Origin: a virus
Lineage: Duplodnaviria > Caudoviricetes
Direction: 5' to 3' (one strand)
Length of the DNA: 60,141 nt
IMG/VR virus record: IMGVR_UViG_3300043579_000337
Location: 1 to 60,141 of that record
Position numbers and translations under genes: made by a program. This document shows positions 1 to 60,141 of this stretch, piece by piece. Each line of letters opens with the position of its first letter. Within the stretch, counting starts at the first letter, position 1. The notes beneath the pieces are model-generated. The model did no database searches. It was not told where the DNA came from and saw nothing but the letters and a program-made list of their open reading frames with translations.

Positions 1-292
1 CGCCTACGCCGCCGCCGCCGCCGCCGCCGCCTCCGCCGGCTCCGCCGCCGCCCCCGCCACCGCCGCCGCCGCCGCCACCGCCACCGCCGCCGCCGGCTCC
101 GCCACCGCCACCGCCTACGCCGGCTCCGCCGCCGCCTACGCCGGCTCCGCCGCCGCCACCGCCGGCTCCGCCGCCGCCGCCGCCGGCTCCGCCGCCGCCG
201 CCGCCTACGCCGGCTCCGCCGCCGCCTCCGCCGGCTCCGCCGCCGCCACCGCCGGCTCCGCCGCCGCCGCCTCCGCCACCGCCACCGCCGCC
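1..292 (+). repeat. GCC-based coding minisatellite, ~21-bp unit encoding AGSAAAx
   Basis: Recurrent gccggctccgccgccgccNNC; every codon ends in C. Confidence 0.9.
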
Positions 293-397
293 GATGAATT
301 TTTGGTGCTAGGGGCCAACATTGCGCTGGAAGTGCTAATCGAGCTGAAATCGCCCGGCTGCGAGTTTTTGGACCTCTGCGAGGTGACCGGTGAATAA
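2..397 (+). CDS. Ala-rich repeat phage protein, 5'-truncated (not in ORF track)
   Basis: Frame 2 is open from the window edge: AYAAAAAAASAGSAAAP...AAADEFLVLGANIALEVLIELKSPGCEFLDLCEVTGE*, with TAA at 395-397 overlapping the next gene. Same strand as the downstream operon. Confidence 0.75.
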   Translation, partial: AYAAAAAAAASAGSAAAPATAAAAATATAAAGSATATAYAGSAAAYAGSAAATAGSAAAAAGSAAAAAYAGSAAASAGSAAATAGSAAAASATATAADEFLVLGANIALEVLIELKSPGCEFLDLCEVTGE

Positions 398-962
398 TTG
401 GAAAATTGCCGAACCACTATCCCTCGACGGAATGCCGGTCGAAGTGGCTACCGAAATGTTAGCATCGCCGCGCGCCAAACTAACATCGCGCCAGCGCAAG
501 ACGTGTATGGCCGCGCGGCAACGCGTTTTCGAGACCGAAAATGGTGCGCCTATTACGCGCCGCGTGCTGAACCATACCGAGCCAATTTTCGTAACCCGGC
601 GCGCCACCCGGCATTTTCTTAGGCATGCGAAGACTTTAAAAACCGGTTTGTTTTTCGACGCGGATTTTTCACCCGCGCTTCCCGAAGCCAAGCTCGACCG
701 GAAGTTCAGCACACTGCTCATCGCGAAACTGGCCACGCTCCGTCGGCGCGCAATACGCAACCGTGCTCGGGTGCAATACGCATACGCCAAGCTGGCCGGC
801 GATGAATCGAAGCAAGCCATCAAACTTCGCCGAGCGCTAGATATCGCTGCTGCACATCACGAACTTATCCAGGATTGCGCCAATACTGCCATCACGGTCC
901 GGCTGAGCCGCGCCACCTCGGGTGGACCCAAGCCGCATTATTTTGTGCCGGAACGGAAGTAG
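390..962 (+). CDS. hypothetical protein
   Basis: 190-aa ORF overlapping the upstream stop; no recognisable motif. Confidence 0.65.
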   Translation: MNNWKIAEPLSLDGMPVEVATEMLASPRAKLTSRQRKTCMAARQRVFETENGAPITRRVLNHTEPIFVTRRATRHFLRHAKTLKTGLFFDADFSPALPEAKLDRKFSTLLIAKLATLRRRAIRNRARVQYAYAKLAGDESKQAIKLRRALDIAAAHHELIQDCANTAITVRLSRATSGGPKPHYFVPERK

Positions 963-989
963 CATGAAACGACGAGGCATTCATTCCGC

Positions 990-1202
990 GTGCTGACTGA
1001 TATCCCAATTTTCATGGACGGGTCGCCTGACGGCTCGATGTGGGAACTGGACAAACACATCCAGTGGCGCGCGCTGCTGGCGGGCGAAATACACCCCGGC
1101 AGCCGATTCATCCGAGTTTCCGATGTGCTATCCCTTCTGAGGGATAGTGAAGTAATACCCCATTTGAGGGATAATTTATGCCAGCCAAAAAGCCAAGAAT
1201 AA
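990..1202 (+). CDS. hypothetical protein
   Basis: 70-aa ORF filling a gap in the operon. Confidence 0.45.
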   Translation: MLTDIPIFMDGSPDGSMWELDKHIQWRALLAGEIHPGSRFIRVSDVLSLLRDSEVIPHLRDNLCQPKSQE

Positions 1203-1462
1203 GTAACACCAGAGACCTGGGGCTTTCGGGCGCCGGAAAAGGTGACGCGCCGCGGACCGTTTTCGATGCGGAATGGCGCGCGCGATACGATTCGATTAAC
1301 TGGCGACCAACATGCCGGAATTGTGGCGGAAGGGGGAAGCAACCGGCGACGGGTCTGGGTTGGTGTAACACCCCGCCTGAATGCTCCTGGTGTTTCGGCA
1401 CTGGAAAAAATTTCGCTGGGTTTGAACGCGATGGCAACAAACTGGTCAAACGTTACAAATGA
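1178..1462 (+). CDS. small Zn-finger protein (two CxxCxGxG motifs)
   Basis: CRNCGGRG and CSWCFGTG, DnaJ-type Zn motifs; ATGA coupling to the next gene. Confidence 0.65.
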   Translation: MPAKKPRISNTRDLGLSGAGKGDAPRTVFDAEWRARYDSINWRPTCRNCGGRGKQPATGLGWCNTPPECSWCFGTGKNFAGFERDGNKLVKRYK

Positions 1463-1797
1463 AAACCCTTGTTGATTTTTCAGCCACGGTGGGAAAAACC
1501 GTTCACGCGGTATCACATACCGCATGGCCCCGTGGCATCGTCGTTTCATTTACCAACGACACTTTCACTGTCATCGCGGCAGAAATTAATGACTACGAAG
1601 ATTATGCGGAATTACGAGAAGGCACCGCCGCCGATTTTGAAGTGCTGAACGGCAACCGCGACGAACTGGTTCGACTCGGCGTCGTAACTGCCCAAGAATG
1701 GGACCGGATGAAAGATGCCCGGGAACAATCTCGCCGTGCGGCAGAAGAAGCACAAGACCGTCGAATACTAGCGCGCCTACAAGCAAAATACCAATGA
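1459..1797 (+). CDS. hypothetical protein
   Basis: 112 aa; ATGA overlaps at both ends; charged helical C-terminus. Confidence 0.75.
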   Translation: MKTLVDFSATVGKTVHAVSHTAWPRGIVVSFTNDTFTVIAAEINDYEDYAELREGTAADFEVLNGNRDELVRLGVVTAQEWDRMKDAREQSRRAAEEAQDRRILARLQAKYQ

Positions 1798-2069
1798 AAA
1801 ACTCAAATCCACTTGTCCTCATTCGCGACCGCGAGACCGGTCTGTTCATGCAGCGTAACATCGTCACCCTAGCCGTGAATTGGGTAGACCAGAGCCATGC
1901 CGAGCGGCTCACTGCCAACACTGCGCATCGCGAGCTGGAATATCTGGCAGCCACCAAGCATTGTTGTCACATCGTGCCGGCCGACTGGCACCCGAACCAC
2001 GAGGCCGATTCACTCGTGACGCGCGTGCGGAATTTCTTCCTGGCGATTTACCACTTTTTCAAACACTAA
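1794..2069 (+). CDS. hypothetical protein
   Basis: Start moved to the ATG overlapping the upstream stop (MKNSNPL...). Confidence 0.65.
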   Translation: MKNSNPLVLIRDRETGLFMQRNIVTLAVNWVDQSHAERLTANTAHRELEYLAATKHCCHIVPADWHPNHEADSLVTRVRNFFLAIYHFFKH

Positions 2070-2070
2070 T

Positions 2071-2673
2071 ATGAGCGAACGTATTATCTCCCTCCAATCT
2101 GAAAACATCAAACGACTCCGTGCGGTGCATATCACGCCGAACGGGCAGTCTGTCGAAATCGCAGGCGCCAACGGGGCCGGCAAGTCATCCGTCCTCGACT
2201 CCATTTGGTATGCCCTGGCTGGCCGCTCAGTGTTGCCGGACCGGCCGATTCGCGATGGCGAGTCGAGGGCCGAAGTGACTGTGGAACTCAGCAACTACAC
2301 CGTTACTGGCACAATGGCGGAGATTGACGAGAGCAAAGCCAAAGCACTCGCGACTGCAAAGTTCCCGCTGCCCGGACTGAGTTTTTCGGCATCTGGCGGA
2401 GTGTGTTACAACGGAATTCCGTTCAGTCAGATTTCCACCGCGGAACAAATGCGAATCTCGGCTGCGATTGGGCTGGCACTCAATCCTGGGCTCCGCGTAA
2501 TGTTTATCCGTAACGGCAGTCTTATCGACTCCGCCGGCATGGAAACTCTGAAGTCGCTCGCAGAGTCACACAACGCGCAGCTTTGGGTGGAGCGTGTTGG
2601 CGCACTCTCGGGCGAGCTGCCGGGCGTAGTTATTGAAGATGGCGCGGTAACGCAGTCGACTATCAATGGATAA
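2071..2673 (+). CDS. SMC/SbcC-like ABC ATPase head lacking the coiled coil
   Basis: N-terminal ENIKRL...GANGAGKSS Walker A; C-terminal signature-like FSQISTAEQ and Walker B-like VMFIRNGSLID; only 200 aa. Confidence 0.8.
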   Translation: MSERIISLQSENIKRLRAVHITPNGQSVEIAGANGAGKSSVLDSIWYALAGRSVLPDRPIRDGESRAEVTVELSNYTVTGTMAEIDESKAKALATAKFPLPGLSFSASGGVCYNGIPFSQISTAEQMRISAAIGLALNPGLRVMFIRNGSLIDSAGMETLKSLAESHNAQLWVERVGALSGELPGVVIEDGAVTQSTING

Positions 2674-2851
2674 GTTCGAACCGGAATGTCCGAAGTGCAA
2701 CAAAACCGATTATGAAATATTATACCAATGCAGCCCGGATGTTTGCGACCGGTTACACCAGGATTGCCGCTGTAACCATTGCGGTCGTCGATACATTGTT
2801 TTTCCGCCGACGGCTCAAGCGGCAGCTTCGGATTATGACCGCCCGGTATAA
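2666..2851 (+). CDS. small Zn-ribbon protein
   Basis: CPKC...CNHCG; start overlaps the upstream stop. Confidence 0.55.
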   Translation: MDKFEPECPKCNKTDYEILYQCSPDVCDRLHQDCRCNHCGRRYIVFPPTAQAAASDYDRPV

Positions 2852-3284
2852 CGCGGCGTATGAGTCGATGGAATCCGCCGAAATTGCGCGCGAAAAGGAC
2901 GAAATGTCGGCCCGCGCGCAACTGCTTGCGCTGCGCGTCAATCCGGAAACCGTTCGCGGTCGCACCGGATTTATGATATCGGTCTTCGTGCCGTCCGACG
3001 CGCTGACCCGGCTGCAAAAATCCCCCGATGCTGCCAAGATAGCGTTTCGCGACCGTATCGTTTCTGTCCTGGTGGAGCACGCGCTGCAGGGGTTATTCCG
3101 TGTAACGTCGCACGGCACTATGCACGCCATCATTTTCGAACCGCTCGGCTCGAAATCGAACAAACGGATTGCCAGTGGAGTTTTCGAGACCAAAGACGGA
3201 AAACACAAAGTTGTGCATCCGCCGGCGAATTCGCTCGACGTGCGGATGATTCAGGACGCACAGAGCCGAGGAGAGACACAGTAA
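2712..3284 (+). CDS. hypothetical protein (start may be 2835)
   Basis: 190-aa ORF; TAATG coupling to the next gene. Confidence 0.65.
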   Translation: MKYYTNAARMFATGYTRIAAVTIAVVDTLFFRRRLKRQLRIMTARYNAAYESMESAEIAREKDEMSARAQLLALRVNPETVRGRTGFMISVFVPSDALTRLQKSPDAAKIAFRDRIVSVLVEHALQGLFRVTSHGTMHAIIFEPLGSKSNKRIASGVFETKDGKHKVVHPPANSLDVRMIQDAQSRGETQ

Positions 3285-3367
3285 TGGACCGTGATGACAA
3301 CAACTTCCTGATTGGGGTCGGTCTGGTTCTCATTGTGCTGTGGGTTATTTTTCGCGCCTGCTATTGA
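3284..3367 (+). CDS. 27-aa single-TM membrane peptide (not in ORF track)
   Basis: MDRDDNNFLIGVGLVLIVLWVIFRACY*; TAATG overlap and GAGGAG upstream. Confidence 0.6.
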   Translation: MDRDDNNFLIGVGLVLIVLWVIFRACY

Positions 3368-3369
3368 CA

Positions 3370-3504
3370 ATGAAGACGGTGTTCGGTATTCTTAGCGTAG
3401 TTATCCAAGTCATTGGATTTACCCTGGCGTCGATAGCCGCGTGGGGATTCGTATTCGGGATAGTAGCGACTATCAATCTGTTTAAACAAAATAAAAAACA
3501 ATGA
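3370..3504 (+). CDS. 44-aa membrane peptide (not in ORF track)
   Basis: MKTVFGILSVVIQVIGFTLASIAAWGFVFGIVATINLFKQNKKQ*; ATGA overlap with the next gene. Confidence 0.6.
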   Translation: MKTVFGILSVVIQVIGFTLASIAAWGFVFGIVATINLFKQNKKQ

Positions 3505-3698
3505 AAAAACTATTCTCTGCTGAAAAAGGTGATAGCATCCCCGACCCGTATGGTCAGTGTAGCGCTGGCGTGGAGCTGTTAGCTAGAACGATGGCTGGAA
3601 TTTCATTTCGGCATCCGAAACGTGGCCTTTGTGGGATGCGGTTTGATTCCATGACTACAGAGGAAAAATCACGACTAGAAACTGTTATGGAAATATGA
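3501..3698 (+). CDS. hypothetical protein
   Basis: 65 aa; ATGA overlaps on both sides. Confidence 0.6.
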   Translation: MKKLFSAEKGDSIPDPYGQCSAGVELLARTMAGISFRHPKRGLCGMRFDSMTTEEKSRLETVMEI

Positions 3699-3970
3699 AA
3701 ATAGTAATTAATACCTGTTATGGGGGTTTCTCGATTTCCGAGCGTGCTATGGCACGGCTTGCCGAACTTCAGGGCAGTCCCTGTTTAACTCCATATCCGG
3801 AAGACCGAGCAAACCCGTTGTTAGTGCAAGTAGTCGAAGAGTTGGGCGAACTGGCGAGTGGGGCACTTGCCGAATTGAAAATCGTTGAAGTCCCGGATGA
3901 CACTGTTTGGGAAATCGAAGAATACGACGGCAAAGAATGGGTAGCGGAACATCATCAAACTTGGGGCTAG
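3695..3970 (+). CDS. conserved phage hypothetical protein
   Basis: KIVINxCYGGFS...LVQVVEELG...LKIVEVPD...IEEYDGxEWVAE, a pattern I recognise from diverse phages. Confidence 0.8.
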   Translation: MKIVINTCYGGFSISERAMARLAELQGSPCLTPYPEDRANPLLVQVVEELGELASGALAELKIVEVPDDTVWEIEEYDGKEWVAEHHQTWG

Positions 3971-3971
3971 T

Positions 3972-4157
3972 ATGAAAATCATACTCGACGATTCGCCAGC
4001 TCGGCTAGAAATAGAGTCGCCACACGGCGAAATCATCATCGACGTTTGGCCGGGCCAGCACACCAAAATCATGGTGGCGCCGAACGAAAACCATTCTGAT
4101 TACTGTGCTCGCGGCGAGCGCGAAACCGTCATCACTTTGAAGCCACGAGAATCCTAA
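3972..4157 (+). CDS. hypothetical protein
   Basis: 61 aa; starts 1 nt after the upstream stop. Confidence 0.6.
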   Translation: MKIILDDSPARLEIESPHGEIIIDVWPGQHTKIMVAPNENHSDYCARGERETVITLKPRES

Positions 4158-4161
4158 TTTT

Positions 4162-4377
4162 GTGGCACTAATAAATAGTGACGAACATACTGACTGGGTT
4201 GCGGCGTATTGGGAACTGGCTGAAACCGAACAGCCGTCCGAAGCAATTCAAGTTAAAAAATCATACCTCACCGATTATGAACGAACTGCAAAACTCAACT
4301 TTAAAACGCCCCATGGACAAAGCAAATATGGGGGCCGACGTAGGCGCCCTCAACGGGTTACTCAGCATGATAAATAA
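4162..4377 (+). CDS. hypothetical protein (alternative to a long N-terminus of the kinase)
   Basis: 71-aa ORF whose end overlaps ATG 4367. Confidence 0.35.
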   Translation: MALINSDEHTDWVAAYWELAETEQPSEAIQVKKSYLTDYERTAKLNFKTPHGQSKYGGRRRRPQRVTQHDK

Positions 4378-5281
4378 CCCCAACATCACTGGCGCCCAGG
4401 TGCCCAAGCCAGGAGAAGAGGGCAGCGATGAAGCGGGCAAAGGCGAAACTCCGTTGCCCGTCGACCCCGCTATCGCCGCCAGCCGGCCCCGAGCTACTCC
4501 GGCGGCGCCGGCGCCGCGCAAAGCGATTACCGCCGGCAAGTTTGCGTTTACCGGTCGGCTCAAGGCTGGCAAGGATTACGTGGCTGCCGCGCTCGACGCC
4601 AAGATTTTCGGCTTCGCTGACCCGCTCTACGTGCTGCTTGACCATTTTTTCGGGACCGATGCCGTCAACAATCCCAAAGATAAAGACATCCCAGGTGCGC
4701 GGCAGTTTCTCCAGACTGTCGGCCAGTGGGGCTGGGGTGCGACTAATGCGAGTTATCCCCTCACGCCGGCGCGCGCGTGTTTCGTAACGATGATTCGTTC
4801 GCTCGGCGCCAACAATGTTTTCCCGGCACATCTCCAGGTGGATTGGGAAAACTTTGGCAAGGTTCGAACGCTTTGGGTTGACGCCGGGCTCCGGCGAATT
4901 GATTCTTTTCTTTCCGAGCATCCGACAAAGCGTATCGCCATCGTGAATGCCCGGTTCAAGCACGAATTCGAGCCACTGCAAGCGGCCGGGTTCGAGCACT
5001 ACCACGTGATGTGCTCTGCGAAGACATGGCAGGCGCGGCTGGCCAAAGCCGGTATCGACCCCAAATCTCCCGTGCTGACGGACCTGTCGGAGAAACTTGC
5101 GCACGTGCTCGACCAGGACGCGATTAAAAAAATCTCGGCGCAAAAAGCCGGCCCGATGCTGCGCGTCATCTGGAACGACGAAGTTACGCCGTCGCCCAGT
5201 CCGCGGTTTTACACTCTGCAGAGCTTTCTGCAGGCGGCTGCCATTTCTGAAGTTCCGGATAACTATGCCTCGGCGGAGTAA
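4367..5281 (+). CDS. deoxynucleoside monophosphate kinase-like P-loop protein (start uncertain, ORF open from 4178)
   Basis: FAFTGRLKAGKDYVA P-loop, FADPL, RQFLQTVG and NARFKHE, matching T4 gp1/T5-type dNMP kinases; Pro/Ala-rich N-terminal extension. Confidence 0.75.
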   Translation: MINNPNITGAQVPKPGEEGSDEAGKGETPLPVDPAIAASRPRATPAAPAPRKAITAGKFAFTGRLKAGKDYVAAALDAKIFGFADPLYVLLDHFFGTDAVNNPKDKDIPGARQFLQTVGQWGWGATNASYPLTPARACFVTMIRSLGANNVFPAHLQVDWENFGKVRTLWVDAGLRRIDSFLSEHPTKRIAIVNARFKHEFEPLQAAGFEHYHVMCSAKTWQARLAKAGIDPKSPVLTDLSEKLAHVLDQDAIKKISAQKAGPMLRVIWNDEVTPSPSPRFYTLQSFLQAAAISEVPDNYASAE

Positions 5282-5302
5282 CCGGGGGCGACCAAACCCA
5301 CA

Positions 5303-5488
5303 ATGGAAAACCGCGCCTTACGAAATCGCGTTTCGTCTCGCGAGGACCATTCACGTCGGACCGCCACCCGGTCGGATGCCGAATTTTGGCGTCACTGCCG
5401 ACGGGCGACGCGTATCGTTTCGCGCTGGCCGACCTGGAAGCAAACGGCGCTCGACGCGTGGCACAACGAAGTCCGTAAAATAGTATGA
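5303..5488 (+). CDS. hypothetical protein
   Basis: 61 aa with EFW...IVSRWPTWKQ; ATGA overlap. Confidence 0.55.
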   Translation: MENRALRNRVSSREDHSRRTATRSDAEFWRHCRRATRIVSRWPTWKQTALDAWHNEVRKIV

Positions 5489-6039
5489 ACGTCGGAACGA
5501 AATCGCTGCTATTCGGGGTGCACCAGTTTCTGTGGCACCCGTATACGGTCGCGCGCGCGTGGCGTTTTCTCCACGGTCGGTGGCCGAACTTCCCGGAGTG
5601 GGTTTGTATTTTCTGTCACGATATAAATTACTGGGGGAAGCCCAACATGGATGGTCCAGAAGGTCAATCGCATCCGGAGGGCGGCGCTAAGTTAGCGGGC
5701 AGAATACTTTATCAGTATGCTCGATGGAAGGGGCATGATGAAGATAATGCAAAGTTTTTGTCGGGTTTATACCATGACTTTACGCTTTATCATTCGAGAT
5801 TCTATGCGGCGCGCCATAACGCGAAAGTGAGTGAATTATTTTTGGCAGACAAACTCAGTATTTTGTTCGAGCCGCGCTGGTGGTATATCCTCCGGGCAAC
5901 GCTGTCCGGCGAAATCCGAGAGTATCTCGCGAATGCGCAGAAACATCTCAATCTCCCGAACCCGATGCCGAAAAAAGAATGGCACGCGTGGTATGAGCGA
6001 AAAGTTTTCTCCTGGCTAAAAAATCCACCTACCATATGA
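5485..6039 (+). CDS. HD-domain-like phosphohydrolase
   Basis: H...CHD...H...HS...ADK spacing of HD superfamily metal ligands. Confidence 0.6.
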   Translation: MNVGTKSLLFGVHQFLWHPYTVARAWRFLHGRWPNFPEWVCIFCHDINYWGKPNMDGPEGQSHPEGGAKLAGRILYQYARWKGHDEDNAKFLSGLYHDFTLYHSRFYAARHNAKVSELFLADKLSILFEPRWWYILRATLSGEIREYLANAQKHLNLPNPMPKKEWHAWYERKVFSWLKNPPTI

Positions 6040-6482
6040 GCAATCCAGACATCAACATGCACCGTAAAAAGGTTGTCTACGTCGCCGGACCATTCCGCGC
6101 ACCGACCGGTTGGGGCGTCGAATGCAATTGCAGAAAAGCAGAATCGCTCGCCCTGGAATGCTGGCGACTCGGCGTAACGGTAATTTGCCCGCACAAGAAC
6201 ACCCAATTTTTCGATGGCGCCGCGGATGACAGCATCTGGCTCGAAGGTGACCTGGAGCTGCTTCGTCGCTCCGACGCGGTGATTTTGGTCGAGGGCTGGG
6301 AGAATTCCTCCAGCTCGTGCGCGGAGGTGATTCATGCCATTGACGAGCGTATTCCTGTTTTCACTACGGTCAACGGTCTGGCGATTTGGATGTATCATGA
6401 AACGGTCACTGAAGTTCAGTCGGAAATTAAAGCCAAAGCGATTCAATCGCGCGACGCTCGTCGAGCGAAAGCTGGGGCGTGA
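6036..6482 (+). CDS. DUF4406 / nucleoside 2-deoxyribosyltransferase-like protein
   Basis: VYVAGPF...PHKN...LEGDLELLRRSDAVILVEGWENS...E. Confidence 0.75.
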   Translation: MSNPDINMHRKKVVYVAGPFRAPTGWGVECNCRKAESLALECWRLGVTVICPHKNTQFFDGAADDSIWLEGDLELLRRSDAVILVEGWENSSSSCAEVIHAIDERIPVFTTVNGLAIWMYHETVTEVQSEIKAKAIQSRDARRAKAGA

Positions 6483-6711
6483 GCGAGACCGTTCGAGCAG
6501 CCACCGATACGCTTTTGGTCAGCACCACGGTGACGGGCTAGTTGAAATCGACCCGCGGCAGCGCGAGCAGACCCGGCTCGATACGATTTGCCACGAGTTG
6601 TTGCACCACGTCGACGAGAATGATGATTGGCCGGAGAGCAAGATTAACGAAGCCGCCGGGATTTTCGCCAAGATGCTGTGGGAGGACGGCTGGCGCCGAG
6701 TAAGACTATGA
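6397..6711 (+). CDS. small zincin-like (HExxH) phage protein
   Basis: ERKLGRE...IDPRQ...LDTICHELLH; start uncertain. Confidence 0.65.
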   Translation: MKRSLKFSRKLKPKRFNRATLVERKLGRERDRSSSHRYAFGQHHGDGLVEIDPRQREQTRLDTICHELLHHVDENDDWPESKINEAAGIFAKMLWEDGWRRVRL

Positions 6712-6950
6712 GGGAATTTTATAAATTTGGCATCATGCTAGAACGACTCGAATTTGACCCGCATACTTACGTGGTCACATTCGACCCGCCGGGGGTGGCG
6801 AAAACGGCGACGGCCAAACCGGTCGTAATTTATTGGCGTGTCTTTTCTGCTCGATTACACGGTCCCCTTATGTTTACTCGACGCGCCGCATTTTTCTCAT
6901 GGTTGAAGAACTGGTTAACCGACTTCGTCAGCATCAAATTGCGCCGGTAA
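6708..6950 (+). CDS. hypothetical protein
   Basis: ATGA-coupled, 80 aa. Confidence 0.5.
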   Translation: MREFYKFGIMLERLEFDPHTYVVTFDPPGVAKTATAKPVVIYWRVFSARLHGPLMFTRRAAFFSWLKNWLTDFVSIKLRR

Positions 6951-8449
6951 ATCGGCTGGTCGATATCCTCGGTCGATATCAATCGGCTGTGGACCTCTCC
7001 GATATGGGCACCGGCAAAACGTTTGTCGCCTGTGCAGTTGCTACCGCGCTGAAGCTGCCGACACTCGTCGTCGCGCCGAAGGTCGCTATCACGGCATGGG
7101 AACGGGCAGCAGAGCACTTTGGAGAAAAATTCACCGTGATGGGATACGAACACCTGCGCACCGGCCGCACCGCCGTCGGTTGGTGGGATAACCCGCTGCC
7201 GGACGATACCAGCATTCTGGACTTCTACAAGTGTCAATGTTGTCAGCTCAAACTCGACCCCGCGAAGTTTTCCTCATGCTACGTTCACCATCTGGGCATC
7301 CACTGCATCGAACAGCACCGTAAGCCCTGGAACTACGGCAAGTTCAATTTTCATTCCGGAGTCGGTCTTGTTATATTCGATGAGGGCCACCGATGCGGGG
7401 GTATCGATTCGCTGAATGCTGACATGATGATTGCGGTTAAGCGACAGGGTATTAAAATGCTGATGCTCTCGGCAACGGCGGCGTGCAGTCCACTCAACAT
7501 GCGTGCGCTGGGATACAACCTCGACCTGCACAATGACAAAGCCGATTTTATTGTCAAGCACGACACGGGTTTTCAGTATCGTCTAAAACCTAATTTTTAC
7601 CGTTGGGCCGGTAAATACGGCTGCCGGCGCGATGCTCGGTTCCACGGGTTCAAGTGGATGCTCGGGCGGGAGTCCCAGCTCGCCGCGATGGCGCAGATTC
7701 GCGACTCGTTCCTGGCCGAACGGGGCGTGCGAGTGACGACGGACAGCATTCCGGACTTTCCAGAGTGCGAAATCTCGGCCGAACTCTACGACCTGGAAGA
7801 AGGCGGAGCCATCGACCGGCTATACGCGGAGATGGCAGACTCCCTGGCCGAACTCGCGGCGCACTCCGCCGATGATATTTGTGCCGAACACCCGCTGACT
7901 AAAATCCTGCGCGCGCGCCAGAAGGTCGAGCTGCTGAAGGTGCCGATTGCCGTGGAACTGGCCCGAGACGCAATCGACAAAGGCTACTCAGTCGGGATTT
8001 TCGTTAACTTCGCCGCTACCCTGGCCGAGCTACGGAGTCGGTTGAAATGCGATTGTTTCATCGACGGCAGCCGCGCCGGGGTGCGGCATCGCCAAAAACA
8101 CATCGACGATTTCAACGCAAACACAGAGCGGTGCATCCTTATCAACAGCGAAGCGGGCGGCGCGGCCGTCAGTCTGCCGGATACGTCCGGAGACCATCCC
8201 CGGCTCGGGCTAGTGTTCCCCGGTTTTTCGGCTACTACTTTTCGCCAGATAACCGGCCGGTTTCGCCGCGAGAACAGCCGCTCGCGTTCGCACTACCGTG
8301 TGATTTTCGCAGCCGGGACGGTGGAAGTGAAATCGCACCGCAGCTTGCGTGCCAAGCTCGACAATTTGGACCAATTAAATAATGATGATATGGTGCCAGA
8401 AAACCTGCACCTATTGAATAGTAGCATCGGTTCGATTCTACGGAATTAA
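6899..8449 (+). CDS. superfamily 2 (SNF2-like) DNA helicase
   Basis: Q motif LRQHQ, Walker A SDMGTGKT, DEGH, SAT, motif VI QITGRFRR; Cys/His-rich insertion CQCCQ...CYVHH...HC. Confidence 0.9.
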   Translation: MVEELVNRLRQHQIAPVNRLVDILGRYQSAVDLSDMGTGKTFVACAVATALKLPTLVVAPKVAITAWERAAEHFGEKFTVMGYEHLRTGRTAVGWWDNPLPDDTSILDFYKCQCCQLKLDPAKFSSCYVHHLGIHCIEQHRKPWNYGKFNFHSGVGLVIFDEGHRCGGIDSLNADMMIAVKRQGIKMLMLSATAACSPLNMRALGYNLDLHNDKADFIVKHDTGFQYRLKPNFYRWAGKYGCRRDARFHGFKWMLGRESQLAAMAQIRDSFLAERGVRVTTDSIPDFPECEISAELYDLEEGGAIDRLYAEMADSLAELAAHSADDICAEHPLTKILRARQKVELLKVPIAVELARDAIDKGYSVGIFVNFAATLAELRSRLKCDCFIDGSRAGVRHRQKHIDDFNANTERCILINSEAGGAAVSLPDTSGDHPRLGLVFPGFSATTFRQITGRFRRENSRSRSHYRVIFAAGTVEVKSHRSLRAKLDNLDQLNNDDMVPENLHLLNSSIGSILRN

Positions 8450-8454
8450 AAAAT

Positions 8455-8637
8455 ATGCCTGTAAAAATCACCAAACGGCCCGGAAAGAAATGTTACCGGG
8501 TATCCACTCCTCACGGCACGAAGTCCAAGTGCACCACCAAGAAAAAAGCTGAGCGGCAGCGCCGGCTTATTAACGCAGTCGAGCATGGATTCACGCCGAA
8601 TCGCGACGCACTTCGCAAGCGCGTAATGGGGAGTTGA
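8455..8637 (+). CDS. small basic conserved viral protein
   Basis: MPVKITK...CYRV...KCTTKKKAERQRRLINAVEHG. Confidence 0.7.
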   Translation: MPVKITKRPGKKCYRVSTPHGTKSKCTTKKKAERQRRLINAVEHGFTPNRDALRKRVMGS

Positions 8638-8638
8638 T

Positions 8639-9844
8639 ATGAGCGAAGAACGCGTTCATCACCCCTACAGCCCGTCGAGTTTGCAATCGCTCGAAGCGTG
8701 CCCGTGTTACACTTCGCGGTCTTCCGACCACGTGCGCACCATTATCGGAACCATCGCGCACAAGTCGACGGAGACCCGGACCGACGATAACCGGCTGGAT
8801 GACGATGATGCCGCTGCAGTAGCTGAGTGCATGGATTTTTACGAGTCGCGCAAACGGCTGATGGAAGAAGACCAACGAAAAAATCAGCAAGCGTTTTGTC
8901 CTGGCGGCGTAGAAAAGCTGCCGGCGATTTCAGAGTTACTCGAAACCTATTTGGAAATTGACGATTGCGTTTTTGAAGACGCAAAATCAACGACCGCGGG
9001 GTATGTTGACCGGGTCGTGATATCGTGGGATAAAACGCACGCCGAACTCTTCGATTGGAAGTTCGGGTTCTGGCCTATCGAGGTTGCCGAAAACAACCTC
9101 CAGGGCATCGCCTACGCGCTGGGACTTTTTCGTCGGTATCCAACGCTGCAGGCGGCGAAGTTTTGGTTCAAGCAGCCGCTGATTAACGATATCCAGGAGG
9201 CTACGTTTACCCGCGCGCAAATTCCGGCGCTGTATCTCCGCGTCCAGGTCGTCGTTGCCGAAGCTCGTGAAGCGCGGCGGCTGATGAAAATTAACGACTG
9301 GTCGAAGGCGCGGCCGATGGTGCCGGCTTGCAATTTTTGCGCCAACATCGGACGATGCCCGAAGGTAACCGAGTTTGCGTGCCGAGTCGGTTCGAAGTTT
9401 TTCCCACTGGAAATTCCGGAAAACATCACGCCGAGTATGGTGCATTCACCAGAGAACACGGTGCTCGGGCTTCGGCTGGCCCAGGTGCTGGCGGTATGGT
9501 CGAAGGCATTCAAGACCGTCATTACGGACCGCGTCATTCGCCGCGACGCGGTTCCGCCGGACGGGTATCGGCTGGAAGTTCGGGCCGACCGAGAAATAGT
9601 TAATCCGGTCAAATATAAAGAAATTGCCTTGCAATATCTGACCGAACAAGAGTATACTGACTCGTTGTCGGTTTCGCTCGGCGCCGTCGAGAAAAAAATC
9701 AGCGAAAAGGCGCCGCGCGGGAATAAGACGGCGGCGGTAGACGCGTTCAAACAAGCGCTGCTCGATTCCGGCGCAGTGGAAAAAGGTGCGCCGTATAGTT
9801 TTCTCAAAGCAACATCAACAAAAACCAAAACAGAAAATCAATAA
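8639..9844 (+). CDS. PD-(D/E)XK exonuclease, DUF2800/Cas4-like
   Basis: SPSS..C, GTIAH, GYVD, DWKFG, NxQxxxYALG, CNFC...C Fe-S ligands. Confidence 0.85.
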   Translation: MSEERVHHPYSPSSLQSLEACPCYTSRSSDHVRTIIGTIAHKSTETRTDDNRLDDDDAAAVAECMDFYESRKRLMEEDQRKNQQAFCPGGVEKLPAISELLETYLEIDDCVFEDAKSTTAGYVDRVVISWDKTHAELFDWKFGFWPIEVAENNLQGIAYALGLFRRYPTLQAAKFWFKQPLINDIQEATFTRAQIPALYLRVQVVVAEAREARRLMKINDWSKARPMVPACNFCANIGRCPKVTEFACRVGSKFFPLEIPENITPSMVHSPENTVLGLRLAQVLAVWSKAFKTVITDRVIRRDAVPPDGYRLEVRADREIVNPVKYKEIALQYLTEQEYTDSLSVSLGAVEKKISEKAPRGNKTAAVDAFKQALLDSGAVEKGAPYSFLKATSTKTKTENQ

Positions 9845-9845
9845 T

Positions 9846-10712
9846 ATGGAAGTAGACTTCTCAAAATCCGGTCAAGGTGGCTCCGCTCCGGCGCCCGTGC
9901 TTGAACAACCCTCGTCACCAAGTTGTTGCCCAGCCGGCCATCCAGGCACAGCGGGTGAACCCGGCGTCAGCTCGGCGCCCGTGGCCGACAACCAGCAACT
10001 CGCGACCGGCGGATTGCTACTCGGTGATAAGCTGCCGACGTTCAAGGAAATCATCCTGCCCCGGCTGAATATCGTGCAGGGCTCGGGCATGTTGAAGGAC
10101 AGTTTTCCCTTCGGGAGCATTGTTTATAACCAGCAGGCTGTGCTGTATACCCCGCCGGATATTGACAAGCAGACCGGCAACATCAAACGCGCCGGCACCA
10201 AGCCCGTCGTGATTACGGTGCTGGGTTTTCATCCCACACGTTACGCCGAAAAGGTTGTCGGCGGAGCCCGCGGCATCATCGTGAATTCCGAGGACGCAGT
10301 TCGTGCGGCCGGCGGCACACTCGACTACAATGAATGGAAGCTGAAGGCCAGCTCTGGCATGAAGCGGTTCGAGTATCTGGCGGAAGCAGTCGTCGCGGTT
10401 GAGCGGCCGGAGTGCTGCGCAGACGACGATACCGTTTTCGTGTATTCCGTCGACGGTAAAAAGTATGCCCTGGCGATTTGGGGGCTCAAGGGCACCGCCT
10501 ACACGGCTGCTGCCAAGCGGGTGTTTTTCACCGCGCGGTCGATGGGCTGCTTGCAAAAGGGCGGATACCCGTCCTGGAGCTATTCCGTCAGCACGCGCGC
10601 GGAAACACGCGAACAGAATACCTACGCGGTGCCCGTGTGCTTGCCGTGCTGCAAATCCACGCCGGCATTCCTGGAATTCGCGAATTCCATCCTGAACCCA
10701 ACGGGTAAGTAA
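9846..10712 (+). CDS. putative ssDNA-binding/annealing protein
   Basis: Lies between the DUF2800 nuclease and PolA; IILPRLNIVQ motif; call rests mostly on synteny. Confidence 0.5.
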   Translation: MEVDFSKSGQGGSAPAPVLEQPSSPSCCPAGHPGTAGEPGVSSAPVADNQQLATGGLLLGDKLPTFKEIILPRLNIVQGSGMLKDSFPFGSIVYNQQAVLYTPPDIDKQTGNIKRAGTKPVVITVLGFHPTRYAEKVVGGARGIIVNSEDAVRAAGGTLDYNEWKLKASSGMKRFEYLAEAVVAVERPECCADDDTVFVYSVDGKKYALAIWGLKGTAYTAAAKRVFFTARSMGCLQKGGYPSWSYSVSTRAETREQNTYAVPVCLPCCKSTPAFLEFANSILNPTGK

Positions 10713-10778
10713 TTCCCCTCCCGACCGGCGGACAGTTTGTGCAGAAGTAATTAGATGCCGCTGCCCGCCGGAATAAAT

Positions 10779-10806
10779 TTGACAACGCGTTTAAACATGG
10801 TATATT
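10779..10806 (+). promoter_or_regulatory. sigma70-type promoter
   Basis: TTGACA (10779-84), 16-nt spacer ending TGG, TATATT (10801-06); ATG 7 nt downstream. Confidence 0.75.
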
Positions 10807-10813
10807 GGAACCC

Positions 10814-11455
10814 ATGAGTAAACCAAAATACGAAACACGAGAAGAATGGTTGGTCGCCGCGGTCGACGCGATGCGCCCACTGTTCAAGTCCCATGAATAC
10901 GTCATTCCGGCTTTGCGCGTAACGTGCGGCTGGCCGAGCAGTCGAGCGCTGTCGAGGAAGAAACGGTGCCTCGGTGAGTGCTGGTCCAAGGAATCCAGCA
11001 CGGACAAGAAACCGCAGATTTTCATTTCGCCGTATCTCGACGAAGCAGCCTCCGACACGGGAGTGCTCGCGACGCTGGTGCACGAAGTAGTGCACGCCGT
11101 CGTCGGCAACAAGGAAGGGCATAACAAGGTTTTCGGTAAGTGCGCCCGGGCGGTAGGGCTCGAAGGCAAGCTGACCTCCACGAACGCCGGGGAAGAATTA
11201 GTCTCCGCCATGGAGGATTGGTCGAAGTCGCTGGGAGAATACCCGCACGCGCGACTCGATTTGCTGAAACGGCCCACCAAGAAACAGACTACCAGGATGG
11301 TGAAATGCGAATGCGGAACCTGCGGCTACACTGTCCGGACTAGCCGGAAGTGGCTTGAGGAAACCGGCGCGCCGATTTGCCCGTGCAACAAAAAGTCGAT
11401 GGGGTTTGAGATTCCCGACGAACTCGACTCCGACGATGGTGGGGGTGATGAGTGA
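10814..11455 (+). CDS. SprT-like metalloprotease with C-terminal Zn ribbon
   Basis: TREEWL, LGECW, IFISP, LVHEVVHA, GH...F, KCEC..CGY.VR...CPC. Confidence 0.85.
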   Translation: MSKPKYETREEWLVAAVDAMRPLFKSHEYVIPALRVTCGWPSSRALSRKKRCLGECWSKESSTDKKPQIFISPYLDEAASDTGVLATLVHEVVHAVVGNKEGHNKVFGKCARAVGLEGKLTSTNAGEELVSAMEDWSKSLGEYPHARLDLLKRPTKKQTTRMVKCECGTCGYTVRTSRKWLEETGAPICPCNKKSMGFEIPDELDSDDGGGDE

Positions 11456-11844
11456 AACGTGGCAAACTCAAAAAGTCTTTGGTAGCCGTGCCGGTGCCTG
11501 TCGAAAATATCCCGACACCGGTTGTAAAACACACACCGCCGTTTTCGTTCAAGGTCACGATTCGAGAATACACCCGGCTGCGGGTCGGTGACGTGGTGCG
11601 ATTTGGCGAAGGCCACGCTGAGCACATCGTGACACAAATCAATCCGTCCTGCGCGCGCATTATACCGCTCGGCGCCCTGGGCACCAAAGCGGTTTCGTTT
11701 ACGCCGCGGTTTGCCGACAAGCCGGTGGTGTTTAACGCGCCCATCAAATCGGACCCGATTGCGATATCCGCAAACTCGGAATGCCCGATACTCCGCCGGC
11801 TAGGAAAAAATTGGCGGGAAAAATTGAACGAATCTCAGCCGTAG
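11452..11844 (+). CDS. hypothetical protein
   Basis: 130 aa; GTGA overlap. Confidence 0.6.
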   Translation: MKRGKLKKSLVAVPVPVENIPTPVVKHTPPFSFKVTIREYTRLRVGDVVRFGEGHAEHIVTQINPSCARIIPLGALGTKAVSFTPRFADKPVVFNAPIKSDPIAISANSECPILRRLGKNWREKLNESQP

Positions 11845-11931
11845 CTGTCAATATCTAGCCGCAATTGAGCGAACCCGCGGATAGGGAATTGCTCCGCCGA
11901 GGTGGCCGGCGTAATGAGCCACCACGTTACA

Positions 11932-12219
11932 ATGACCCCGAAAGAGTATCAACGACAGTGGTATCAGAAAAACAAAATTCATAAGGATGGTTTGTATGGA
12001 ATCACGATACAAGATTTTTTTACTTTGAAGCGCACACAACGAAACCGATGCGCGATTTGTAAAAAGAAGTTTCGTCGAACCCCGCATGTTGACCACGAAC
12101 ATCGCACAAAGAAAGTTCGGGGTTTGTTATGCTCTTCGTGCAACATCGGGTTGGGGCGGTTCAAAGATAACCCGATTTTTTTAATCCGTGGTGCTCGCTA
12201 TCTACGGAGGACGGTATGA
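11932..12219 (+). CDS. endonuclease VII-family (His-Me finger) free-standing homing endonuclease
   Basis: YGIT...QRNRCAIC...VDHEH.TKKVRGLLCSSCNIGLG.FKDN. Confidence 0.9.
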   Translation: MTPKEYQRQWYQKNKIHKDGLYGITIQDFFTLKRTQRNRCAICKKKFRRTPHVDHEHRTKKVRGLLCSSCNIGLGRFKDNPIFLIRGARYLRRTV

Positions 12220-14219
12220 GCCAAGTGATAGCGGTGGACACCGAGGTCTTTTATTCCTCGAAACTCAAGCATACCCTCAAGCTACAAATCGCGGAGCAAT
12301 TTTGTAGGTCTCACTTGTTTGATTGCTACATGGTCAGCGTCTCCGACGGAACCACGTGTTGGTCCGGCCATCCCAGAGAACTGAATTGGGACGCCCTCCA
12401 AGGCAAAACGCTGGTCAGTCATAACGCCTACTGGGACCAAACTTGCTACGAAGAAATGGTCCGGCGGGGGCAGGCTCCGCAAATAAAGTTTGAAGCGTGG
12501 CACTGTAGTGCGAACCTGAGTGCGTATCTCTGCAACCGCCGGGCGCTCGACGCCGCGGTCGAACACCTTTTCAACGTTAAAATCAGCAAGACCGCGCGGT
12601 CGGACGCGAACGGAAAGCAATGGCCAAAAGATTTTTCGGAAAAAGAGCGGGCGGACATGATGGAATATGCGCGCGGGGATGCGTTTTGGTGCTGGAAAAT
12701 TTGGAATGATTTTTCTCCGCGTTGGCCCGAGCACGAACGTCGTTTGTCGAAAATGACAATCGACCAAGGGAAGCGCGGAGTCCAAATCGACCGGGAGCTA
12801 CTCGACAAGTATATCCTGGAAACGCACGCGATGAAGATGGCGACGGAAGGCACGATTCCCTGGATACGTGATGCCGACGACGAGGCGTGGGAAGAATTCA
12901 ACGCCAAGCCGACTTCGACGAAGTGTATAGCAGAAGAATGTCGCCGTTCCGGCATTCCCGCGCCGCCGGTGAAGTCGGAAGATGAGGAAGCATACGAGGA
13001 GTGGGAGACTCAGTATAGTTCGAAACACACCTGGATAAAATCCATTTCGGCTTGGCGCTCGATTAATAAGCTGTATAAAACTTTCATCACCGTCAAGGAG
13101 CGGCTCCGCGACGACGGCACTATGCCATTTTCGCTGAAATACTTTGGCGCCCACACCGGCCGATGGTCCGGCGATGCCAAAGTGAATATGCAGAACATGC
13201 GCAAAAAACCGATGCTCTGCAACGAATTCGGGCTGCTCGAAACCAACGACAAGCGTTCCGATTCTGCAATCGATACACATTCTGAGACGGGAGTCTGGCC
13301 GGAGTGGGTGAAGTCGTCGATTGATTTTCGAGCACTCATAACACCTCGTCCGGGAAAATTTTTAATTACGTCGGATTTGAGTCAAGTGGAACCACGAGTG
13401 CTGGCATGGTGCGCCGGCGATTTTGAATTTCTCGAAATTGTGCGCCGGGGAATTTCAGTTTACCAAGCGCACGCCGAGGCTACGATGGGCTGGCCGAAGG
13501 GCGTTCCGATGGATAAAAAATCTGAGCAATATAAGCTCGCTAAGGCCCGCATTCTTGCCTTGGGTTACGGTGCCGGATGGGAAAAATTCATTGCGATGGC
13601 GTGGACCCTGGCGCGACTCGATATCACCAAAGACGACCCCGAGTGGATTGAAGTGCCCGACCCCGTTACCGGCGAGGTTAAGAAAATCTCTGGTTATGGC
13701 AGCACCAGTAAGAAAATCGTTGAACAATTCCGGGCCGACAATCCCCGAATTGCTGCGCGCTACGACGCTCCAGCGCCGGGACTTTGGCACCAGCTTGACG
13801 ATGCGTTTAAACGGTCTATTGGTTCCGACTTTACGTTACGATTACCTTCCGGGCGTGCCATGCGCTACGAAAAAGTCCGGTGCGATGTTCGAATTGAAAA
13901 AGATAAAGAGACTGGCAAGCCTCGCCGAAAGTCAGTTTTTACCGCTAATTCGGACGGGCGGCGTAAGTCTTTTTACGGAGGGAAACTAGTGGAGAATCTC
14001 GTTCAGGCAACGGCACGCGACGTTTTTGCGGAGCACATGCTCCGCGTTCAGGACCGCGGCTGGACTGTTCTTTTTCACGTGCATGATGAATTGATTGTAG
14101 AAGTCGATGAGACAGTGACGGTGGAAGACATCGAACGGGAAATGAGTTACTGCCCGGAGTGGTTGAGTGGGTGTCCCCTTGCGGCGGAGGCTCATAAAGT
14201 GGAGCGATATACCAAGTGA
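12216..14219 (+). CDS. polA: phage DNA polymerase, family A, with 3'-5' exonuclease
   Basis: Exo I VDTE, HNAYWD; YFGAHTGRWSG; motif A SDLSQVEPR; motif B KARILALGYG; ENLVQATARD; motif C VHDE. Confidence 0.95.
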   Translation: MSQVIAVDTEVFYSSKLKHTLKLQIAEQFCRSHLFDCYMVSVSDGTTCWSGHPRELNWDALQGKTLVSHNAYWDQTCYEEMVRRGQAPQIKFEAWHCSANLSAYLCNRRALDAAVEHLFNVKISKTARSDANGKQWPKDFSEKERADMMEYARGDAFWCWKIWNDFSPRWPEHERRLSKMTIDQGKRGVQIDRELLDKYILETHAMKMATEGTIPWIRDADDEAWEEFNAKPTSTKCIAEECRRSGIPAPPVKSEDEEAYEEWETQYSSKHTWIKSISAWRSINKLYKTFITVKERLRDDGTMPFSLKYFGAHTGRWSGDAKVNMQNMRKKPMLCNEFGLLETNDKRSDSAIDTHSETGVWPEWVKSSIDFRALITPRPGKFLITSDLSQVEPRVLAWCAGDFEFLEIVRRGISVYQAHAEATMGWPKGVPMDKKSEQYKLAKARILALGYGAGWEKFIAMAWTLARLDITKDDPEWIEVPDPVTGEVKKISGYGSTSKKIVEQFRADNPRIAARYDAPAPGLWHQLDDAFKRSIGSDFTLRLPSGRAMRYEKVRCDVRIEKDKETGKPRRKSVFTANSDGRRKSFYGGKLVENLVQATARDVFAEHMLRVQDRGWTVLFHVHDELIVEVDETVTVEDIEREMSYCPEWLSGCPLAAEAHKVERYTK

Positions 14220-14692
14220 CTAAAAAAGAATACCAGCAGCAATGGAGGGCCAAAAATCCGGGATATGATAAATTATGGCGTGCGCGCAATCCGGGAAAAG
14301 CCGCAGCCGCTAACCGGCGTTATAGGGTCGCACATCCAGACCGCGCGGCTGCACAGGCGCGCCGGTATGCCAAATTATATCCGGAACGGATTAAGGCATA
14401 TATAGACCGGATACGACGGGAACACCCTGATAGGTTCAAGACGTATCGTTTAAAATCTCTATATGGGCTGACGGAAACCACGTATCAAAAATTATTAGCG
14501 TCGCAAGGCGGCGTGTGCGCCATTTGCAAAAACCCAGAAACTATAAAGAATCGTCGGCTCGGAGTAGACCATTGCCATAAGAGCGGCAAAGTTCGGGGAC
14601 TGTTATGTGATTCTTGTAATACTGGCTTGGGGCGCTTTCGGGATAGCGTGCCGCTTTTACGACGCGCTATTCGATATTTGGAACAAGCATGA
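14216..14692 (+). CDS. endonuclease VII-family homing endonuclease
   Basis: Basic WRAxNP repeats, then QGGVCAIC...VDHCHKSGKVRGLLCDSCNTGLG. Confidence 0.9.
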   Translation: MTKKEYQQQWRAKNPGYDKLWRARNPGKAAAANRRYRVAHPDRAAAQARRYAKLYPERIKAYIDRIRREHPDRFKTYRLKSLYGLTETTYQKLLASQGGVCAICKNPETIKNRRLGVDHCHKSGKVRGLLCDSCNTGLGRFRDSVPLLRRAIRYLEQA

Positions 14693-16893
14693 AATTTTTC
14701 GGCACCAAGAATCTGGTAGTCCGGTCACTCACCCCATGCGAACCGTGGAATTTCAAACCGGCGGAATTACCATCCGCCCAGATTCGAAATGATAAACAGT
14801 CTCGCCAGGAATTCTACCAGAACATCGATACCGATTGGAATTTTTATTCGCCGCTGGAACCCAGCAATCCGAATCAGCGAATCGGAAAAGACAATCCGGT
14901 CCGCTGTATCCAGGGCTTCGCGGCAGACTATGACATAAAAATTCCGATTGAACGCGTGCGTGAGGGCGTAGCATCACTGCCGATTAAGCCGCAGTGGATA
15001 GAGACCTCGCTCGGCGGCAACACGCGCCTTGTCTGGGTGTTCCCGCGGCCGTTCGCCGTCGATGATTACAATTTTTGCTGCTTCATTCTGGAACAAGCAA
15101 TCGAGTGGCTCCGGCTCGATATGCTGCCGGCTCTCGACAAGGGCGCCTTCACCGACCCGGCTCGGCTGCTTTGCAATGGGGCGGTTTGGGAATCCACAAA
15201 TCATCCACCGGTATCCGAGCAGACCCTGCAATCTTTCATGGTGCAATGCGGAAAGGATTTCCGTTTTCAGGGCGCCGAGGGACCGGATATTCCGCTGGAC
15301 ATAGTCGAGGCCGTCATCAAGGAAAAGTATCCGGCGTTTAGCTGGCCCGGGGAGTTTTCCATCGACAGCCAAGGTCCGTCGTTTTGGGTGCCCGGTAGCG
15401 TGTCCGCGGCTTCCGCCATCGTAAAAAAAGATGGAATGTTCACGTTCTCTGACCACGCCGAGAAATCGTTTTACCCATGGGCCGACATTATCGGTCCGGA
15501 TGCCATAAAATCGTTCACCGACGGCGCGATAGCGAAAGCGACCGCCGATATCTGGTGGGACGGCAAGCATTTTTGGCGCAAAAAGTCCGAACAATACTGC
15601 TCCTGCGACAGTGTGGAACTGAATAACTATTTCAAAGTGAACTGCCGGTTATCTACCCGGCCGGGCAAGGACGGAATATCGATGATTGACCTTGCCCTGA
15701 ATCACATCTGGTCAGCCGGTGTTATCCAGGGCGCGGCGCCGTTCGTGTTCCGGCCGCACGGACTGCTCGATTTCAACGGCAAGCGAGTGCTCAATACGTA
15801 TCTCAGCCGGGTGATTCGTCCGCTCGATGGGACCGCTAACTGGGGAGAGCACTTCCCGTTTTTGTCGTTGTTGTTCGATAATCTTTTCGAGCCGGCTTCT
15901 CAACTCCCGCATTTTCTGGCTTGGTGGAAATACTTTTACAGCTCGGCCCTCAATCTCACGCCGGCGCCTGGACAGAATATTTTTCTGATGGGCGGCGCGG
16001 CGGTCGGCAAAACGTTGACCAGTCGTCACATCGTTGGAAAGTCCGTCGGCGGGTTCATGGACGCCGCGGACCATTTAACGGGGCGGTCTGATTTCGACAG
16101 CGAAATGTATGAAGTCGGGTTGTGGTGCGTTGACGATGAAACCATGGGCGACAGCAACGCGGCTCAGGCGAACTTCCAGGCAATGCTGAAGAAAATCGCC
16201 GCGAATCAGGAGTTCAAGCACAAGAAAAAATTCGAAGTGAATTGCTTAACCCAGTGGATGGGTCGCGCGATTTGCACCACCAACCTGGACTACATCTCCA
16301 GCCGTGCGCTCGGCTCGCTCGACAACACGTCGGCCGACAAGACGTGTGTGTTCCGGTGTGGCTCGGAATCGAGGATTGTGTTCCCAAGCCGAACCGAGCT
16401 GCCGAAAATAATCACCGCGGAGCTGCCGGCGATGCTGCGTTGGTTACTCGACTGGACACCGCCGGATTCGGTTAAGCGGGATATCCGATACGGATACTCT
16501 GCCTTTCACGAGCCGACGTTGCTGAACCAAGCGTATCAGTCCAGTAAGGTTGCGCCGTTCAAGGAACTGCTGGTCGAGGCACTCACGGAACATTTTCAGC
16601 AGAACCGCGATGCTACTGAATGGCGCGGAACCGCGACTCAGCTAATCCGGACGTTGCACATGAACCCGCTCAATGAGCCGGTTGTGCGTGCGCTGCGATT
16701 AGAGCAGACCACTCGATACCTTGAAATGATTCAGCGTGAAGACTTGCTGCATTGCACCACGGAGCCTGGACCGCTAAAAACGAGGATTTGGAAGTTTGCG
16801 CGGTTTGACCCCGTTACTATAGATGCCTCTCCGACAGTCGCCCCGCCAACACCTCCAATCCAATCGTCCAATATCAACATTTTCCAAAAATGA
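14689..16893 (+). CDS. primase-helicase (N-terminal primase, C-terminal SF3/DUF5906 NTPase)
   Basis: ADYD and ETSLGGN primase-like motifs; GGAAVGKT Walker A, VDDE Walker B, TTN motif C. Confidence 0.85.
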   Translation: MKFFGTKNLVVRSLTPCEPWNFKPAELPSAQIRNDKQSRQEFYQNIDTDWNFYSPLEPSNPNQRIGKDNPVRCIQGFAADYDIKIPIERVREGVASLPIKPQWIETSLGGNTRLVWVFPRPFAVDDYNFCCFILEQAIEWLRLDMLPALDKGAFTDPARLLCNGAVWESTNHPPVSEQTLQSFMVQCGKDFRFQGAEGPDIPLDIVEAVIKEKYPAFSWPGEFSIDSQGPSFWVPGSVSAASAIVKKDGMFTFSDHAEKSFYPWADIIGPDAIKSFTDGAIAKATADIWWDGKHFWRKKSEQYCSCDSVELNNYFKVNCRLSTRPGKDGISMIDLALNHIWSAGVIQGAAPFVFRPHGLLDFNGKRVLNTYLSRVIRPLDGTANWGEHFPFLSLLFDNLFEPASQLPHFLAWWKYFYSSALNLTPAPGQNIFLMGGAAVGKTLTSRHIVGKSVGGFMDAADHLTGRSDFDSEMYEVGLWCVDDETMGDSNAAQANFQAMLKKIAANQEFKHKKKFEVNCLTQWMGRAICTTNLDYISSRALGSLDNTSADKTCVFRCGSESRIVFPSRTELPKIITAELPAMLRWLLDWTPPDSVKRDIRYGYSAFHEPTLLNQAYQSSKVAPFKELLVEALTEHFQQNRDATEWRGTATQLIRTLHMNPLNEPVVRALRLEQTTRYLEMIQREDLLHCTTEPGPLKTRIWKFARFDPVTIDASPTVAPPTPPIQSSNINIFQK

Positions 16894-17240
16894 TTATGAA
16901 ATTTTTCAAATGGTGGCATCGCCGAAAAATCCTGGCGATACGGTCTTCGACTCGCCGCGCGCCACTTCCATTGGCCGAGTTGCGAGAACATATCGAATCG
17001 ACCGGCGGATGGGCATATCCCTACGTGCCGACGTGGCGGGATATGTGGGAGCGGCTGCGGCTTGCGCTGTATCTCCGTCGGCGGATTATGAAACACCCTC
17101 GGTCGCGAATGGAAAAAATCGGCCCTCGGCACTACCGGGAAATTGATTCGCCGAGTGATGACGTGCTCAGTCTACCGGATGAAAATTTCTGGAAACGCCA
17201 GGAAGTCGGACTTTTTGCAAAGGAACCACCTAATGAATAA
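16890..17240 (+). CDS. hypothetical protein
   Basis: 116 aa; overlaps both neighbours. Confidence 0.55.
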   Translation: MIMKFFKWWHRRKILAIRSSTRRAPLPLAELREHIESTGGWAYPYVPTWRDMWERLRLALYLRRRIMKHPRSRMEKIGPRHYREIDSPSDDVLSLPDENFWKRQEVGLFAKEPPNE

Positions 17241-17916
17241 TTCAACCGAAAGTTCCGTTTTACGCGGATTGCCCACCGAAAAGCTATCACCGGCCGACGA
17301 AGATAGCCTAGCGCGTGTTGGCGACCTGGAATCCCTGGTGCTACACAACATGCGCGAAGGGTTTTTCTATGCACGCCACCTGTCGAGGGGTAAACTGGCC
17401 GAAGATGAAGTGTTCAGCGCGGTGTATATCGCGTTAGAGCACGCGAGCCGAAACTACAAGCCGGGCACAAAGCCGGGCATCCGGTTTTTCGCTTATGCAA
17501 AGCCGTATGTGCGGGGCGGGCTTAGCCGGCTGTGGAAGTCCAAAGACGTCGTCAAAAATGCGCACCATGAATCACTCGATGTGCCCACGATTGATACTTC
17601 GGCTCGCATAGACCGGGATGACGACCCAGCAACGATGGACATGGATTGTAAGTGGGAAACCGAAGAGCACGCGGACCCGGAATTCGCGCTAATGCACCTC
17701 CGCGAGCGTCTTGAAGCGGTTAGGCCCGCAATGAAGTCCGTGCTTAGTGACCACGAGCGACTCGTAATCGAATTGACCTACTTCGGTCATTATAATTTCG
17801 AAGAGATTGGAGAAAAGCTGGGTGTTTCTCGTTCTGCGGTGCAAAACGCCCACACCCGCGCAATGCGAAAATTGCGTTCGACTTTGTCTCGCAAACGTGA
17901 ACTGTTTAGTAGCTAA
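17233..17916 (+). CDS. phage-encoded sigma70-family sigma factor
   Basis: Region 2: LVLHNMR...ALEHASRNYKP...RFFAYAKPYVRG. Region 4: LSDHERLVIEL.Y..YNFEEIGEKLGVSRSAV...RAMRKLR. Confidence 0.9.
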   Translation: MNNSTESSVLRGLPTEKLSPADEDSLARVGDLESLVLHNMREGFFYARHLSRGKLAEDEVFSAVYIALEHASRNYKPGTKPGIRFFAYAKPYVRGGLSRLWKSKDVVKNAHHESLDVPTIDTSARIDRDDDPATMDMDCKWETEEHADPEFALMHLRERLEAVRPAMKSVLSDHERLVIELTYFGHYNFEEIGEKLGVSRSAVQNAHTRAMRKLRSTLSRKRELFSS

Positions 17917-18164
17917 TGAAAACCATTCCACTCACGCAAGGTTTCGAGGCGATAGTCAATAATTCTGACTATCCGAAACTGTCCCGATGGAAGTGGTATG
18001 GGGTCTCGTGGCATCGGTATGTTAGCAAATGGCGAGCCTATATAAGGGCTTCAAATCGACACTTTTATTTGGGGTATTTTGATAACCCAATCGTTGCCGC
18101 GAAAGCTTACGACGCCGCAGCTCGAAAACTTCACGGTCGGTTTGCTTGTTTAAATTTTCCATGA
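17916..18164 (+). CDS. AP2-domain protein; HNH-AP2 homing endonuclease remnant without the HNH domain
   Basis: MKTIPLTQG..AIV...D....S.WKW joined directly to GVSW...KWRAYI...LGYF....AAKAYDAAA..LHG.FA.LNFP. Confidence 0.8.
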   Translation: MKTIPLTQGFEAIVNNSDYPKLSRWKWYGVSWHRYVSKWRAYIRASNRHFYLGYFDNPIVAAKAYDAAARKLHGRFACLNFP

Positions 18165-18721
18165 ATATCTTAGCATTGGATTTGGGCACAAATACCGGCT
18201 TTGCCTACAATGATGGGGACCGATTTGTGTGTGGAACATGGCTGCTTGCTTCCGACAAAGAATTGCGAGCCCAGAAAAAAGTTCGTGGCGATAGAACCAC
18301 CGATTGTCGTGTGCGCGCCCTGTTTCATCAACTCCGGAAGATGTATATTGGGTGCAATTTCGACTGGGTGGTTTTTGAAGACGTCCAATTTTCCAGTAGC
18401 ACCATGCAAACCCAGCTCTGGTCCAGCTTGCGCGCAGCGGTTTGGCTTGCGGCGGCGCCGGATAGCTGGGCGATGCATCCGCCTGTGATTGAATGCGTGC
18501 CGACTGGCACGCTAAAGAAATTCGCCGGCCACGGCTCCGCGACAAAAGAGATGATGGGGCTTTTTCTTTGCCGAGCCGATAATCGGTTTTGTCGAATCGG
18601 GAAAATCAATCCGAAGTTTTTCTTTCGCAAGTCGGAAGACCAGCTTCAGCCAGTTGACGATAACGCTATTGACGCGGTCTGGCTGCACCGGTGGGCACAA
18701 CATAACCTGTCCAGAAAATGA
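18161..18721 (+). CDS. RuvC-like Holliday junction resolvase
   Basis: ILALDLGTNTGFA, FEDV, VPTGTLKKFAGHGSATKEMM, DDNAIDA. Confidence 0.85.
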   Translation: MNILALDLGTNTGFAYNDGDRFVCGTWLLASDKELRAQKKVRGDRTTDCRVRALFHQLRKMYIGCNFDWVVFEDVQFSSSTMQTQLWSSLRAAVWLAAAPDSWAMHPPVIECVPTGTLKKFAGHGSATKEMMGLFLCRADNRFCRIGKINPKFFFRKSEDQLQPVDDNAIDAVWLHRWAQHNLSRK

Positions 18722-18873
18722 AATTGACCGAGCTGATTAGAATTTGCCAAGAAGCGCTGATAGCGGCGGGAGATGTGGATGCCGTCGTATACAGCACAGA
18801 AGATATTCATGAACCCGAGGTTGTAGTCGAAGAAGTGATGGTCGGGAAGGGAAAAGAATTGGTGATACGATGA
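18718..18873 (+). CDS. 51-aa hypothetical protein (not in ORF track)
   Basis: MKLTELIRICQEALIAAGDVDAVV...KELVIR*; ATGA overlaps at both ends. Confidence 0.7.
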   Translation: MKLTELIRICQEALIAAGDVDAVVYSTEDIHEPEVVVEEVMVGKGKELVIR

Positions 18874-19628
18874 AAAATCCGAAACGAGTCCAACAGGCAA
18901 TCCTGATGCCGAACCGGGAAGCCGTTAATGCGGCCCAGGTATCGTTGTTACTGAATATCACGCAGTCGCTGGTCGGTTGTCTGCGGCAGCCAGAAACGGA
19001 GATGGGAAAAGAGCAATCTCCGGAAATCGACGGCGGCGCGCGACTCGCAATCGAAACCACGATAGCCAAAACTTGCAATCGGATTGATAACATACTCGAC
19101 GAAGCTACTCGATGGACTTTCGAAAACCAGCAGGCCATGGAAAAACAGCTCAGCTCGATGTATGAGCAAAACACTGCGCTGCTTCGGGCGCAAACCCGGC
19201 TGGCAGAAGAAGCAGTAAAGCCACACGCCCGATACCGGCCGAAGCTTTATCGGTTCAACGGGGTCTGGGTCGCAATACTCGGCGACATTGACGATATCGA
19301 CAGCGCGATTTGCGGGCTCGGCGATACGCCCCAGGAAGCACTAATTGCTTTCGATGGATTTTTTACTGGACAAGTTCCGGAACATTTGGCAAGCTGGTTG
19401 CAAGCGGTCGAAGCTGCGAACCGTGCCGGTGTTGAACCACCTGCGTATCCCACTTACAAATCAAACAATGAAAAATCAAAACTGGACGGAAAAACAGATA
19501 GCCCGTCTGAGCCAACTCAAGGCCCAGGGGAAGACTCACAAGGAAATAGCCCAGATTATGGGCCGGACGGTGACGGCAATCAACCGCCGAATCGACCGGA
19601 CGGAACCGGTGGTTCCCACGCCATCTGA
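18870..19628 (+). CDS. hypothetical protein
   Basis: 252 aa; GLGDTPQEALIAFD is a HicB-like beta-alpha motif; the tail overlaps the next gene by 161 nt. Confidence 0.7.
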   Translation: MKNPKRVQQAILMPNREAVNAAQVSLLLNITQSLVGCLRQPETEMGKEQSPEIDGGARLAIETTIAKTCNRIDNILDEATRWTFENQQAMEKQLSSMYEQNTALLRAQTRLAEEAVKPHARYRPKLYRFNGVWVAILGDIDDIDSAICGLGDTPQEALIAFDGFFTGQVPEHLASWLQAVEAANRAGVEPPAYPTYKSNNEKSKLDGKTDSPSEPTQGPGEDSQGNSPDYGPDGDGNQPPNRPDGTGGSHAI

Positions 19629-20706
19629 ACTTTCCGAGCAGCTCGAATACTGGAAGTCCAAGGCGCGGTCTATTGAACGCGACTTGGCTGCGGCCAGCAA
19701 ATCGTCCGTTGCGGTCGATATGCTTTGCGAACAGGTCCGTGAACTGGCCCCAAAAAGTTATACAGCATCACCGGCGCAGACTGCGCTGCGGAAACCTCAA
19801 TCTCATGGCAGCCCGCAGTCCGCCGTGATGCTGTTCTCCGATACGCACATCGGCGCCGTGGTAAAGCCGGAACAAACGCTTGGGCTGGGTGGCTACAATT
19901 TCGATTTGTTTTTACGTAGACTGTGGCGACTGGAAACTTCCATCGCCAGTATCCTGCAGGACCACACGACGACTGCCGTGCCGGAAATTGTGATTCCGAT
20001 GCTGGGTGACCAAATCGACGGCGCCCTGGAGCACTCGGCAGAGTGCGGTCAGCTCAATACTTTGCTGGCGCAGTTTTACTCCGGCGGGCATGCGATTGCC
20101 CAATTTTTCCGTAACCTGAGTCGGCTTGCGCCGCTTCGGATTTACGGAACGGTCGGCAATCACCCCCGCTGGCAGAACCAAAAGAAGATGCCGACGAAAA
20201 ATCGAAACAGCAATCTCGACATGTTTCTTTATCTCTACATCGAAGCGTTGTTGCGCGACGTTCCGAATATCAAGTTCCATTTCGACTGGCAGCCCTTCGC
20301 CTGTTTCAACGTTCAGGGGTTCCCGTTTTTCTGCGGGCATGGCGATAATCTCCGCGGCGGTGACAAAATGCTCGGCGTTCCGAACCACGCCATCGGACGC
20401 AACGTCAGCACAATGACGCAGCTTTTCACGCGCGCAGGCAAGGATACGCCGGCATATTACTGCTACGGGCATCTGCATCGGCCGATTACGCTTCCACACA
20501 GTAAAGGCGAGGTCGTGGTAAATGGTAGCTTTGTGGGCATCGATGGTTTCGCGCTTTCGGAAGCGTTCAACTCTAGCCACCCGTTACAACGACTGTTTCT
20601 GATGCACCCGAAGTATGGCCGTTCTGCGTGCTATGACTTACGGCTCGACCTGGGCGACAACACGGCGCACGGCTACAGCCTTCCAACCGCTTTTGAATGT
20701 AAATGA
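19468..20706 (+). CDS. HTH-fused calcineurin-like metallophosphoesterase
   Basis: N-terminal WTEKQ..RL..L...G.T..EIA..MGRT..AI (GcrA/Myb-like); SDTHIG, GDQIDG, GNH, HGD, GHLH. Confidence 0.85.
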   Translation: MKNQNWTEKQIARLSQLKAQGKTHKEIAQIMGRTVTAINRRIDRTEPVVPTPSELSEQLEYWKSKARSIERDLAAASKSSVAVDMLCEQVRELAPKSYTASPAQTALRKPQSHGSPQSAVMLFSDTHIGAVVKPEQTLGLGGYNFDLFLRRLWRLETSIASILQDHTTTAVPEIVIPMLGDQIDGALEHSAECGQLNTLLAQFYSGGHAIAQFFRNLSRLAPLRIYGTVGNHPRWQNQKKMPTKNRNSNLDMFLYLYIEALLRDVPNIKFHFDWQPFACFNVQGFPFFCGHGDNLRGGDKMLGVPNHAIGRNVSTMTQLFTRAGKDTPAYYCYGHLHRPITLPHSKGEVVVNGSFVGIDGFALSEAFNSSHPLQRLFLMHPKYGRSACYDLRLDLGDNTAHGYSLPTAFECK

Positions 20707-21029
20707 AAAAACCACTTCAATACGTTGAACGTCAAACGTTTCGACAAGAGCCGGATTGTTATGATGGTCCGCAATGCGACAAACACCGACCTCGATGGAT
20801 GACAAGCTATCCGAAGGAAGGAGACGAGGAGGATGGGGAAATTTTAAAACTGGAAATCCCGGCTAAAATGATGCCGCCCGGCTCACGAGTTACTATTGAG
20901 GTTCCTTGCTGCCCTAAGTGTGGCGAGCCGGCGGATATGTTTACTGACTGCCTAGAAGAACATGCCGTGTGGCCAAAATGCAAATGCGGATTTTCTTGGC
21001 GTAGCTGGGTAGAAGATAATTTTTCATAA
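20703..21029 (+). CDS. Zn-finger hypothetical protein
   Basis: CPKCG...CKCG; last gene of the + arm. Confidence 0.65.
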   Translation: MKKPLQYVERQTFRQEPDCYDGPQCDKHRPRWMTSYPKEGDEEDGEILKLEIPAKMMPPGSRVTIEVPCCPKCGEPADMFTDCLEEHAVWPKCKCGFSWRSWVEDNFS

Positions 21030-21659
21030 GGGGCTCTTCAGTATATTGTTTAATATCCTACCGGCGCCGGGCTTCGGACCCTCGCTCGGTCGGCCTAACG
21101 TCTGATTTTTAATCCGGGCCTTCGTCAACGCTTCTTGCGAACTGGCCGGCAGCGGAGCCGGCGGTCGGACGGGAGAACCCATTTGCGCACTGGCGGCTGG
21201 CGTATTACCAGCGAGTCCCGCGGGCGGTTGTGCACTGAGGACCGGATTATTTTCGCCTGAGCCAGCGACCATCTGATTCACGGTATCAAATGGGGGCGCT
21301 ATTTCAAGCAGTTTGCCTGCTTGGTCGGCCGCTTTGAGCTGTTCCCCATTAATGCGAAGCTGATTGAAAATGACTCCCAGGTCGCCGCCCAGACTCCGAT
21401 ACAGTCCCATTCCCGCCTTCAGCAGCGCATCCTTATTCTGGCTAATCAGCTTCGCTTCTGGCCGTTTGGCGAAGTCGGTAAGCGAGGCCGAAAACGCGGC
21501 GGGTTGGCCGGAGAATACGGCTTGCATGGCCGGGATTTGCAGAAGTTCGTTCGGCAGGCCGGAACCACCTGCGGCCGGCTGTTCCGGTGCGCCAGGGGTA
21601 GTGGGTTCTACAGGTGCGGGTGATGCTTCGGGAGTTCGGGGCTCAACAGAAATAGCCAT
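21024..21659 (-). CDS. hypothetical late protein (possible virion protein)
   Basis: 211 aa; late box upstream; begins MAISVEPR. Confidence 0.75.
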   Translation of the reverse strand: MAISVEPRTPEASPAPVEPTTPGAPEQPAAGGSGLPNELLQIPAMQAVFSGQPAAFSASLTDFAKRPEAKLISQNKDALLKAGMGLYRSLGGDLGVIFNQLRINGEQLKAADQAGKLLEIAPPFDTVNQMVAGSGENNPVLSAQPPAGLAGNTPAASAQMGSPVRPPAPLPASSQEALTKARIKNQTLGRPSEGPKPGAGRILNNILKSPL

Positions 21660-21662
21660 ACA

Positions 21663-21836
21663 CTAAACAGTGTCCGAATCCCGTCGCGGAAGGGGGTTTA
21701 CTTCGACGCTGGACTTGGGATACAGTCGCGCCGCCAGTTCATCCCAAAACTCCTGGGCGAACGGCTCGGAATACGCAATGCGCACGGCAGCGAGCAGTTC
21801 CGCGTCCGTCAGTTCAACTTTTTTCTTTTCGGCCAT
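21663..21836 (-). CDS. hypothetical protein
   Basis: 57 aa, MAEKKKVELTDAELL...; starts 1 nt after the upstream stop. Confidence 0.6.
   Translation of the reverse strand: MAEKKKVELTDAELLAAVRIAYSEPFAQEFWDELAARLYPKSSVEVNPLPRRDSDTV
21665..21673 (-). promoter_or_regulatory. late-gene box ACACTGTTT
   Basis: ACACTG ends 8 nt before ATG 21659. Confidence 0.55.
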
Positions 21837-21837
21837 A

Positions 21838-24800
21838 TTATTGTATTTCCCCGGCATCGGACCGGCGTTCCAGCTCCGCTTTGGCCGTATCAATGTCAGT
21901 GATTCCTGGCAAGAATCCCGAGTATTCTCCCTTCACCACAAACGACAGTCCTTTGTCTGGAGAAATTCCAGGATAGATGAGGACCATACGACTGGGAGCC
22001 CTTGAGCGCTTTAGCTTGGCCTGCCACACTTCCCAGGTGTTATAGGGGGCTTCGCTATTGTAAGGCCATTTGACCTGTTCCCACTTTACGGGCTGTGATT
22101 GACTTTTCACCGACTGTATCCTACCACGGGGCTCGACGGAAATCAACTCTTTCTCTGGAGTTTCTCGTGCCTGAATCTCGGCGCGCAGCCGGTCGGTCTT
22201 CTTGAGTTCTTCGCGGAAGTCGCCCAGGTCGAGCCTCGACCACCCGTTGTCATTCCAAAGCTGCTTTTCGGCAAACCACACCGCGGCTTGAAGCTCAGAG
22301 GGCTTGAGTCCAAGCTGTTCCGCGGCATTGCGGAAAATCGATTGGGCAAACGCGAAATCTTCATCGGAAACGCCGCGTTTATTAACGGGCATAATCCGCC
22401 ACCGCTCCGCGAAACCCTCGTATCCCAGCCGGCGCAGTGTTCGGTCCGCCCACAAGTCAATCGTAGCCTCCGTCCCTTCGCCGAGCAAATTCTCGACAAA
22501 GTTTTTGACTTTCGGTCCTTTGTTTTGTTCCAGCCACCGGCGGGCAGCAACTTGCAACACAGGAATCGAGTTGATGCCGAAAAGCTTGCCATTGCTCTGC
22601 CGGGGTTTGATATCGTGCGACTCAATCCAGCGCGCCATAAACGCGGCGGGAGTCGGCTTGGCCGGAGGATTTTTAATCCGTCCGGCATTCAGTTCGCGAT
22701 TATACCAGCTCAGCCATTTTTCGTCGGCAATCATCTTGAGGGCTTGCTCGAATTTTGCGATGTGCTTTTTGAACCGGCCGGACTTGAATCCTTCAAGTGC
22801 GTCGAGCGCAAATTTGAAATTTGACTCAACGGATGTTTGCGGACTGGTTGCCGCGAGTAGCTCGGCAAAAATTCGGGCATCGGTGCCAAATCGGGACTTT
22901 AGCTGCTCGGAAAATTCGGAATACCACTTCCGGCCCATCTGGTATTCCGGTGTGTTTTCTTTTTCTCGTGCAAACTCAACCAGGGCATCGGAATATACTT
23001 GCTCTGGGTTATCGACGTTTTTAATCAACGGCGCATTGCGTATGTCGGATGGAATTTCTTCATCCCGTTTGCGCGGAACGATGGCTTCCGGAAAATGTTC
23101 TTGTAGTTCCGCACGACTCATGTTACCGAGCTGCGAGGTAGTCAGAAAAGCTTTCTTCGTTGACTCCGGAAACCCGGCGAATTCCGGCTGTTCCTCTGCC
23201 GCCGGCTGGAACTGTCGCGCGCGTGCCTGGGAAATCCCGGTTACTTGTCCCCCGGCGACACCGCCGGCGGGAGCAGTTTCCATAAACGGAATCGAGCTGA
23301 GTCGCTCGGTGTCGGAATTCATGGTATGAAACTTTACTGACTCGCTATCAGCGACTGCGGAAACATCGTCGTTGAACAGCTCCACTCGAAGATTGTCGAT
23401 TCGGTCCAGGTTCGTTTCTACGAATTGCTGAATCGCGGGCCGAAGCTTCGGCCAATCGGCGGCTCGCGCTTCGACAGTTAGCTGTCCGCCGTTCCGCGCA
23501 TAGTTGAGCCGGGCAAAGCCTTTTTGCAATGCCTGGACTCGCGAGTCCGCGTCCGCAGTTACCCCGGTCGAGATTCCGTAGGTATCAGCGTTTTCGTTCA
23601 GCCACTCGTGATGCCATTTACTACCGAGCTGCACCGGTTCACCGGTCGGCAGTATCCACGCTTTGCTAAAAAATCCGCCACCTTTTGGCGTGCGCAACGT
23701 CCATTCCGGTTCGCCTTCGGGTTGGAATTGCGCTCTGCCGCGGGCTTCTTGAATCAGTTCATCCGGAATGATGATATTTTTCTGCTCGGCGAATGGGCGT
23801 TCCGTCGGTCCGAGGTATCCCGGTTCGCCACGTGACGGAATGCTACCTTCCGAATTTCTGAGATGCGCTCCGTAGTTCACCCAACTGTTTTGTGCCAGGG
23901 TTTCTGCCGCTAGCGCCCCTTGGGCGGCGGGGCTAAACATTTCCGAGTGGGAAACCCACGCATTCAGTTCACCGCGAGGACCGAACTGGTGACCTTCTTT
24001 GGCATGCCCGAAAAAGTCATGCACCGCACGAAAAACGTCGTTGACGCTCAGCTTCCGGTCGCCGATGGAAATTCCGGAGTCCCGGAGCATAAGGTTTCCG
24101 CCGGCATCGTCGAACGCGCCTTCAGTGGGGAGAAAATATAGGTGTTTGTTGTTGCGCACGTCGGCAACCATCTCCGCGCTGGACTTATACGGCTCGCCGG
24201 CGCCAGTCCAGGGCTCAATATTATACCCGGCGTCCGCGATAGCGCGGTATTGGGCCAGGGTCTCGCCGCCGAGTGCAGTATAAGACTGAGCCACGTTGGG
24301 GTCGGACGGTGCGTGCTGCGCGGCTTCGTAAATATCGGCCAGCCGTTTGGCGAGGCTTTCGTTGACGGGAATCGTTTCGCCCGTTGGCGCGTATTCCACA
24401 CCAGCGGACTTCGCGTATTTTGTTGCCAGTTCACGAATGCCTTCATCGGCGCTTACTTTGGCCGCAGTCGGCTGGGCCTGGAACTTTGCCACCATTGACT
24501 CGCGTGTGGCTGGTGTTCCGAGCGGGACCGGCGGGTTGTAATTCGGGTCGACCATCTTTCGAATGCCCGGAACTGCGGACCCATCATTGGTATTTTCCAG
24601 GTTTCGGCCGGTAGCGGCTTCGTATGCCTCGCGCGCGGCTTGCGCCCGCCCAATTAGTTCTAACCGCTGGTCTAAATCGCCAGACTTGGATGCTTCCCGC
24701 AGCACTTCTGTGGTGTGACGGAGTGCCTGGACGTCTTCCATCGACTTCGCCTGAGCGCCCAAATCCCACGCCCATCCCGTGAGTCCGGCTCCTAGCTTGC

Positions 24801-27800
24801 CTTTATAGTTCCGAACGGTATTCAGCCATTCTTCTGGCGGCATTTCAATAAGTCGACGGGCGGTTTCGGCGACTGGTTGGAATTGACGAACGGCATCAAA
24901 ATCTAACGACTCTAGCTGCGGTCGGTCTATACCAAATCCTGGATGCGAAGTATGCTCACGGCTTAACTTCGCTAGTTTTTGTGCGTCTTCTGACGATATC
25001 TGGTTCAGCTCTTCGGCGCGCTGAAACGCCCGCTCACGATTTAAAAATTCACCCGTATTGGTAGTGAATCCATCTTCAAACCGCGATTCAGCTAGTGCTT
25101 CGTTTCTCGTAACGAGGTCTAACCCTAATGCATCCACTGCTTTGTCTCGGGCGTCTCCGTGCCAAGACCCTTCAAAAATTCTACCAGTTTGTTCATCACG
25201 AACTGCTGCCGCCTTCACCGCGCGCGGGTTCGCGCTGGGCTGGAAACCGGCGGTCAACGTCAGCGTGTTTCCGCGGAACTGCGGCAGCTCCGGCGCTAAC
25301 TCAACCTCCTTGATATTTTCGAGATTCAGTTTTTGGATAGCCTCGATAAAGCTGGGCAGTTCCACGCCCGCTTGTTTGGCGGCGGACTCAATGGCGGCGC
25401 GCGCGGGGTTCACTTCGAGTATCGACCGTCCTTCGATGCCTAACTCGGCGGCTTGCTTTCCGGCGAATTGCGGCTTTGGCTCAACCGGCACGGACAACCG
25501 TTGCGGACCACGCGCCGTCGCGATGGAAATTTCCTGGCCGGCGATGTTGAGTGGTAGCTTTCCGCTGGTGATACGGGGGCTCTCCGGTAACTTGAAATTA
25601 AACAGCATGTTGACGACGTCGGCGTTCGGCTGCGCGAGTGCGCTCGCGCGCGCGGGAGTCGACGGAGGGGCGAAAAATCCACGTTCGGTAACCCCGGCCG
25701 GAACGACGAGGGGCTCACCAGCGCCGGTTTGACCGGCCATCTGGTTTCGGACGAAAGTCTGGGTATCGTCGAAAAGTTGCCGCCAGCCCGCTTCTGAAAA
25801 GGTTTTGTTGGCAGCATCGAGCTGATATGGAGTGAGATTTTCCCCACCAGGAATCTCGGACAACGCGCGCGCCAACTTGTGAGCATTCGCAGCGAAAACT
25901 TCTGGCGCCCAGCCCATTACTTGGTATCCCGACTTGGTCTTGATGACCCGCTCCGGGAAAAATGATTTTTCCCACAACGAACGGGCCGCTTGCGGCATGG
26001 TCCGAAACGCTTCAATAATTTCGCGACGCGCGGTTCGGTTCGAGGTCGTTGCCGCGGCGGGTTCGCCTGGGGCGGATAAATAGTTGATGCGCACGCCGGC
26101 CTGTTGGGCAATCGCTTCGGCAATCTGGCCGAGCAGCTCGCGCGGTGACCGGGTTCCGCCGGGGATTGGTTCTTCCGGCGCGGATTCCGCAAGGGTGCGT
26201 GCCTCGTCGGCCACTTGTTGCCGGCCTTCCGGGGTAACTGGTATTCGGCCTTTTGGCGCGGCTGGCGTGGCGGGCGGTGTGGCCGCACGTGGCTGCACTA
26301 CGGGCTGTTGTTTGCCGCGGGCGAGTTCTGAAACCCGCTCCGTAACCGCAAACCGCGGCTCGATTTGGCCGATTTCCGTTCGTCGTCCAGCGAGCGGTTC
26401 ACCGCCGAGAGCACTGACGAAGTTTCCAACAACGCGGGCGAGACGTTGCGGAATAGAAGTGCCAGGAGTAAGTCCAGCACCTTGCTGTTTAAACACTGCG
26501 TCGAAGTTCTCGGCCGCAAGCTCGCGCGCGATGTAGCGGTCCGCTTCTGCTTTAGCTTCGGCGGGGGATAATATTTCACGCCAAAATTGATTTGGGTTTG
26601 CATTGGGGTTTCGTGATTGGGCTTCATTGAAAACTCTAACTAATTCCGGGTCGGCCAAGTCGCGGACTTGCGCTTCAGTCGGCGCGGCGCCGGTTTCAGC
26701 TTCAAGCCGATTGTAAATATCGGAATAGATTTTTTCTTTTGCCGCGTCGAGTCCCCAGCCGGACTCATCGAGGATTACTTCTTCCCAGGCTCGGTTGCCC
26801 AGGTCGCCTACAAGTCGCTGCGCGTATCGGTTACCTTCGGCATCCCACCGGTTGCCATATTCTTGGCGGATTAGAGTATCGAGTTCGCGATTCGCCGATT
26901 CTCCGAGCACATCTTGGAACGCATGGAACGATTCGTGAGGCGTTGCTTCTACATTGCGCGCCACGATGACACGTCGAGGATTGCCGGCGCGGTCGGGTAA
27001 ACTGGTGGTGAAAAAACCTTCTTGCTGCGAAAATTGTTTAGCGGTATTCGCATCGACTCCCGAATCGATTAGCACACGTTCGAGCGTAGGGCCGTCTGGC
27101 GCCAGGAATACATCGGTGTTGACGTTTGCCCCACTCGCGAATTGCCGGACTGCGTTGAGCCGCGCGCGCACACCTGGGGGAGCCGCCGAATACGCCGCTG
27201 AGTGCATGGCGTCGAGTGAGGGAAAATTTCCAGAAGACGTTACCGGTGTATCGATGCCGTATTCACGAGGCGCGATTAGCTGGCCACTCAGCACTCGGCC
27301 CGCAACCCGCTTCGCGGCACCGACTCCGCCGAGCACGGTCCCAATTCCGACGGCACCTTCCGTTTGCTGCGGTGTCTCCGACGATACAGCCGCCAGACCG
27401 AGGTCGGCCGCAGTGCCAGAGACAATTTCACCAACCGCGCCCGGTAGCGCACCGGCCACGTCTTTAATTCCTTGCGCCGTCGCCGACACAATGGGTTTTC
27501 CAGAAACTTGTCGTCCGACTTCCTGAATTGTTTGCCCGGCGCGCTGAACGCCCTTTCCCACAACTTGCGCCGTCCGGCCTGCGGCCGTCCCGCCGCCCAT
27601 AATCGCGAGTGCGGAAATAGGTGCCCCCGAGACCGCTGCGCCAACGGCAGATGCAATCGGCGCCGACTTTCCGGCAACTTGCAGCGCTTGACCACCAAGT
27701 TCGGTAAGCTTGCCAGCCGCTTGAGTTGCTACGCCGGCCGCTTTTTCGGCACCGGCGGCAACTCGTTGTCCGACTTGAGCAGCCGCGGTTCGTGCGACAG

Positions 27801-28596
27801 TCGGCACGGCGCCGCTGGCCAGTTGAAAACCTTTGCCGAAAGCGTAGAACGAAAACGGGTCACCTGCCGCGAGCGCCGAAGTTTCTTCTGGCCGCACCGG
27901 TTTGCCAGCCGCAGCCAATTCAGAAATTACTTCCCCACCGACCGGCTGTAAAAATCCACCTTGTCCACGCGCGATATCCTCTTGAGTCTCACCGGACCCG
28001 ACTGCTTTCCACAGGTCGGAAATTTTCTCTTGCGGAGTTTTTGCTTCAAGGGGTTTCGCAATCCCGACTGCGCGAGCGCCCTTTTGAATAGCGCGTTCTC
28101 CCATCTCCGCCAAACCAAATAATGCCTGCTCCGAGCCCGCGATATTTTCTGCAATCCGTCGTTGTGCTTGCTGCTCAAGTTCGCGCGCGATACCCTCTCG
28201 GCCGGTGATATCCGCGCCGATACCCATTGCGGTTTCGACTGCGGCCGCGCCGTAATTATACCCCTGTTTTAAAAATCCTTTTGCAACATCGACTGCCATC
28301 CCCACGGCTTTTTTTGGGCTCGGCAGGTCTGCTAATGAAAACCCACGCTGCTTGATAAGGTTGTGCGCATCGGCCACCTTCTGGACAATCGCAGGGTCTT
28401 TCCAAAGATTTTTTTGTTGTCGAAACGCCGAAACAATCTCAAAGTTTTCCGAATCGGCGGCCGCCAAATCGGCTATTTCTGGAGCCGACAAATCGCGCAG
28501 AGGATTTAGAGGCGCCGGACCAAATTGACGCTCGTAGGCGATTTTCTCTTCGGCCGTCGGCTCGATAGCCGGTAAATTTTCTAGCTCCGTCGCCAT
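21838..28596 (-). CDS. giant modular internal virion/ejection protein (polyvalent-type), ~2250 aa
   Basis: Last of the ejection-gene block. Ala/Gly-rich membrane-like segment, HESFH zincin motif, VHDFFGH module, C-terminal WY...LAATSP...GPKV..F...TID.W...ELQAAVW module. Start set at MATELE, overlapping the GIY-YIG stop. Confidence 0.85.
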   Translation of the reverse strand: MATELENLPAIEPTAEEKIAYERQFGPAPLNPLRDLSAPEIADLAAADSENFEIVSAFRQQKNLWKDPAIVQKVADAHNLIKQRGFSLADLPSPKKAVGMAVDVAKGFLKQGYNYGAAAVETAMGIGADITGREGIARELEQQAQRRIAENIAGSEQALFGLAEMGERAIQKGARAVGIAKPLEAKTPQEKISDLWKAVGSGETQEDIARGQGGFLQPVGGEVISELAAAGKPVRPEETSALAAGDPFSFYAFGKGFQLASGAVPTVARTAAAQVGQRVAAGAEKAAGVATQAAGKLTELGGQALQVAGKSAPIASAVGAAVSGAPISALAIMGGGTAAGRTAQVVGKGVQRAGQTIQEVGRQVSGKPIVSATAQGIKDVAGALPGAVGEIVSGTAADLGLAAVSSETPQQTEGAVGIGTVLGGVGAAKRVAGRVLSGQLIAPREYGIDTPVTSSGNFPSLDAMHSAAYSAAPPGVRARLNAVRQFASGANVNTDVFLAPDGPTLERVLIDSGVDANTAKQFSQQEGFFTTSLPDRAGNPRRVIVARNVEATPHESFHAFQDVLGESANRELDTLIRQEYGNRWDAEGNRYAQRLVGDLGNRAWEEVILDESGWGLDAAKEKIYSDIYNRLEAETGAAPTEAQVRDLADPELVRVFNEAQSRNPNANPNQFWREILSPAEAKAEADRYIARELAAENFDAVFKQQGAGLTPGTSIPQRLARVVGNFVSALGGEPLAGRRTEIGQIEPRFAVTERVSELARGKQQPVVQPRAATPPATPAAPKGRIPVTPEGRQQVADEARTLAESAPEEPIPGGTRSPRELLGQIAEAIAQQAGVRINYLSAPGEPAAATTSNRTARREIIEAFRTMPQAARSLWEKSFFPERVIKTKSGYQVMGWAPEVFAANAHKLARALSEIPGGENLTPYQLDAANKTFSEAGWRQLFDDTQTFVRNQMAGQTGAGEPLVVPAGVTERGFFAPPSTPARASALAQPNADVVNMLFNFKLPESPRITSGKLPLNIAGQEISIATARGPQRLSVPVEPKPQFAGKQAAELGIEGRSILEVNPARAAIESAAKQAGVELPSFIEAIQKLNLENIKEVELAPELPQFRGNTLTLTAGFQPSANPRAVKAAAVRDEQTGRIFEGSWHGDARDKAVDALGLDLVTRNEALAESRFEDGFTTNTGEFLNRERAFQRAEELNQISSEDAQKLAKLSREHTSHPGFGIDRPQLESLDFDAVRQFQPVAETARRLIEMPPEEWLNTVRNYKGKLGAGLTGWAWDLGAQAKSMEDVQALRHTTEVLREASKSGDLDQRLELIGRAQAAREAYEAATGRNLENTNDGSAVPGIRKMVDPNYNPPVPLGTPATRESMVAKFQAQPTAAKVSADEGIRELATKYAKSAGVEYAPTGETIPVNESLAKRLADIYEAAQHAPSDPNVAQSYTALGGETLAQYRAIADAGYNIEPWTGAGEPYKSSAEMVADVRNNKHLYFLPTEGAFDDAGGNLMLRDSGISIGDRKLSVNDVFRAVHDFFGHAKEGHQFGPRGELNAWVSHSEMFSPAAQGALAAETLAQNSWVNYGAHLRNSEGSIPSRGEPGYLGPTERPFAEQKNIIIPDELIQEARGRAQFQPEGEPEWTLRTPKGGGFFSKAWILPTGEPVQLGSKWHHEWLNENADTYGISTGVTADADSRVQALQKGFARLNYARNGGQLTVEARAADWPKLRPAIQQFVETNLDRIDNLRVELFNDDVSAVADSESVKFHTMNSDTERLSSIPFMETAPAGGVAGGQVTGISQARARQFQPAAEEQPEFAGFPESTKKAFLTTSQLGNMSRAELQEHFPEAIVPRKRDEEIPSDIRNAPLIKNVDNPEQVYSDALVEFAREKENTPEYQMGRKWYSEFSEQLKSRFGTDARIFAELLAATSPQTSVESNFKFALDALEGFKSGRFKKHIAKFEQALKMIADEKWLSWYNRELNAGRIKNPPAKPTPAAFMARWIESHDIKPRQSNGKLFGINSIPVLQVAARRWLEQNKGPKVKNFVENLLGEGTEATIDLWADRTLRRLGYEGFAERWRIMPVNKRGVSDEDFAFAQSIFRNAAEQLGLKPSELQAAVWFAEKQLWNDNGWSRLDLGDFREELKKTDRLRAEIQARETPEKELISVEPRGRIQSVKSQSQPVKWEQVKWPYNSEAPYNTWEVWQAKLKRSRAPSRMVLIYPGISPDKGLSFVVKGEYSGFLPGITDIDTAKAELERRSDAGEIQ

Positions 28597-29252
28597 TGCC
28601 GTAACGCCGCCTCCCTGATTTTTTGTTTGGTTTCCTCCGAATGATGCTTCCCTTTCATCGGAGGGGGTTGTGTTTTCTTCCACTCCCGAATCTTTTCTTT
28701 GTGGGCATCGGACTTCGGTTTCCCGCGCGAGGCGAAACTTAATTTTTGTCGATGCTCTGGGGAAAATGAGCGCCCTCGCATTGAATTGGAAATACGATTT
28801 TTATGTTCTTCGGAAAGCACCTTACCAAAAGCATGATGCTTTTCTCCAGAGATGGCGAGCCGGATTTTGTTTTTCGTCTCTTCTGAACGCTTTAGCCCGA
28901 ACGCAGGATGTGCCGCCCCGGACTTATTAAACCACGGGTGTAACTCGCCAGCCCACAGATGGTCTCCTCCTAAAGTTCCGTTTACGAGTCGGTAGCCCTC
29001 GGATTTGAAAAATTCTATGTAGGCGACTTCCCAACTGGGCCATTCGACGTATGGGACTTCGTCCAATATATCCAGGTTGGGCCTTTTATTTTCTCGAAGA
29101 AGTTTTCGTAGCCAATTATTTTTTTTAGTCGGCGTTCGGTGGCAGTGCCACAAATGAGAGGTAAGGCGTTCTTCGGGACAATCCGATTTTCCCACGTATC
29201 TCACTTCGCCTGAATCGGGGTCTTTCAGAGCGTAAATGAAAGTGGTTTTCAT
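28581..29252 (-). CDS. GIY-YIG homing endonuclease with NUMOD3 repeats
   Basis: FIYALKDP...RYVGKS...RL..H; repeats of GxKxSEETKxKI. Confidence 0.9.
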   Translation of the reverse strand: MKTTFIYALKDPDSGEVRYVGKSDCPEERLTSHLWHCHRTPTKKNNWLRKLLRENKRPNLDILDEVPYVEWPSWEVAYIEFFKSEGYRLVNGTLGGDHLWAGELHPWFNKSGAAHPAFGLKRSEETKNKIRLAISGEKHHAFGKVLSEEHKNRISNSMRGRSFSPEHRQKLSFASRGKPKSDAHKEKIREWKKTQPPPMKGKHHSEETKQKIREAALRQWRRS

Positions 29253-30679
29253 TGAACTAGTCTGTAAACGCCGTTCGCATCGCGGACGATACGTCGGCCG
29301 GTGCTGGGCAAGCTCAGCACGCCGCCAGATGCACCAGGAGCGGCAGCAGCAGGCTGTTGTGCCGGTGTAATTGCCAAATCTTGAAAGCCCGAAACGTCGT
29401 AGCCAGCACGTTGCCAGCTATCGATTTTGTTGGCCAACGACCCACGGGTCTCGTTGAATAAATCTTGAATTTTTTGATTGCCGACGGCCGGGCTATCGCG
29501 CAGAGATGGAATCACGCCTTCGTATCGCGCGACGTCTTTATCACTCAGCACGCCGGTTTCGTTATAAGTTCCTTTCGCAATCGGTGCCAGAATCGCCGTT
29601 GCGTCGCGTTGGAAAGCCGCCACTTTAGTGTTCCACTCTTTCGACTTCGCCCAGGTCGCGAGACGCCCCTGTAGAAAACCGACGAGGTTCGGCTCGGATT
29701 GCACCAAGTCTTGATACCGGTCTTGCAACCGTTTGGCAATCGTGCCAGCTTGGCGGCTCATTGCAATATCCTTGACTCCTTCCGCGGGAACGAATTTATC
29801 CGGTGCATCCTTGGCTTTAGCCGGCCCGAGAAAAGTAGTGGCGCCGGGCAAAACTTCCGGAGTCGTTGTAGTAGTAGTTGACACTCGGGGCTCAACAACG
29901 GGTATCGTCGTTAGCACGGCTGCTTGTTCCGGGGCAATTCCAAATTGTTCAACTGCTTGCGCACGTTGCGCGGGAGTGATTTCAACCGCGGGTTGTGCAG
30001 CAGTCGCGGTAGCAGTAGTTCCAGGTGCAACCTGCGCAAATCCACTGACCGCTTGCGTCGCCAACGACTGTTCGAGTTGCGGCGTAATCAGTTCGCCGCC
30101 TTTGTTGAATTTGAAAAGTTGTGTTCCGTCCGGGGATTTTTCCCAATGCGCCGGCGTGAGGCGTTCTTTGGCTCGCTCACGAGTTTGCTTCCATTCGAAA
30201 AGTTGCAGCCCGAGCTGCGCACGTTTGCCGTAGTCCGGTTGCCCTTCCGCGGTTACAGGTGCCGCGACACCCGCTTCCGGTGCCAACGTTTTAAAATATT
30301 CGACTCCGGGACCGTATTTTTGAACGGCGGCTTGTTCTTCGAGTTGCGTTGCGGCGAGTTGCCCGGCCGGCGCAGCGAGAGGAGTTTGAGCGGCGGCGGT
30401 AGCAGACTGTAGCCCAGCTTGGGCAGCGGCGGCGTCGCGTTGCGCGGCACGCGCGGCGATGGCGGCTGGCGAAGTCTGTTCGCTCAACATCTGGATTTCC
30501 GCTTTTTCTTTTAGCTTACTTGATTCACTCGAACGTTTAATAATGTCGTCTGCGGTGATGTATCCAGAACGAAACGCCTCCGATAACTGCGACACTGCGC
30601 GAGGTTCCACTACCGCGCGACCGATTAAATCCGATGGGTTAATCGAACCGAGTCTATCTGTTGCGTCGCCGAGTGCCAT
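29249..30679 (-). CDS. internal virion (DNA ejection) protein
   Basis: 476 aa, Ala/Gln-rich; GVLSDKD..RY...IPS; position in the ejection block. Confidence 0.7.
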   Translation of the reverse strand: MALGDATDRLGSINPSDLIGRAVVEPRAVSQLSEAFRSGYITADDIIKRSSESSKLKEKAEIQMLSEQTSPAAIAARAAQRDAAAAQAGLQSATAAAQTPLAAPAGQLAATQLEEQAAVQKYGPGVEYFKTLAPEAGVAAPVTAEGQPDYGKRAQLGLQLFEWKQTRERAKERLTPAHWEKSPDGTQLFKFNKGGELITPQLEQSLATQAVSGFAQVAPGTTATATAAQPAVEITPAQRAQAVEQFGIAPEQAAVLTTIPVVEPRVSTTTTTTPEVLPGATTFLGPAKAKDAPDKFVPAEGVKDIAMSRQAGTIAKRLQDRYQDLVQSEPNLVGFLQGRLATWAKSKEWNTKVAAFQRDATAILAPIAKGTYNETGVLSDKDVARYEGVIPSLRDSPAVGNQKIQDLFNETRGSLANKIDSWQRAGYDVSGFQDLAITPAQQPAAAAPGASGGVLSLPSTGRRIVRDANGVYRLVQ

Positions 30680-31221
30680 TATTGGATTGCCTTTCGAAAT
30701 TGCTGCGCAGCGGGGACATTCGCTGGCGCACCTTCATATGGTTTCGGAGTTGAAAATGGAAACATTGAACCCCAATCCGGTGTCTGACCCGACTCTAGTT
30801 CAATTCCCACGTCCTTAAAATAGTCGAGCTTTTTCTTTAGCGCAACGGCTGTTTTTGTTAACCGGTCGACGGTTGCCTCGTCTTGTTCATTTTCTGGTAA
30901 CGCAAGAAGCCCCTTCAGTTCTCCATGCGCGGCTTGCAATTTTGTCAATGTTTTGTTGGCGTGTAATTGCAAATTAGCCAGTTGCGCTTCTTTAATCGAC
31001 ACATCGGGAATTTCTTTAGCGGCCGCGGCGGCGGCGCTGTCTCCAGTAAGCTTTTCTAACGGAGATTTAATTAATGAGGGTTTCGTCCCCGTAGCGCTTC
31101 GGGCCATTAGCTCTGCCGATTCACGCGCTTCTTTTTGACGCTGTGCTTTTGCGTCTTCGATTTGCTTTTTTCTCAACTTATCGAGCGCACCGACGGTTTC
31201 ACCATAACTATTGTCAGCCAT
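30679..31221 (-). CDS. hypothetical virion-associated protein
   Basis: 180 aa, helical; TAATG coupling. Confidence 0.65.
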   Translation of the reverse strand: MADNSYGETVGALDKLRKKQIEDAKAQRQKEARESAELMARSATGTKPSLIKSPLEKLTGDSAAAAAAKEIPDVSIKEAQLANLQLHANKTLTKLQAAHGELKGLLALPENEQDEATVDRLTKTAVALKKKLDYFKDVGIELESGQTPDWGSMFPFSTPKPYEGAPANVPAAQQFRKAIQ

Positions 31222-31222
31222 A

Positions 31223-31759
31223 TTAGTAAAGTCCTGGCGACAGCCAGCCGGAGTTTATGGGGGAAAAGGCGGGCGCGCTGAACTGCTGAGCGCGCAAGGC
31301 ATAAGTATTGTCCTGGAGTGCCGTGAGAGGGTCGCGATAGCTCAATGCCGTTGGCAACCCGGAAAGTGACCACGGCATAATAGCAGATTCACGTGCGCGC
31401 GAGGCTTGGATTTGTCCGGGAAGTTCGTTCCGAGCTTGAACGGCAGCATTTTGCATTTCGATTCGCTGAGTATTCGCCTGCGCTTGCTTTGCCAGTGCTT
31501 CGGCTAATGCCGGCGGCATGCTAGGGCTCGCTTGCGGAGAAAAAATCCGAGAAAGGATGTCGGCGTATGGCAGCATCTGACCGTTGAGGAAACCCGCGGG
31601 GTCGTCGAGAAAAGCCGGGCGACTCGAAGAACCGGTAGGAGCCGGGACAGACGAGCCGACTGGCGTCATCGTTTGGTTGCGAATTTGTCCACGCGCGGCC
31701 GCAGAGTTTTGAACGGAACCCCGAGTGACGGGAACGATTGTAGCTGCTGTCCAGGCCAT
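31223..31759 (-). CDS. hypothetical virion-associated protein
   Basis: 178 aa, Pro/Ala/Gln-rich. Confidence 0.6.
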   Translation of the reverse strand: MAWTAATIVPVTRGSVQNSAAARGQIRNQTMTPVGSSVPAPTGSSSRPAFLDDPAGFLNGQMLPYADILSRIFSPQASPSMPPALAEALAKQAQANTQRIEMQNAAVQARNELPGQIQASRARESAIMPWSLSGLPTALSYRDPLTALQDNTYALRAQQFSAPAFSPINSGWLSPGLY

Positions 31760-31763
31760 AAAA

Positions 31764-32723
31764 TTATGCAAATGCCAGGGCGCTGCTCACACTCGACGAA
31801 GACGGCGCCATCATTGAACTCCACACATCTCGTGTGCTTGGTAGCGCGCGAGTTCCGTAGCCAATTGCCGATTGGAGACCCGTCTGCCACGCGTTCGCTT
31901 GATTATAGGCCCCCGTCGCGCCGGCGTCCGCCGCCTGTTGTGCGAGTTGATTCGTCGCGCCGACTCGTGCAAGCCAAAGTTTTGCAATGTCGCCACCTCC
32001 GAGCCCAGCTTGGGGCACCAGAGCGTTCGATTGAGCCAATGCGCCCTGGGCGCCTTGCAAAGTGTTGAGCTGAACCGCACTGAGGTTTGGAAAAAGAGTT
32101 CCGAGAATCGATTGCCGCCGAGCCTCCAGATTCGACGCGGCGTCCGTTAGGGCGGCGGCTCGCTCCTGACGCTGTGCTTGGAGTTGAATTCCGGCCGAGC
32201 CGATGATTTGCCGCAGCAACTGCCCGGAAGTTCCGCGATTGCCCGTCGCCGAGCCGACTACTTCGCCAGACCGTTCCAGTCCAGCCTGGACCAATTCGGC
32301 CTGCACGTCCGGCGGCAGCGTTGCACCGAGTTGAAGTTCTTTGAGTGCGGCGTCAACGAGAGCGTTTTTCGCCTGTTCCATTCCGGGAGTCCCGGCGATG
32401 GCTTCGTCTGCGGCTACTTGGGCGACTTGTTCGGCTGCGCCTCCGCGTAGTCCGAGCACCCGTTGTAAAATTTCATCCTCGGCCGCGTATCGAGTCGACA
32501 ACGCAGCCGGGTCAGTAACGCCCTGCAGTGCGAGCTGCGATTGCGCGCGGTTAATATCGGCACGCAACGCTTCGCGATTTACGCGACTGGGCTCAAGCTC
32601 CGAGTAAACAAAATCCCGCTGCCGCTCCAGCGCGGCAATCTGCATTTCCGTCGCGTCGCGAATCGCCGCCGCGTTCATCGCCGCACCCGCAACTGACCCT
32701 ATCGCGCCAAAAATATCGGCCAT
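31764..32723 (-). CDS. DNA ejection/pilot protein
   Basis: N-terminal GAIGSVAGAAMNAAA..A...Q amphipathic helix typical of podovirus pilot proteins. Confidence 0.7.
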   Translation of the reverse strand: MADIFGAIGSVAGAAMNAAAIRDATEMQIAALERQRDFVYSELEPSRVNREALRADINRAQSQLALQGVTDPAALSTRYAAEDEILQRVLGLRGGAAEQVAQVAADEAIAGTPGMEQAKNALVDAALKELQLGATLPPDVQAELVQAGLERSGEVVGSATGNRGTSGQLLRQIIGSAGIQLQAQRQERAAALTDAASNLEARRQSILGTLFPNLSAVQLNTLQGAQGALAQSNALVPQAGLGGGDIAKLWLARVGATNQLAQQAADAGATGAYNQANAWQTGLQSAIGYGTRALPSTRDVWSSMMAPSSSSVSSALAFA

Positions 32724-32725
32724 TA

Positions 32726-33163
32726 TTACACCTTCGTAAAAATCACTTCAGTCATTTGGTATCCGAGTTTACGGTATACCTTCAAAAGTTTCTCCGGGCT
32801 CACGGCGGCATTCCACGCCGCTGCCGGCTTCGCCCCAAACTCTCGGGCGGCGTTTTCAAAAGCCGACAACACCTTAATCGGTGCTCCCGCGCTGCGCGCG
32901 CGGGGAGTGCTCAGCCAAAACATTAGCAGTGCCCGGGGATTCCCACTGAACAAATCGTGTGTAAACAGTGCACCGGCCACAGCGTCCCCCGATACCCAGG
33001 TTCGCGCAAAGCCCAGGTTCGTCCATTTCGTCCATTCGGGTAAAAAATGGTCCCAATTGAATTCCATTCCACCGTCACGAATCTCTGTAACTGCATGAGT
33101 GAAAATGGGGTCCAACAGAATCGAAAGCTCTTTCGAATTCAGTTCTGTGGCCGGATATTTCAC
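32726..33163 (-). CDS. GNAT-like acetyltransferase
   Basis: FWLSTPRARS...FENAARE.G...LLKVYRKLGY...E..F.K; usual position before podovirus ejection genes. Confidence 0.65.
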   Translation of the reverse strand: MKYPATELNSKELSILLDPIFTHAVTEIRDGGMEFNWDHFLPEWTKWTNLGFARTWVSGDAVAGALFTHDLFSGNPRALLMFWLSTPRARSAGAPIKVLSAFENAAREFGAKPAAAWNAAVSPEKLLKVYRKLGYQMTEVIFTKV

Positions 33164-33168
33164 TCATT

Positions 33169-33178
33169 AAAACAGTGC
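33169..33178 (-). promoter_or_regulatory. late-gene box GCACTGTTTT
   Basis: Fills the 15-nt intergenic gap; GCACTG ends 9 nt before GTG 33163. Confidence 0.7.
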
Positions 33179-34006
33179 CTATTCCTTGACCAGCAGCCAC
33201 AGTGCAATCGTGCCAGGATACCGGATATTCGGGGGTGTATTATCGATTGCCATGGTGCTATCTTCACCGAAAACTTCGAAAGCGGCACGCTCGGCGATGT
33301 TGGTGCCGACGGTCAGGTCGGTCTCGGGAGTCGCGCCTGGGTCTTTGGTCGCCATGCTGACGAGCCGTCCGCGGAGTTCCTGGTTGCCAGCACCGAAGAC
33401 CGCCCAACCGGGATTCGCCGTGAGGGCTTCCGTGAGGGTCTCGAACGCGACGAATTTCGTATCGCCCGGAACGCCGGAGATTGTCCGCCATGAATTACGT
33501 TCGAACCAGATAAGGGCAGTAATCGTGGTGTCATAGAACTGTTGGTATTCTTCTGGATTACTCGGCCGAGAGGCGGTTGGGCCACTCAACACAACGCCGA
33601 CGTAGGGCACCCACGATGCGCCGTTGAACACATACCAGGATATCGGATTGCCAACCGACGGGTCGGCCTCGGAGCGGTCCTTGGTTGTCTTTAGCCATAC
33701 CGGCGGGTCGGAAGTCGCGGGCGTGGAACTTCCGATGTGATACCACGTAGTCTCCGACTGCGAGATATCGAGCGGGACGTAGCGCTTCAGTTCTTCTGAC
33801 CAAACAAACCACTGCGTCCCGAATCGAAGCCAAGGACCGACGTTCGACGTCGGTTCGTTATCACCGATGAAAATGAAGTTGGTGCCGGTCGGCGAAACGA
33901 TTTTGAACCGCCGCACGATTTCTTTTCGCAGTTCGTCGGGTGTTCCGGAAAACGTCGGCGGAATCGGCGCCGAAACTATGATTAAATTAGTGTCTTGAAG
34001 TGCCAT
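33179..34006 (-). CDS. tail/fibre-associated structural protein
   Basis: G...P....PW/VW repeats typical of fibre shafts; PGDTKFV collar-like segment. Confidence 0.6.
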   Translation of the reverse strand: MALQDTNLIIVSAPIPPTFSGTPDELRKEIVRRFKIVSPTGTNFIFIGDNEPTSNVGPWLRFGTQWFVWSEELKRYVPLDISQSETTWYHIGSSTPATSDPPVWLKTTKDRSEADPSVGNPISWYVFNGASWVPYVGVVLSGPTASRPSNPEEYQQFYDTTITALIWFERNSWRTISGVPGDTKFVAFETLTEALTANPGWAVFGAGNQELRGRLVSMATKDPGATPETDLTVGTNIAERAAFEVFGEDSTMAIDNTPPNIRYPGTIALWLLVKE

Positions 34007-34011
34007 AAATT

Positions 34012-35367
34012 TTACGGATAAGTTCTTCCAGCCCCGCCATTCCACCAGTCGCCGGCTTCTACATCGTTCAATGCGGTATCAAAAATTCCGAGTTCATCGA
34101 CCCGAACATTCATTTGATTACCCGGTGACGAACCCGTCCCGAGCCCCACAAGCCCGCCGTTAGGTATGCCGGCTAGAAAACGCGTTCCCGCGCTTTCACT
34201 GACAGCGCCATTGTCAATCTGGAATCTAACTTTTCCCGTTGTAGCGTTATACTGGACCCGGAAAAAGTAAAAAGTCCCAATTACGGGCACAAACGGCACC
34301 GTAATAGTCGCGGTGTCGAACGAGACGATTAGATTTAGCGGGTCCGCAACCGTATCGTAAACCACGCTCAAACTCGCTGCGTCGCTGTCGGTAATCAAAA
34401 CATACCCCACACTAAACCTATTTGTGAATCCGCCGAAAACGAAGGTCGTAATTGTGTCGAATCTAACCCAAAACAAAATTTCCGCCCCGCTTGTGGTTGG
34501 GGCCAACGCGGGAATTAGTGTCGTTCCGTAATCGACGAGTTGATTATTATTTGAGTCGAATCGAAATGCGTCAACTATTTTCCCAACAACCCCCGGAGTT
34601 CCGGGAGTGCTACCGTTATCGGTCAGCGCATACGCTCCGACTTCATCGAGTGGTGTAACAGCCCCCCCGTCAAATTTCCAATACGCAATCGGGTCGGTCA
34701 TGCCGATGGACGTTACTTGAAGCTCAGAGGGGTCAGACACATCTTCGCATCCCGCGCTTCCAACGTGAAGGGTATAAAAACCAGAATCGGAAAGGGCTAG
34801 TGGCGCAATCGTAAGATTTTCCCGTGTCGTCGCAGTGGTATCCTGGTAAAACACGTTGTCTTTATACCAATGATAAAACTGCGCAAGACCCTCGTTCCCG
34901 ATAACGGTAGTTATATCCGCAGAATCAGACGCGGGCTTCGATTGAAATGCCGGAGAGGCACCTGAAATGATGAATGGGCAACCGCCGATGTTGCAAATAG
35001 GTTCGCTGAGTTCCGTTTCCCCGTTCAAGGTAATCGCCGAAACACGATAGCACCCCGGACCTTCCGGTTCCAAATTGATTGTGGGGTCTTCGATACACTC
35101 GGCGACGACCACATATTCCCCGAACGGATTGTTGGAGTCGACGGCTTTATACACCGTATAGCACAGTGCTCCGGGATACGCATTCCAGGAAAGCTGAAAC
35201 CGGCCGCTCCCACCAATCACAAACCCCGACGGCGCAAGCAGCCGGCCCAGGGCATCGAGCACAATTACTGGCCCGCCCGAAGACGAGAAGTCGAAATCAC
35301 AAACCGGCGGCGAGATGTATTCCAGCCTCGGCCGGCGCAGATATAGCACTTCCAGGACGGAATTCAT
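34012..35367 (-). CDS. tail protein with Ig-like and LamG/ConA-like domains
   Basis: YHWYKD...LTI...SDSGFYTL (Ig); AYWKFD...GKI..A..F...VDELGIFDTAL (LamG). Confidence 0.75.
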   Translation of the reverse strand: MNSVLEVLYLRRPRLEYISPPVCDFDFSSSGGPVIVLDALGRLLAPSGFVIGGSGRFQLSWNAYPGALCYTVYKAVDSNNPFGEYVVVAECIEDPTINLEPEGPGCYRVSAITLNGETELSEPICNIGGCPFIISGASPAFQSKPASDSADITTVIGNEGLAQFYHWYKDNVFYQDTTATTRENLTIAPLALSDSGFYTLHVGSAGCEDVSDPSELQVTSIGMTDPIAYWKFDGGAVTPLDEVGAYALTDNGSTPGTPGVVGKIVDAFRFDSNNNQLVDYGTTLIPALAPTTSGAEILFWVRFDTITTFVFGGFTNRFSVGYVLITDSDAASLSVVYDTVADPLNLIVSFDTATITVPFVPVIGTFYFFRVQYNATTGKVRFQIDNGAVSESAGTRFLAGIPNGGLVGLGTGSSPGNQMNVRVDELGIFDTALNDVEAGDWWNGGAGRTYP

Positions 35368-37400
35368 TTTGTATTACACGCTTCGTCCGCTACGCCGAGT
35401 CCCAGGCTCAATGTCGGGGGCACCGTTTGTTGTAGTTCCACCTCGGCTTGCCGAACCGCAATCCGCAACGCAACGCGGTCGGCCGCGGCCTGTGACACGA
35501 TGCTCTCCGAGTGACCCACTCCCGTTGCCGTAAAACCGTCTTGCATAACCGTGGCGGTTTGGTTCGACGTAAAATTCCGCAAGGGGTCGGCCATAAAATG
35601 CGCGTAAACGTCGTCTAGGTCCGACGACTTAACCCCGGCGCCGTCGAACCGAATTACGTTGAATTTTTCCTCATCGAGGCATGCATCTGGGTCGCCGGAA
35701 TTCTGTTCGGGCTCTTCGAGTCCGTAGACCCGAATCCACCGAATCGTTGCCGGCCCATGGCCCACAATAAGAAGCTGAAAACTTTCATCAATGCCCTCGG
35801 TCCGTGGAGACTCCGGCGGGCACGAACCGGTTTCCGATTCAACTGATTGTTGATTGGCGTCCTCGGTCCGCTCTTCCCGAGACTGCGGCTTAAACCCGAA
35901 CAGAATCGTCGTGGCAATGATAGTGCTGTCTGGGCGCAAACTGCCGCGCTCAACTGAAATCCGTTTCGCCAGGATGGGCTTATACGCGCCTCGGATTCCG
36001 CCCGCATAAAACACCGCCAAGTCCAAATCCTCCTCTATTCCGCACAGCGCGATATCGGCAAAGCACATTCTGAACTTGGCAGCCGGGACTTTTTTCGCAA
36101 CCTGCGAAGTCTGCCCAAAATAGCCACGCGACTCTTTCGCCCACATAATCGGGCACTTGTTATCGAGCCGCTCCGGAAGAAAAGCTTCCCACAGCCTATT
36201 CTGGCAATCCTCGTCGGCCGACACGTGATAAATTCGTTCCGCGCCGGCAATTTGTCCGTAGACCCATTCAACGGGTCGCGTGCCAAGCCAGTAGCCCATC
36301 CAGCTCGGCCCGGAGCTATCCTGCAAAGTTTCAAGACTGGAATTATTCAATACCCAGGTGTGCTTGTTGAACAAGTCATCGGCTGGAACCGACATAAGCA
36401 GATATTGACCAAACGCGGCACCCGCAACCAAGCTGAGGTCTTCGGATAGCCGGGTTTTGGAAAACATCATCTCATTATCGCGAGTCGGAAGTCGTGCGGT
36501 AATCTTACTTTGTGCCGCAGCATCAAAAAACATAATACCGGACGAACTGAACCACACCAATTGCCCAAACTGGGACACCACGGAACGGTTCGATGTGCAG
36601 CCGACTTGAAATACCTCACGTTGAAAATCATCCGTGACAGGCCAGTGGGCTCGCTCTCGAATGTTCGCCTGCAAGATACTCGCGTCCGCTTCTGTAAACA
36701 CTAACAACTGCGGGAACTCCAAGCTCGGAGTTTTGGCGAGGGCCGTCACGTCGCTGCTGAAATAGAAAGCATTCTGACCGCCGAGATAAACTTCTTCACG
36801 AAACGAAAAAGGATTCGAGATATCGCTGGCGAACACTTTGTCATCTTGGGCAACCCAGAGCCTGTCTCCGACCCAAACCATCGGCCCACCCGATGGTGTT
36901 TCAAATGGATTACTCCGCACGTGGCCACTCTGGCTTCCGTCATACCACGCGGGCGCGGAGAGCCCTCCGTCCTGGATGAAGAGCACATTCTTTGGCGGGA
37001 ACACTTCGATTGCCGACGTGAAGTCGGTCGTGAGTCGACGCGCGGACTGCGTCGTCAGTGCCCAAAAAATCTGCTTGGCGTGGGGAGACATCTGCACGTT
37101 GGTGAGGAATCGAAAATTTGTAAACGGATAATCGGCGACGTAAATCACGCCCGCAATTGCGACCACCATTTGCTCCATCCCTACCTTGGGCCGGAAAAGT
37201 GTGGCGCCTTGTAGCTTTCCTTCAGGAAATTTTATGATACAGCGATACCCGGGCCGGCAAGAAACAATTCCGCCCGTGTTTTGGATGTTGATACCCATGT
37301 GATAGTATCCCATGGGAATCTGTCCTGGGTCCGAGTCCGATTTTGCGCCTCGGAACCACGTTCCGTCGTAATCAATGCTGTGTGTGTTTGCCGTTGCCAT
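35364..37400 (-). CDS. tail nozzle/tubular protein B (P22 gp10-like)
   Basis: ~680 aa; beta-propeller-like signatures RLWVA...FASDI..P and VGC.S..SVV..GQLVWFS..G; synteny. Confidence 0.75.
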   Translation of the reverse strand: MATANTHSIDYDGTWFRGAKSDSDPGQIPMGYYHMGINIQNTGGIVSCRPGYRCIIKFPEGKLQGATLFRPKVGMEQMVVAIAGVIYVADYPFTNFRFLTNVQMSPHAKQIFWALTTQSARRLTTDFTSAIEVFPPKNVLFIQDGGLSAPAWYDGSQSGHVRSNPFETPSGGPMVWVGDRLWVAQDDKVFASDISNPFSFREEVYLGGQNAFYFSSDVTALAKTPSLEFPQLLVFTEADASILQANIRERAHWPVTDDFQREVFQVGCTSNRSVVSQFGQLVWFSSSGIMFFDAAAQSKITARLPTRDNEMMFSKTRLSEDLSLVAGAAFGQYLLMSVPADDLFNKHTWVLNNSSLETLQDSSGPSWMGYWLGTRPVEWVYGQIAGAERIYHVSADEDCQNRLWEAFLPERLDNKCPIMWAKESRGYFGQTSQVAKKVPAAKFRMCFADIALCGIEEDLDLAVFYAGGIRGAYKPILAKRISVERGSLRPDSTIIATTILFGFKPQSREERTEDANQQSVESETGSCPPESPRTEGIDESFQLLIVGHGPATIRWIRVYGLEEPEQNSGDPDACLDEEKFNVIRFDGAGVKSSDLDDVYAHFMADPLRNFTSNQTATVMQDGFTATGVGHSESIVSQAAADRVALRIAVRQAEVELQQTVPPTLSLGLGVADEACNTK

Positions 37401-37402
37401 AG

Positions 37403-38365
37403 CTACACAATTCCCCAATCCGATTTATCGAGCAAACTACTCGAACGGTCGACCACTTGCAACGGTGCGAGGGTAGTCGTGGGTTCCGCCTTATCTTGGG
37501 CCTCGATTTCCATTCTCGCCGCGTTGGCTTCGAACGCCTGGGCTTCCGCCAACTTAAATTCTGAATAGTGCTTCGTCGCGCTAACCGCCATCAGCAATGC
37601 CATTCTGCTCTTCAGCGGAACATGGTCCCACCGAGAGTGAAAAATTGGCGTAGTCTTCCGATACGCGACCCGAACCCAGGGGGTGCACCGATTGATTTTA
37701 ATGCGCCGATATTGGGGCAGCGTTTCATCAGGTTCGTAGACCCCCAGAGTAACGCCCGTTGAACCAGAGTCATCAATCGTCGATAGCCGAATCGAGCCGA
37801 CCGTGCGTTGCTTAAACATTCCTGTAATGCGCGCAACTAGCGGCGCGCCCTGGTCGCTGACCGCCATCCCGTAAATCGTCGGAACCCGATACCCATCTCG
37901 CCATTCGCCCGCGACCTGATGGCGGAGCACGTTACCATTGCTGTCGTATCCAAACACCGTAAGTTCGGCGCCGTTGTCTTCCTCGGTCTGTAGATACGCC
38001 ACGAGTTTCGCCGGAGTAACTAAATCTCTAAACGTAGAATGCCACTGACCCTGGTCCTGCCACGAAAAGTCGCAAGAGCATCCACAGTCACCCGGACCGT
38101 TGAGATGAAAATTGAAAAGTGTTCCGAATCCGAGCGCGGGCTGCCCGCAGATGTTGACTGCGATTACAGTTTCAACTTCGCGCGGAAGGGTAATACACTT
38201 TCCGCCGCCGGTCGTGCAAATATCAAGCCAGCCTTTCCAGCCTTCAAAGTCACCCTTGTTGACGATAAGCGACACGGCATCGCCGAGCCAACGAAAAAAC
38301 TTGTGGTCGTCGCAGGCGCCAAGAATTTTCTTAGCGTCGTCTATAACATCAATCACTCTATACAC
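37403..38365 (-). CDS. tail adaptor/tubular protein A
   Basis: ITLPREVETV.AV motif; directly precedes the nozzle gene. Confidence 0.65.
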   Translation of the reverse strand: MYRVIDVIDDAKKILGACDDHKFFRWLGDAVSLIVNKGDFEGWKGWLDICTTGGGKCITLPREVETVIAVNICGQPALGFGTLFNFHLNGPGDCGCSCDFSWQDQGQWHSTFRDLVTPAKLVAYLQTEEDNGAELTVFGYDSNGNVLRHQVAGEWRDGYRVPTIYGMAVSDQGAPLVARITGMFKQRTVGSIRLSTIDDSGSTGVTLGVYEPDETLPQYRRIKINRCTPWVRVAYRKTTPIFHSRWDHVPLKSRMALLMAVSATKHYSEFKLAEAQAFEANAARMEIEAQDKAEPTTTLAPLQVVDRSSSLLDKSDWGIV

Positions 38366-38816
38366 AAACCCTCCGAACGTAATCCGCGGCTCGAATTAGG
38401 GAAGAAAAGTTTTCTCGAAAAAATCCAATCGCCGTATTACACTGTCGACATAGTAATCCCCGCACCTTGCCCGATTTATGGCAATGGTCCACACATAGTT
38501 GTTTTTCCTCTTGGCAAATCAAACATCGATTCCCCTGTTCCGCAGCTAATTGTTTGAAATTGTTCCACGTCAGTCCATACTTTTTTAAAATCGAATATCC
38601 CGGGTTCCGCTGCCGCCAGATTCTCGCCATTTGACTGTTATATTCGGTAGTCCGATTGTGATTTCTCCGGATTTGAATGGCTTGATACTTATCTGGATTA
38701 TTTTTTGCCCAACGCCTAGTGGCCAAACGCTGTGCTATTGGATTTGCCGCACGCCAGCGGCGACTCGCTGCCCGAGCTTTTTCTTTCTGACTTTCTGTTA
38801 AATCCGAGTAAGCCAT
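38358..38816 (-). CDS. endonuclease VII-family homing endonuclease
   Basis: KYGLT...QGNRCLIC...VDHCHKSGKVRGLLCRQCNTAIG. Confidence 0.9.
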   Translation of the reverse strand: MAYSDLTESQKEKARAASRRWRAANPIAQRLATRRWAKNNPDKYQAIQIRRNHNRTTEYNSQMARIWRQRNPGYSILKKYGLTWNNFKQLAAEQGNRCLICQEEKQLCVDHCHKSGKVRGLLCRQCNTAIGFFRENFSSLIRAADYVRRVCV

Positions 38817-38817
38817 A

Positions 38818-39159
38818 TTAATAGCCCGACTTACCTTTACCGCGCGCTTTCATCACGGTCTTCGCAATGTCGTCCAACGCATCGCCGACTTTCGTCTCGC
38901 GCGAGTCCTCCTTGTCTGGATAAAGCTCCACGATTTTGTGCACTTCGATTGTGCACTCGTATCGACTCTCTCCGTCGGCTCGCTCGTTCATTGAACTAGC
39001 GACTTTCTTAAACCGAATCGTCATCTCGCCCTCGTGAGGGAAATCAATTTTCTCCTCGCTGGTAACGTGGAATGATGGATAGGATACGCGGTCCCGGGCA
39101 ATTTCCACCGGCCCCATGTCATCCCAATCCTGACCCAAATCGATGTTAACTTTTGGCAT
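38818..39159 (-). CDS. hypothetical late protein
   Basis: 113 aa, MPKVNIDLG...; late box upstream. Confidence 0.7.
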   Translation of the reverse strand: MPKVNIDLGQDWDDMGPVEIARDRVSYPSFHVTSEEKIDFPHEGEMTIRFKKVASSMNERADGESRYECTIEVHKIVELYPDKEDSRETKVGDALDDIAKTVMKARGKGKSGY

Positions 39160-39165
39160 ATACTT

Positions 39166-39174
39166 AAACAGTGC
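39166..39174 (-). promoter_or_regulatory. late-gene box GCACTGTTT
   Basis: GCACTG ends 9 nt before ATG 39159. Confidence 0.7.
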
Positions 39175-39181
39175 TGATTTT

Positions 39182-39865
39182 TTACGACAGTCGAGCGACC
39201 GCAATATCGCATAATTCAATTGCAAAAGAAGACCGGTCCCATGCGATATTTATCGCATTCAGGACACCGTCCACTTCATCCACCGCCAGGGAACCACCCG
39301 TCGTAAAGGTGTGAGTCGAAATCGCTGAAGGCGTGGCCTCTTCCATACGCGCCAAAAATTGCGACCTACTTACGTCTATGGCCGATGTTGGACCGGGCCA
39401 AAACGACGAAAACGAAAAATTGGGCGAACCTTTTTCGATATCCACGAACAGCAACATCCGGTCCGGAACGCTGTCGGCCGCGCGGCCGGGAATCCCCATA
39501 ACGGAACCGGTTAAATTGGTCCCAATCGAAAGCGTAGAACCAACCTTTTTCGCCGCGCTGAGCGCAATTGACCCGTAATGCGACCCGGCCGCATATCCCC
39601 AAGTAAGCGTATCGGTAATCGCCCCCACCCAATGCGTTACGCTAGCGTCGCCCATGATATTGGTAGTGCCGCTACATAGCCCGACGGCAAACCTCGGGGT
39701 TCCGCTAGGAGCCGACCCCAAGTCACGCGCGTGAAAACGAATTCCCACGCGAATCTTGGTCCACAACGTTCCAATACTCAGCGTGCGAGCGAACGCCGAA
39801 TTCTCCATCGCAATCGCCTTTTCGGTCGCCGCGCTAATTGTTCTCGCAATAATTACTGATGCCAT
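39182..39865 (-). CDS. putative structural beta-rich protein
   Basis: 227 aa, Ser/Thr/Gly-rich, in the fibre cluster. Confidence 0.6.
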   Translation of the reverse strand: MASVIIARTISAATEKAIAMENSAFARTLSIGTLWTKIRVGIRFHARDLGSAPSGTPRFAVGLCSGTTNIMGDASVTHWVGAITDTLTWGYAAGSHYGSIALSAAKKVGSTLSIGTNLTGSVMGIPGRAADSVPDRMLLFVDIEKGSPNFSFSSFWPGPTSAIDVSRSQFLARMEEATPSAISTHTFTTGGSLAVDEVDGVLNAINIAWDRSSFAIELCDIAVARLS

Positions 39866-39869
39866 AAAA

Positions 39870-40280
39870 TTAAAAATTATGATTTACGTAGGCCGTGCCC
39901 CATCCCGTTCCGCCGTTTAATCCGTTCAACGCCGAAGTATCAGCATACGACTCCATATCGTCATAGTCTTTCAAACCAACATACACGAGGTGGTCTTGAT
40001 AAGCTGCCGAAAAGCCAAATCCGCCATCCAGCCCCTGCAACGGGTCGGCGTCATTATAATCATCCATCTCGTCCAGCGCTTGGATTCCCAGGAACAAATT
40101 TCGGTCCGCATAGACAGACGTCCACTCGATAACAAAAAGATGATTGCCGTCTTCTCCTCCGTCAAGCCCATTTAATACCTCTCCATCGACGTATCCTTCA
40201 AAGTCGTCGTTAGGTATCGCAGCAAACTGCGCGGATGCGGCGCGCAAGAATGCGAGGTCGAGTAAAGACAGACTTCTCAT
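39870..40280 (-). CDS. acidic protein with three internal repeats
   Basis: D(D/E)(F/M)(E/D)xYxDxxxLxGLxGG three times. Confidence 0.7.
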   Translation of the reverse strand: MRSLSLLDLAFLRAASAQFAAIPNDDFEGYVDGEVLNGLDGGEDGNHLFVIEWTSVYADRNLFLGIQALDEMDDYNDADPLQGLDGGFGFSAAYQDHLVYVGLKDYDDMESYADTSALNGLNGGTGWGTAYVNHNF

Positions 40281-40891
40281 TAGGGCTCCGAAGAATACGC
40301 GGCAACAATATCGGAATCATTCGCGCCAAAACAAGTCACAGACAAAATTGCAATTTTATTGGCGATGATAGACGCGGGAGCAACGGAACCGACAAACTTC
40401 CACCCCACAGGAAACGTAAACGTTCTAGTTGAGCTGTCGCCAATGATTCGAATCGTTAGCGCTTTTGGCGCCCCGCGGTTCGAAGTCGTGAACGTGACGT
40501 TGCCGGCCAGGGTCAGCGACCGATAATCATCTGCGTCGAAGTCTAGGTTAGTTGCGGCAGCATATGCCAGAGTCGAATGTGAAAAGCTTCCTTCGGGGCC
40601 GGCCGGGCCTTGTATCCCTTGTATCCCTTGTATCCCTTGTATCCCTTGTATCCCCTGTGGTCCGGTTGTGCCCGTGGCCCCGGTCGGTCCTGCGGCTCCC
40701 TGTGGACCGGTTGCGCCGTCCGGACCTGTTGCCCCCGTCGGACCTTCCGGGCCTTCCGGACCAACCATCGTAAAGCTCTCGTTTGGCACCCTACGGAGTC
40801 GGCGTGTCCCCGGCGATACTTCAATATGAGAAAGCAAGTGCGTATCAGGGGGCAGCGGGTCTTCCCATAGAGGAATCTCTGAAGTTTTCAT
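40280..40891 (-). CDS. collagen-repeat fibre protein
   Basis: [12 protein letters not shown]...(GIQ)5GPAGPEG; C-terminal LTLAGNVTF...RTFTFP..WKF domain. Confidence 0.85.
40611..40654. repeat. 9-bp tandem repeat (tgtatccct) x ~5
   Basis: Encodes (GIQ)n in the collagen stretch. Confidence 0.9.
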
Positions 40892-41145
40892 ATGTCGTCA
40901 ATGCAAATCAATTCGCCGTTATCTTCCGTAATCGGCACCAAGTTTCCCTCGACTTCTTCATCTTCAAGAACGAAAAAACATTCGGCCGGTGAATCGGAAT
41001 CCGGATTCCGAATCGTCAAAATGTATCTGGGAGCACCCGCCGTTTTAGTGCCACCCCGCGGAGGACAACACGAACTCGTGCCGTTATCACCCACCGACTT
41101 AGGAACGAATGTTCCCCGTCGACATTGGCTACTCGATGCGGACAT
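40888..41145 (-). CDS. small Cys-containing structural protein
   Basis: MSASSSQC...SSCCPP...; ATGA coupling to the collagen gene. Confidence 0.55.
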
Positions 41146-42166
41146 ACGTAATGCTCGTCGCGTTCGCCACTGCGGCAATCTTATTCGAAGTGGTCGCCTT
41201 TCCAAAAAGTGCGACGGTCTGATTCGGACCGGTGGTTTCCGCAATCGCATTGAGAATCACTTGCTTCTCTTCATCCTGGATTATGTTTGAAATACCTTTT
41301 TCGGAGCCCGGCACGTCCACCGATGTTGAACTGTTTCGCAGTTTAAACGTAACTTTATCAGTCGTTGCCACGGTTGCGAGTCCAATCACTCCAACCACTG
41401 CAGTCAGAAGATACCGACCTTCGTCCGGCAGCAACACTTCCGGAACCGAGGACGTAAAGTCCACCGCGGCATACGCAACTTGAGTATCGTAATTCGTGCC
41501 GGACGTAACAGAAAAGGCACCGTTCACTGCCGTGAACGACTCCCCGGGGCTACCAGTAGCGCCAGGAGTTCCTTGCGGGCCTTGCGGACCCGTCACGCTC
41601 GCGCCTGGGAATCCAGACGGAACGACTAATTTACCCGCGTTGATGATGGCGGGCGCGCCCGAGACCGCGCGCACGAGCGTAAGAAAAAGCACGCCGGACG
41701 AATCAGCTTCGTTAACCAGATACCACCCAGACGTCGCGATGAAAACATACAAATCGTCGAGAATAGCCGGATTCGCCGCCGTGATTACCTGAACGTTAGG
41801 ACTGCCAGAACTCGGCTGCGCAAACGCCGCTAAAGTAACGGTATACGCGTTTCGTCCAGCCGTGCCGTCCGCTCCAGGCTGACCGGCCGGACCAGTTAAC
41901 CCAATGATACCGTCTTCGAACAACCGGAGAAAATAGCACGCGAGGCCCTCGCCGCTCGCGCGCGGGTTGTTCGGTAGTCCGACGTCCAAACTGCAGGGCA
42001 GCGACCACGTAACTACGCCGTCGACTTCAGTCTTGACCACTGCGCCAAAAAACTGGTCGGTAAAATTCTGAATCTGAGACGGCAGCGACTCGCATGCCGC
42101 GGTGTTCGTTTCCGATACTGCATTACACGGATTGCAGCAACTGTTGTTGTGACTACCACACGACAT
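41129..42166 (-). CDS. collagen-repeat fibre protein with Cys-rich N-terminus and BclA/C1q-like C-terminus
   Basis: MSCGSHNNSCCNPCN; GPAGQPGADG, GPQGPQGTPG; C-terminal GRYLLTA.V...SITYVRI. Confidence 0.75.
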   Translation of the reverse strand: MSCGSHNNSCCNPCNAVSETNTAACESLPSQIQNFTDQFFGAVVKTEVDGVVTWSLPCSLDVGLPNNPRASGEGLACYFLRLFEDGIIGLTGPAGQPGADGTAGRNAYTVTLAAFAQPSSGSPNVQVITAANPAILDDLYVFIATSGWYLVNEADSSGVLFLTLVRAVSGAPAIINAGKLVVPSGFPGASVTGPQGPQGTPGATGSPGESFTAVNGAFSVTSGTNYDTQVAYAAVDFTSSVPEVLLPDEGRYLLTAVVGVIGLATVATTDKVTFKLRNSSTSVDVPGSEKGISNIIQDEEKQVILNAIAETTGPNQTVALFGKATTSNKIAAVANATSITYVRIE

Positions 42167-42167
42167 A

Positions 42168-42698
42168 TTACATTTTCTCCCGCAAAATTTTCACCTCGGC
42201 GCGGGCTGAGCCGTGACGGTGGCTGAACCAATACAACGCAACCGCGCCGATACCGACGCACAAAATTAACAACTCGTTTCCAACTACCACGCTGGGCAGT
42301 ATCGTAAGCCCCAGCCCCGCAATCATCGCAACTGCTGATGTAGTCGCGCTACCCACAATCGCCTTGAGCGGTGGCCACACCAGCGACGCGGCGCCTAATA
42401 CGAAAAGTCCAATTCCAACAAACATAACCGGACGAAGGGCAGAAAGCTTTGCGACTGCCTCGCCGATGGTATTTTTCTGGGCCGCGCCAATCTTCGTGGT
42501 CCACGTGATGCGCGTTCCGTCCGGCCGAATTTCCACATACTCGCCCGTGGTAGAATCTTTAGGATTGTCGGGTTGCCCAACCCCGCCAGAAAATCCTGCG
42601 GAATTGAACCCAGACCATCCGCCCCGGGTAGACCACGACTGGCAACCTTGCGTGAACGCCGCGACGGCGAAAAGTATTGCGACCAACACGGCTTTCAT
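42168..42698 (-). CDS. lipoprotein with C-terminal TM helices (lysis/spanin candidate)
   Basis: Signal and lipobox AAFTQG-C; three hydrophobic helices near the C-terminus. Confidence 0.6.
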   Translation of the reverse strand: MKAVLVAILFAVAAFTQGCQSWSTRGGWSGFNSAGFSGGVGQPDNPKDSTTGEYVEIRPDGTRITWTTKIGAAQKNTIGEAVAKLSALRPVMFVGIGLFVLGAASLVWPPLKAIVGSATTSAVAMIAGLGLTILPSVVVGNELLILCVGIGAVALYWFSHRHGSARAEVKILREKM

Positions 42699-42892
42699 TC
42701 GTCGTATTTAGCCGATTTCCGGGCCGCGCGGACCTTGTAAACTATCAACACGAAAGTTGCCAGAGCAACCAAAATCTGACTCACCGTAAGCGCCGAGTTC
42801 AGATATGGCTCGATTACATTGAACCAGGATTTCGCGGCTTGAAGCAGCGTGTTAACGCTGAGCCAACCCAGAACTGCATTATCGCTCTTCAT
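42695..42892 (-). CDS. small membrane protein (holin candidate)
   Basis: 65 aa, TM helix then basic tail YKVRAARK. Confidence 0.5.
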   Translation of the reverse strand: MKSDNAVLGWLSVNTLLQAAKSWFNVIEPYLNSALTVSQILVALATFVLIVYKVRAARKSAKYDE

Positions 42893-42898
42893 AAGAAT

Positions 42899-42929
42899 CA
42901 AAAGGGCGAGCGGTTTCCCGCCCGCCCTA
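42899..42929 (-). terminator. intrinsic terminator after the capsid gene
   Basis: AGGGCGGGCGG-GAAA-CCGCTCGCCCT followed by a short T run. Confidence 0.75.
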
Positions 42930-42963
42930 TGTTCACCTTACCCCGATGAATTAAACCGGGCGC

Positions 42964-44289
42964 TTAGTTATCGCATTGGTCGCCGCAGACCGGGTCTGGG
43001 CAATCCACTACGTCGCAGCAAACACCCACGTTTGTGAAGCTGTCAGCTCCAGAGAACGATGCCGAATCCGTGTCCGCGCAGTCGACCAATCCCAGGTCAG
43101 CTTGGCAGCGCTTGTAGAGAATCGGGATGATGTGCTGAGGGCGCATCGGACAGTATGCACGGGTAATCTGATACTTGTGCCAGCCGAAATCGCCCCACTG
43201 ATTGCACTTGTTGTCAATCTGATAGTGCCATTCCAGTTCGCCGGCATGGAGCTGCGGAGCAAACCGGAAGCTACCTTCGCCGACATACCGTTCCGGAACT
43301 TGGCGCTCGAAAGAGCCTTCCGCAATGAGCACGCCGACTTCATAGTCAGCCGTGAGCCACGCGGGATTCACTTTCGCATACGCGGTGTTTCGACACGCGT
43401 TCGAAATGATGGTAACCGGGTCGACGAGCGCAAGTGTGCCATCCGCATTGAAACCGGTAGCGCGCAGCGGACGCTGGTCAACTCCGAAGGCGAGACCGCG
43501 ATACGCCGGGCTGGACTCGAAGGAATAGGCGGTCAGCGAGGTTTCCCCCAGCTTATAGCCACCTTCCGTGAGGCAACACATGACGTTCTGGACGCCGATT
43601 TCAGACCGAAAATACTCGACTTGGTCGGAGCCGCCGATGAATCGGAAATGCGGCATGCCCTTGTCGGAACCATACCACTCGCCGAACAGCACCTCTTTGA
43701 GATACCGCGCGATGTAGTGCAGCGCCTTGAAGGTCATAGGACCGGTAGGCAACAGCGGCGCAAACTTCACGCCCAGGTCGCACTCGGAACCGCCTGTAAA
43801 CAGCGAATTGAAGTCGTAGCCGGCGTTAGCCGTGAACTTCGAAGCCGAGCGCAGATACAACTGGGCACGAATGTCCGCGTTGATATACTGCGTAATCAGC
43901 TTCTTGAGAGAGTCTTCTGCCATCGTGTAGCTACCCTTGAAAGCGGAATAGCCTTTCTTGACGCAGATGTTGGGACCGCGACCGCGAAAAGATTCGAGTC
44001 GACAGTTCAGTTCGATGGTGTCGGTCAAGTCCTGGTGACCCAGATTACCGCAAAGCTCGGTATCACACACGAACTGCGGAATCGCAAGCGAATCACCCGG
44101 CGCGGCCTGCATCTGAACCACACTTCGGTGGTTGTCCGATACGCCGGCGGGAAAAACACCGCCTCCGATGACGTTGATATAGGGGGAATTCGCGGCTAAC
44201 GCGCGAGCGATGGACCCAACAATTCTGTTGCTGTCCTTTGAGGCGATATCAGATATTGTATCTGCGTCGCATTCGTTGAAATCAGGCAC
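42964..44289 (-). CDS. major capsid protein (Cys-rich)
   Basis: 441 aa; follows portal and scaffold; own promoter box, long leader and downstream terminator; C-terminal GDFGWHKYQITRA..P.RP. Confidence 0.8.
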   Translation of the reverse strand: MPDFNECDADTISDIASKDSNRIVGSIARALAANSPYINVIGGGVFPAGVSDNHRSVVQMQAAPGDSLAIPQFVCDTELCGNLGHQDLTDTIELNCRLESFRGRGPNICVKKGYSAFKGSYTMAEDSLKKLITQYINADIRAQLYLRSASKFTANAGYDFNSLFTGGSECDLGVKFAPLLPTGPMTFKALHYIARYLKEVLFGEWYGSDKGMPHFRFIGGSDQVEYFRSEIGVQNVMCCLTEGGYKLGETSLTAYSFESSPAYRGLAFGVDQRPLRATGFNADGTLALVDPVTIISNACRNTAYAKVNPAWLTADYEVGVLIAEGSFERQVPERYVGEGSFRFAPQLHAGELEWHYQIDNKCNQWGDFGWHKYQITRAYCPMRPQHIIPILYKRCQADLGLVDCADTDSASFSGADSFTNVGVCCDVVDCPDPVCGDQCDN

Positions 44290-44458
44290 TGTAACCTTTT
44301 CTTTCAGAGACTTACATAAACCGGCGCTCTTTTTGAGTTTTCACTCTATTGCCGGGTTGAGAAAACAATCTCTCTCAACAGAGTTTTATGTCAATCGCTG
44401 AGGCCAACAGCGGATAGGCCGTTCCCTGAGAGCCAAGCAGGGCGTAGTAAGGCTCTAC
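44290..44458 (-). ncRNA. candidate structured 5' leader RNA of the capsid gene
   Basis: Two H-type pseudoknots plus a multi-stem junction with a GAAA tetraloop, by manual pairing. Confidence 0.5.
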
Positions 44459-44460
44459 CA

Positions 44461-44491
44461 AATCAGTGCTCGGCCGCGAGATTTGCGTCAA
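44461..44491 (-). promoter_or_regulatory. capsid promoter: GCACTGATT box with upstream TTGACG
   Basis: TTGACG-16 nt-GCACTGATT; variant of the late box. Confidence 0.6.
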
Positions 44492-44513
44492 CCTCAAAAT
44501 AAACTACAAAGCT

Positions 44514-45467
44514 TCATATTTTATCCAAATCAGCTTGCACCATCAACTTAACCAAATCATAAAACTTGGTTTTGGGTTCCCAACCCAACTGACGTTTTGC
44601 CTTCGACGCATCTCCAATCAACAAGTCCACTTCCGTCGGACGGTAAAGCCGTAGGTCTCCTTCCACGTATTTACGCCAGTCCAGATTCACACAACTAAAC
44701 GCCACGTTCAAAAACTCCTCAACGGTATGGGTTTCACCCGTCGCAATCACGTAATCGTCAGGCCGGTCTTGCTGCAACATCATCCACATAGCTTCGACAA
44801 ACTCCTTGGCGTAACCCCAGTCTCGCTTCGCCTTTAAGTTACCTAGATAGAGTTTATCTTGTTTACCCGACACAATCTGCGCTATCGCCCGGGTTATCTT
44901 ACGCGTCACAAAAGTTTCTCCGCGCCGCGGACTCTCGTGATTGAAAAGAATTCCGTTACTCGCGTGCAGACCGTAGCTTTCGCGATAATTAACCGTCGCC
45001 CAATATGAAAAAACTTTGGCGCAGCCGTAGGGACTGCGTGGATAAAACGGAGTAGTCTCACACTGCGGAACCGCCTGGACCTTGCCGAACATCTCGGACG
45101 AGGAAGCTTGGTAGTAGCGGGGCCGAACTTCCGACTCCCGAATAGCTTCCAGCAACCGGATGGTTCCGAGCGCGTCGACGTCCGCGGTATATTCTGGGCA
45201 GTCGAAACTCACGCGGACGTGCGATTGTGCCCCCAGATTATAAACTTCATCCGGACCAATTTTCGTCATCAACCGCGCCAACGAAGAACCGTCGCTTAGG
45301 TCGCCGTAGTGAATATGGAGTCGGTCGAAAATATGGTCGATGCGACCAGTATTGAACGAACTCGACCGACGGATGATACCGTGGACTTCGTAGCCCTTTT
45401 CCAAAAGCAGCTCGGAAAGATAGCTGCCGTCCTGACCCGTCACGCCAGTAATCAGCGCTTTTTTCAC
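44514..45467 (-). CDS. gmd: GDP-mannose 4,6-dehydratase
   Basis: [62 protein letters not shown]. Confidence 0.97.
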
Positions 45468-46447
45468 TTCGTAATCCTCCTATCCCAACACTCGCGATAC
45501 GTCCGTTCCAAACCTAGCCGAATCGGAGTCATCGGCTCCCAATCCAGCATCGCGCGAGTCTGTGTATTATCGCTACATTTGTGTTTACGTCCCGTCGAAG
45601 CCGTCAGGTCGTAATACCGATTTAAGTGAACGCACGCGATGTCCTCCAGGGTCGTTATCAAATCATTTATCGACACGCATTCCGAATTCGCCAAATTAAG
45701 CGGACCGGAAACCCCCTTCCAGGCCATTTTTAAAGTCCCTTCAACACAGTCGTCGATGTATAAAAAGCTCCGAGTTTGCGACCCGTCGCCCCAGATATTG
45801 ATTTCATGCTGACCGGACAACTTCGCCTCGACCACCTTTCGACACAACGCCGCGATAGCGTGGTCCCGTTCTTCCTCTCGAACATCGCCCGGACCGTAAA
45901 GCCCATGATATCGTGCGATGCTGACAGGAACTCCATACTCTTCTTGAAACGCGAGGCACATCCGCTCGCTAAAAAGTTTCTCCCACCCATAGCCGTCAAT
46001 TGGACTGGCTGGATACGCATCCGATTCTTTCAACATCTGGATTCCATCAGGATAAACACACGATGATGACGAAAAAAAGTATCGAGACACCCCGTGCTTT
46101 TTTGCAGCAAGCAACAGGTTGGTGTTAATCACCGAACTGAGCATACACGAGGCTTTGTGCTTTTCGATGTAGTCTATTCCGCCGACTTTAGCGGCGAAAT
46201 TGAACACCCAATTGGCGCCTTCAAGCGCTCGCTCGCACGCTCGGGCATCCTGTAAGTCCACCTGAACATTCGATGCCCCCTCGGTAATGACGCTCCGCCG
46301 AGGCGATGATACTGCAGTAACGTCGTATCCCCTTTCCACCAAAAACTTCACTAGCGCGCGCCCCACGAATCCCCCCGCGCCACACACGACAATCCGGTCG
46401 GACGAGCCGTCTCTTTTTTCAAACGGCCGATTTAAATATCCATTCAT
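45464..46447 (-). CDS. GDP-mannose 3,5-epimerase-like extended SDR
   Basis: [58 protein letters not shown], matching the GME subfamily. Confidence 0.85.
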
Positions 46448-47166
46448 AAATTTCTCAAATAAAATTTTCGGTCTTCCAGCAGCCGGTTTAACACCCGCTT
46501 GGATTTAACAGTATGGACGAAAACAGTGCCCGCGTAGCGAACCTTGCCGCTGAGCACCCCGAAGTGAAACTCATCGTTTTCCGTGGGAAAGCTGGTAGCA
46601 CCGTTAACAAAGTCTCGGTGCGTAACCAGCGCAAATGACGCAGCCTGGAGCAGCCAGTGGTCGATGACCGGAGTGACTGGGTCCGGCGTAATAAACGCAT
46701 CGACCGACAACAACCTCTTAATCGTCGCGCGCGAGAAAAACCATGGCGGGTGCAGCGCTATCCTGGGTAGCAGGTGCCCAGGCGCCCGCTCGTGCATAAG
46801 GTCCGGAATTTCGTTTGACCAGAGCACATCTGGCTCTTTGTAAAGATACGCCGGCAGTAAAGGGTCGAGACAGAGCGAATCCGCGTCGGCCGCAAAGAAG
46901 TATTGTTCAGGAAATTCCAGCATCATCTGCATGTGAATTTTCTGTCGCGCGATTCCATCTACTCCCACGTAACACTTCTTTCCGCCCGTTCGAAAGGTCA
47001 CATCGGCACCCTCCGGGAGTTCCAATGACTCAATCGGCGCGTCAGCCGGAGAAAACACCGTAACCGGGCACCCGTGGTGCAAATAATACGGGAGCAGGGT
47101 TTGCACCTGATGCGCATCGCCAGCATACGCGAAAACTACGACCCGAGTATTGGGGTTGCCTTTCAT
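46444..47166 (-). CDS. glycosyltransferase-like protein (GT-A, DxD)
   Basis: YFFAADADS, C-terminal FVHTVK; paralogue of 47163-47912. Confidence 0.65.
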   Translation of the reverse strand: MKGNPNTRVVVFAYAGDAHQVQTLLPYYLHHGCPVTVFSPADAPIESLELPEGADVTFRTGGKKCYVGVDGIARQKIHMQMMLEFPEQYFFAADADSLCLDPLLPAYLYKEPDVLWSNEIPDLMHERAPGHLLPRIALHPPWFFSRATIKRLLSVDAFITPDPVTPVIDHWLLQAASFALVTHRDFVNGATSFPTENDEFHFGVLSGKVRYAGTVFVHTVKSKRVLNRLLEDRKFYLRNL

Positions 47167-47912
47167 CTTCGACGGCTGCCCACACTCACGATTTTCTGAC
47201 CCGGTCGAATGCGACGGGACTGTTTCAAAAACGAAGCTCGGTCGCTGACCAACCAGTTAAGCACCCGTTTTTCTTTTATGGAGTGCACAAAAATTTTACC
47301 CTGTGTGCTCACGACACGGCGCATAACCGCGAGCCCCTCCGGGCTGTTCGTAGTGGGATAGCTAGCCCCATCTCGATAATCATTGTAAGGGCATCCCGAA
47401 GCAACCGCCCACGCCATCATTGCCCAGTCGATAAAGGGTGTCTGCATGTCAATCTTCACTCGACCCGCCACACTCAACAACCGCTCGATTACTCGCCGTG
47501 ACATAAAATACGGGGGCTGAAGGGCATACCGCGGCCAGGAATAACTCGACGGACGGGCGTGCATCATATCAGACACTTTATTACTCCAGAGCACCTCCGG
47601 CTCCGCATATACATAGTCCGGAATCTGAGGAGATAGGCAAACCGAATCGGAATCATTCGCCAAGAACCATTCAAAAGGATATTTCAGCATCGCTTCCATT
47701 TGCAGGCACTGCCGGCATAACGACTCCGGTCCGGTATAAGCTCGCTTTCCCGCAAACTGGCAAATATGCGGACCGACCTTTTTAATCGGCGAATCCACCG
47801 GCGAAAAAATTACAACCGAGCACTGGTGATGCTCGTAAAGCGGGAGCGCATTTCGCACCTGGTGTTCATCGCCGGCATACCCATGGACTGTGACCAACGT
47901 AGACGGATTCAT
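47163..47912 (-). CDS. glycosyltransferase-like protein (GT-A, DxD)
   Basis: WFLANDSDS, FVHSIK; shares YAGDxHQV...HHxCxVxxFSPxDxPI with its neighbour. Confidence 0.65.
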   Translation of the reverse strand: MNPSTLVTVHGYAGDEHQVRNALPLYEHHQCSVVIFSPVDSPIKKVGPHICQFAGKRAYTGPESLCRQCLQMEAMLKYPFEWFLANDSDSVCLSPQIPDYVYAEPEVLWSNKVSDMMHARPSSYSWPRYALQPPYFMSRRVIERLLSVAGRVKIDMQTPFIDWAMMAWAVASGCPYNDYRDGASYPTTNSPEGLAVMRRVVSTQGKIFVHSIKEKRVLNWLVSDRASFLKQSRRIRPGQKIVSVGSRRR

Positions 47913-48631
47913 AAAAGATTTTTACGGCTCAGCTCCAAAAGTGATTCATCTTTTACCCCATGAATCCACGAAACCCCCGCCGCTGAAAACGCATTCCAAT
48001 CTGACTGCGTAAACGTCGGGCATCGCCAAAGACTTTTCACGAACGGAAAATCCACCCACCCCCATTTTTTAAACGAGTCCGCGAGCGCCCAATCCCATCC
48101 CACTTTTCCGTCTTGAACCCCGACTGCGAGGAACTTCAAGAAGTTCATCTTGCCGGACAAAAGGCAGCAATCCCCATTGATATGGTCGCGCGCTAGGTTT
48201 GGGATAAGCGCCCCGGCAACAAAAATCTCCTTCGTTTTGTTTGCTGCGCCCCACGCGGCATTCATCTGCGATATCCAATCTTTACGGAGCGGAACGCTGT
48301 CGGCACCGAGAATCAAAACTGCCTTGTAGTGAGGAATTTTTTTACCCATTATTTTTCCATACACCCATTCGATTGCCCCAAAAAAGATAGACGTGCATCC
48401 AAGCGGCCAGCCGACTCCGCGGCGCGTGCTGGTATACGAATAGATGTTGAACTTACGCGAAACGTATTTTTCTGCTTCCACATCATGCTTACAATCAAAC
48501 CGGGAAACGAAAAGGACATCGGCAGACTTACAGTGCTCGGGTTCCAAGTCGGCCAGCAACCTCGCAAGCTGCATCGCCTGGGCACGGTCCTGCTGCCAAA
48601 ACAAAATCGTAATGAGAATCTTGTCGCTCAT
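47909..48631 (-). CDS. glycosyltransferase-like protein
   Basis: GWPLGC, LILGADSVPL..DWI, HING, WDW, WIHGVKD.S; degenerate DxD. Confidence 0.55.
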   Translation of the reverse strand: MSDKILITILFWQQDRAQAMQLARLLADLEPEHCKSADVLFVSRFDCKHDVEAEKYVSRKFNIYSYTSTRRGVGWPLGCTSIFFGAIEWVYGKIMGKKIPHYKAVLILGADSVPLRKDWISQMNAAWGAANKTKEIFVAGALIPNLARDHINGDCCLLSGKMNFLKFLAVGVQDGKVGWDWALADSFKKWGWVDFPFVKSLWRCPTFTQSDWNAFSAAGVSWIHGVKDESLLELSRKNLL

Positions 48632-48702
48632 GCCTCGTATCTACGTAGATACTGCTTGTCGAGCCCACAACACCTACACTTTTTGACTTCCGAGTTATTC
48701 AT
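48628..48702 (-). pseudogene. 24-aa remnant resembling a homing-endonuclease N-terminal Zn knuckle
   Basis: MNNSEVKKCRCCGLDKQYLRRYEA*; ATGA overlaps at both ends. Confidence 0.4.
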
Positions 48703-49568
48703 CCACGAGGCCCGTAAGTGTGATGCCCAATATGCCCGCAAACCGCGCCAAAATCCACATACGGCTGATGCCCGGATTCTGAAGCACGTATAGAAAACTG
48801 CACATCCTCTCCACAACCCAAGCACGATTGGCGTTTCGCATCTCGAAGCGCGCCATCCAGCATCTCATAAGCCTTCAACGATTTTTCTCCCGTCATCGGA
48901 CCTGTGGCCAAAAACTTATGAGTCCGATGAACGTGGTCGAGGAGATTGTGCTCCGAAGTTGAAAACCAGTGCCCGCCCATACCGTCCGGTCCGCGGCCAA
49001 GATGCGGATATTTTTTTTCAATATCTTCAAAGACCGTTCGGTGTATTAAAAGGCATCCTGTCGCCACCCAGCGAGTTGGTTTAATCGTATTGTGTGGAGC
49101 GTTGCGCGCATACTCAATTTCCGCTTTTCCTTCTCCATACATTGGCCAATTGTTAGTTTTGTTTCGACCAAAATAAAGTGCCCCGATTAAAGTTTTATTG
49201 TGTGACATGAGTCGGTCCAAAACATTAAAGCTACAGAACGGTTCTGGAACATCATATTCCATGTATGCGTTAAAAAATTTCGAATTACCAAACGGTAGCA
49301 ACATATCGTCATCCACCGTCAACATAAATTCCAAATCCGATTTCAAAAACAAATCGGCGCACGTATTTCTGGAATGCGCCACGAAGGCATCCCCATAATT
49401 TAACATCATGGACGTTCTTCGCTTATCCGCCAATTGCGCCACACAAAAGGCCGTCACAGGGTGCACATTTTTCATCCACGGGCACACCAACATCACCCTC
49501 TTTTTAAAGATGGCGACAGACGAAGGGGGCGTCACTGCGCCCCCCACAATTCCAATTTCTGGTTCCAT
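48699..49568 (-). CDS. GT2-like glycosyltransferase
   Basis: HSRN...FL...FMLTVDDDM, ATGCLLIHRTVFE, GEDVQFS.RA...G....D....GHIG. Confidence 0.8.
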   Translation of the reverse strand: MEPEIGIVGGAVTPPSSVAIFKKRVMLVCPWMKNVHPVTAFCVAQLADKRRTSMMLNYGDAFVAHSRNTCADLFLKSDLEFMLTVDDDMLLPFGNSKFFNAYMEYDVPEPFCSFNVLDRLMSHNKTLIGALYFGRNKTNNWPMYGEGKAEIEYARNAPHNTIKPTRWVATGCLLIHRTVFEDIEKKYPHLGRGPDGMGGHWFSTSEHNLLDHVHRTHKFLATGPMTGEKSLKAYEMLDGALRDAKRQSCLGCGEDVQFSIRASESGHQPYVDFGAVCGHIGHHTYGPRG

Positions 49569-50905
49569 TAAGCAGCCGCAGCTTTCGCGCGCTCTTCTAT
49601 CACCTGCTTGCGGATGTTATCCAAAGCATCGCCAGCCGGTGTGGTATAATCTTCCTTCTTTTTCGCCGGCACAGTCGGCGCGGTCGACGCGCCAGATTCT
49701 GGCAAACGACTCCGCGAAGACGCTTTGAGCCGAGTCACCAACGCATTCGCTTCATCGAGCTGTTTCTTCACCGTTGCCAACTCGCTGGCCTGCGCCGCGT
49801 TCAGTTTTTGATGCTGAAAAAGCTGCGCCATACCAACCAACATAATGGCGCGCATCTCCGGAGAATCATCCGAAAGCGCCTCGTCAAGTTGTTTCTTCGT
49901 AGTCGCCACGAACTCATTATGCTCCTTGACCGACTTTGTGGTCGCCTCGTCGGCACCGGCGGGAAGTGATTTTTGCGACAACCACGCCAGCCCAGGTAGC
50001 AGCTTATCAAGCTGGGTCTTCGTGGCGTTGAAGTGCGTAGCATGAGACTGTTTAAACGACTGCTCCCGCTCCTGGAGGTATTGACCAATGTTTTCCTTGG
50101 TCGACTTCAATGCCTGCTCCTTGTTAAACTTTTGCTGTTCAATGTCGGCAATTTTTGTTTCGACAAGTCGCTGAATCGTCGGGTCTTTAATAGCCTCGAA
50201 AATCTTGGTCATGTTGACGTTTTCCGGACCGCCGTATTTCTTAATCTGAGCGATAGTTTCATCCGTGACGGCCGGCGACTTCTTGAGCTGGGCGTAAATA
50301 AACTCCTGCGAGGATGTAACCGCCTTGTCGTATTCCTTGAACTTAGGGTCCAGGTCCACATCGAGCTTCGCGCGAAACTGACGAAGTTCTTCGAGTTCTT
50401 TGGTAACTTCCGCGGGCACCGGGTTCTTCGTCTTTTCGGTTAGCTCCGCATTCGCCTTCTCCAGCTCGGCGGCGCGCTGCTCCAGTTTCGAAATCTCCTG
50501 GGCGGCGCGAATCTTGACCGACGAAAATGCCTCCGACGATTTTGGGCTGGCGCCGGCTGGCAGCGTAGGCGAATCCTTGAAAAGCTCGGCGGCACGTTTC
50601 TCGGCCGCTTCATCTTTAGCGGGCGCCGCGGGGACCACGGGCGCCGCAGGCGTAGCCGGCGCCTCTCCCGGCGGAGTTCCCTCTACGGGAGCGGCTGGAG
50701 CTTCACCCTTGGGCTCTACCTTTGGCTCGGGTTCGGCACCCTCTTCCACCGGTTTCTGGGCCTCTTTCAAAAGGTTATCGAGCGCCGAAGAGGTATCGGC
50801 GTTTTCCACCGCAGCCGTAGAGTGTCCGGCGGCGTCCTGGGCGGCGACTTTAGCAGCGATTTCAGCGTTGTGTTCGGCGTTATTGAATTTTGGTTTGTCG
50901 GGCAT
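49568..50905 (-). CDS. capsid scaffolding protein
   Basis: Pro/Ala/Glu-rich N-terminus and long coiled coils; between portal and capsid. Confidence 0.75.
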   Translation of the reverse strand: MPDKPKFNNAEHNAEIAAKVAAQDAAGHSTAAVENADTSSALDNLLKEAQKPVEEGAEPEPKVEPKGEAPAAPVEGTPPGEAPATPAAPVVPAAPAKDEAAEKRAAELFKDSPTLPAGASPKSSEAFSSVKIRAAQEISKLEQRAAELEKANAELTEKTKNPVPAEVTKELEELRQFRAKLDVDLDPKFKEYDKAVTSSQEFIYAQLKKSPAVTDETIAQIKKYGGPENVNMTKIFEAIKDPTIQRLVETKIADIEQQKFNKEQALKSTKENIGQYLQEREQSFKQSHATHFNATKTQLDKLLPGLAWLSQKSLPAGADEATTKSVKEHNEFVATTKKQLDEALSDDSPEMRAIMLVGMAQLFQHQKLNAAQASELATVKKQLDEANALVTRLKASSRSRLPESGASTAPTVPAKKKEDYTTPAGDALDNIRKQVIEERAKAAAA

Positions 50906-50916
50906 ATGATTTTGGG

Positions 50917-51225
50917 TTAGGGTTGAATTTTCTGTCCATCGTTCCAGGCAGCATCATCTATCAGTGGAGGATAGTTAGACGCAGGGTCAGAAGGCGGCAA
51001 TGGAGTGTGGGCCGAGAGAGAAAGTAAATTTCGCGCAGCGTCCTGAAAACCACGAACCTCGCCAGAGCGAATCAAAATCTCGTTAATATCGCCCTTGGCC
51101 AAAAGCCCGGGCGTAGATTCTAACAGCTTGGGCAGAACCCGCTGACCAGTTTGCGTGCTCAGGAACGATGCCCAATTAGCGATGTCGTCAGAACTCCAGG
51201 GCAGTGATTCGGTGGTAATTTCCAT
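50917..51225 (-). CDS. small head-associated protein
   Basis: 102 aa, FL.T.TG...L...GEVRGF; usual slot after a podovirus portal. Confidence 0.65.
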   Translation of the reverse strand: MEITTESLPWSSDDIANWASFLSTQTGQRVLPKLLESTPGLLAKGDINEILIRSGEVRGFQDAARNLLSLSAHTPLPPSDPASNYPPLIDDAAWNDGQKIQP

Positions 51226-51245
51226 AGGTGAACATGGGATGATTT

Positions 51246-53282
51246 TTAGGGGGTTGGTTCGGCGGGCTGCTGTTGAAGCTGCATAGCCTGCTCGTCAAGC
51301 TGTTTCAGCTCAGCGAGCACCTTGCCGGTATTTTTGACGAGGTCCGCGACTTGCTGAAGTTGTTCTTTCGGGGCACCCTGCTCCAAAGCCCGTTGGTAGT
51401 GCTCAGTTATGTGCGCGAGGATGGCCTCCAGCGAAGCAGTCTCCGCCGCCCCTTGCATTATCGCCGAGGCGGTTTGCTCTGCAATCGGCATAATAACGCT
51501 CAAATGCACCTGATGGTTATCACGCGGACTGACCGGCACTGGCTGACCAGAACCAAGCACAATCAACTCCAGTTGCTGCAAACGTTGCTGTTCCACTTCA
51601 ACCGTGGGGTCATTATCCGGAATAAGAACACGCTTGACGAAATCCGCACCTACGCGAGCAGTTAAGTCTTCAACTTCCATCTGCCGCTGATTGTATAATG
51701 GGTTTCCACGCTTCTCAGCCACAACAGCCGCAATCATTTGTCGCTCTAGTGGGGTCAAATCCCGAATTGTGCCGGCGACGGGCTGTTCGGAGATTTCCTT
51801 AATCTCCGCATCAGTCATAAATTCCTTCAATTTCTTGCGAAATTCCTTAGCATCTTTATCATCAATCGCCGCGTCACACAAACGCCGCTGCATGGTGCCG
51901 ACCATATCAGTGAACTGCTCCAAAAATCGAGAAATTTTAGCATCCTTGCCCTCCTCTTCACGCTGCGCAACCAGATTCCAGGCAGTAGACGAGCGCATTG
52001 CCTCACCTTCAAGCTTCGGCGGCGACACGTTGCCAATAAGTTGGTCGACCAGCATCGAAAAATACGCATCGAGCTTCAAAAACGGTTCGATATTGCCATC
52101 AATTTTCTGCTCCAGCACAGTCCAACCCGTCGGAACAATAGCCGTTGCGCCGACAATCGACATTTTGAAGGTATGGATGCGCTTTATATCGCCCTGAATC
52201 AACGTTTTTCCCGAAAGAATAGACCGGTCAACGATTTCGTTCCTCGTCCGGTCTAGCATGCCCGCCAATTCGTAAATATCGCGACCCACTCCCTTGCTTC
52301 CGTGCATTTTTCCGTTGCCTTTTTGATACGCGAAAAACGCGAGGCACGATTCCATCGACTCGAACCGGTCTTCTTTAGCAAAAATCTCGTCCCGGCCGTC
52401 GCCGGCCAGCCGATAGTGCGAAACCTTGCCGTCGACTTCACGCGCAAGCAACGAATATACTGCAATCACGCTGGCACCGGACATATACGATGACCCGAGA
52501 GTCAAATCACGAATCGCGTTCTGATACCACGTCTCCAAATTGCTGGAGCTGCTAAGCTGGTCGCGAAGTTGCGCCGGCGACGCCTTATTTATAGCCTCGA
52601 TAGTTTTTTCGAGCTTCCAACCCACGTCTTTCGCTGCTTCCCGGTCCTTGATGTAAGCAAAAAGTTCGTGTGGAAGATACGTCTCCTTAATCACGACCAC
52701 TTGACTGGAATAAACCGATTGCGAAGTTCCGTCCGGAAGAAAACTTTCATCCTGGTGGAATGCTTTGGGAAACCAAGACAACTCGTCCAGCCACGCGACC
52801 ACAGAGTGACCAAACAGCGCGTTGTCGAAGGCAATATCTTCGATGAGCGGGCGCCAGCCCTTGCGCGCGCGAATGGTGTCCGTAACCAACTTCCGAAATT
52901 TCTCCGTTTTCTGAGTCGAGTTCTCCCATTTATCCGAAAGCGAGGAGTTCGTAAGATACTTCAACCCGTTAATCGCCTCAGTGAATCGCGGCGCGACCTT
53001 CTCTATCATCGAAGGCAGCGGCTTGGTAGTAAAATTCTGTCGCCACCCAAGTCCCTCAGCTTCGAGTTTGTAGGAATCGTATGGCCGCTCCGCGTTATAC
53101 TTAGCCAAAATCCGCCCGTTGACGATTTGCCGATTGCGATTCGCCCCAATAAGAGTGTCGACGATTTCCTTCGCCATCGCAGTATCTTTGACACTGTGCT
53201 GCGTCGGCTTGCCTTCCGAATTGATTTTTGGGCTTTGAATCAGCCCATCGTGGGGAACAGTTGAATCAGAATCAAATGGCAT
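51246..53282 (-). CDS. portal protein
   Basis: 678 aa; downstream of TerL; HGSKGVG, DNHQVH and Gln-rich helical tail as in P22-like portals. Confidence 0.85.
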   Translation of the reverse strand: MPFDSDSTVPHDGLIQSPKINSEGKPTQHSVKDTAMAKEIVDTLIGANRNRQIVNGRILAKYNAERPYDSYKLEAEGLGWRQNFTTKPLPSMIEKVAPRFTEAINGLKYLTNSSLSDKWENSTQKTEKFRKLVTDTIRARKGWRPLIEDIAFDNALFGHSVVAWLDELSWFPKAFHQDESFLPDGTSQSVYSSQVVVIKETYLPHELFAYIKDREAAKDVGWKLEKTIEAINKASPAQLRDQLSSSSNLETWYQNAIRDLTLGSSYMSGASVIAVYSLLAREVDGKVSHYRLAGDGRDEIFAKEDRFESMESCLAFFAYQKGNGKMHGSKGVGRDIYELAGMLDRTRNEIVDRSILSGKTLIQGDIKRIHTFKMSIVGATAIVPTGWTVLEQKIDGNIEPFLKLDAYFSMLVDQLIGNVSPPKLEGEAMRSSTAWNLVAQREEEGKDAKISRFLEQFTDMVGTMQRRLCDAAIDDKDAKEFRKKLKEFMTDAEIKEISEQPVAGTIRDLTPLERQMIAAVVAEKRGNPLYNQRQMEVEDLTARVGADFVKRVLIPDNDPTVEVEQQRLQQLELIVLGSGQPVPVSPRDNHQVHLSVIMPIAEQTASAIMQGAAETASLEAILAHITEHYQRALEQGAPKEQLQQVADLVKNTGKVLAELKQLDEQAMQLQQQPAEPTP

Positions 53283-53288
53283 ACTACC

Positions 53289-53543
53289 TTAAACAGTGCT
53301 CTTTCGAACCCAGACCCGTGACCAGAATCGCTTAGGACACTGTTCGGTGTTAATCCGGGTTTTCGCCTCAAGCAAGCAGGAACAAATCCCACACTGCTCG
53401 CCGTCTCGAAAAGGGCACGGGTCGCAAATCGCCTGCCGATGCTCCACGATTTCTTCCTCAGCCAGCACCTGATACCCGGCCAGCCGCGCGTAGCCAGCGA
53501 TGATAGCCGCAATTGCCAATCGAAAAGGGTTCGGGAATTTCAT
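53289..53543 (-). CDS. Cys-rich small protein (DUF6171-like)
   Basis: R.AIC..CP....QC.IC.C.LEAK.....CP...W. Confidence 0.7.
   Translation of the reverse strand: MKFPNPFRLAIAAIIAGYARLAGYQVLAEEEIVEHRQAICDPCPFRDGEQCGICSCLLEAKTRINTEQCPKRFWSRVWVRKSTV
53291..53299 (-). promoter_or_regulatory. late-gene box GCACTGTTT
   Basis: GCACTG ends 11 nt before the portal ATG. Confidence 0.7.
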
Positions 53544-54103
53544 TTCCGCTTCCTCCAGCAATGGTCCGGAACGTTGTCGAGCTGCGGCTCGTCGAGCCAC
53601 GTGGCCGTCGGAAGGTCGGTGCCCAGTATTGCGCACGCGTGTATCCGGCCATCCTGGCCGCGGTCGCCAAGCACCTCGCGCCGCATCTCTCGGACAATCT
53701 TTTTACAAGACGAGCACCCGCCTGGAAGCTCCGTATTTTGGGGGCACGTCGCGCAAATATTCGCGCGCGCGGTCATGACACCGCCGTCAGTGAAAAGTAT
53801 GTGGCCGACCTTTTTCTTTTTGCGCAGCTCGGCGAACCAAGCCAGCACAATCCCTTTTAAACTCGCACGTTTTGTTTGCATCCGGGTCACCGGGTCGTCG
53901 TTATAACATACAGAAGAATCTCGCGCGCAAGCCTGAGCAGTAATCTCTCCCTCCGGGTCGCCTTTCGGTTTGCCATTAAGCACACGATAGCGAATGACTT
54001 TTTTAATAAGAGCAGCCCACGACGTAGCCTGATGCGGGCTGCCATCAGTCTCTTTGAAAAAATATCCATTTTTCGGCGCGATATTTAGCCGTAGCCTAAG
54101 CAT
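53540..54103 (-). CDS. Cys-rich protein
   Basis: RANICATCPQN...CSSC...CAILG...HCWR; related to its downstream neighbour. Confidence 0.7.
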   Translation of the reverse strand: MLRLRLNIAPKNGYFFKETDGSPHQATSWAALIKKVIRYRVLNGKPKGDPEGEITAQACARDSSVCYNDDPVTRMQTKRASLKGIVLAWFAELRKKKKVGHILFTDGGVMTARANICATCPQNTELPGGCSSCKKIVREMRREVLGDRGQDGRIHACAILGTDLPTATWLDEPQLDNVPDHCWRKRK

Positions 54104-56021
54104 AGTTTGAACCGCGGTCGTCCAAAAAATCTGCCCGATTAGTGGCATCAATTCTGACACCGTTGGGATACTGCCAACTCGAATCGTCATCCGATTCATC
54201 CCCACGGGCTGAGTCAGAATCAGAAGGCACCATCGACGGAATAAATCCGGAACCTTTACGCACCGCATGGACCAACAGCGTAAGCGAATCTGCCTCGTTC
54301 GGAGACGCTTGACTGGTCCGCGTCATGTAATCCCGTTTTGGCTCGACTTTTGTTTGCTTCCCGGCCAGCTTGGACTGCCGCTGGGTAAGCTGCGGCGCGA
54401 GTAGACTCATGTCTATTGAGGGACTCAGCAAAAGATATCCAAACTCCGCAAAATTTCGGAACGCAAACCACAACTCCGCGCACATACGGTCATAGGCTTC
54501 TGCGCAAGTTTGAGTATCCTCCTGCATCAATTTTTCTTCCGACGGACCTGAGGAATAGTTCACCCCATGAATTGACGAGGACCATTCGTGCTTAATCAAG
54601 TCTGCAACTCCCCGCGTATGCCCAGTCTGGTCCACACACAAAAATTGGGGACGAATCATGGCGCGTTTCGCGAACGTAATAACGTGGTCCTTCATCGCCA
54701 CCGTGTCGCCTTTTGGAAGCGTGAACTGCTGCTCAACCTGAAGTCCCCACCGCGGCGTTACGCGCTGGAACTTATCCTTGAACATCACCGTTCGGCCATT
54801 CGGATGTTCTATCGACGGAGGAAGCTTCATGCCCGTCGCGCGCCCCCATTTACCAAGCGTGAACGGCGCCGCGTCGCCGCCGTCGAGCGCAAGGTCGCAT
54901 GCCCCCACTGCAACGGGCGTATCGTGCCAAATAAACTCACCCCGAATTTTGTGAAGCATGCCAGGGGGAATAATCGAAAGCGAAATCCCAGAAGGCGGAT
55001 ATGCGCCACGCCCCATTGAATAATATCCCGCCGTCTCGCGCCCACCCGCATTGCGCGCGATGCGTTCCAAACCCGCTTTATGCTGCAGGTTGGGATAGAT
55101 TATCTTGCCCTGGACTACGTTCTCCGAGCGCTCGCCGTCGAGCCGAAGCACCTCCCACCCGCGCTTTGACTTCCACCGAAAATGTTTTTCAATATCGAAA
55201 CCCTCCCAACCCGTAATCGGCTCCGCGCGCTTGCCCACTTCGTTATGCGGGTCGGTTGGATTGAATGCACCAAAAATTTTGAACCCGCCGACTTCACCCT
55301 CTTCTTCCACGTTCGACAGCACGTTGTCGATATCCTTCCACAATCCCCCCGGGACGTTTTCAATTTCGTCAACGAAAATAAACATCCTCGACAGCGGACC
55401 AAAAATCGGGTGCGGCGATACCCGCGGCTTGCGCTTACCGCCCTGGAGTCGACCGGCCTTTTTGTTGTTGCCCTTTGGAATCACGATACCCTTAATCGAG
55501 CCGAGCTGGTCTCGCCGACTCATGCCGATGAACAGCTCCCCAACTTCTCCTGGCATCGGCAGCTTCGCGGTTCGATGCAGACTGACCAAATGAGAAAAAA
55601 GATTCCGCTCCAAATGGTCTTCATCGGGGCCAATGACTTGAATCGTCGTCCACATCGGGTCTCGAATCCATTCCTGAAACAACCGAACTCCGAGCGAATA
55701 GCTTTTGCTGCACGAGGCACCGCCCATGACGAGGCCGGTATTGGTTTCCTCGAAAAGCTTCCACAAATCCTTTGTAAATCGCGGCTCACATGAAAACTGG
55801 GTCGGAGTCCAAAGAAGTCCAGCGGCTTCCTCGGCCCCGTTACTGTTCAGCAAATAGTGAAGGTAGTGTTGCAGCACTTCGACTGCCGGACCTTCTTTTT
55901 CAATCCGAAGTCCCAGGTTGCAATATTCCGAGACGGAGCGGCCGGCGGAAATGAAATCGCCCACGTGCACGAGCGCAGACACGTCGGACGCAAGCCGTTT
56001 TTCCTGGGGGTCCGTCAACAT
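54096..56021 (-). CDS. terL: terminase large subunit
   Basis: Walker A variant GGASCSKS, Walker B FIFVDE, FNP, nuclease DLALDGGD, VDQTG, SPNEADS. Confidence 0.85.
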   Translation of the reverse strand: MLTDPQEKRLASDVSALVHVGDFISAGRSVSEYCNLGLRIEKEGPAVEVLQHYLHYLLNSNGAEEAAGLLWTPTQFSCEPRFTKDLWKLFEETNTGLVMGGASCSKSYSLGVRLFQEWIRDPMWTTIQVIGPDEDHLERNLFSHLVSLHRTAKLPMPGEVGELFIGMSRRDQLGSIKGIVIPKGNNKKAGRLQGGKRKPRVSPHPIFGPLSRMFIFVDEIENVPGGLWKDIDNVLSNVEEEGEVGGFKIFGAFNPTDPHNEVGKRAEPITGWEGFDIEKHFRWKSKRGWEVLRLDGERSENVVQGKIIYPNLQHKAGLERIARNAGGRETAGYYSMGRGAYPPSGISLSIIPPGMLHKIRGEFIWHDTPVAVGACDLALDGGDAAPFTLGKWGRATGMKLPPSIEHPNGRTVMFKDKFQRVTPRWGLQVEQQFTLPKGDTVAMKDHVITFAKRAMIRPQFLCVDQTGHTRGVADLIKHEWSSSIHGVNYSSGPSEEKLMQEDTQTCAEAYDRMCAELWFAFRNFAEFGYLLLSPSIDMSLLAPQLTQRQSKLAGKQTKVEPKRDYMTRTSQASPNEADSLTLLVHAVRKGSGFIPSMVPSDSDSARGDESDDDSSWQYPNGVRIDATNRADFLDDRGSNYA

Positions 56022-56434
56022 TCGAACCGGTCCGTCGTATCGAAGTTTGCTAAGAAAAAATTGTCCCAGTCCTTGGTCCACGCTGTCTTGAGTATCTGCT
56101 CCACGCCTCGCCGAGTCGCCCACAAAATACCGGGATGATAAAACACAATTCGACTCCGCCGACGCACCGGCGCAAACCCAGAATTAAGAACCGACTTGGG
56201 AACCAGCCACCCGCCGCCGGCGGCATGCAGCGCGAGCCAGGGCAGGGCGAAATCGTGTTTCGCGGGAAGCTTGGCGGTTATCTCCTCGAATAGCGAGCTG
56301 GACCGCGCCTTGCGCGAGGTCAATATCTTTGGTCGCCATCCATGATTCGACCAACTTCGTTCCCAGGCCCGAAAGGATTCGGCCTGTCCCGGCGGGGCGT
56401 CCGGACTGGCGTCGTAATATGAATAGACTATCAC
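56015..56434 (-). CDS. hypothetical, possibly truncated glycosyltransferase-like protein
   Basis: VYSYY...W..SW...GW.P.IL...WLAL..AGGGW, resembling GT32-like N-termini but with no DxD. Confidence 0.5.
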   Translation of the reverse strand: MIVYSYYDASPDAPPGQAESFRAWERSWSNHGWRPKILTSRKARSSSLFEEITAKLPAKHDFALPWLALHAAGGGWLVPKSVLNSGFAPVRRRSRIVFYHPGILWATRRGVEQILKTAWTKDWDNFFLANFDTTDRFEC

Positions 56435-56439
56435 TACTT

Positions 56440-56448
56440 AAACAGTGC
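56440..56448 (-). promoter_or_regulatory. late-gene box GCACTGTTT
   Basis: Just downstream of a terminator; GCACTG ends 8 nt before GTG 56434. Confidence 0.7.
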
Positions 56449-56453
56449 CCCAT

Positions 56454-56484
56454 AAACAAAAATGCCCACCAAAAAGGTGGGCAT
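56454..56484 (-). terminator. intrinsic terminator
   Basis: ATGCCCACC-TTTTT-GGTGGGCAT followed by TTTTGTTT. Confidence 0.8.
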
Positions 56485-56506
56485 ACCGGCCTAAATTGTT
56501 TAAACA

Positions 56507-56725
56507 CTACGGACCCCGTTTCTCACCGTCCTTGGGATGACCGTTCCGAAAATCCGGATGACGCCCGTTTGTGATGCGCGCCAGCCGAAGTTGACGCTGC
56601 TCCGCTTCCAACGCGAGCCGGCGCTCGCACTCAACGCGGAGAGTCTCCCGGGCTTCCTCTACCGCGTCTGTAAACGCCGACGTTCGGCCCTTAAATTTCT
56701 CATACATGAATTGTGCACCGCGCAT
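56507..56725 (-). CDS. hypothetical protein
   Basis: 72 aa; starts 1 nt after the recombinase stop. Confidence 0.6.
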   Translation of the reverse strand: MRGAQFMYEKFKGRTSAFTDAVEEARETLRVECERRLALEAEQRQLRLARITNGRHPDFRNGHPKDGEKRGP

Positions 56726-56726
56726 A

Positions 56727-57497
56727 CTATTCCTCAATTTCTATCATTTTGGTTGGAGTTGTTGAATTAAGCAAATGCTTCACCGTGCCGACACTCCAGG
56801 GCTTCCCATGTCGGGTCCGGAACCCGGACTCGTTGAAATGCTTCGCAATCACAGCGTATTCCATCGGCTGATTGAACTGGTCCAGCACGGAACGAAAATT
56901 GTGAGCCAGATTGATTAGCTCGACTTCCCCCGGTCGAGTGCCGAACGGCTTCTTGCCTTCACATCGGCCGGTCGCCGCCTTCTTGCGGTCGCGCGCGGAG
57001 CGAAGTTTTGAGACCAGCATCGACTTTTCCCACTGCGATAACGCACCGAGGATTTGCCGAATCAGCACCCGGGTCGGGTCTCCCCCGTTGGTCGCCATGT
57101 CAATAAGGGCACCCTGGTCCGCCGCATAAACCTTAAGATTCCGCTTCCGGCACTCCGCCAGGAGAACTTCCGAAACCATCAAGTCACGCGCAAGCCGGTC
57201 CATCCGCTCAACCACAATCGCCGACACACGCGGTTTATTAGTCTCTTCAATCTGCGTTAGCATGCTCGCAAATTCCGGACGGTCTACCGCTTCGACTGTG
57301 CCAGAAACGGCCTGTTCAAAAAATTCCCCGAGCCCTAAATGGTCCGTTAGCAAGTTGTGGGCCTTGCAAAATTTTTGTATTGCCTCTCGCTGGCGGTCCG
57401 GGCCACCTCCGTCAACTTGCCCACGGCCCGAGACCCGGACATAGCTGACAACACGCTCCGGTGCCGGCGGGAGGAAAATAGACGCCGGTGTATTCAT
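56727..57497 (-). CDS. serine recombinase (resolvase catalytic domain plus short recombinase DNA-binding domain)
   Basis: YVRVS, Q, VSG....RPEF, VERMDRLARD; C-terminal IA..FN..G.RTR.GKPWS...V. Confidence 0.92.
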   Translation of the reverse strand: MNTPASIFLPPAPERVVSYVRVSGRGQVDGGGPDRQREAIQKFCKAHNLLTDHLGLGEFFEQAVSGTVEAVDRPEFASMLTQIEETNKPRVSAIVVERMDRLARDLMVSEVLLAECRKRNLKVYAADQGALIDMATNGGDPTRVLIRQILGALSQWEKSMLVSKLRSARDRKKAATGRCEGKKPFGTRPGEVELINLAHNFRSVLDQFNQPMEYAVIAKHFNESGFRTRHGKPWSVGTVKHLLNSTTPTKMIEIEE

Positions 57498-57652
57498 ACG
57501 TAAGGTGGAAAAAGAAAAGGCGGGATTCGCTGCCGAGGATAGAACGGCGGACGAGTCAAAAATGATGGTATCGAATTCCCAATCAACGAACGCCACTGCC
57601 GCCTGCGAAGCATCCTCGACCAATCAGTCCAAGGAAGTCCATTAATTTTCAT
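57494..57652 (-). CDS. small hypothetical protein
   Basis: MKINGLPWTDW..., 52 aa; ATGA-coupled to the recombinase. Confidence 0.4.
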   Translation of the reverse strand: MKINGLPWTDWSRMLRRRQWRSLIGNSIPSFLTRPPFYPRQRIPPFLFPPYV

Positions 57653-57702
57653 AATGTTACTATCGACAAATCGGACCAAGGCAAAAATGTCCGACGCGGG
57701 GC

Positions 57703-57867
57703 TCATCGCGTGAAGCGCGGGGGGCTGAACGTAGCCCGGTAGCACGGGCGTTCCGGATTAATCGGCTCGAACCGCGTGATGCTTTGCTTCACGCCGGCTT
57801 CGTTGGTGTTGTGAAAAACCACCATGCGAAGGTTCTTCTTGACGCTCTCGGAAATTACTTTCTTCAT
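57703..57867 (-). CDS. small hypothetical protein
   Basis: MKKVISESVKKNLR..., 54 aa, behind a promoter. Confidence 0.55.
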   Translation of the reverse strand: MKKVISESVKKNLRMVVFHNTNEAGVKQSITRFEPINPERPCYRATFSPPRFTR

Positions 57868-57876
57868 GTTGCCCTT

Positions 57877-57904
57877 ACTATCGCCATTTGCCGGCAAAAG
57901 TCAA
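57877..57904 (-). promoter_or_regulatory. sigma70-like promoter
   Basis: TTGACT-16 nt-GATAGT; TGnCGATAGTAA recurs at 57657-57668. Confidence 0.55.
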
Positions 57905-57908
57905 GTCC

Positions 57909-57942
57909 AAAAAGGCGAAATCCGCCTTTGCGGGCGGACTCC
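57909..57942 (-). terminator. terminator-like hairpin
   Basis: GTCCGCC-CGCAAA-GGCGGAT followed by TTCGCCTTTTT. Confidence 0.5.
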
Positions 57943-57973
57943 GTTTTATTCGAGGCTCGGTGAGGGGAAACCC

Positions 57974-58144
57974 TTACTTGCCCTTGAGTTTGTCGGATTG
58001 CTCGTTGGTCCAGGCATCGACGACGGCTTTCTTCTTCGGATTTGCCCGAAGGAAAAGATAGCTACCCACGATAGACACCGCGGCAGAAACTACCGCGACC
58101 ACGAAGTGCGAACCATCCAACACTGCTAACAATTCAGTATTCAT
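57974..58144 (-). CDS. 56-aa single-TM membrane protein (not in ORF track)
   Basis: MNTELLAVLDGSHFVVAVVSAAVSIVGSYLFLRANPKKKAVVDAWTNEQSDKLKGK*; late box upstream. Confidence 0.7.
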   Translation of the reverse strand: MNTELLAVLDGSHFVVAVVSAAVSIVGSYLFLRANPKKKAVVDAWTNEQSDKLKGK

Positions 58145-58150
58145 ACACCT

Positions 58151-58159
58151 GAACAGTGC
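58151..58159 (-). promoter_or_regulatory. late-gene box GCACTGTTC
   Basis: Fills the 15-nt gap; GCACTG ends 9 nt before ATG 58144. Confidence 0.7.
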
Positions 58160-59266
58160 CTATTCGCAGGCTGGAACAACCACGCTGTTTGTATCGAGCG
58201 TGACGGCACCGTTGCGCGCGAGCAACCGGCCTTCCACACTGGCGCCGGTCTGCACCGAAATGCTGGTCAGCGCAAGAATGCTCCCTTTGAAAACGGAAGT
58301 AGTTTCCAACGTGGCGGATGCCCCGACTTGCCAGAGCACGTTTTTCGCCTGCGCGCCGCCGGCCAGGATAATTTGCATGCCGGCCGACACCAATAGCGTT
58401 GATGCGATTTGAAAAATGAACACCGCGTCAGCATTGCCCTGCGCGTCCAGCGTAAGGTTTGCCGTGGTAACGGCGAGCGAAGATGTCGATTTGTAGACCC
58501 CGGGGGTAAGCGTTTGCCCGCCCAAGTCGCCGGCTACCGAGGTGCTACCTCCACGACCCTCCAAGTCCAGATACGCGGCGGTCAGCGCGAGCTGCGCATT
58601 GGCCGCTTCCACATCCGTCACGTGTTGCTCCCCGAGCACGATGCCAGGAGGAAAACCGGTAACGGAACTGCCGGGACTCAAACCCAAGTCCCCATCAATA
58701 ATAGTCGCACCGGTGTTCGTAATTGTAGTGCCGGCCAGAATCCCGAAACCGCACGCAGCCAACAACAGTTGCGCGGACTCACCGCCGGCTTCACCAATAC
58801 CAACCGCGCCCGCGTCGGCGCACAGTATCGCGCGCAGCAACGTAGTAAACGGAGAATTCAACAGCCCGGTTTGAAAGGTTCCTGGGCACCCACAAACAAA
58901 GCCGCAGCCATCGCGAAAAACCCGAGCAAGTTCATCGGACGCTTTTTGGTCGAGATGGGCCCCGCCCGAACTGCCACGTTCCATGTAGTCGATTACCCAC
59001 TGAATAATCGCTTGGTCAGCCGCAGACATGCCGGTCTGCTCCCCGAGGCAGAGCACAACTTGCAACAGAGTAGTATACGGAGTTTCGTCGAGTCCTTCCT
59101 GAAAGCTACCGGGGCACCCGCACCGGAATCCGCACATGTTCCGGAACACGCGCGCCAGTTCGTCGGACACTTTCTGGTCGATGTGCGCGTTACCGGCGCC
59201 GCCGCGTTCCATGTAGTCGATTACCCATTGCACGGTGGCCCGCTGTGATTCTGTTAAAACTGCCAT
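58160..59266 (-). CDS. ice-binding-like (DUF3494) protein with duplicated Cys-rich N-terminal unit
   Basis: FGILAG.TITNTG.T.I.GDLGLSPG..VTGFPPG...DLGGQTLTPGVY...LTLDAQGN.DAVFIFQ...GAQAKNV.WQVG.SATL...GRLLARNGAVTLDTN. Confidence 0.92.
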   Translation of the reverse strand: MAVLTESQRATVQWVIDYMERGGAGNAHIDQKVSDELARVFRNMCGFRCGCPGSFQEGLDETPYTTLLQVVLCLGEQTGMSAADQAIIQWVIDYMERGSSGGAHLDQKASDELARVFRDGCGFVCGCPGTFQTGLLNSPFTTLLRAILCADAGAVGIGEAGGESAQLLLAACGFGILAGTTITNTGATIIDGDLGLSPGSSVTGFPPGIVLGEQHVTDVEAANAQLALTAAYLDLEGRGGSTSVAGDLGGQTLTPGVYKSTSSLAVTTANLTLDAQGNADAVFIFQIASTLLVSAGMQIILAGGAQAKNVLWQVGASATLETTSVFKGSILALTSISVQTGASVEGRLLARNGAVTLDTNSVVVPACE

Positions 59267-59291
59267 AAAATTTTTCGTTATTGATGCTATG

Positions 59292-59301
59292 AAAACAGTG
59301 C
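59292..59301 (-). promoter_or_regulatory. late-gene box GCACTGTTTT
   Basis: Intergenic; 29 nt before the DUF3494 ATG. Confidence 0.65.
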
Positions 59302-59325
59302 TCGGATAGGACGACCCTTAATACC

Positions 59326-59559
59326 CTAGGTCAACTTTAAAATAATCTTTATTTGGCTACGCGTGTCGGCCGATGCTTCCGACAAGGCAGCACTAACTTT
59401 TACCACGTCGATTTGACGATGCGTGTCTATCAAATCGATTAAACGAGTCCTCAACGTCTCCAAAAAGAACTCCTCGGAGGTCTGACCACGCACCGCTAAT
59501 TCCGCCGCCAAGGCAGCCTCTTCCTCCGCATCAGTATCAATTTTTATCTGGTATTCCAT
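59326..59559 (-). CDS. hypothetical protein
   Basis: 77 aa, MEYQIKID... Confidence 0.65.
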   Translation of the reverse strand: MEYQIKIDTDAEEEAALAAELAVRGQTSEEFFLETLRTRLIDLIDTHRQIDVVKVSAALSEASADTRSQIKIILKLT

Positions 59560-59563
59560 ATTT

Positions 59564-60141
59564 TTAATTTTGCACAAGGATTACAACAAAACTAGTGTCA
59601 CACCGAACCGCCGCCGCCGTTCCACCCGAAATGGTCGATACTTTAATCCGCGCCAACGCCGGATACTTCTGAAATGGTAGCAACAACGTAGTGGCATTCG
59701 TGTTGGTAGCAACCGCCGCGTTGGCCTGATAGGTGTAAACCGTAGAAAGCGTCCGGTCCAAAGTATGAACGGTAGCTTGCATCCGAACATCCTGGTCGTT
59801 ATTGATTGCGTGCGCACGCCAATTCGGAATATATGCCGTATATCCCGTAGGAACCATAAACCGAGCCGTCATAGATTTATTTCCCCCCAAAGAAATTTGT
59901 TCAACTTCCACCACGCCGCCATTAATCCTCAATCGAATATTACCCGCGGCGCGACCCCCGCTGCCGACCGTAACAGCTTCCATCCAAAGCACCTCATTGA
60001 CTCCCGTCAACACGCCCGTAACAAGCGTAGTCCCATTTAAATTTATTGCCGGAGACTCAACCAAATTATTGCTACTGTTGATATACACGACCTTGACTTG
60101 CCGAACACCGGTGCCCGCCGTGTTTGTATCCGCCACATTGG
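59564..60141 (-). CDS. phage structural beta-rich protein, 5'-truncated
   Basis: DT..GTG.R.V...LNGT..V...GS...AG.I...N.S..A.F.VP.GYTAY pattern; open to the window edge. Confidence 0.7.
   Translation of the reverse strand, partial: NVADTNTAGTGVRQVKVVYINSSNNLVESPAINLNGTTLVTGVLTGVNEVLWMEAVTVGSGGRAAGNIRLRINGGVVEVEQISLGGNKSMTARFMVPTGYTAYIPNWRAHAINNDQDVRMQATVHTLDRTLSTVYTYQANAAVATNTNATTLLLPFQKYPALARIKVSTISGGTAAAVRCDTSFVVILVQN

Follow-up and report, generated by a model that had tools for sequence, protein, structure and literature searches.

Microbes are known to secrete DUF3494 proteins that bind ice, and the locus analysed here raises the question of what such a domain does in a phage protein with no apparent means of being secreted. 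The sequence analysed, called the window throughout, is a complete IMG/VR record of 60,141 bases, linear and with an estimated completeness of 83%, and the target gene is a minus-strand ORF (58160-59266) that starts with ATG and encodes 368 aa. A preliminary description had recognized in it a complete DUF3494 domain behind two repeats of ca. 75 aa, no signal peptide, an upstream "late box" and a location among structural genes, and had read the product as a virion decoration protein with its repeats docked on the capsid and its solenoid binding ice, mineral or host glycan. The N-terminus (MAVLTESQRATVQW...) shows, by direct reading, no hydrophobic stretch, and a hidden signal peptide has no space because only 17 codons of open frame lie 5' of the ATG, so that the absence of a signal peptide stands. 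The target therefore lacks the N-terminal secretion signal that is typical, if not defining, of DUF3494 members, and that DUF3494 IBPs normally carry according to PMC7783341. The gene is phage DNA and not flanking host DNA, a possibility that had been raised, since conserved phage genes are found to its left and to its right and it lies within contigs of ca. 74 kb. Against 50,697 deposited phage records (tblastn, E<=1e-5) the protein gave no match.

The protein consists of two N-terminal helical modules, a linker and a solenoid. The last of these, the DUF3494 / Ice_binding beta-solenoid (residues 172-368; 58163..58753, minus strand), is delimited by Pfam, by the match to 6EIO, by the structural model and by a bracketing pair of cysteines, Cys172 and Cys367. 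The PF11999 Ice_binding profile matches residues 176-362 over positions 1-207 of its 208 (E 1.8e-64; bit score 217.6, cutoff 28.7), i.e., the whole domain is present, as had been described. Among solved structures the nearest in sequence is that of EfcIBP (6EIO; phmmer E 1.9e-59, residues 169-365), a proven ice binder; other IBP-1 proteins follow. The full-length AF2 model, which is a prediction and not a solved structure and was built on 32 full-length relatives, has strands over residues 174-363 and a single long helix at 219-236, the beta-solenoid plus long helix of the IBP-1 fold, with a solenoid pLDDT mostly of 85-97. The structure prediction that had been suggested for the protein alone thus gave a confident solenoid. 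Between it and the modules lies a variable linker (residues 153-171; 58754..58810, minus strand) of low model confidence (pLDDT <50 for residues 156-166) and low identity. Among the 32 full-length relatives the mean pairwise identity was 73% for the solenoid, 56-60% for the modules and 35% for the linker, which also varied in length, making DUF3494 the most conserved segment of the protein. Judging from its likeness to EfcIBP the solenoid may bind ice, and its putative ligand would be ice, an exopolysaccharide or another ordered surface.

The closest cellular proteins, secreted two-domain DUF3494/Big_5 proteins such as P0066 (labelled as a Candidatus Eisenbacteria MAG), share 62-68% identity with the solenoid half of the target. 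Unlike it, they have signal-peptide-like starts and two solenoids with the Big_5 domain, an Ig-like spacer, between them, and they fall on the opposite side of the tree. In a FastTree reconstruction of 195 DUF3494 domain copies (54 module-linked, one other viral copy from L005 and 140 cellular), the 54 module-linked copies and the L005 copy formed one 55-row split with an SH-like support of 98, all 140 cellular copies lay across it, and the phage/cell label required a single change; the tree is unrooted, has several long branches and covers only the best hits to the target query. The phage copies form a single clade.

The region ahead of the linker is made of two copies of one module, delimited by the repeat alignment, the AF2 model and Cys co-variation: copy 1 (residues 1-78; 59033..59266, minus strand) has four helices and Cys 45/49/51/73, and copy 2 (residues 79-152; 58811..59032, minus strand) four helices and Cys 121/125/127/149. 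The two repeats of ca. 75 aa are real, as residues 6-73 align with residues 82-149 with a score of 262, against a mean of 25.0 (sd 4.4, maximum 40) in 300 shuffles. At the DNA level the copies are still recognizable over 131 nt at 73% identity, spaced 228 nt apart. The double module is modelled as two four-helix units packed into one compact body (AF2; pLDDT 81, pTM 0.81).

We searched the module (residues 1-160) against 1.84 billion representatives and obtained 23 clusters at E<=0.001, two of them spurious repeat proteins. Among the 21 real clusters, eight carry DUF3494, nine consist of nothing but the module (one copy in 76-87 aa or two copies in 141-196 aa), two are fragments and two have other C-terminal regions. 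The latter are distant members and provide the fusions to other domains that had been proposed as worth looking for: P0135 ends in a sub-threshold match to BspA-type LRR, and P0136 in a C-terminal region of ca. 240 aa without family assignment. The stand-alone modules show that the module has some function of its own. All the module loci open to inspection look phage-like, and no relative was found in 185,579 species genomes scanned with a single protein sequence as query. There was no match to the module in Pfam and PHROGs, its model matched nothing in the PDB at E<=0.001 (Foldseek), the best Z in the VIA wide search was 4.8 among 48,161 chains, and the ESM Atlas gave no usable match. The module is, in other words, a rare all-helical unit, seen in phage contexts only and without a fold match. 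By sequence or fold, no known structural, decoration or fibre protein in those searches resembled it, an observation that counts against a place in the virion.

Related phages provide a series with and without the DUF3494 domain. At a first site, upstream of the recombinase, where the flanking proteins are 74% (recombinase), 77% (675 aa) and 87% (678 aa) identical to those of the window, L002, L003, L004 and L011 have a 151-aa double module without DUF3494, L012 has one 76-aa module alone, and the window has two modules plus DUF3494. A 56-aa membrane ORF follows the module gene at this site whether or not DUF3494 is present. A second site is located within the morphogenesis block, where a 242-aa gene lies on one side and the gene for a homologue of the window's 441-aa protein on the other; there, L013 has a 75-aa module alone and L015 a module plus DUF3494 (284 aa), within flanking proteins that are near-identical as judged from the printed translations. 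DUF3494 is optional on the module in two independent near-isogenic pairs. The more distant L007 and L014 carry a single module plus DUF3494 upstream of a recombinase, and in L007 a Cys-free stand-alone module lies directly before this gene. The near-isogenic series and the other C-terminal domains therefore identify the module as the constant part and DUF3494 as a swappable cargo that comes and goes.

An inverted copy of DUF3494 was searched for in L003 and not found. Six inverted pairs were detected in the window (14-24 nt, 71-93% complementarity), none of them bracketing the target gene, and an invertible tail-fibre segment of the Gin/Cin type was discarded on these grounds. No joints indicative of deletion variants of the target region were seen among the assembled contigs.

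The ten cysteines of the target (45, 49, 51, 73; 121, 125, 127, 149; 172, 367) all fall in five co-varying, disulfide-like pairs. Across 112 distinct copies of the module, Cys45 and Cys73 occurred together in 98, were jointly missing from 13 and were found singly in one, and Cys51 always had exactly one partner, Cys49 (82) or Cys42 (19); six instances keep only the 51/(49 or 42) pair, four only 45/73 and six neither, with pairs lost independently in several unrelated sequences, and all these counts overstate the independent events because the sequences are related. The Cys172/Cys367-type pair was complete in 38 sequences, missing in 12 and reduced to a single Cys in one. Unlike its mostly Cys-free cellular relatives (median 0 Cys, 50 of 73 without any), in comparison with a median of 10 in the phage-type proteins, the target has a solenoid bracketed by this phage-specific pair. 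A zinc-binding module with four Cys was ruled out, since the cysteines are kept or lost in pairs and not all four together; going by this co-variation, the pairs probably behave as disulfide partners and not as a four-Cys metal site. Together with the missing signal peptide they point to a protein that would fold in the cell, leave it at lysis and be oxidised outside. The signature leads to a simple prediction, namely five disulfides, which would join residues 45-73, 49-51, 121-149, 125-127 and 172-367. Within the window, the block at 21024-34045 (including a 2281-aa ORF) has no Cys at all and the 441-aa protein has 18; with its ten cysteines the target departs from the habit of that Cys-free block, a point against the virion reading.

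The reported location among structural genes applies only in part to the window itself, where the immediate neighbours are unannotated small genes, the 56-aa membrane ORF and a serine recombinase, and is seen in related phages. In L003 and L012 the module gene is the last of a cluster that begins with an Mtd_N-type tail-fibre gene, within one to four genes, and in L013 and L015 the next gene downstream encodes a 432-aa homologue of the Cys-rich 441-aa hallmark protein, to whose gene the target is not adjacent in the window. A serine recombinase adjoins the module gene in the window, L003, L007 and L014. On other viral contigs, DUF3494 proteins without signal peptide have a large terminase as well as an Ig-like protein for neighbours (L006), or a 1652-aa ORF (L005). 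Upstream of the target, and given here as context only, is an 83-aa ORF (59326..59577, minus strand), a homologue of which, judged by the printed translations, precedes the module gene of L012; its family search gave no match at E<=0.001.

Homologues of the 441-aa hallmark protein number more than 1,000, all unannotated (the top 120 share 70-93% identity with it; contigs of up to ca. 78 kb), and its gene follows portal-like and scaffold-like genes, as expected of a capsid gene, so that we take it as a putative capsid protein. The 441-, 445-, 675- and 678-aa proteins had no match in Pfam and PHROGs at E<=0.001, three of them having weak, unusable PHROG matches at E up to 10. Nothing usable was retrieved with the 441-, 445- and 675-aa proteins against PDB sequences or with a 441-aa profile against the PDB, nor did the 441- and 678-aa proteins match deposited phages (tblastn). 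The 445-aa protein gave a weak scaffold-like lead only (Atlas). In species genomes the 675-aa gene appeared only in two short MAG contigs with Chlamydiales and Peribacteraceae labels and without the module, which could represent phage DNA binned in error. The search for tRNA genes was negative. A complex prediction of the double module with the 441-aa protein had a score of 0.00 and is uninformative either way.

The "late box" noted earlier is a genuine motif: GCACTGTT lies 28 nt before the ATG (59294..59301, minus strand), a position kept in L003, and occurs in eight copies in the window, where 1.67±1.32 would be expected and each of 100 shuffles had fewer than eight; every copy lies on the minus strand. 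Copies are found 8-30 nt before the target gene, the 56-aa ORF, a 139-aa ORF and the 678-aa portal-like ORF; the motif is common to the portal-like gene and other genes of the morphogenesis block, in positions that are also kept in L003. A protein with a sigma-70 region 4 is encoded at 17143-17916, and we infer that GCACTGTT is a late promoter read by this sigma-like factor and that the target gene is probably expressed late. None of the listed sequencing runs with near-identical DNA is an RNA run. In L013 and L015, TTGACC-N16-CCACTGTTT is found ahead of the module gene and again ahead of the 432-aa gene, the two genes being separated by a hairpin terminator, and the 441-aa gene of the window is preceded by TTGACG-N16-GCACTGATT. 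The target gene also has a TTGACC, 27 nt further upstream of its GCACTGTT; this spacing of the -35-like element, 27 nt, compares with 16 in the related elements.

Downstream, the short operon includes the 56-aa single-pass membrane ORF (TM56; 57974..58144, minus strand), conserved in L003 and L012 and with a second GCACTGTT found by motif scan just upstream of it (58152-58159, minus strand). The operon is closed by an intrinsic-terminator-like hairpin (57916..57943, minus strand) with an 11-pair stem, 7 GC pairs and a T tail, the first-listed site in a terminator scan of 50000-60141. The recombinase unit beyond the terminator has a separate sigma-70-like site. A self-contained cassette of this kind, adjacent to a recombinase and bounded by a terminator, is a layout typical of morons, and as such it counts against the virion reading.

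Our favoured candidate, to which we would give about an even chance, is a late protein with an extracellular role that is most likely bound to the virion; the module would serve as its anchor and DUF3494 as its binding head. It would be made in the cytoplasm without a signal peptide, its fused pair of modules would pack into one compact body stapled by disulfide-type Cys pairs, and a flexible linker would join this body to the solenoid. It would exit the cell at lysis and function in the oxidising exterior, where the module may attach it to the virion, either to the head beside the 441-aa protein or to a tail fibre, and the solenoid may form a head that binds ice, exopolysaccharide or some other ordered surface. 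The putative disulfides, attachment, attachment site and ligand are what we infer from the patterns above. An anchor-like N-terminal part and a displayed solenoid are the elements of the earlier decoration reading that survive. The one hint of docking on the capsid is the gene order in L013 and L015, and attachment to a fibre is equally open because in L003 and L012 the gene follows Mtd_N-type tail-fibre genes.

A free extracellular protein, expressed late and released by lysis without being part of the particle, would also be compatible with the missing signal peptide and the disulfide-type Cys pairs, with the self-contained cassette provided with its own motif and terminator, and with the lack of matches to structural proteins in the searches above. 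The module would then only fold or oligomerise the protein, and the solenoid would act in the surrounding water film, for example by slowing ice recrystallization near free virions and adjacent host cells, or by sticking to the matrix. We find this unlikely, as it leaves unexplained why close relatives should retain a bare module at these very sites and why unrelated C-terminal domains are found on the same module; besides, a soluble binder does not need a conserved, phage-specific partner domain. To our knowledge, viral DUF3494 proteins have so far been interpreted only as host-benefit genes. In a study of Arctic viromes (PMC11515562), three vOTU genes annotated as PF11999 are interpreted as host cryoprotection genes ("cryoprotection AMGs"), and the target is like them in being virus-borne and assigned to this Pfam family. 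A gene of the auxiliary or lysogenic-conversion type, supplying the host with an ice-binding protein for cryoprotection, would also suit a terminator-bounded cassette adjoining a serine recombinase and a domain 62-68% identical to secreted cellular proteins. Compared with the AMGs as they are described there, however, the DUF3494 of the target is an optional cargo, behind a morphogenesis-type motif and without export signal. The cellular relatives do have signal peptides, the motif is one that morphogenesis genes also carry while the recombinase unit comes with a separate sigma-70-like site, the phage copies are an old separate clade and not recent captures from hosts, and the constant part of the protein is a phage-only module. 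A host-benefit role is, in our opinion, decidedly improbable, and a particle or lysis-released protein fits better because the cargo sits on a phage module, behind a motif of morphogenesis genes and with no export signal.

Fibre chaperones are usually encoded downstream of tail-fibre genes, which is where the module gene is found in some of these phages, and small Cys-containing phage proteins are often intracellular. The module could hence be a small regulator or inhibitor, involved in host takeover, anti-defence or the assembly of fibres, to which the solenoid would merely add a surface for a cytoplasmic target, and the overall Cys content does resemble that of the window's enzymes. However, the cysteines are kept or lost pairwise and not as a four-ligand site, the solved DUF3494 relatives listed are all named ice-binding, antifreeze, Ig-domain or DUF3494, the cellular relatives carry signal peptides, and the C-terminal cargo domains resemble surface binders. 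We consider an intracellular role very improbable.

Display-type decoration and receptor-binding proteins of phages include lambda gpD, T4 Soc/Hoc and tip adhesins, e.g., T4 gp38. By analogy, the target would be like them in joining a small constant part to a swappable, outward binding domain, and its relatives have the gene in comparable places, adjoining the putative capsid gene in L013 and L015 and following fibre genes in L003 and L012. Our searches found no sequence or fold likeness to any of these display-type proteins, and for the target attachment to the particle is a proposal. On the side of the binding domain, it resembles EfcIBP (6EIO), AnpIBP (7BWX), IBPv (5UYT) and FfIBP (4NU2) in having a full-length DUF3494 with a modelled solenoid, and differs from the EfcIBP-type IBP-1 proteins in that the domain comes without a signal peptide and behind two phage-only helical modules. 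In the BFVD viral structure library there were only three matches at E<=0.001, all of them giant-virus DUF3494 proteins (Hyperionvirus; best E 1.1e-16, 40% identity), which unlike the target belong to eukaryotic giant viruses and are without the N-terminal module. Among the matches listed in the literature on phage DUF3494 and ice-binding proteins, we found no description of the module or of its fusion to DUF3494. The arrangement of a module with a plug-in DUF3494 thus appears to be previously undescribed, and we see in the module a candidate for a natural display platform.

The pairs with and without DUF3494 in near-identical genomes are a ready-made experiment on the value of this domain to the virus. 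If ice binding is true, virus particles would be adapted to frozen habitats and phages would be carriers of ice-binding genes; if the ligand is a polysaccharide instead, there would be more reason to regard many DUF3494 domains as general surface binders. In PMC7783341 the mechanism of horizontal transfer of DUF3494 IBPs is called unknown, and the family is said to be present in warm habitats too. Ice-binding genes could also spread horizontally by way of an old pool of DUF3494 cassettes that resides in phages. The predicted ice-binding site of DUF3494 is its B face, according to PMC6892780. The full scenario, in which some virions of a phage group widespread in soil and sediment, with a swappable and working ice-binding solenoid on a disulfide-stapled anchor, stick to or shape ice in seasonally frozen ground, seems to us unlikely.

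As to the habitat, which had been put forward as a check, the sequencing runs that contain the gene are labelled generically as soil and sediment, with no sign of ice or temperature in those labels. Near-identical DNA was found in two soil runs, possibly the source of the record, and in two sediment runs from other studies. Contigs of ca. 74.2 kb in two runs match 56000-60141 without a difference, and in the sediment run X3 the contigs tile 56082-60141, again without a difference save for a short gap.

A 441-aa protein, rich in cysteine and encoded on the minus strand at 42964-44289, contains 18 cysteines, of which several are invariant. Its homologues number more than 1,000, lie on contigs of up to ca. 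78 kb and all lack an annotation; the best 120 are 70-93% identical to it. The protein probably serves as capsid protein in a large group of uncultured soil and sediment phages that has no relative among deposited phages.

Cysteine usage is very uneven among the proteins of this phage. The mean content over the window is 1.6%, rising to 2-4% in enzymes and in the 441-aa protein; 14 ORFs have not a single cysteine. These lie in three regions, namely 21024-34045, with eight ORFs of at least 100 aa, 39870-40280, with one ORF of 136 aa, and 49568-51225, with the scaffold-like 445-aa ORF and another of 102 aa. A cysteine-free ORF of 2281 aa (21838-28683, minus strand) belongs to the first region; it is placed distally in the structural block, at its end, and has a match to DUF7178 near its C-terminus. 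The separation into two classes is sharp and might divide tail and scaffold proteins from all other proteins.

Between the scaffold-like gene and the gene of the 441-aa protein there is a sugar-nucleotide cassette (44514-49568, minus strand) that codes for a GDP-mannose 4,6-dehydratase, an epimerase, three ORFs of ca. 240 aa and a 289-aa ORF matching phrog_1574, a family also matched by a glycosyltransferase-like ORF of L006, a viral contig with a DUF3494 protein. The cassette may indicate glycosylation, either of the virion or of DNA. Part of the equivalent region in the related contig L013 is filled by the gene for the N-terminal module.

The motif GCACTGTT was found near start codons in a strand-specific manner, both in the window (at 53292, 56441, 58152, 59294 and four other sites) and in the related contigs L003, L013 and L015, and at some sites TTGAC is located 16 nt ahead of it. 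The motif likely acts as a promoter specific to the phage and recognised by the sigma-like protein that the phage itself encodes (17143-17916). A sigma-70-like site precedes a small ORF (57703-57897, minus strand; MKKVISES...RFEPINP) situated between the terminator of the target operon and the serine recombinase. This ORF is kept in L003 and L012, and could be a recombination directionality factor or a regulator.

DUF3494 proteins devoid of signal peptide, with other partners, were also detected in two unrelated large viral contigs, L005 (103 kb; gene at 7983-9047) and L006 (125 kb; 7236-8678). In one case the protein is extended at its C-terminus and its gene adjoins a 1652-aa ORF; in the other the extension is N-terminal and the neighbouring genes code for the large terminase and an Ig-like protein. 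In the relative P0012 (383 aa) the solenoid stops near residue 257 and is followed by a homologue of the 83-aa ORF family found upstream of the target gene; either recombination or a chimeric assembly must have produced this join.

Three endonuclease VII or HNH-type genes resembling homing endonucleases (14216-14692, 28581-29252 and 38358-38816) are dispersed over the replication and structural blocks. The record starts with a GC-rich tandem array (1-338), built from units of 9 and 12 nt with 20 copies in register, that translates as Ala-, Pro- or Gly-rich depending on the frame and is truncated by the end of the record.
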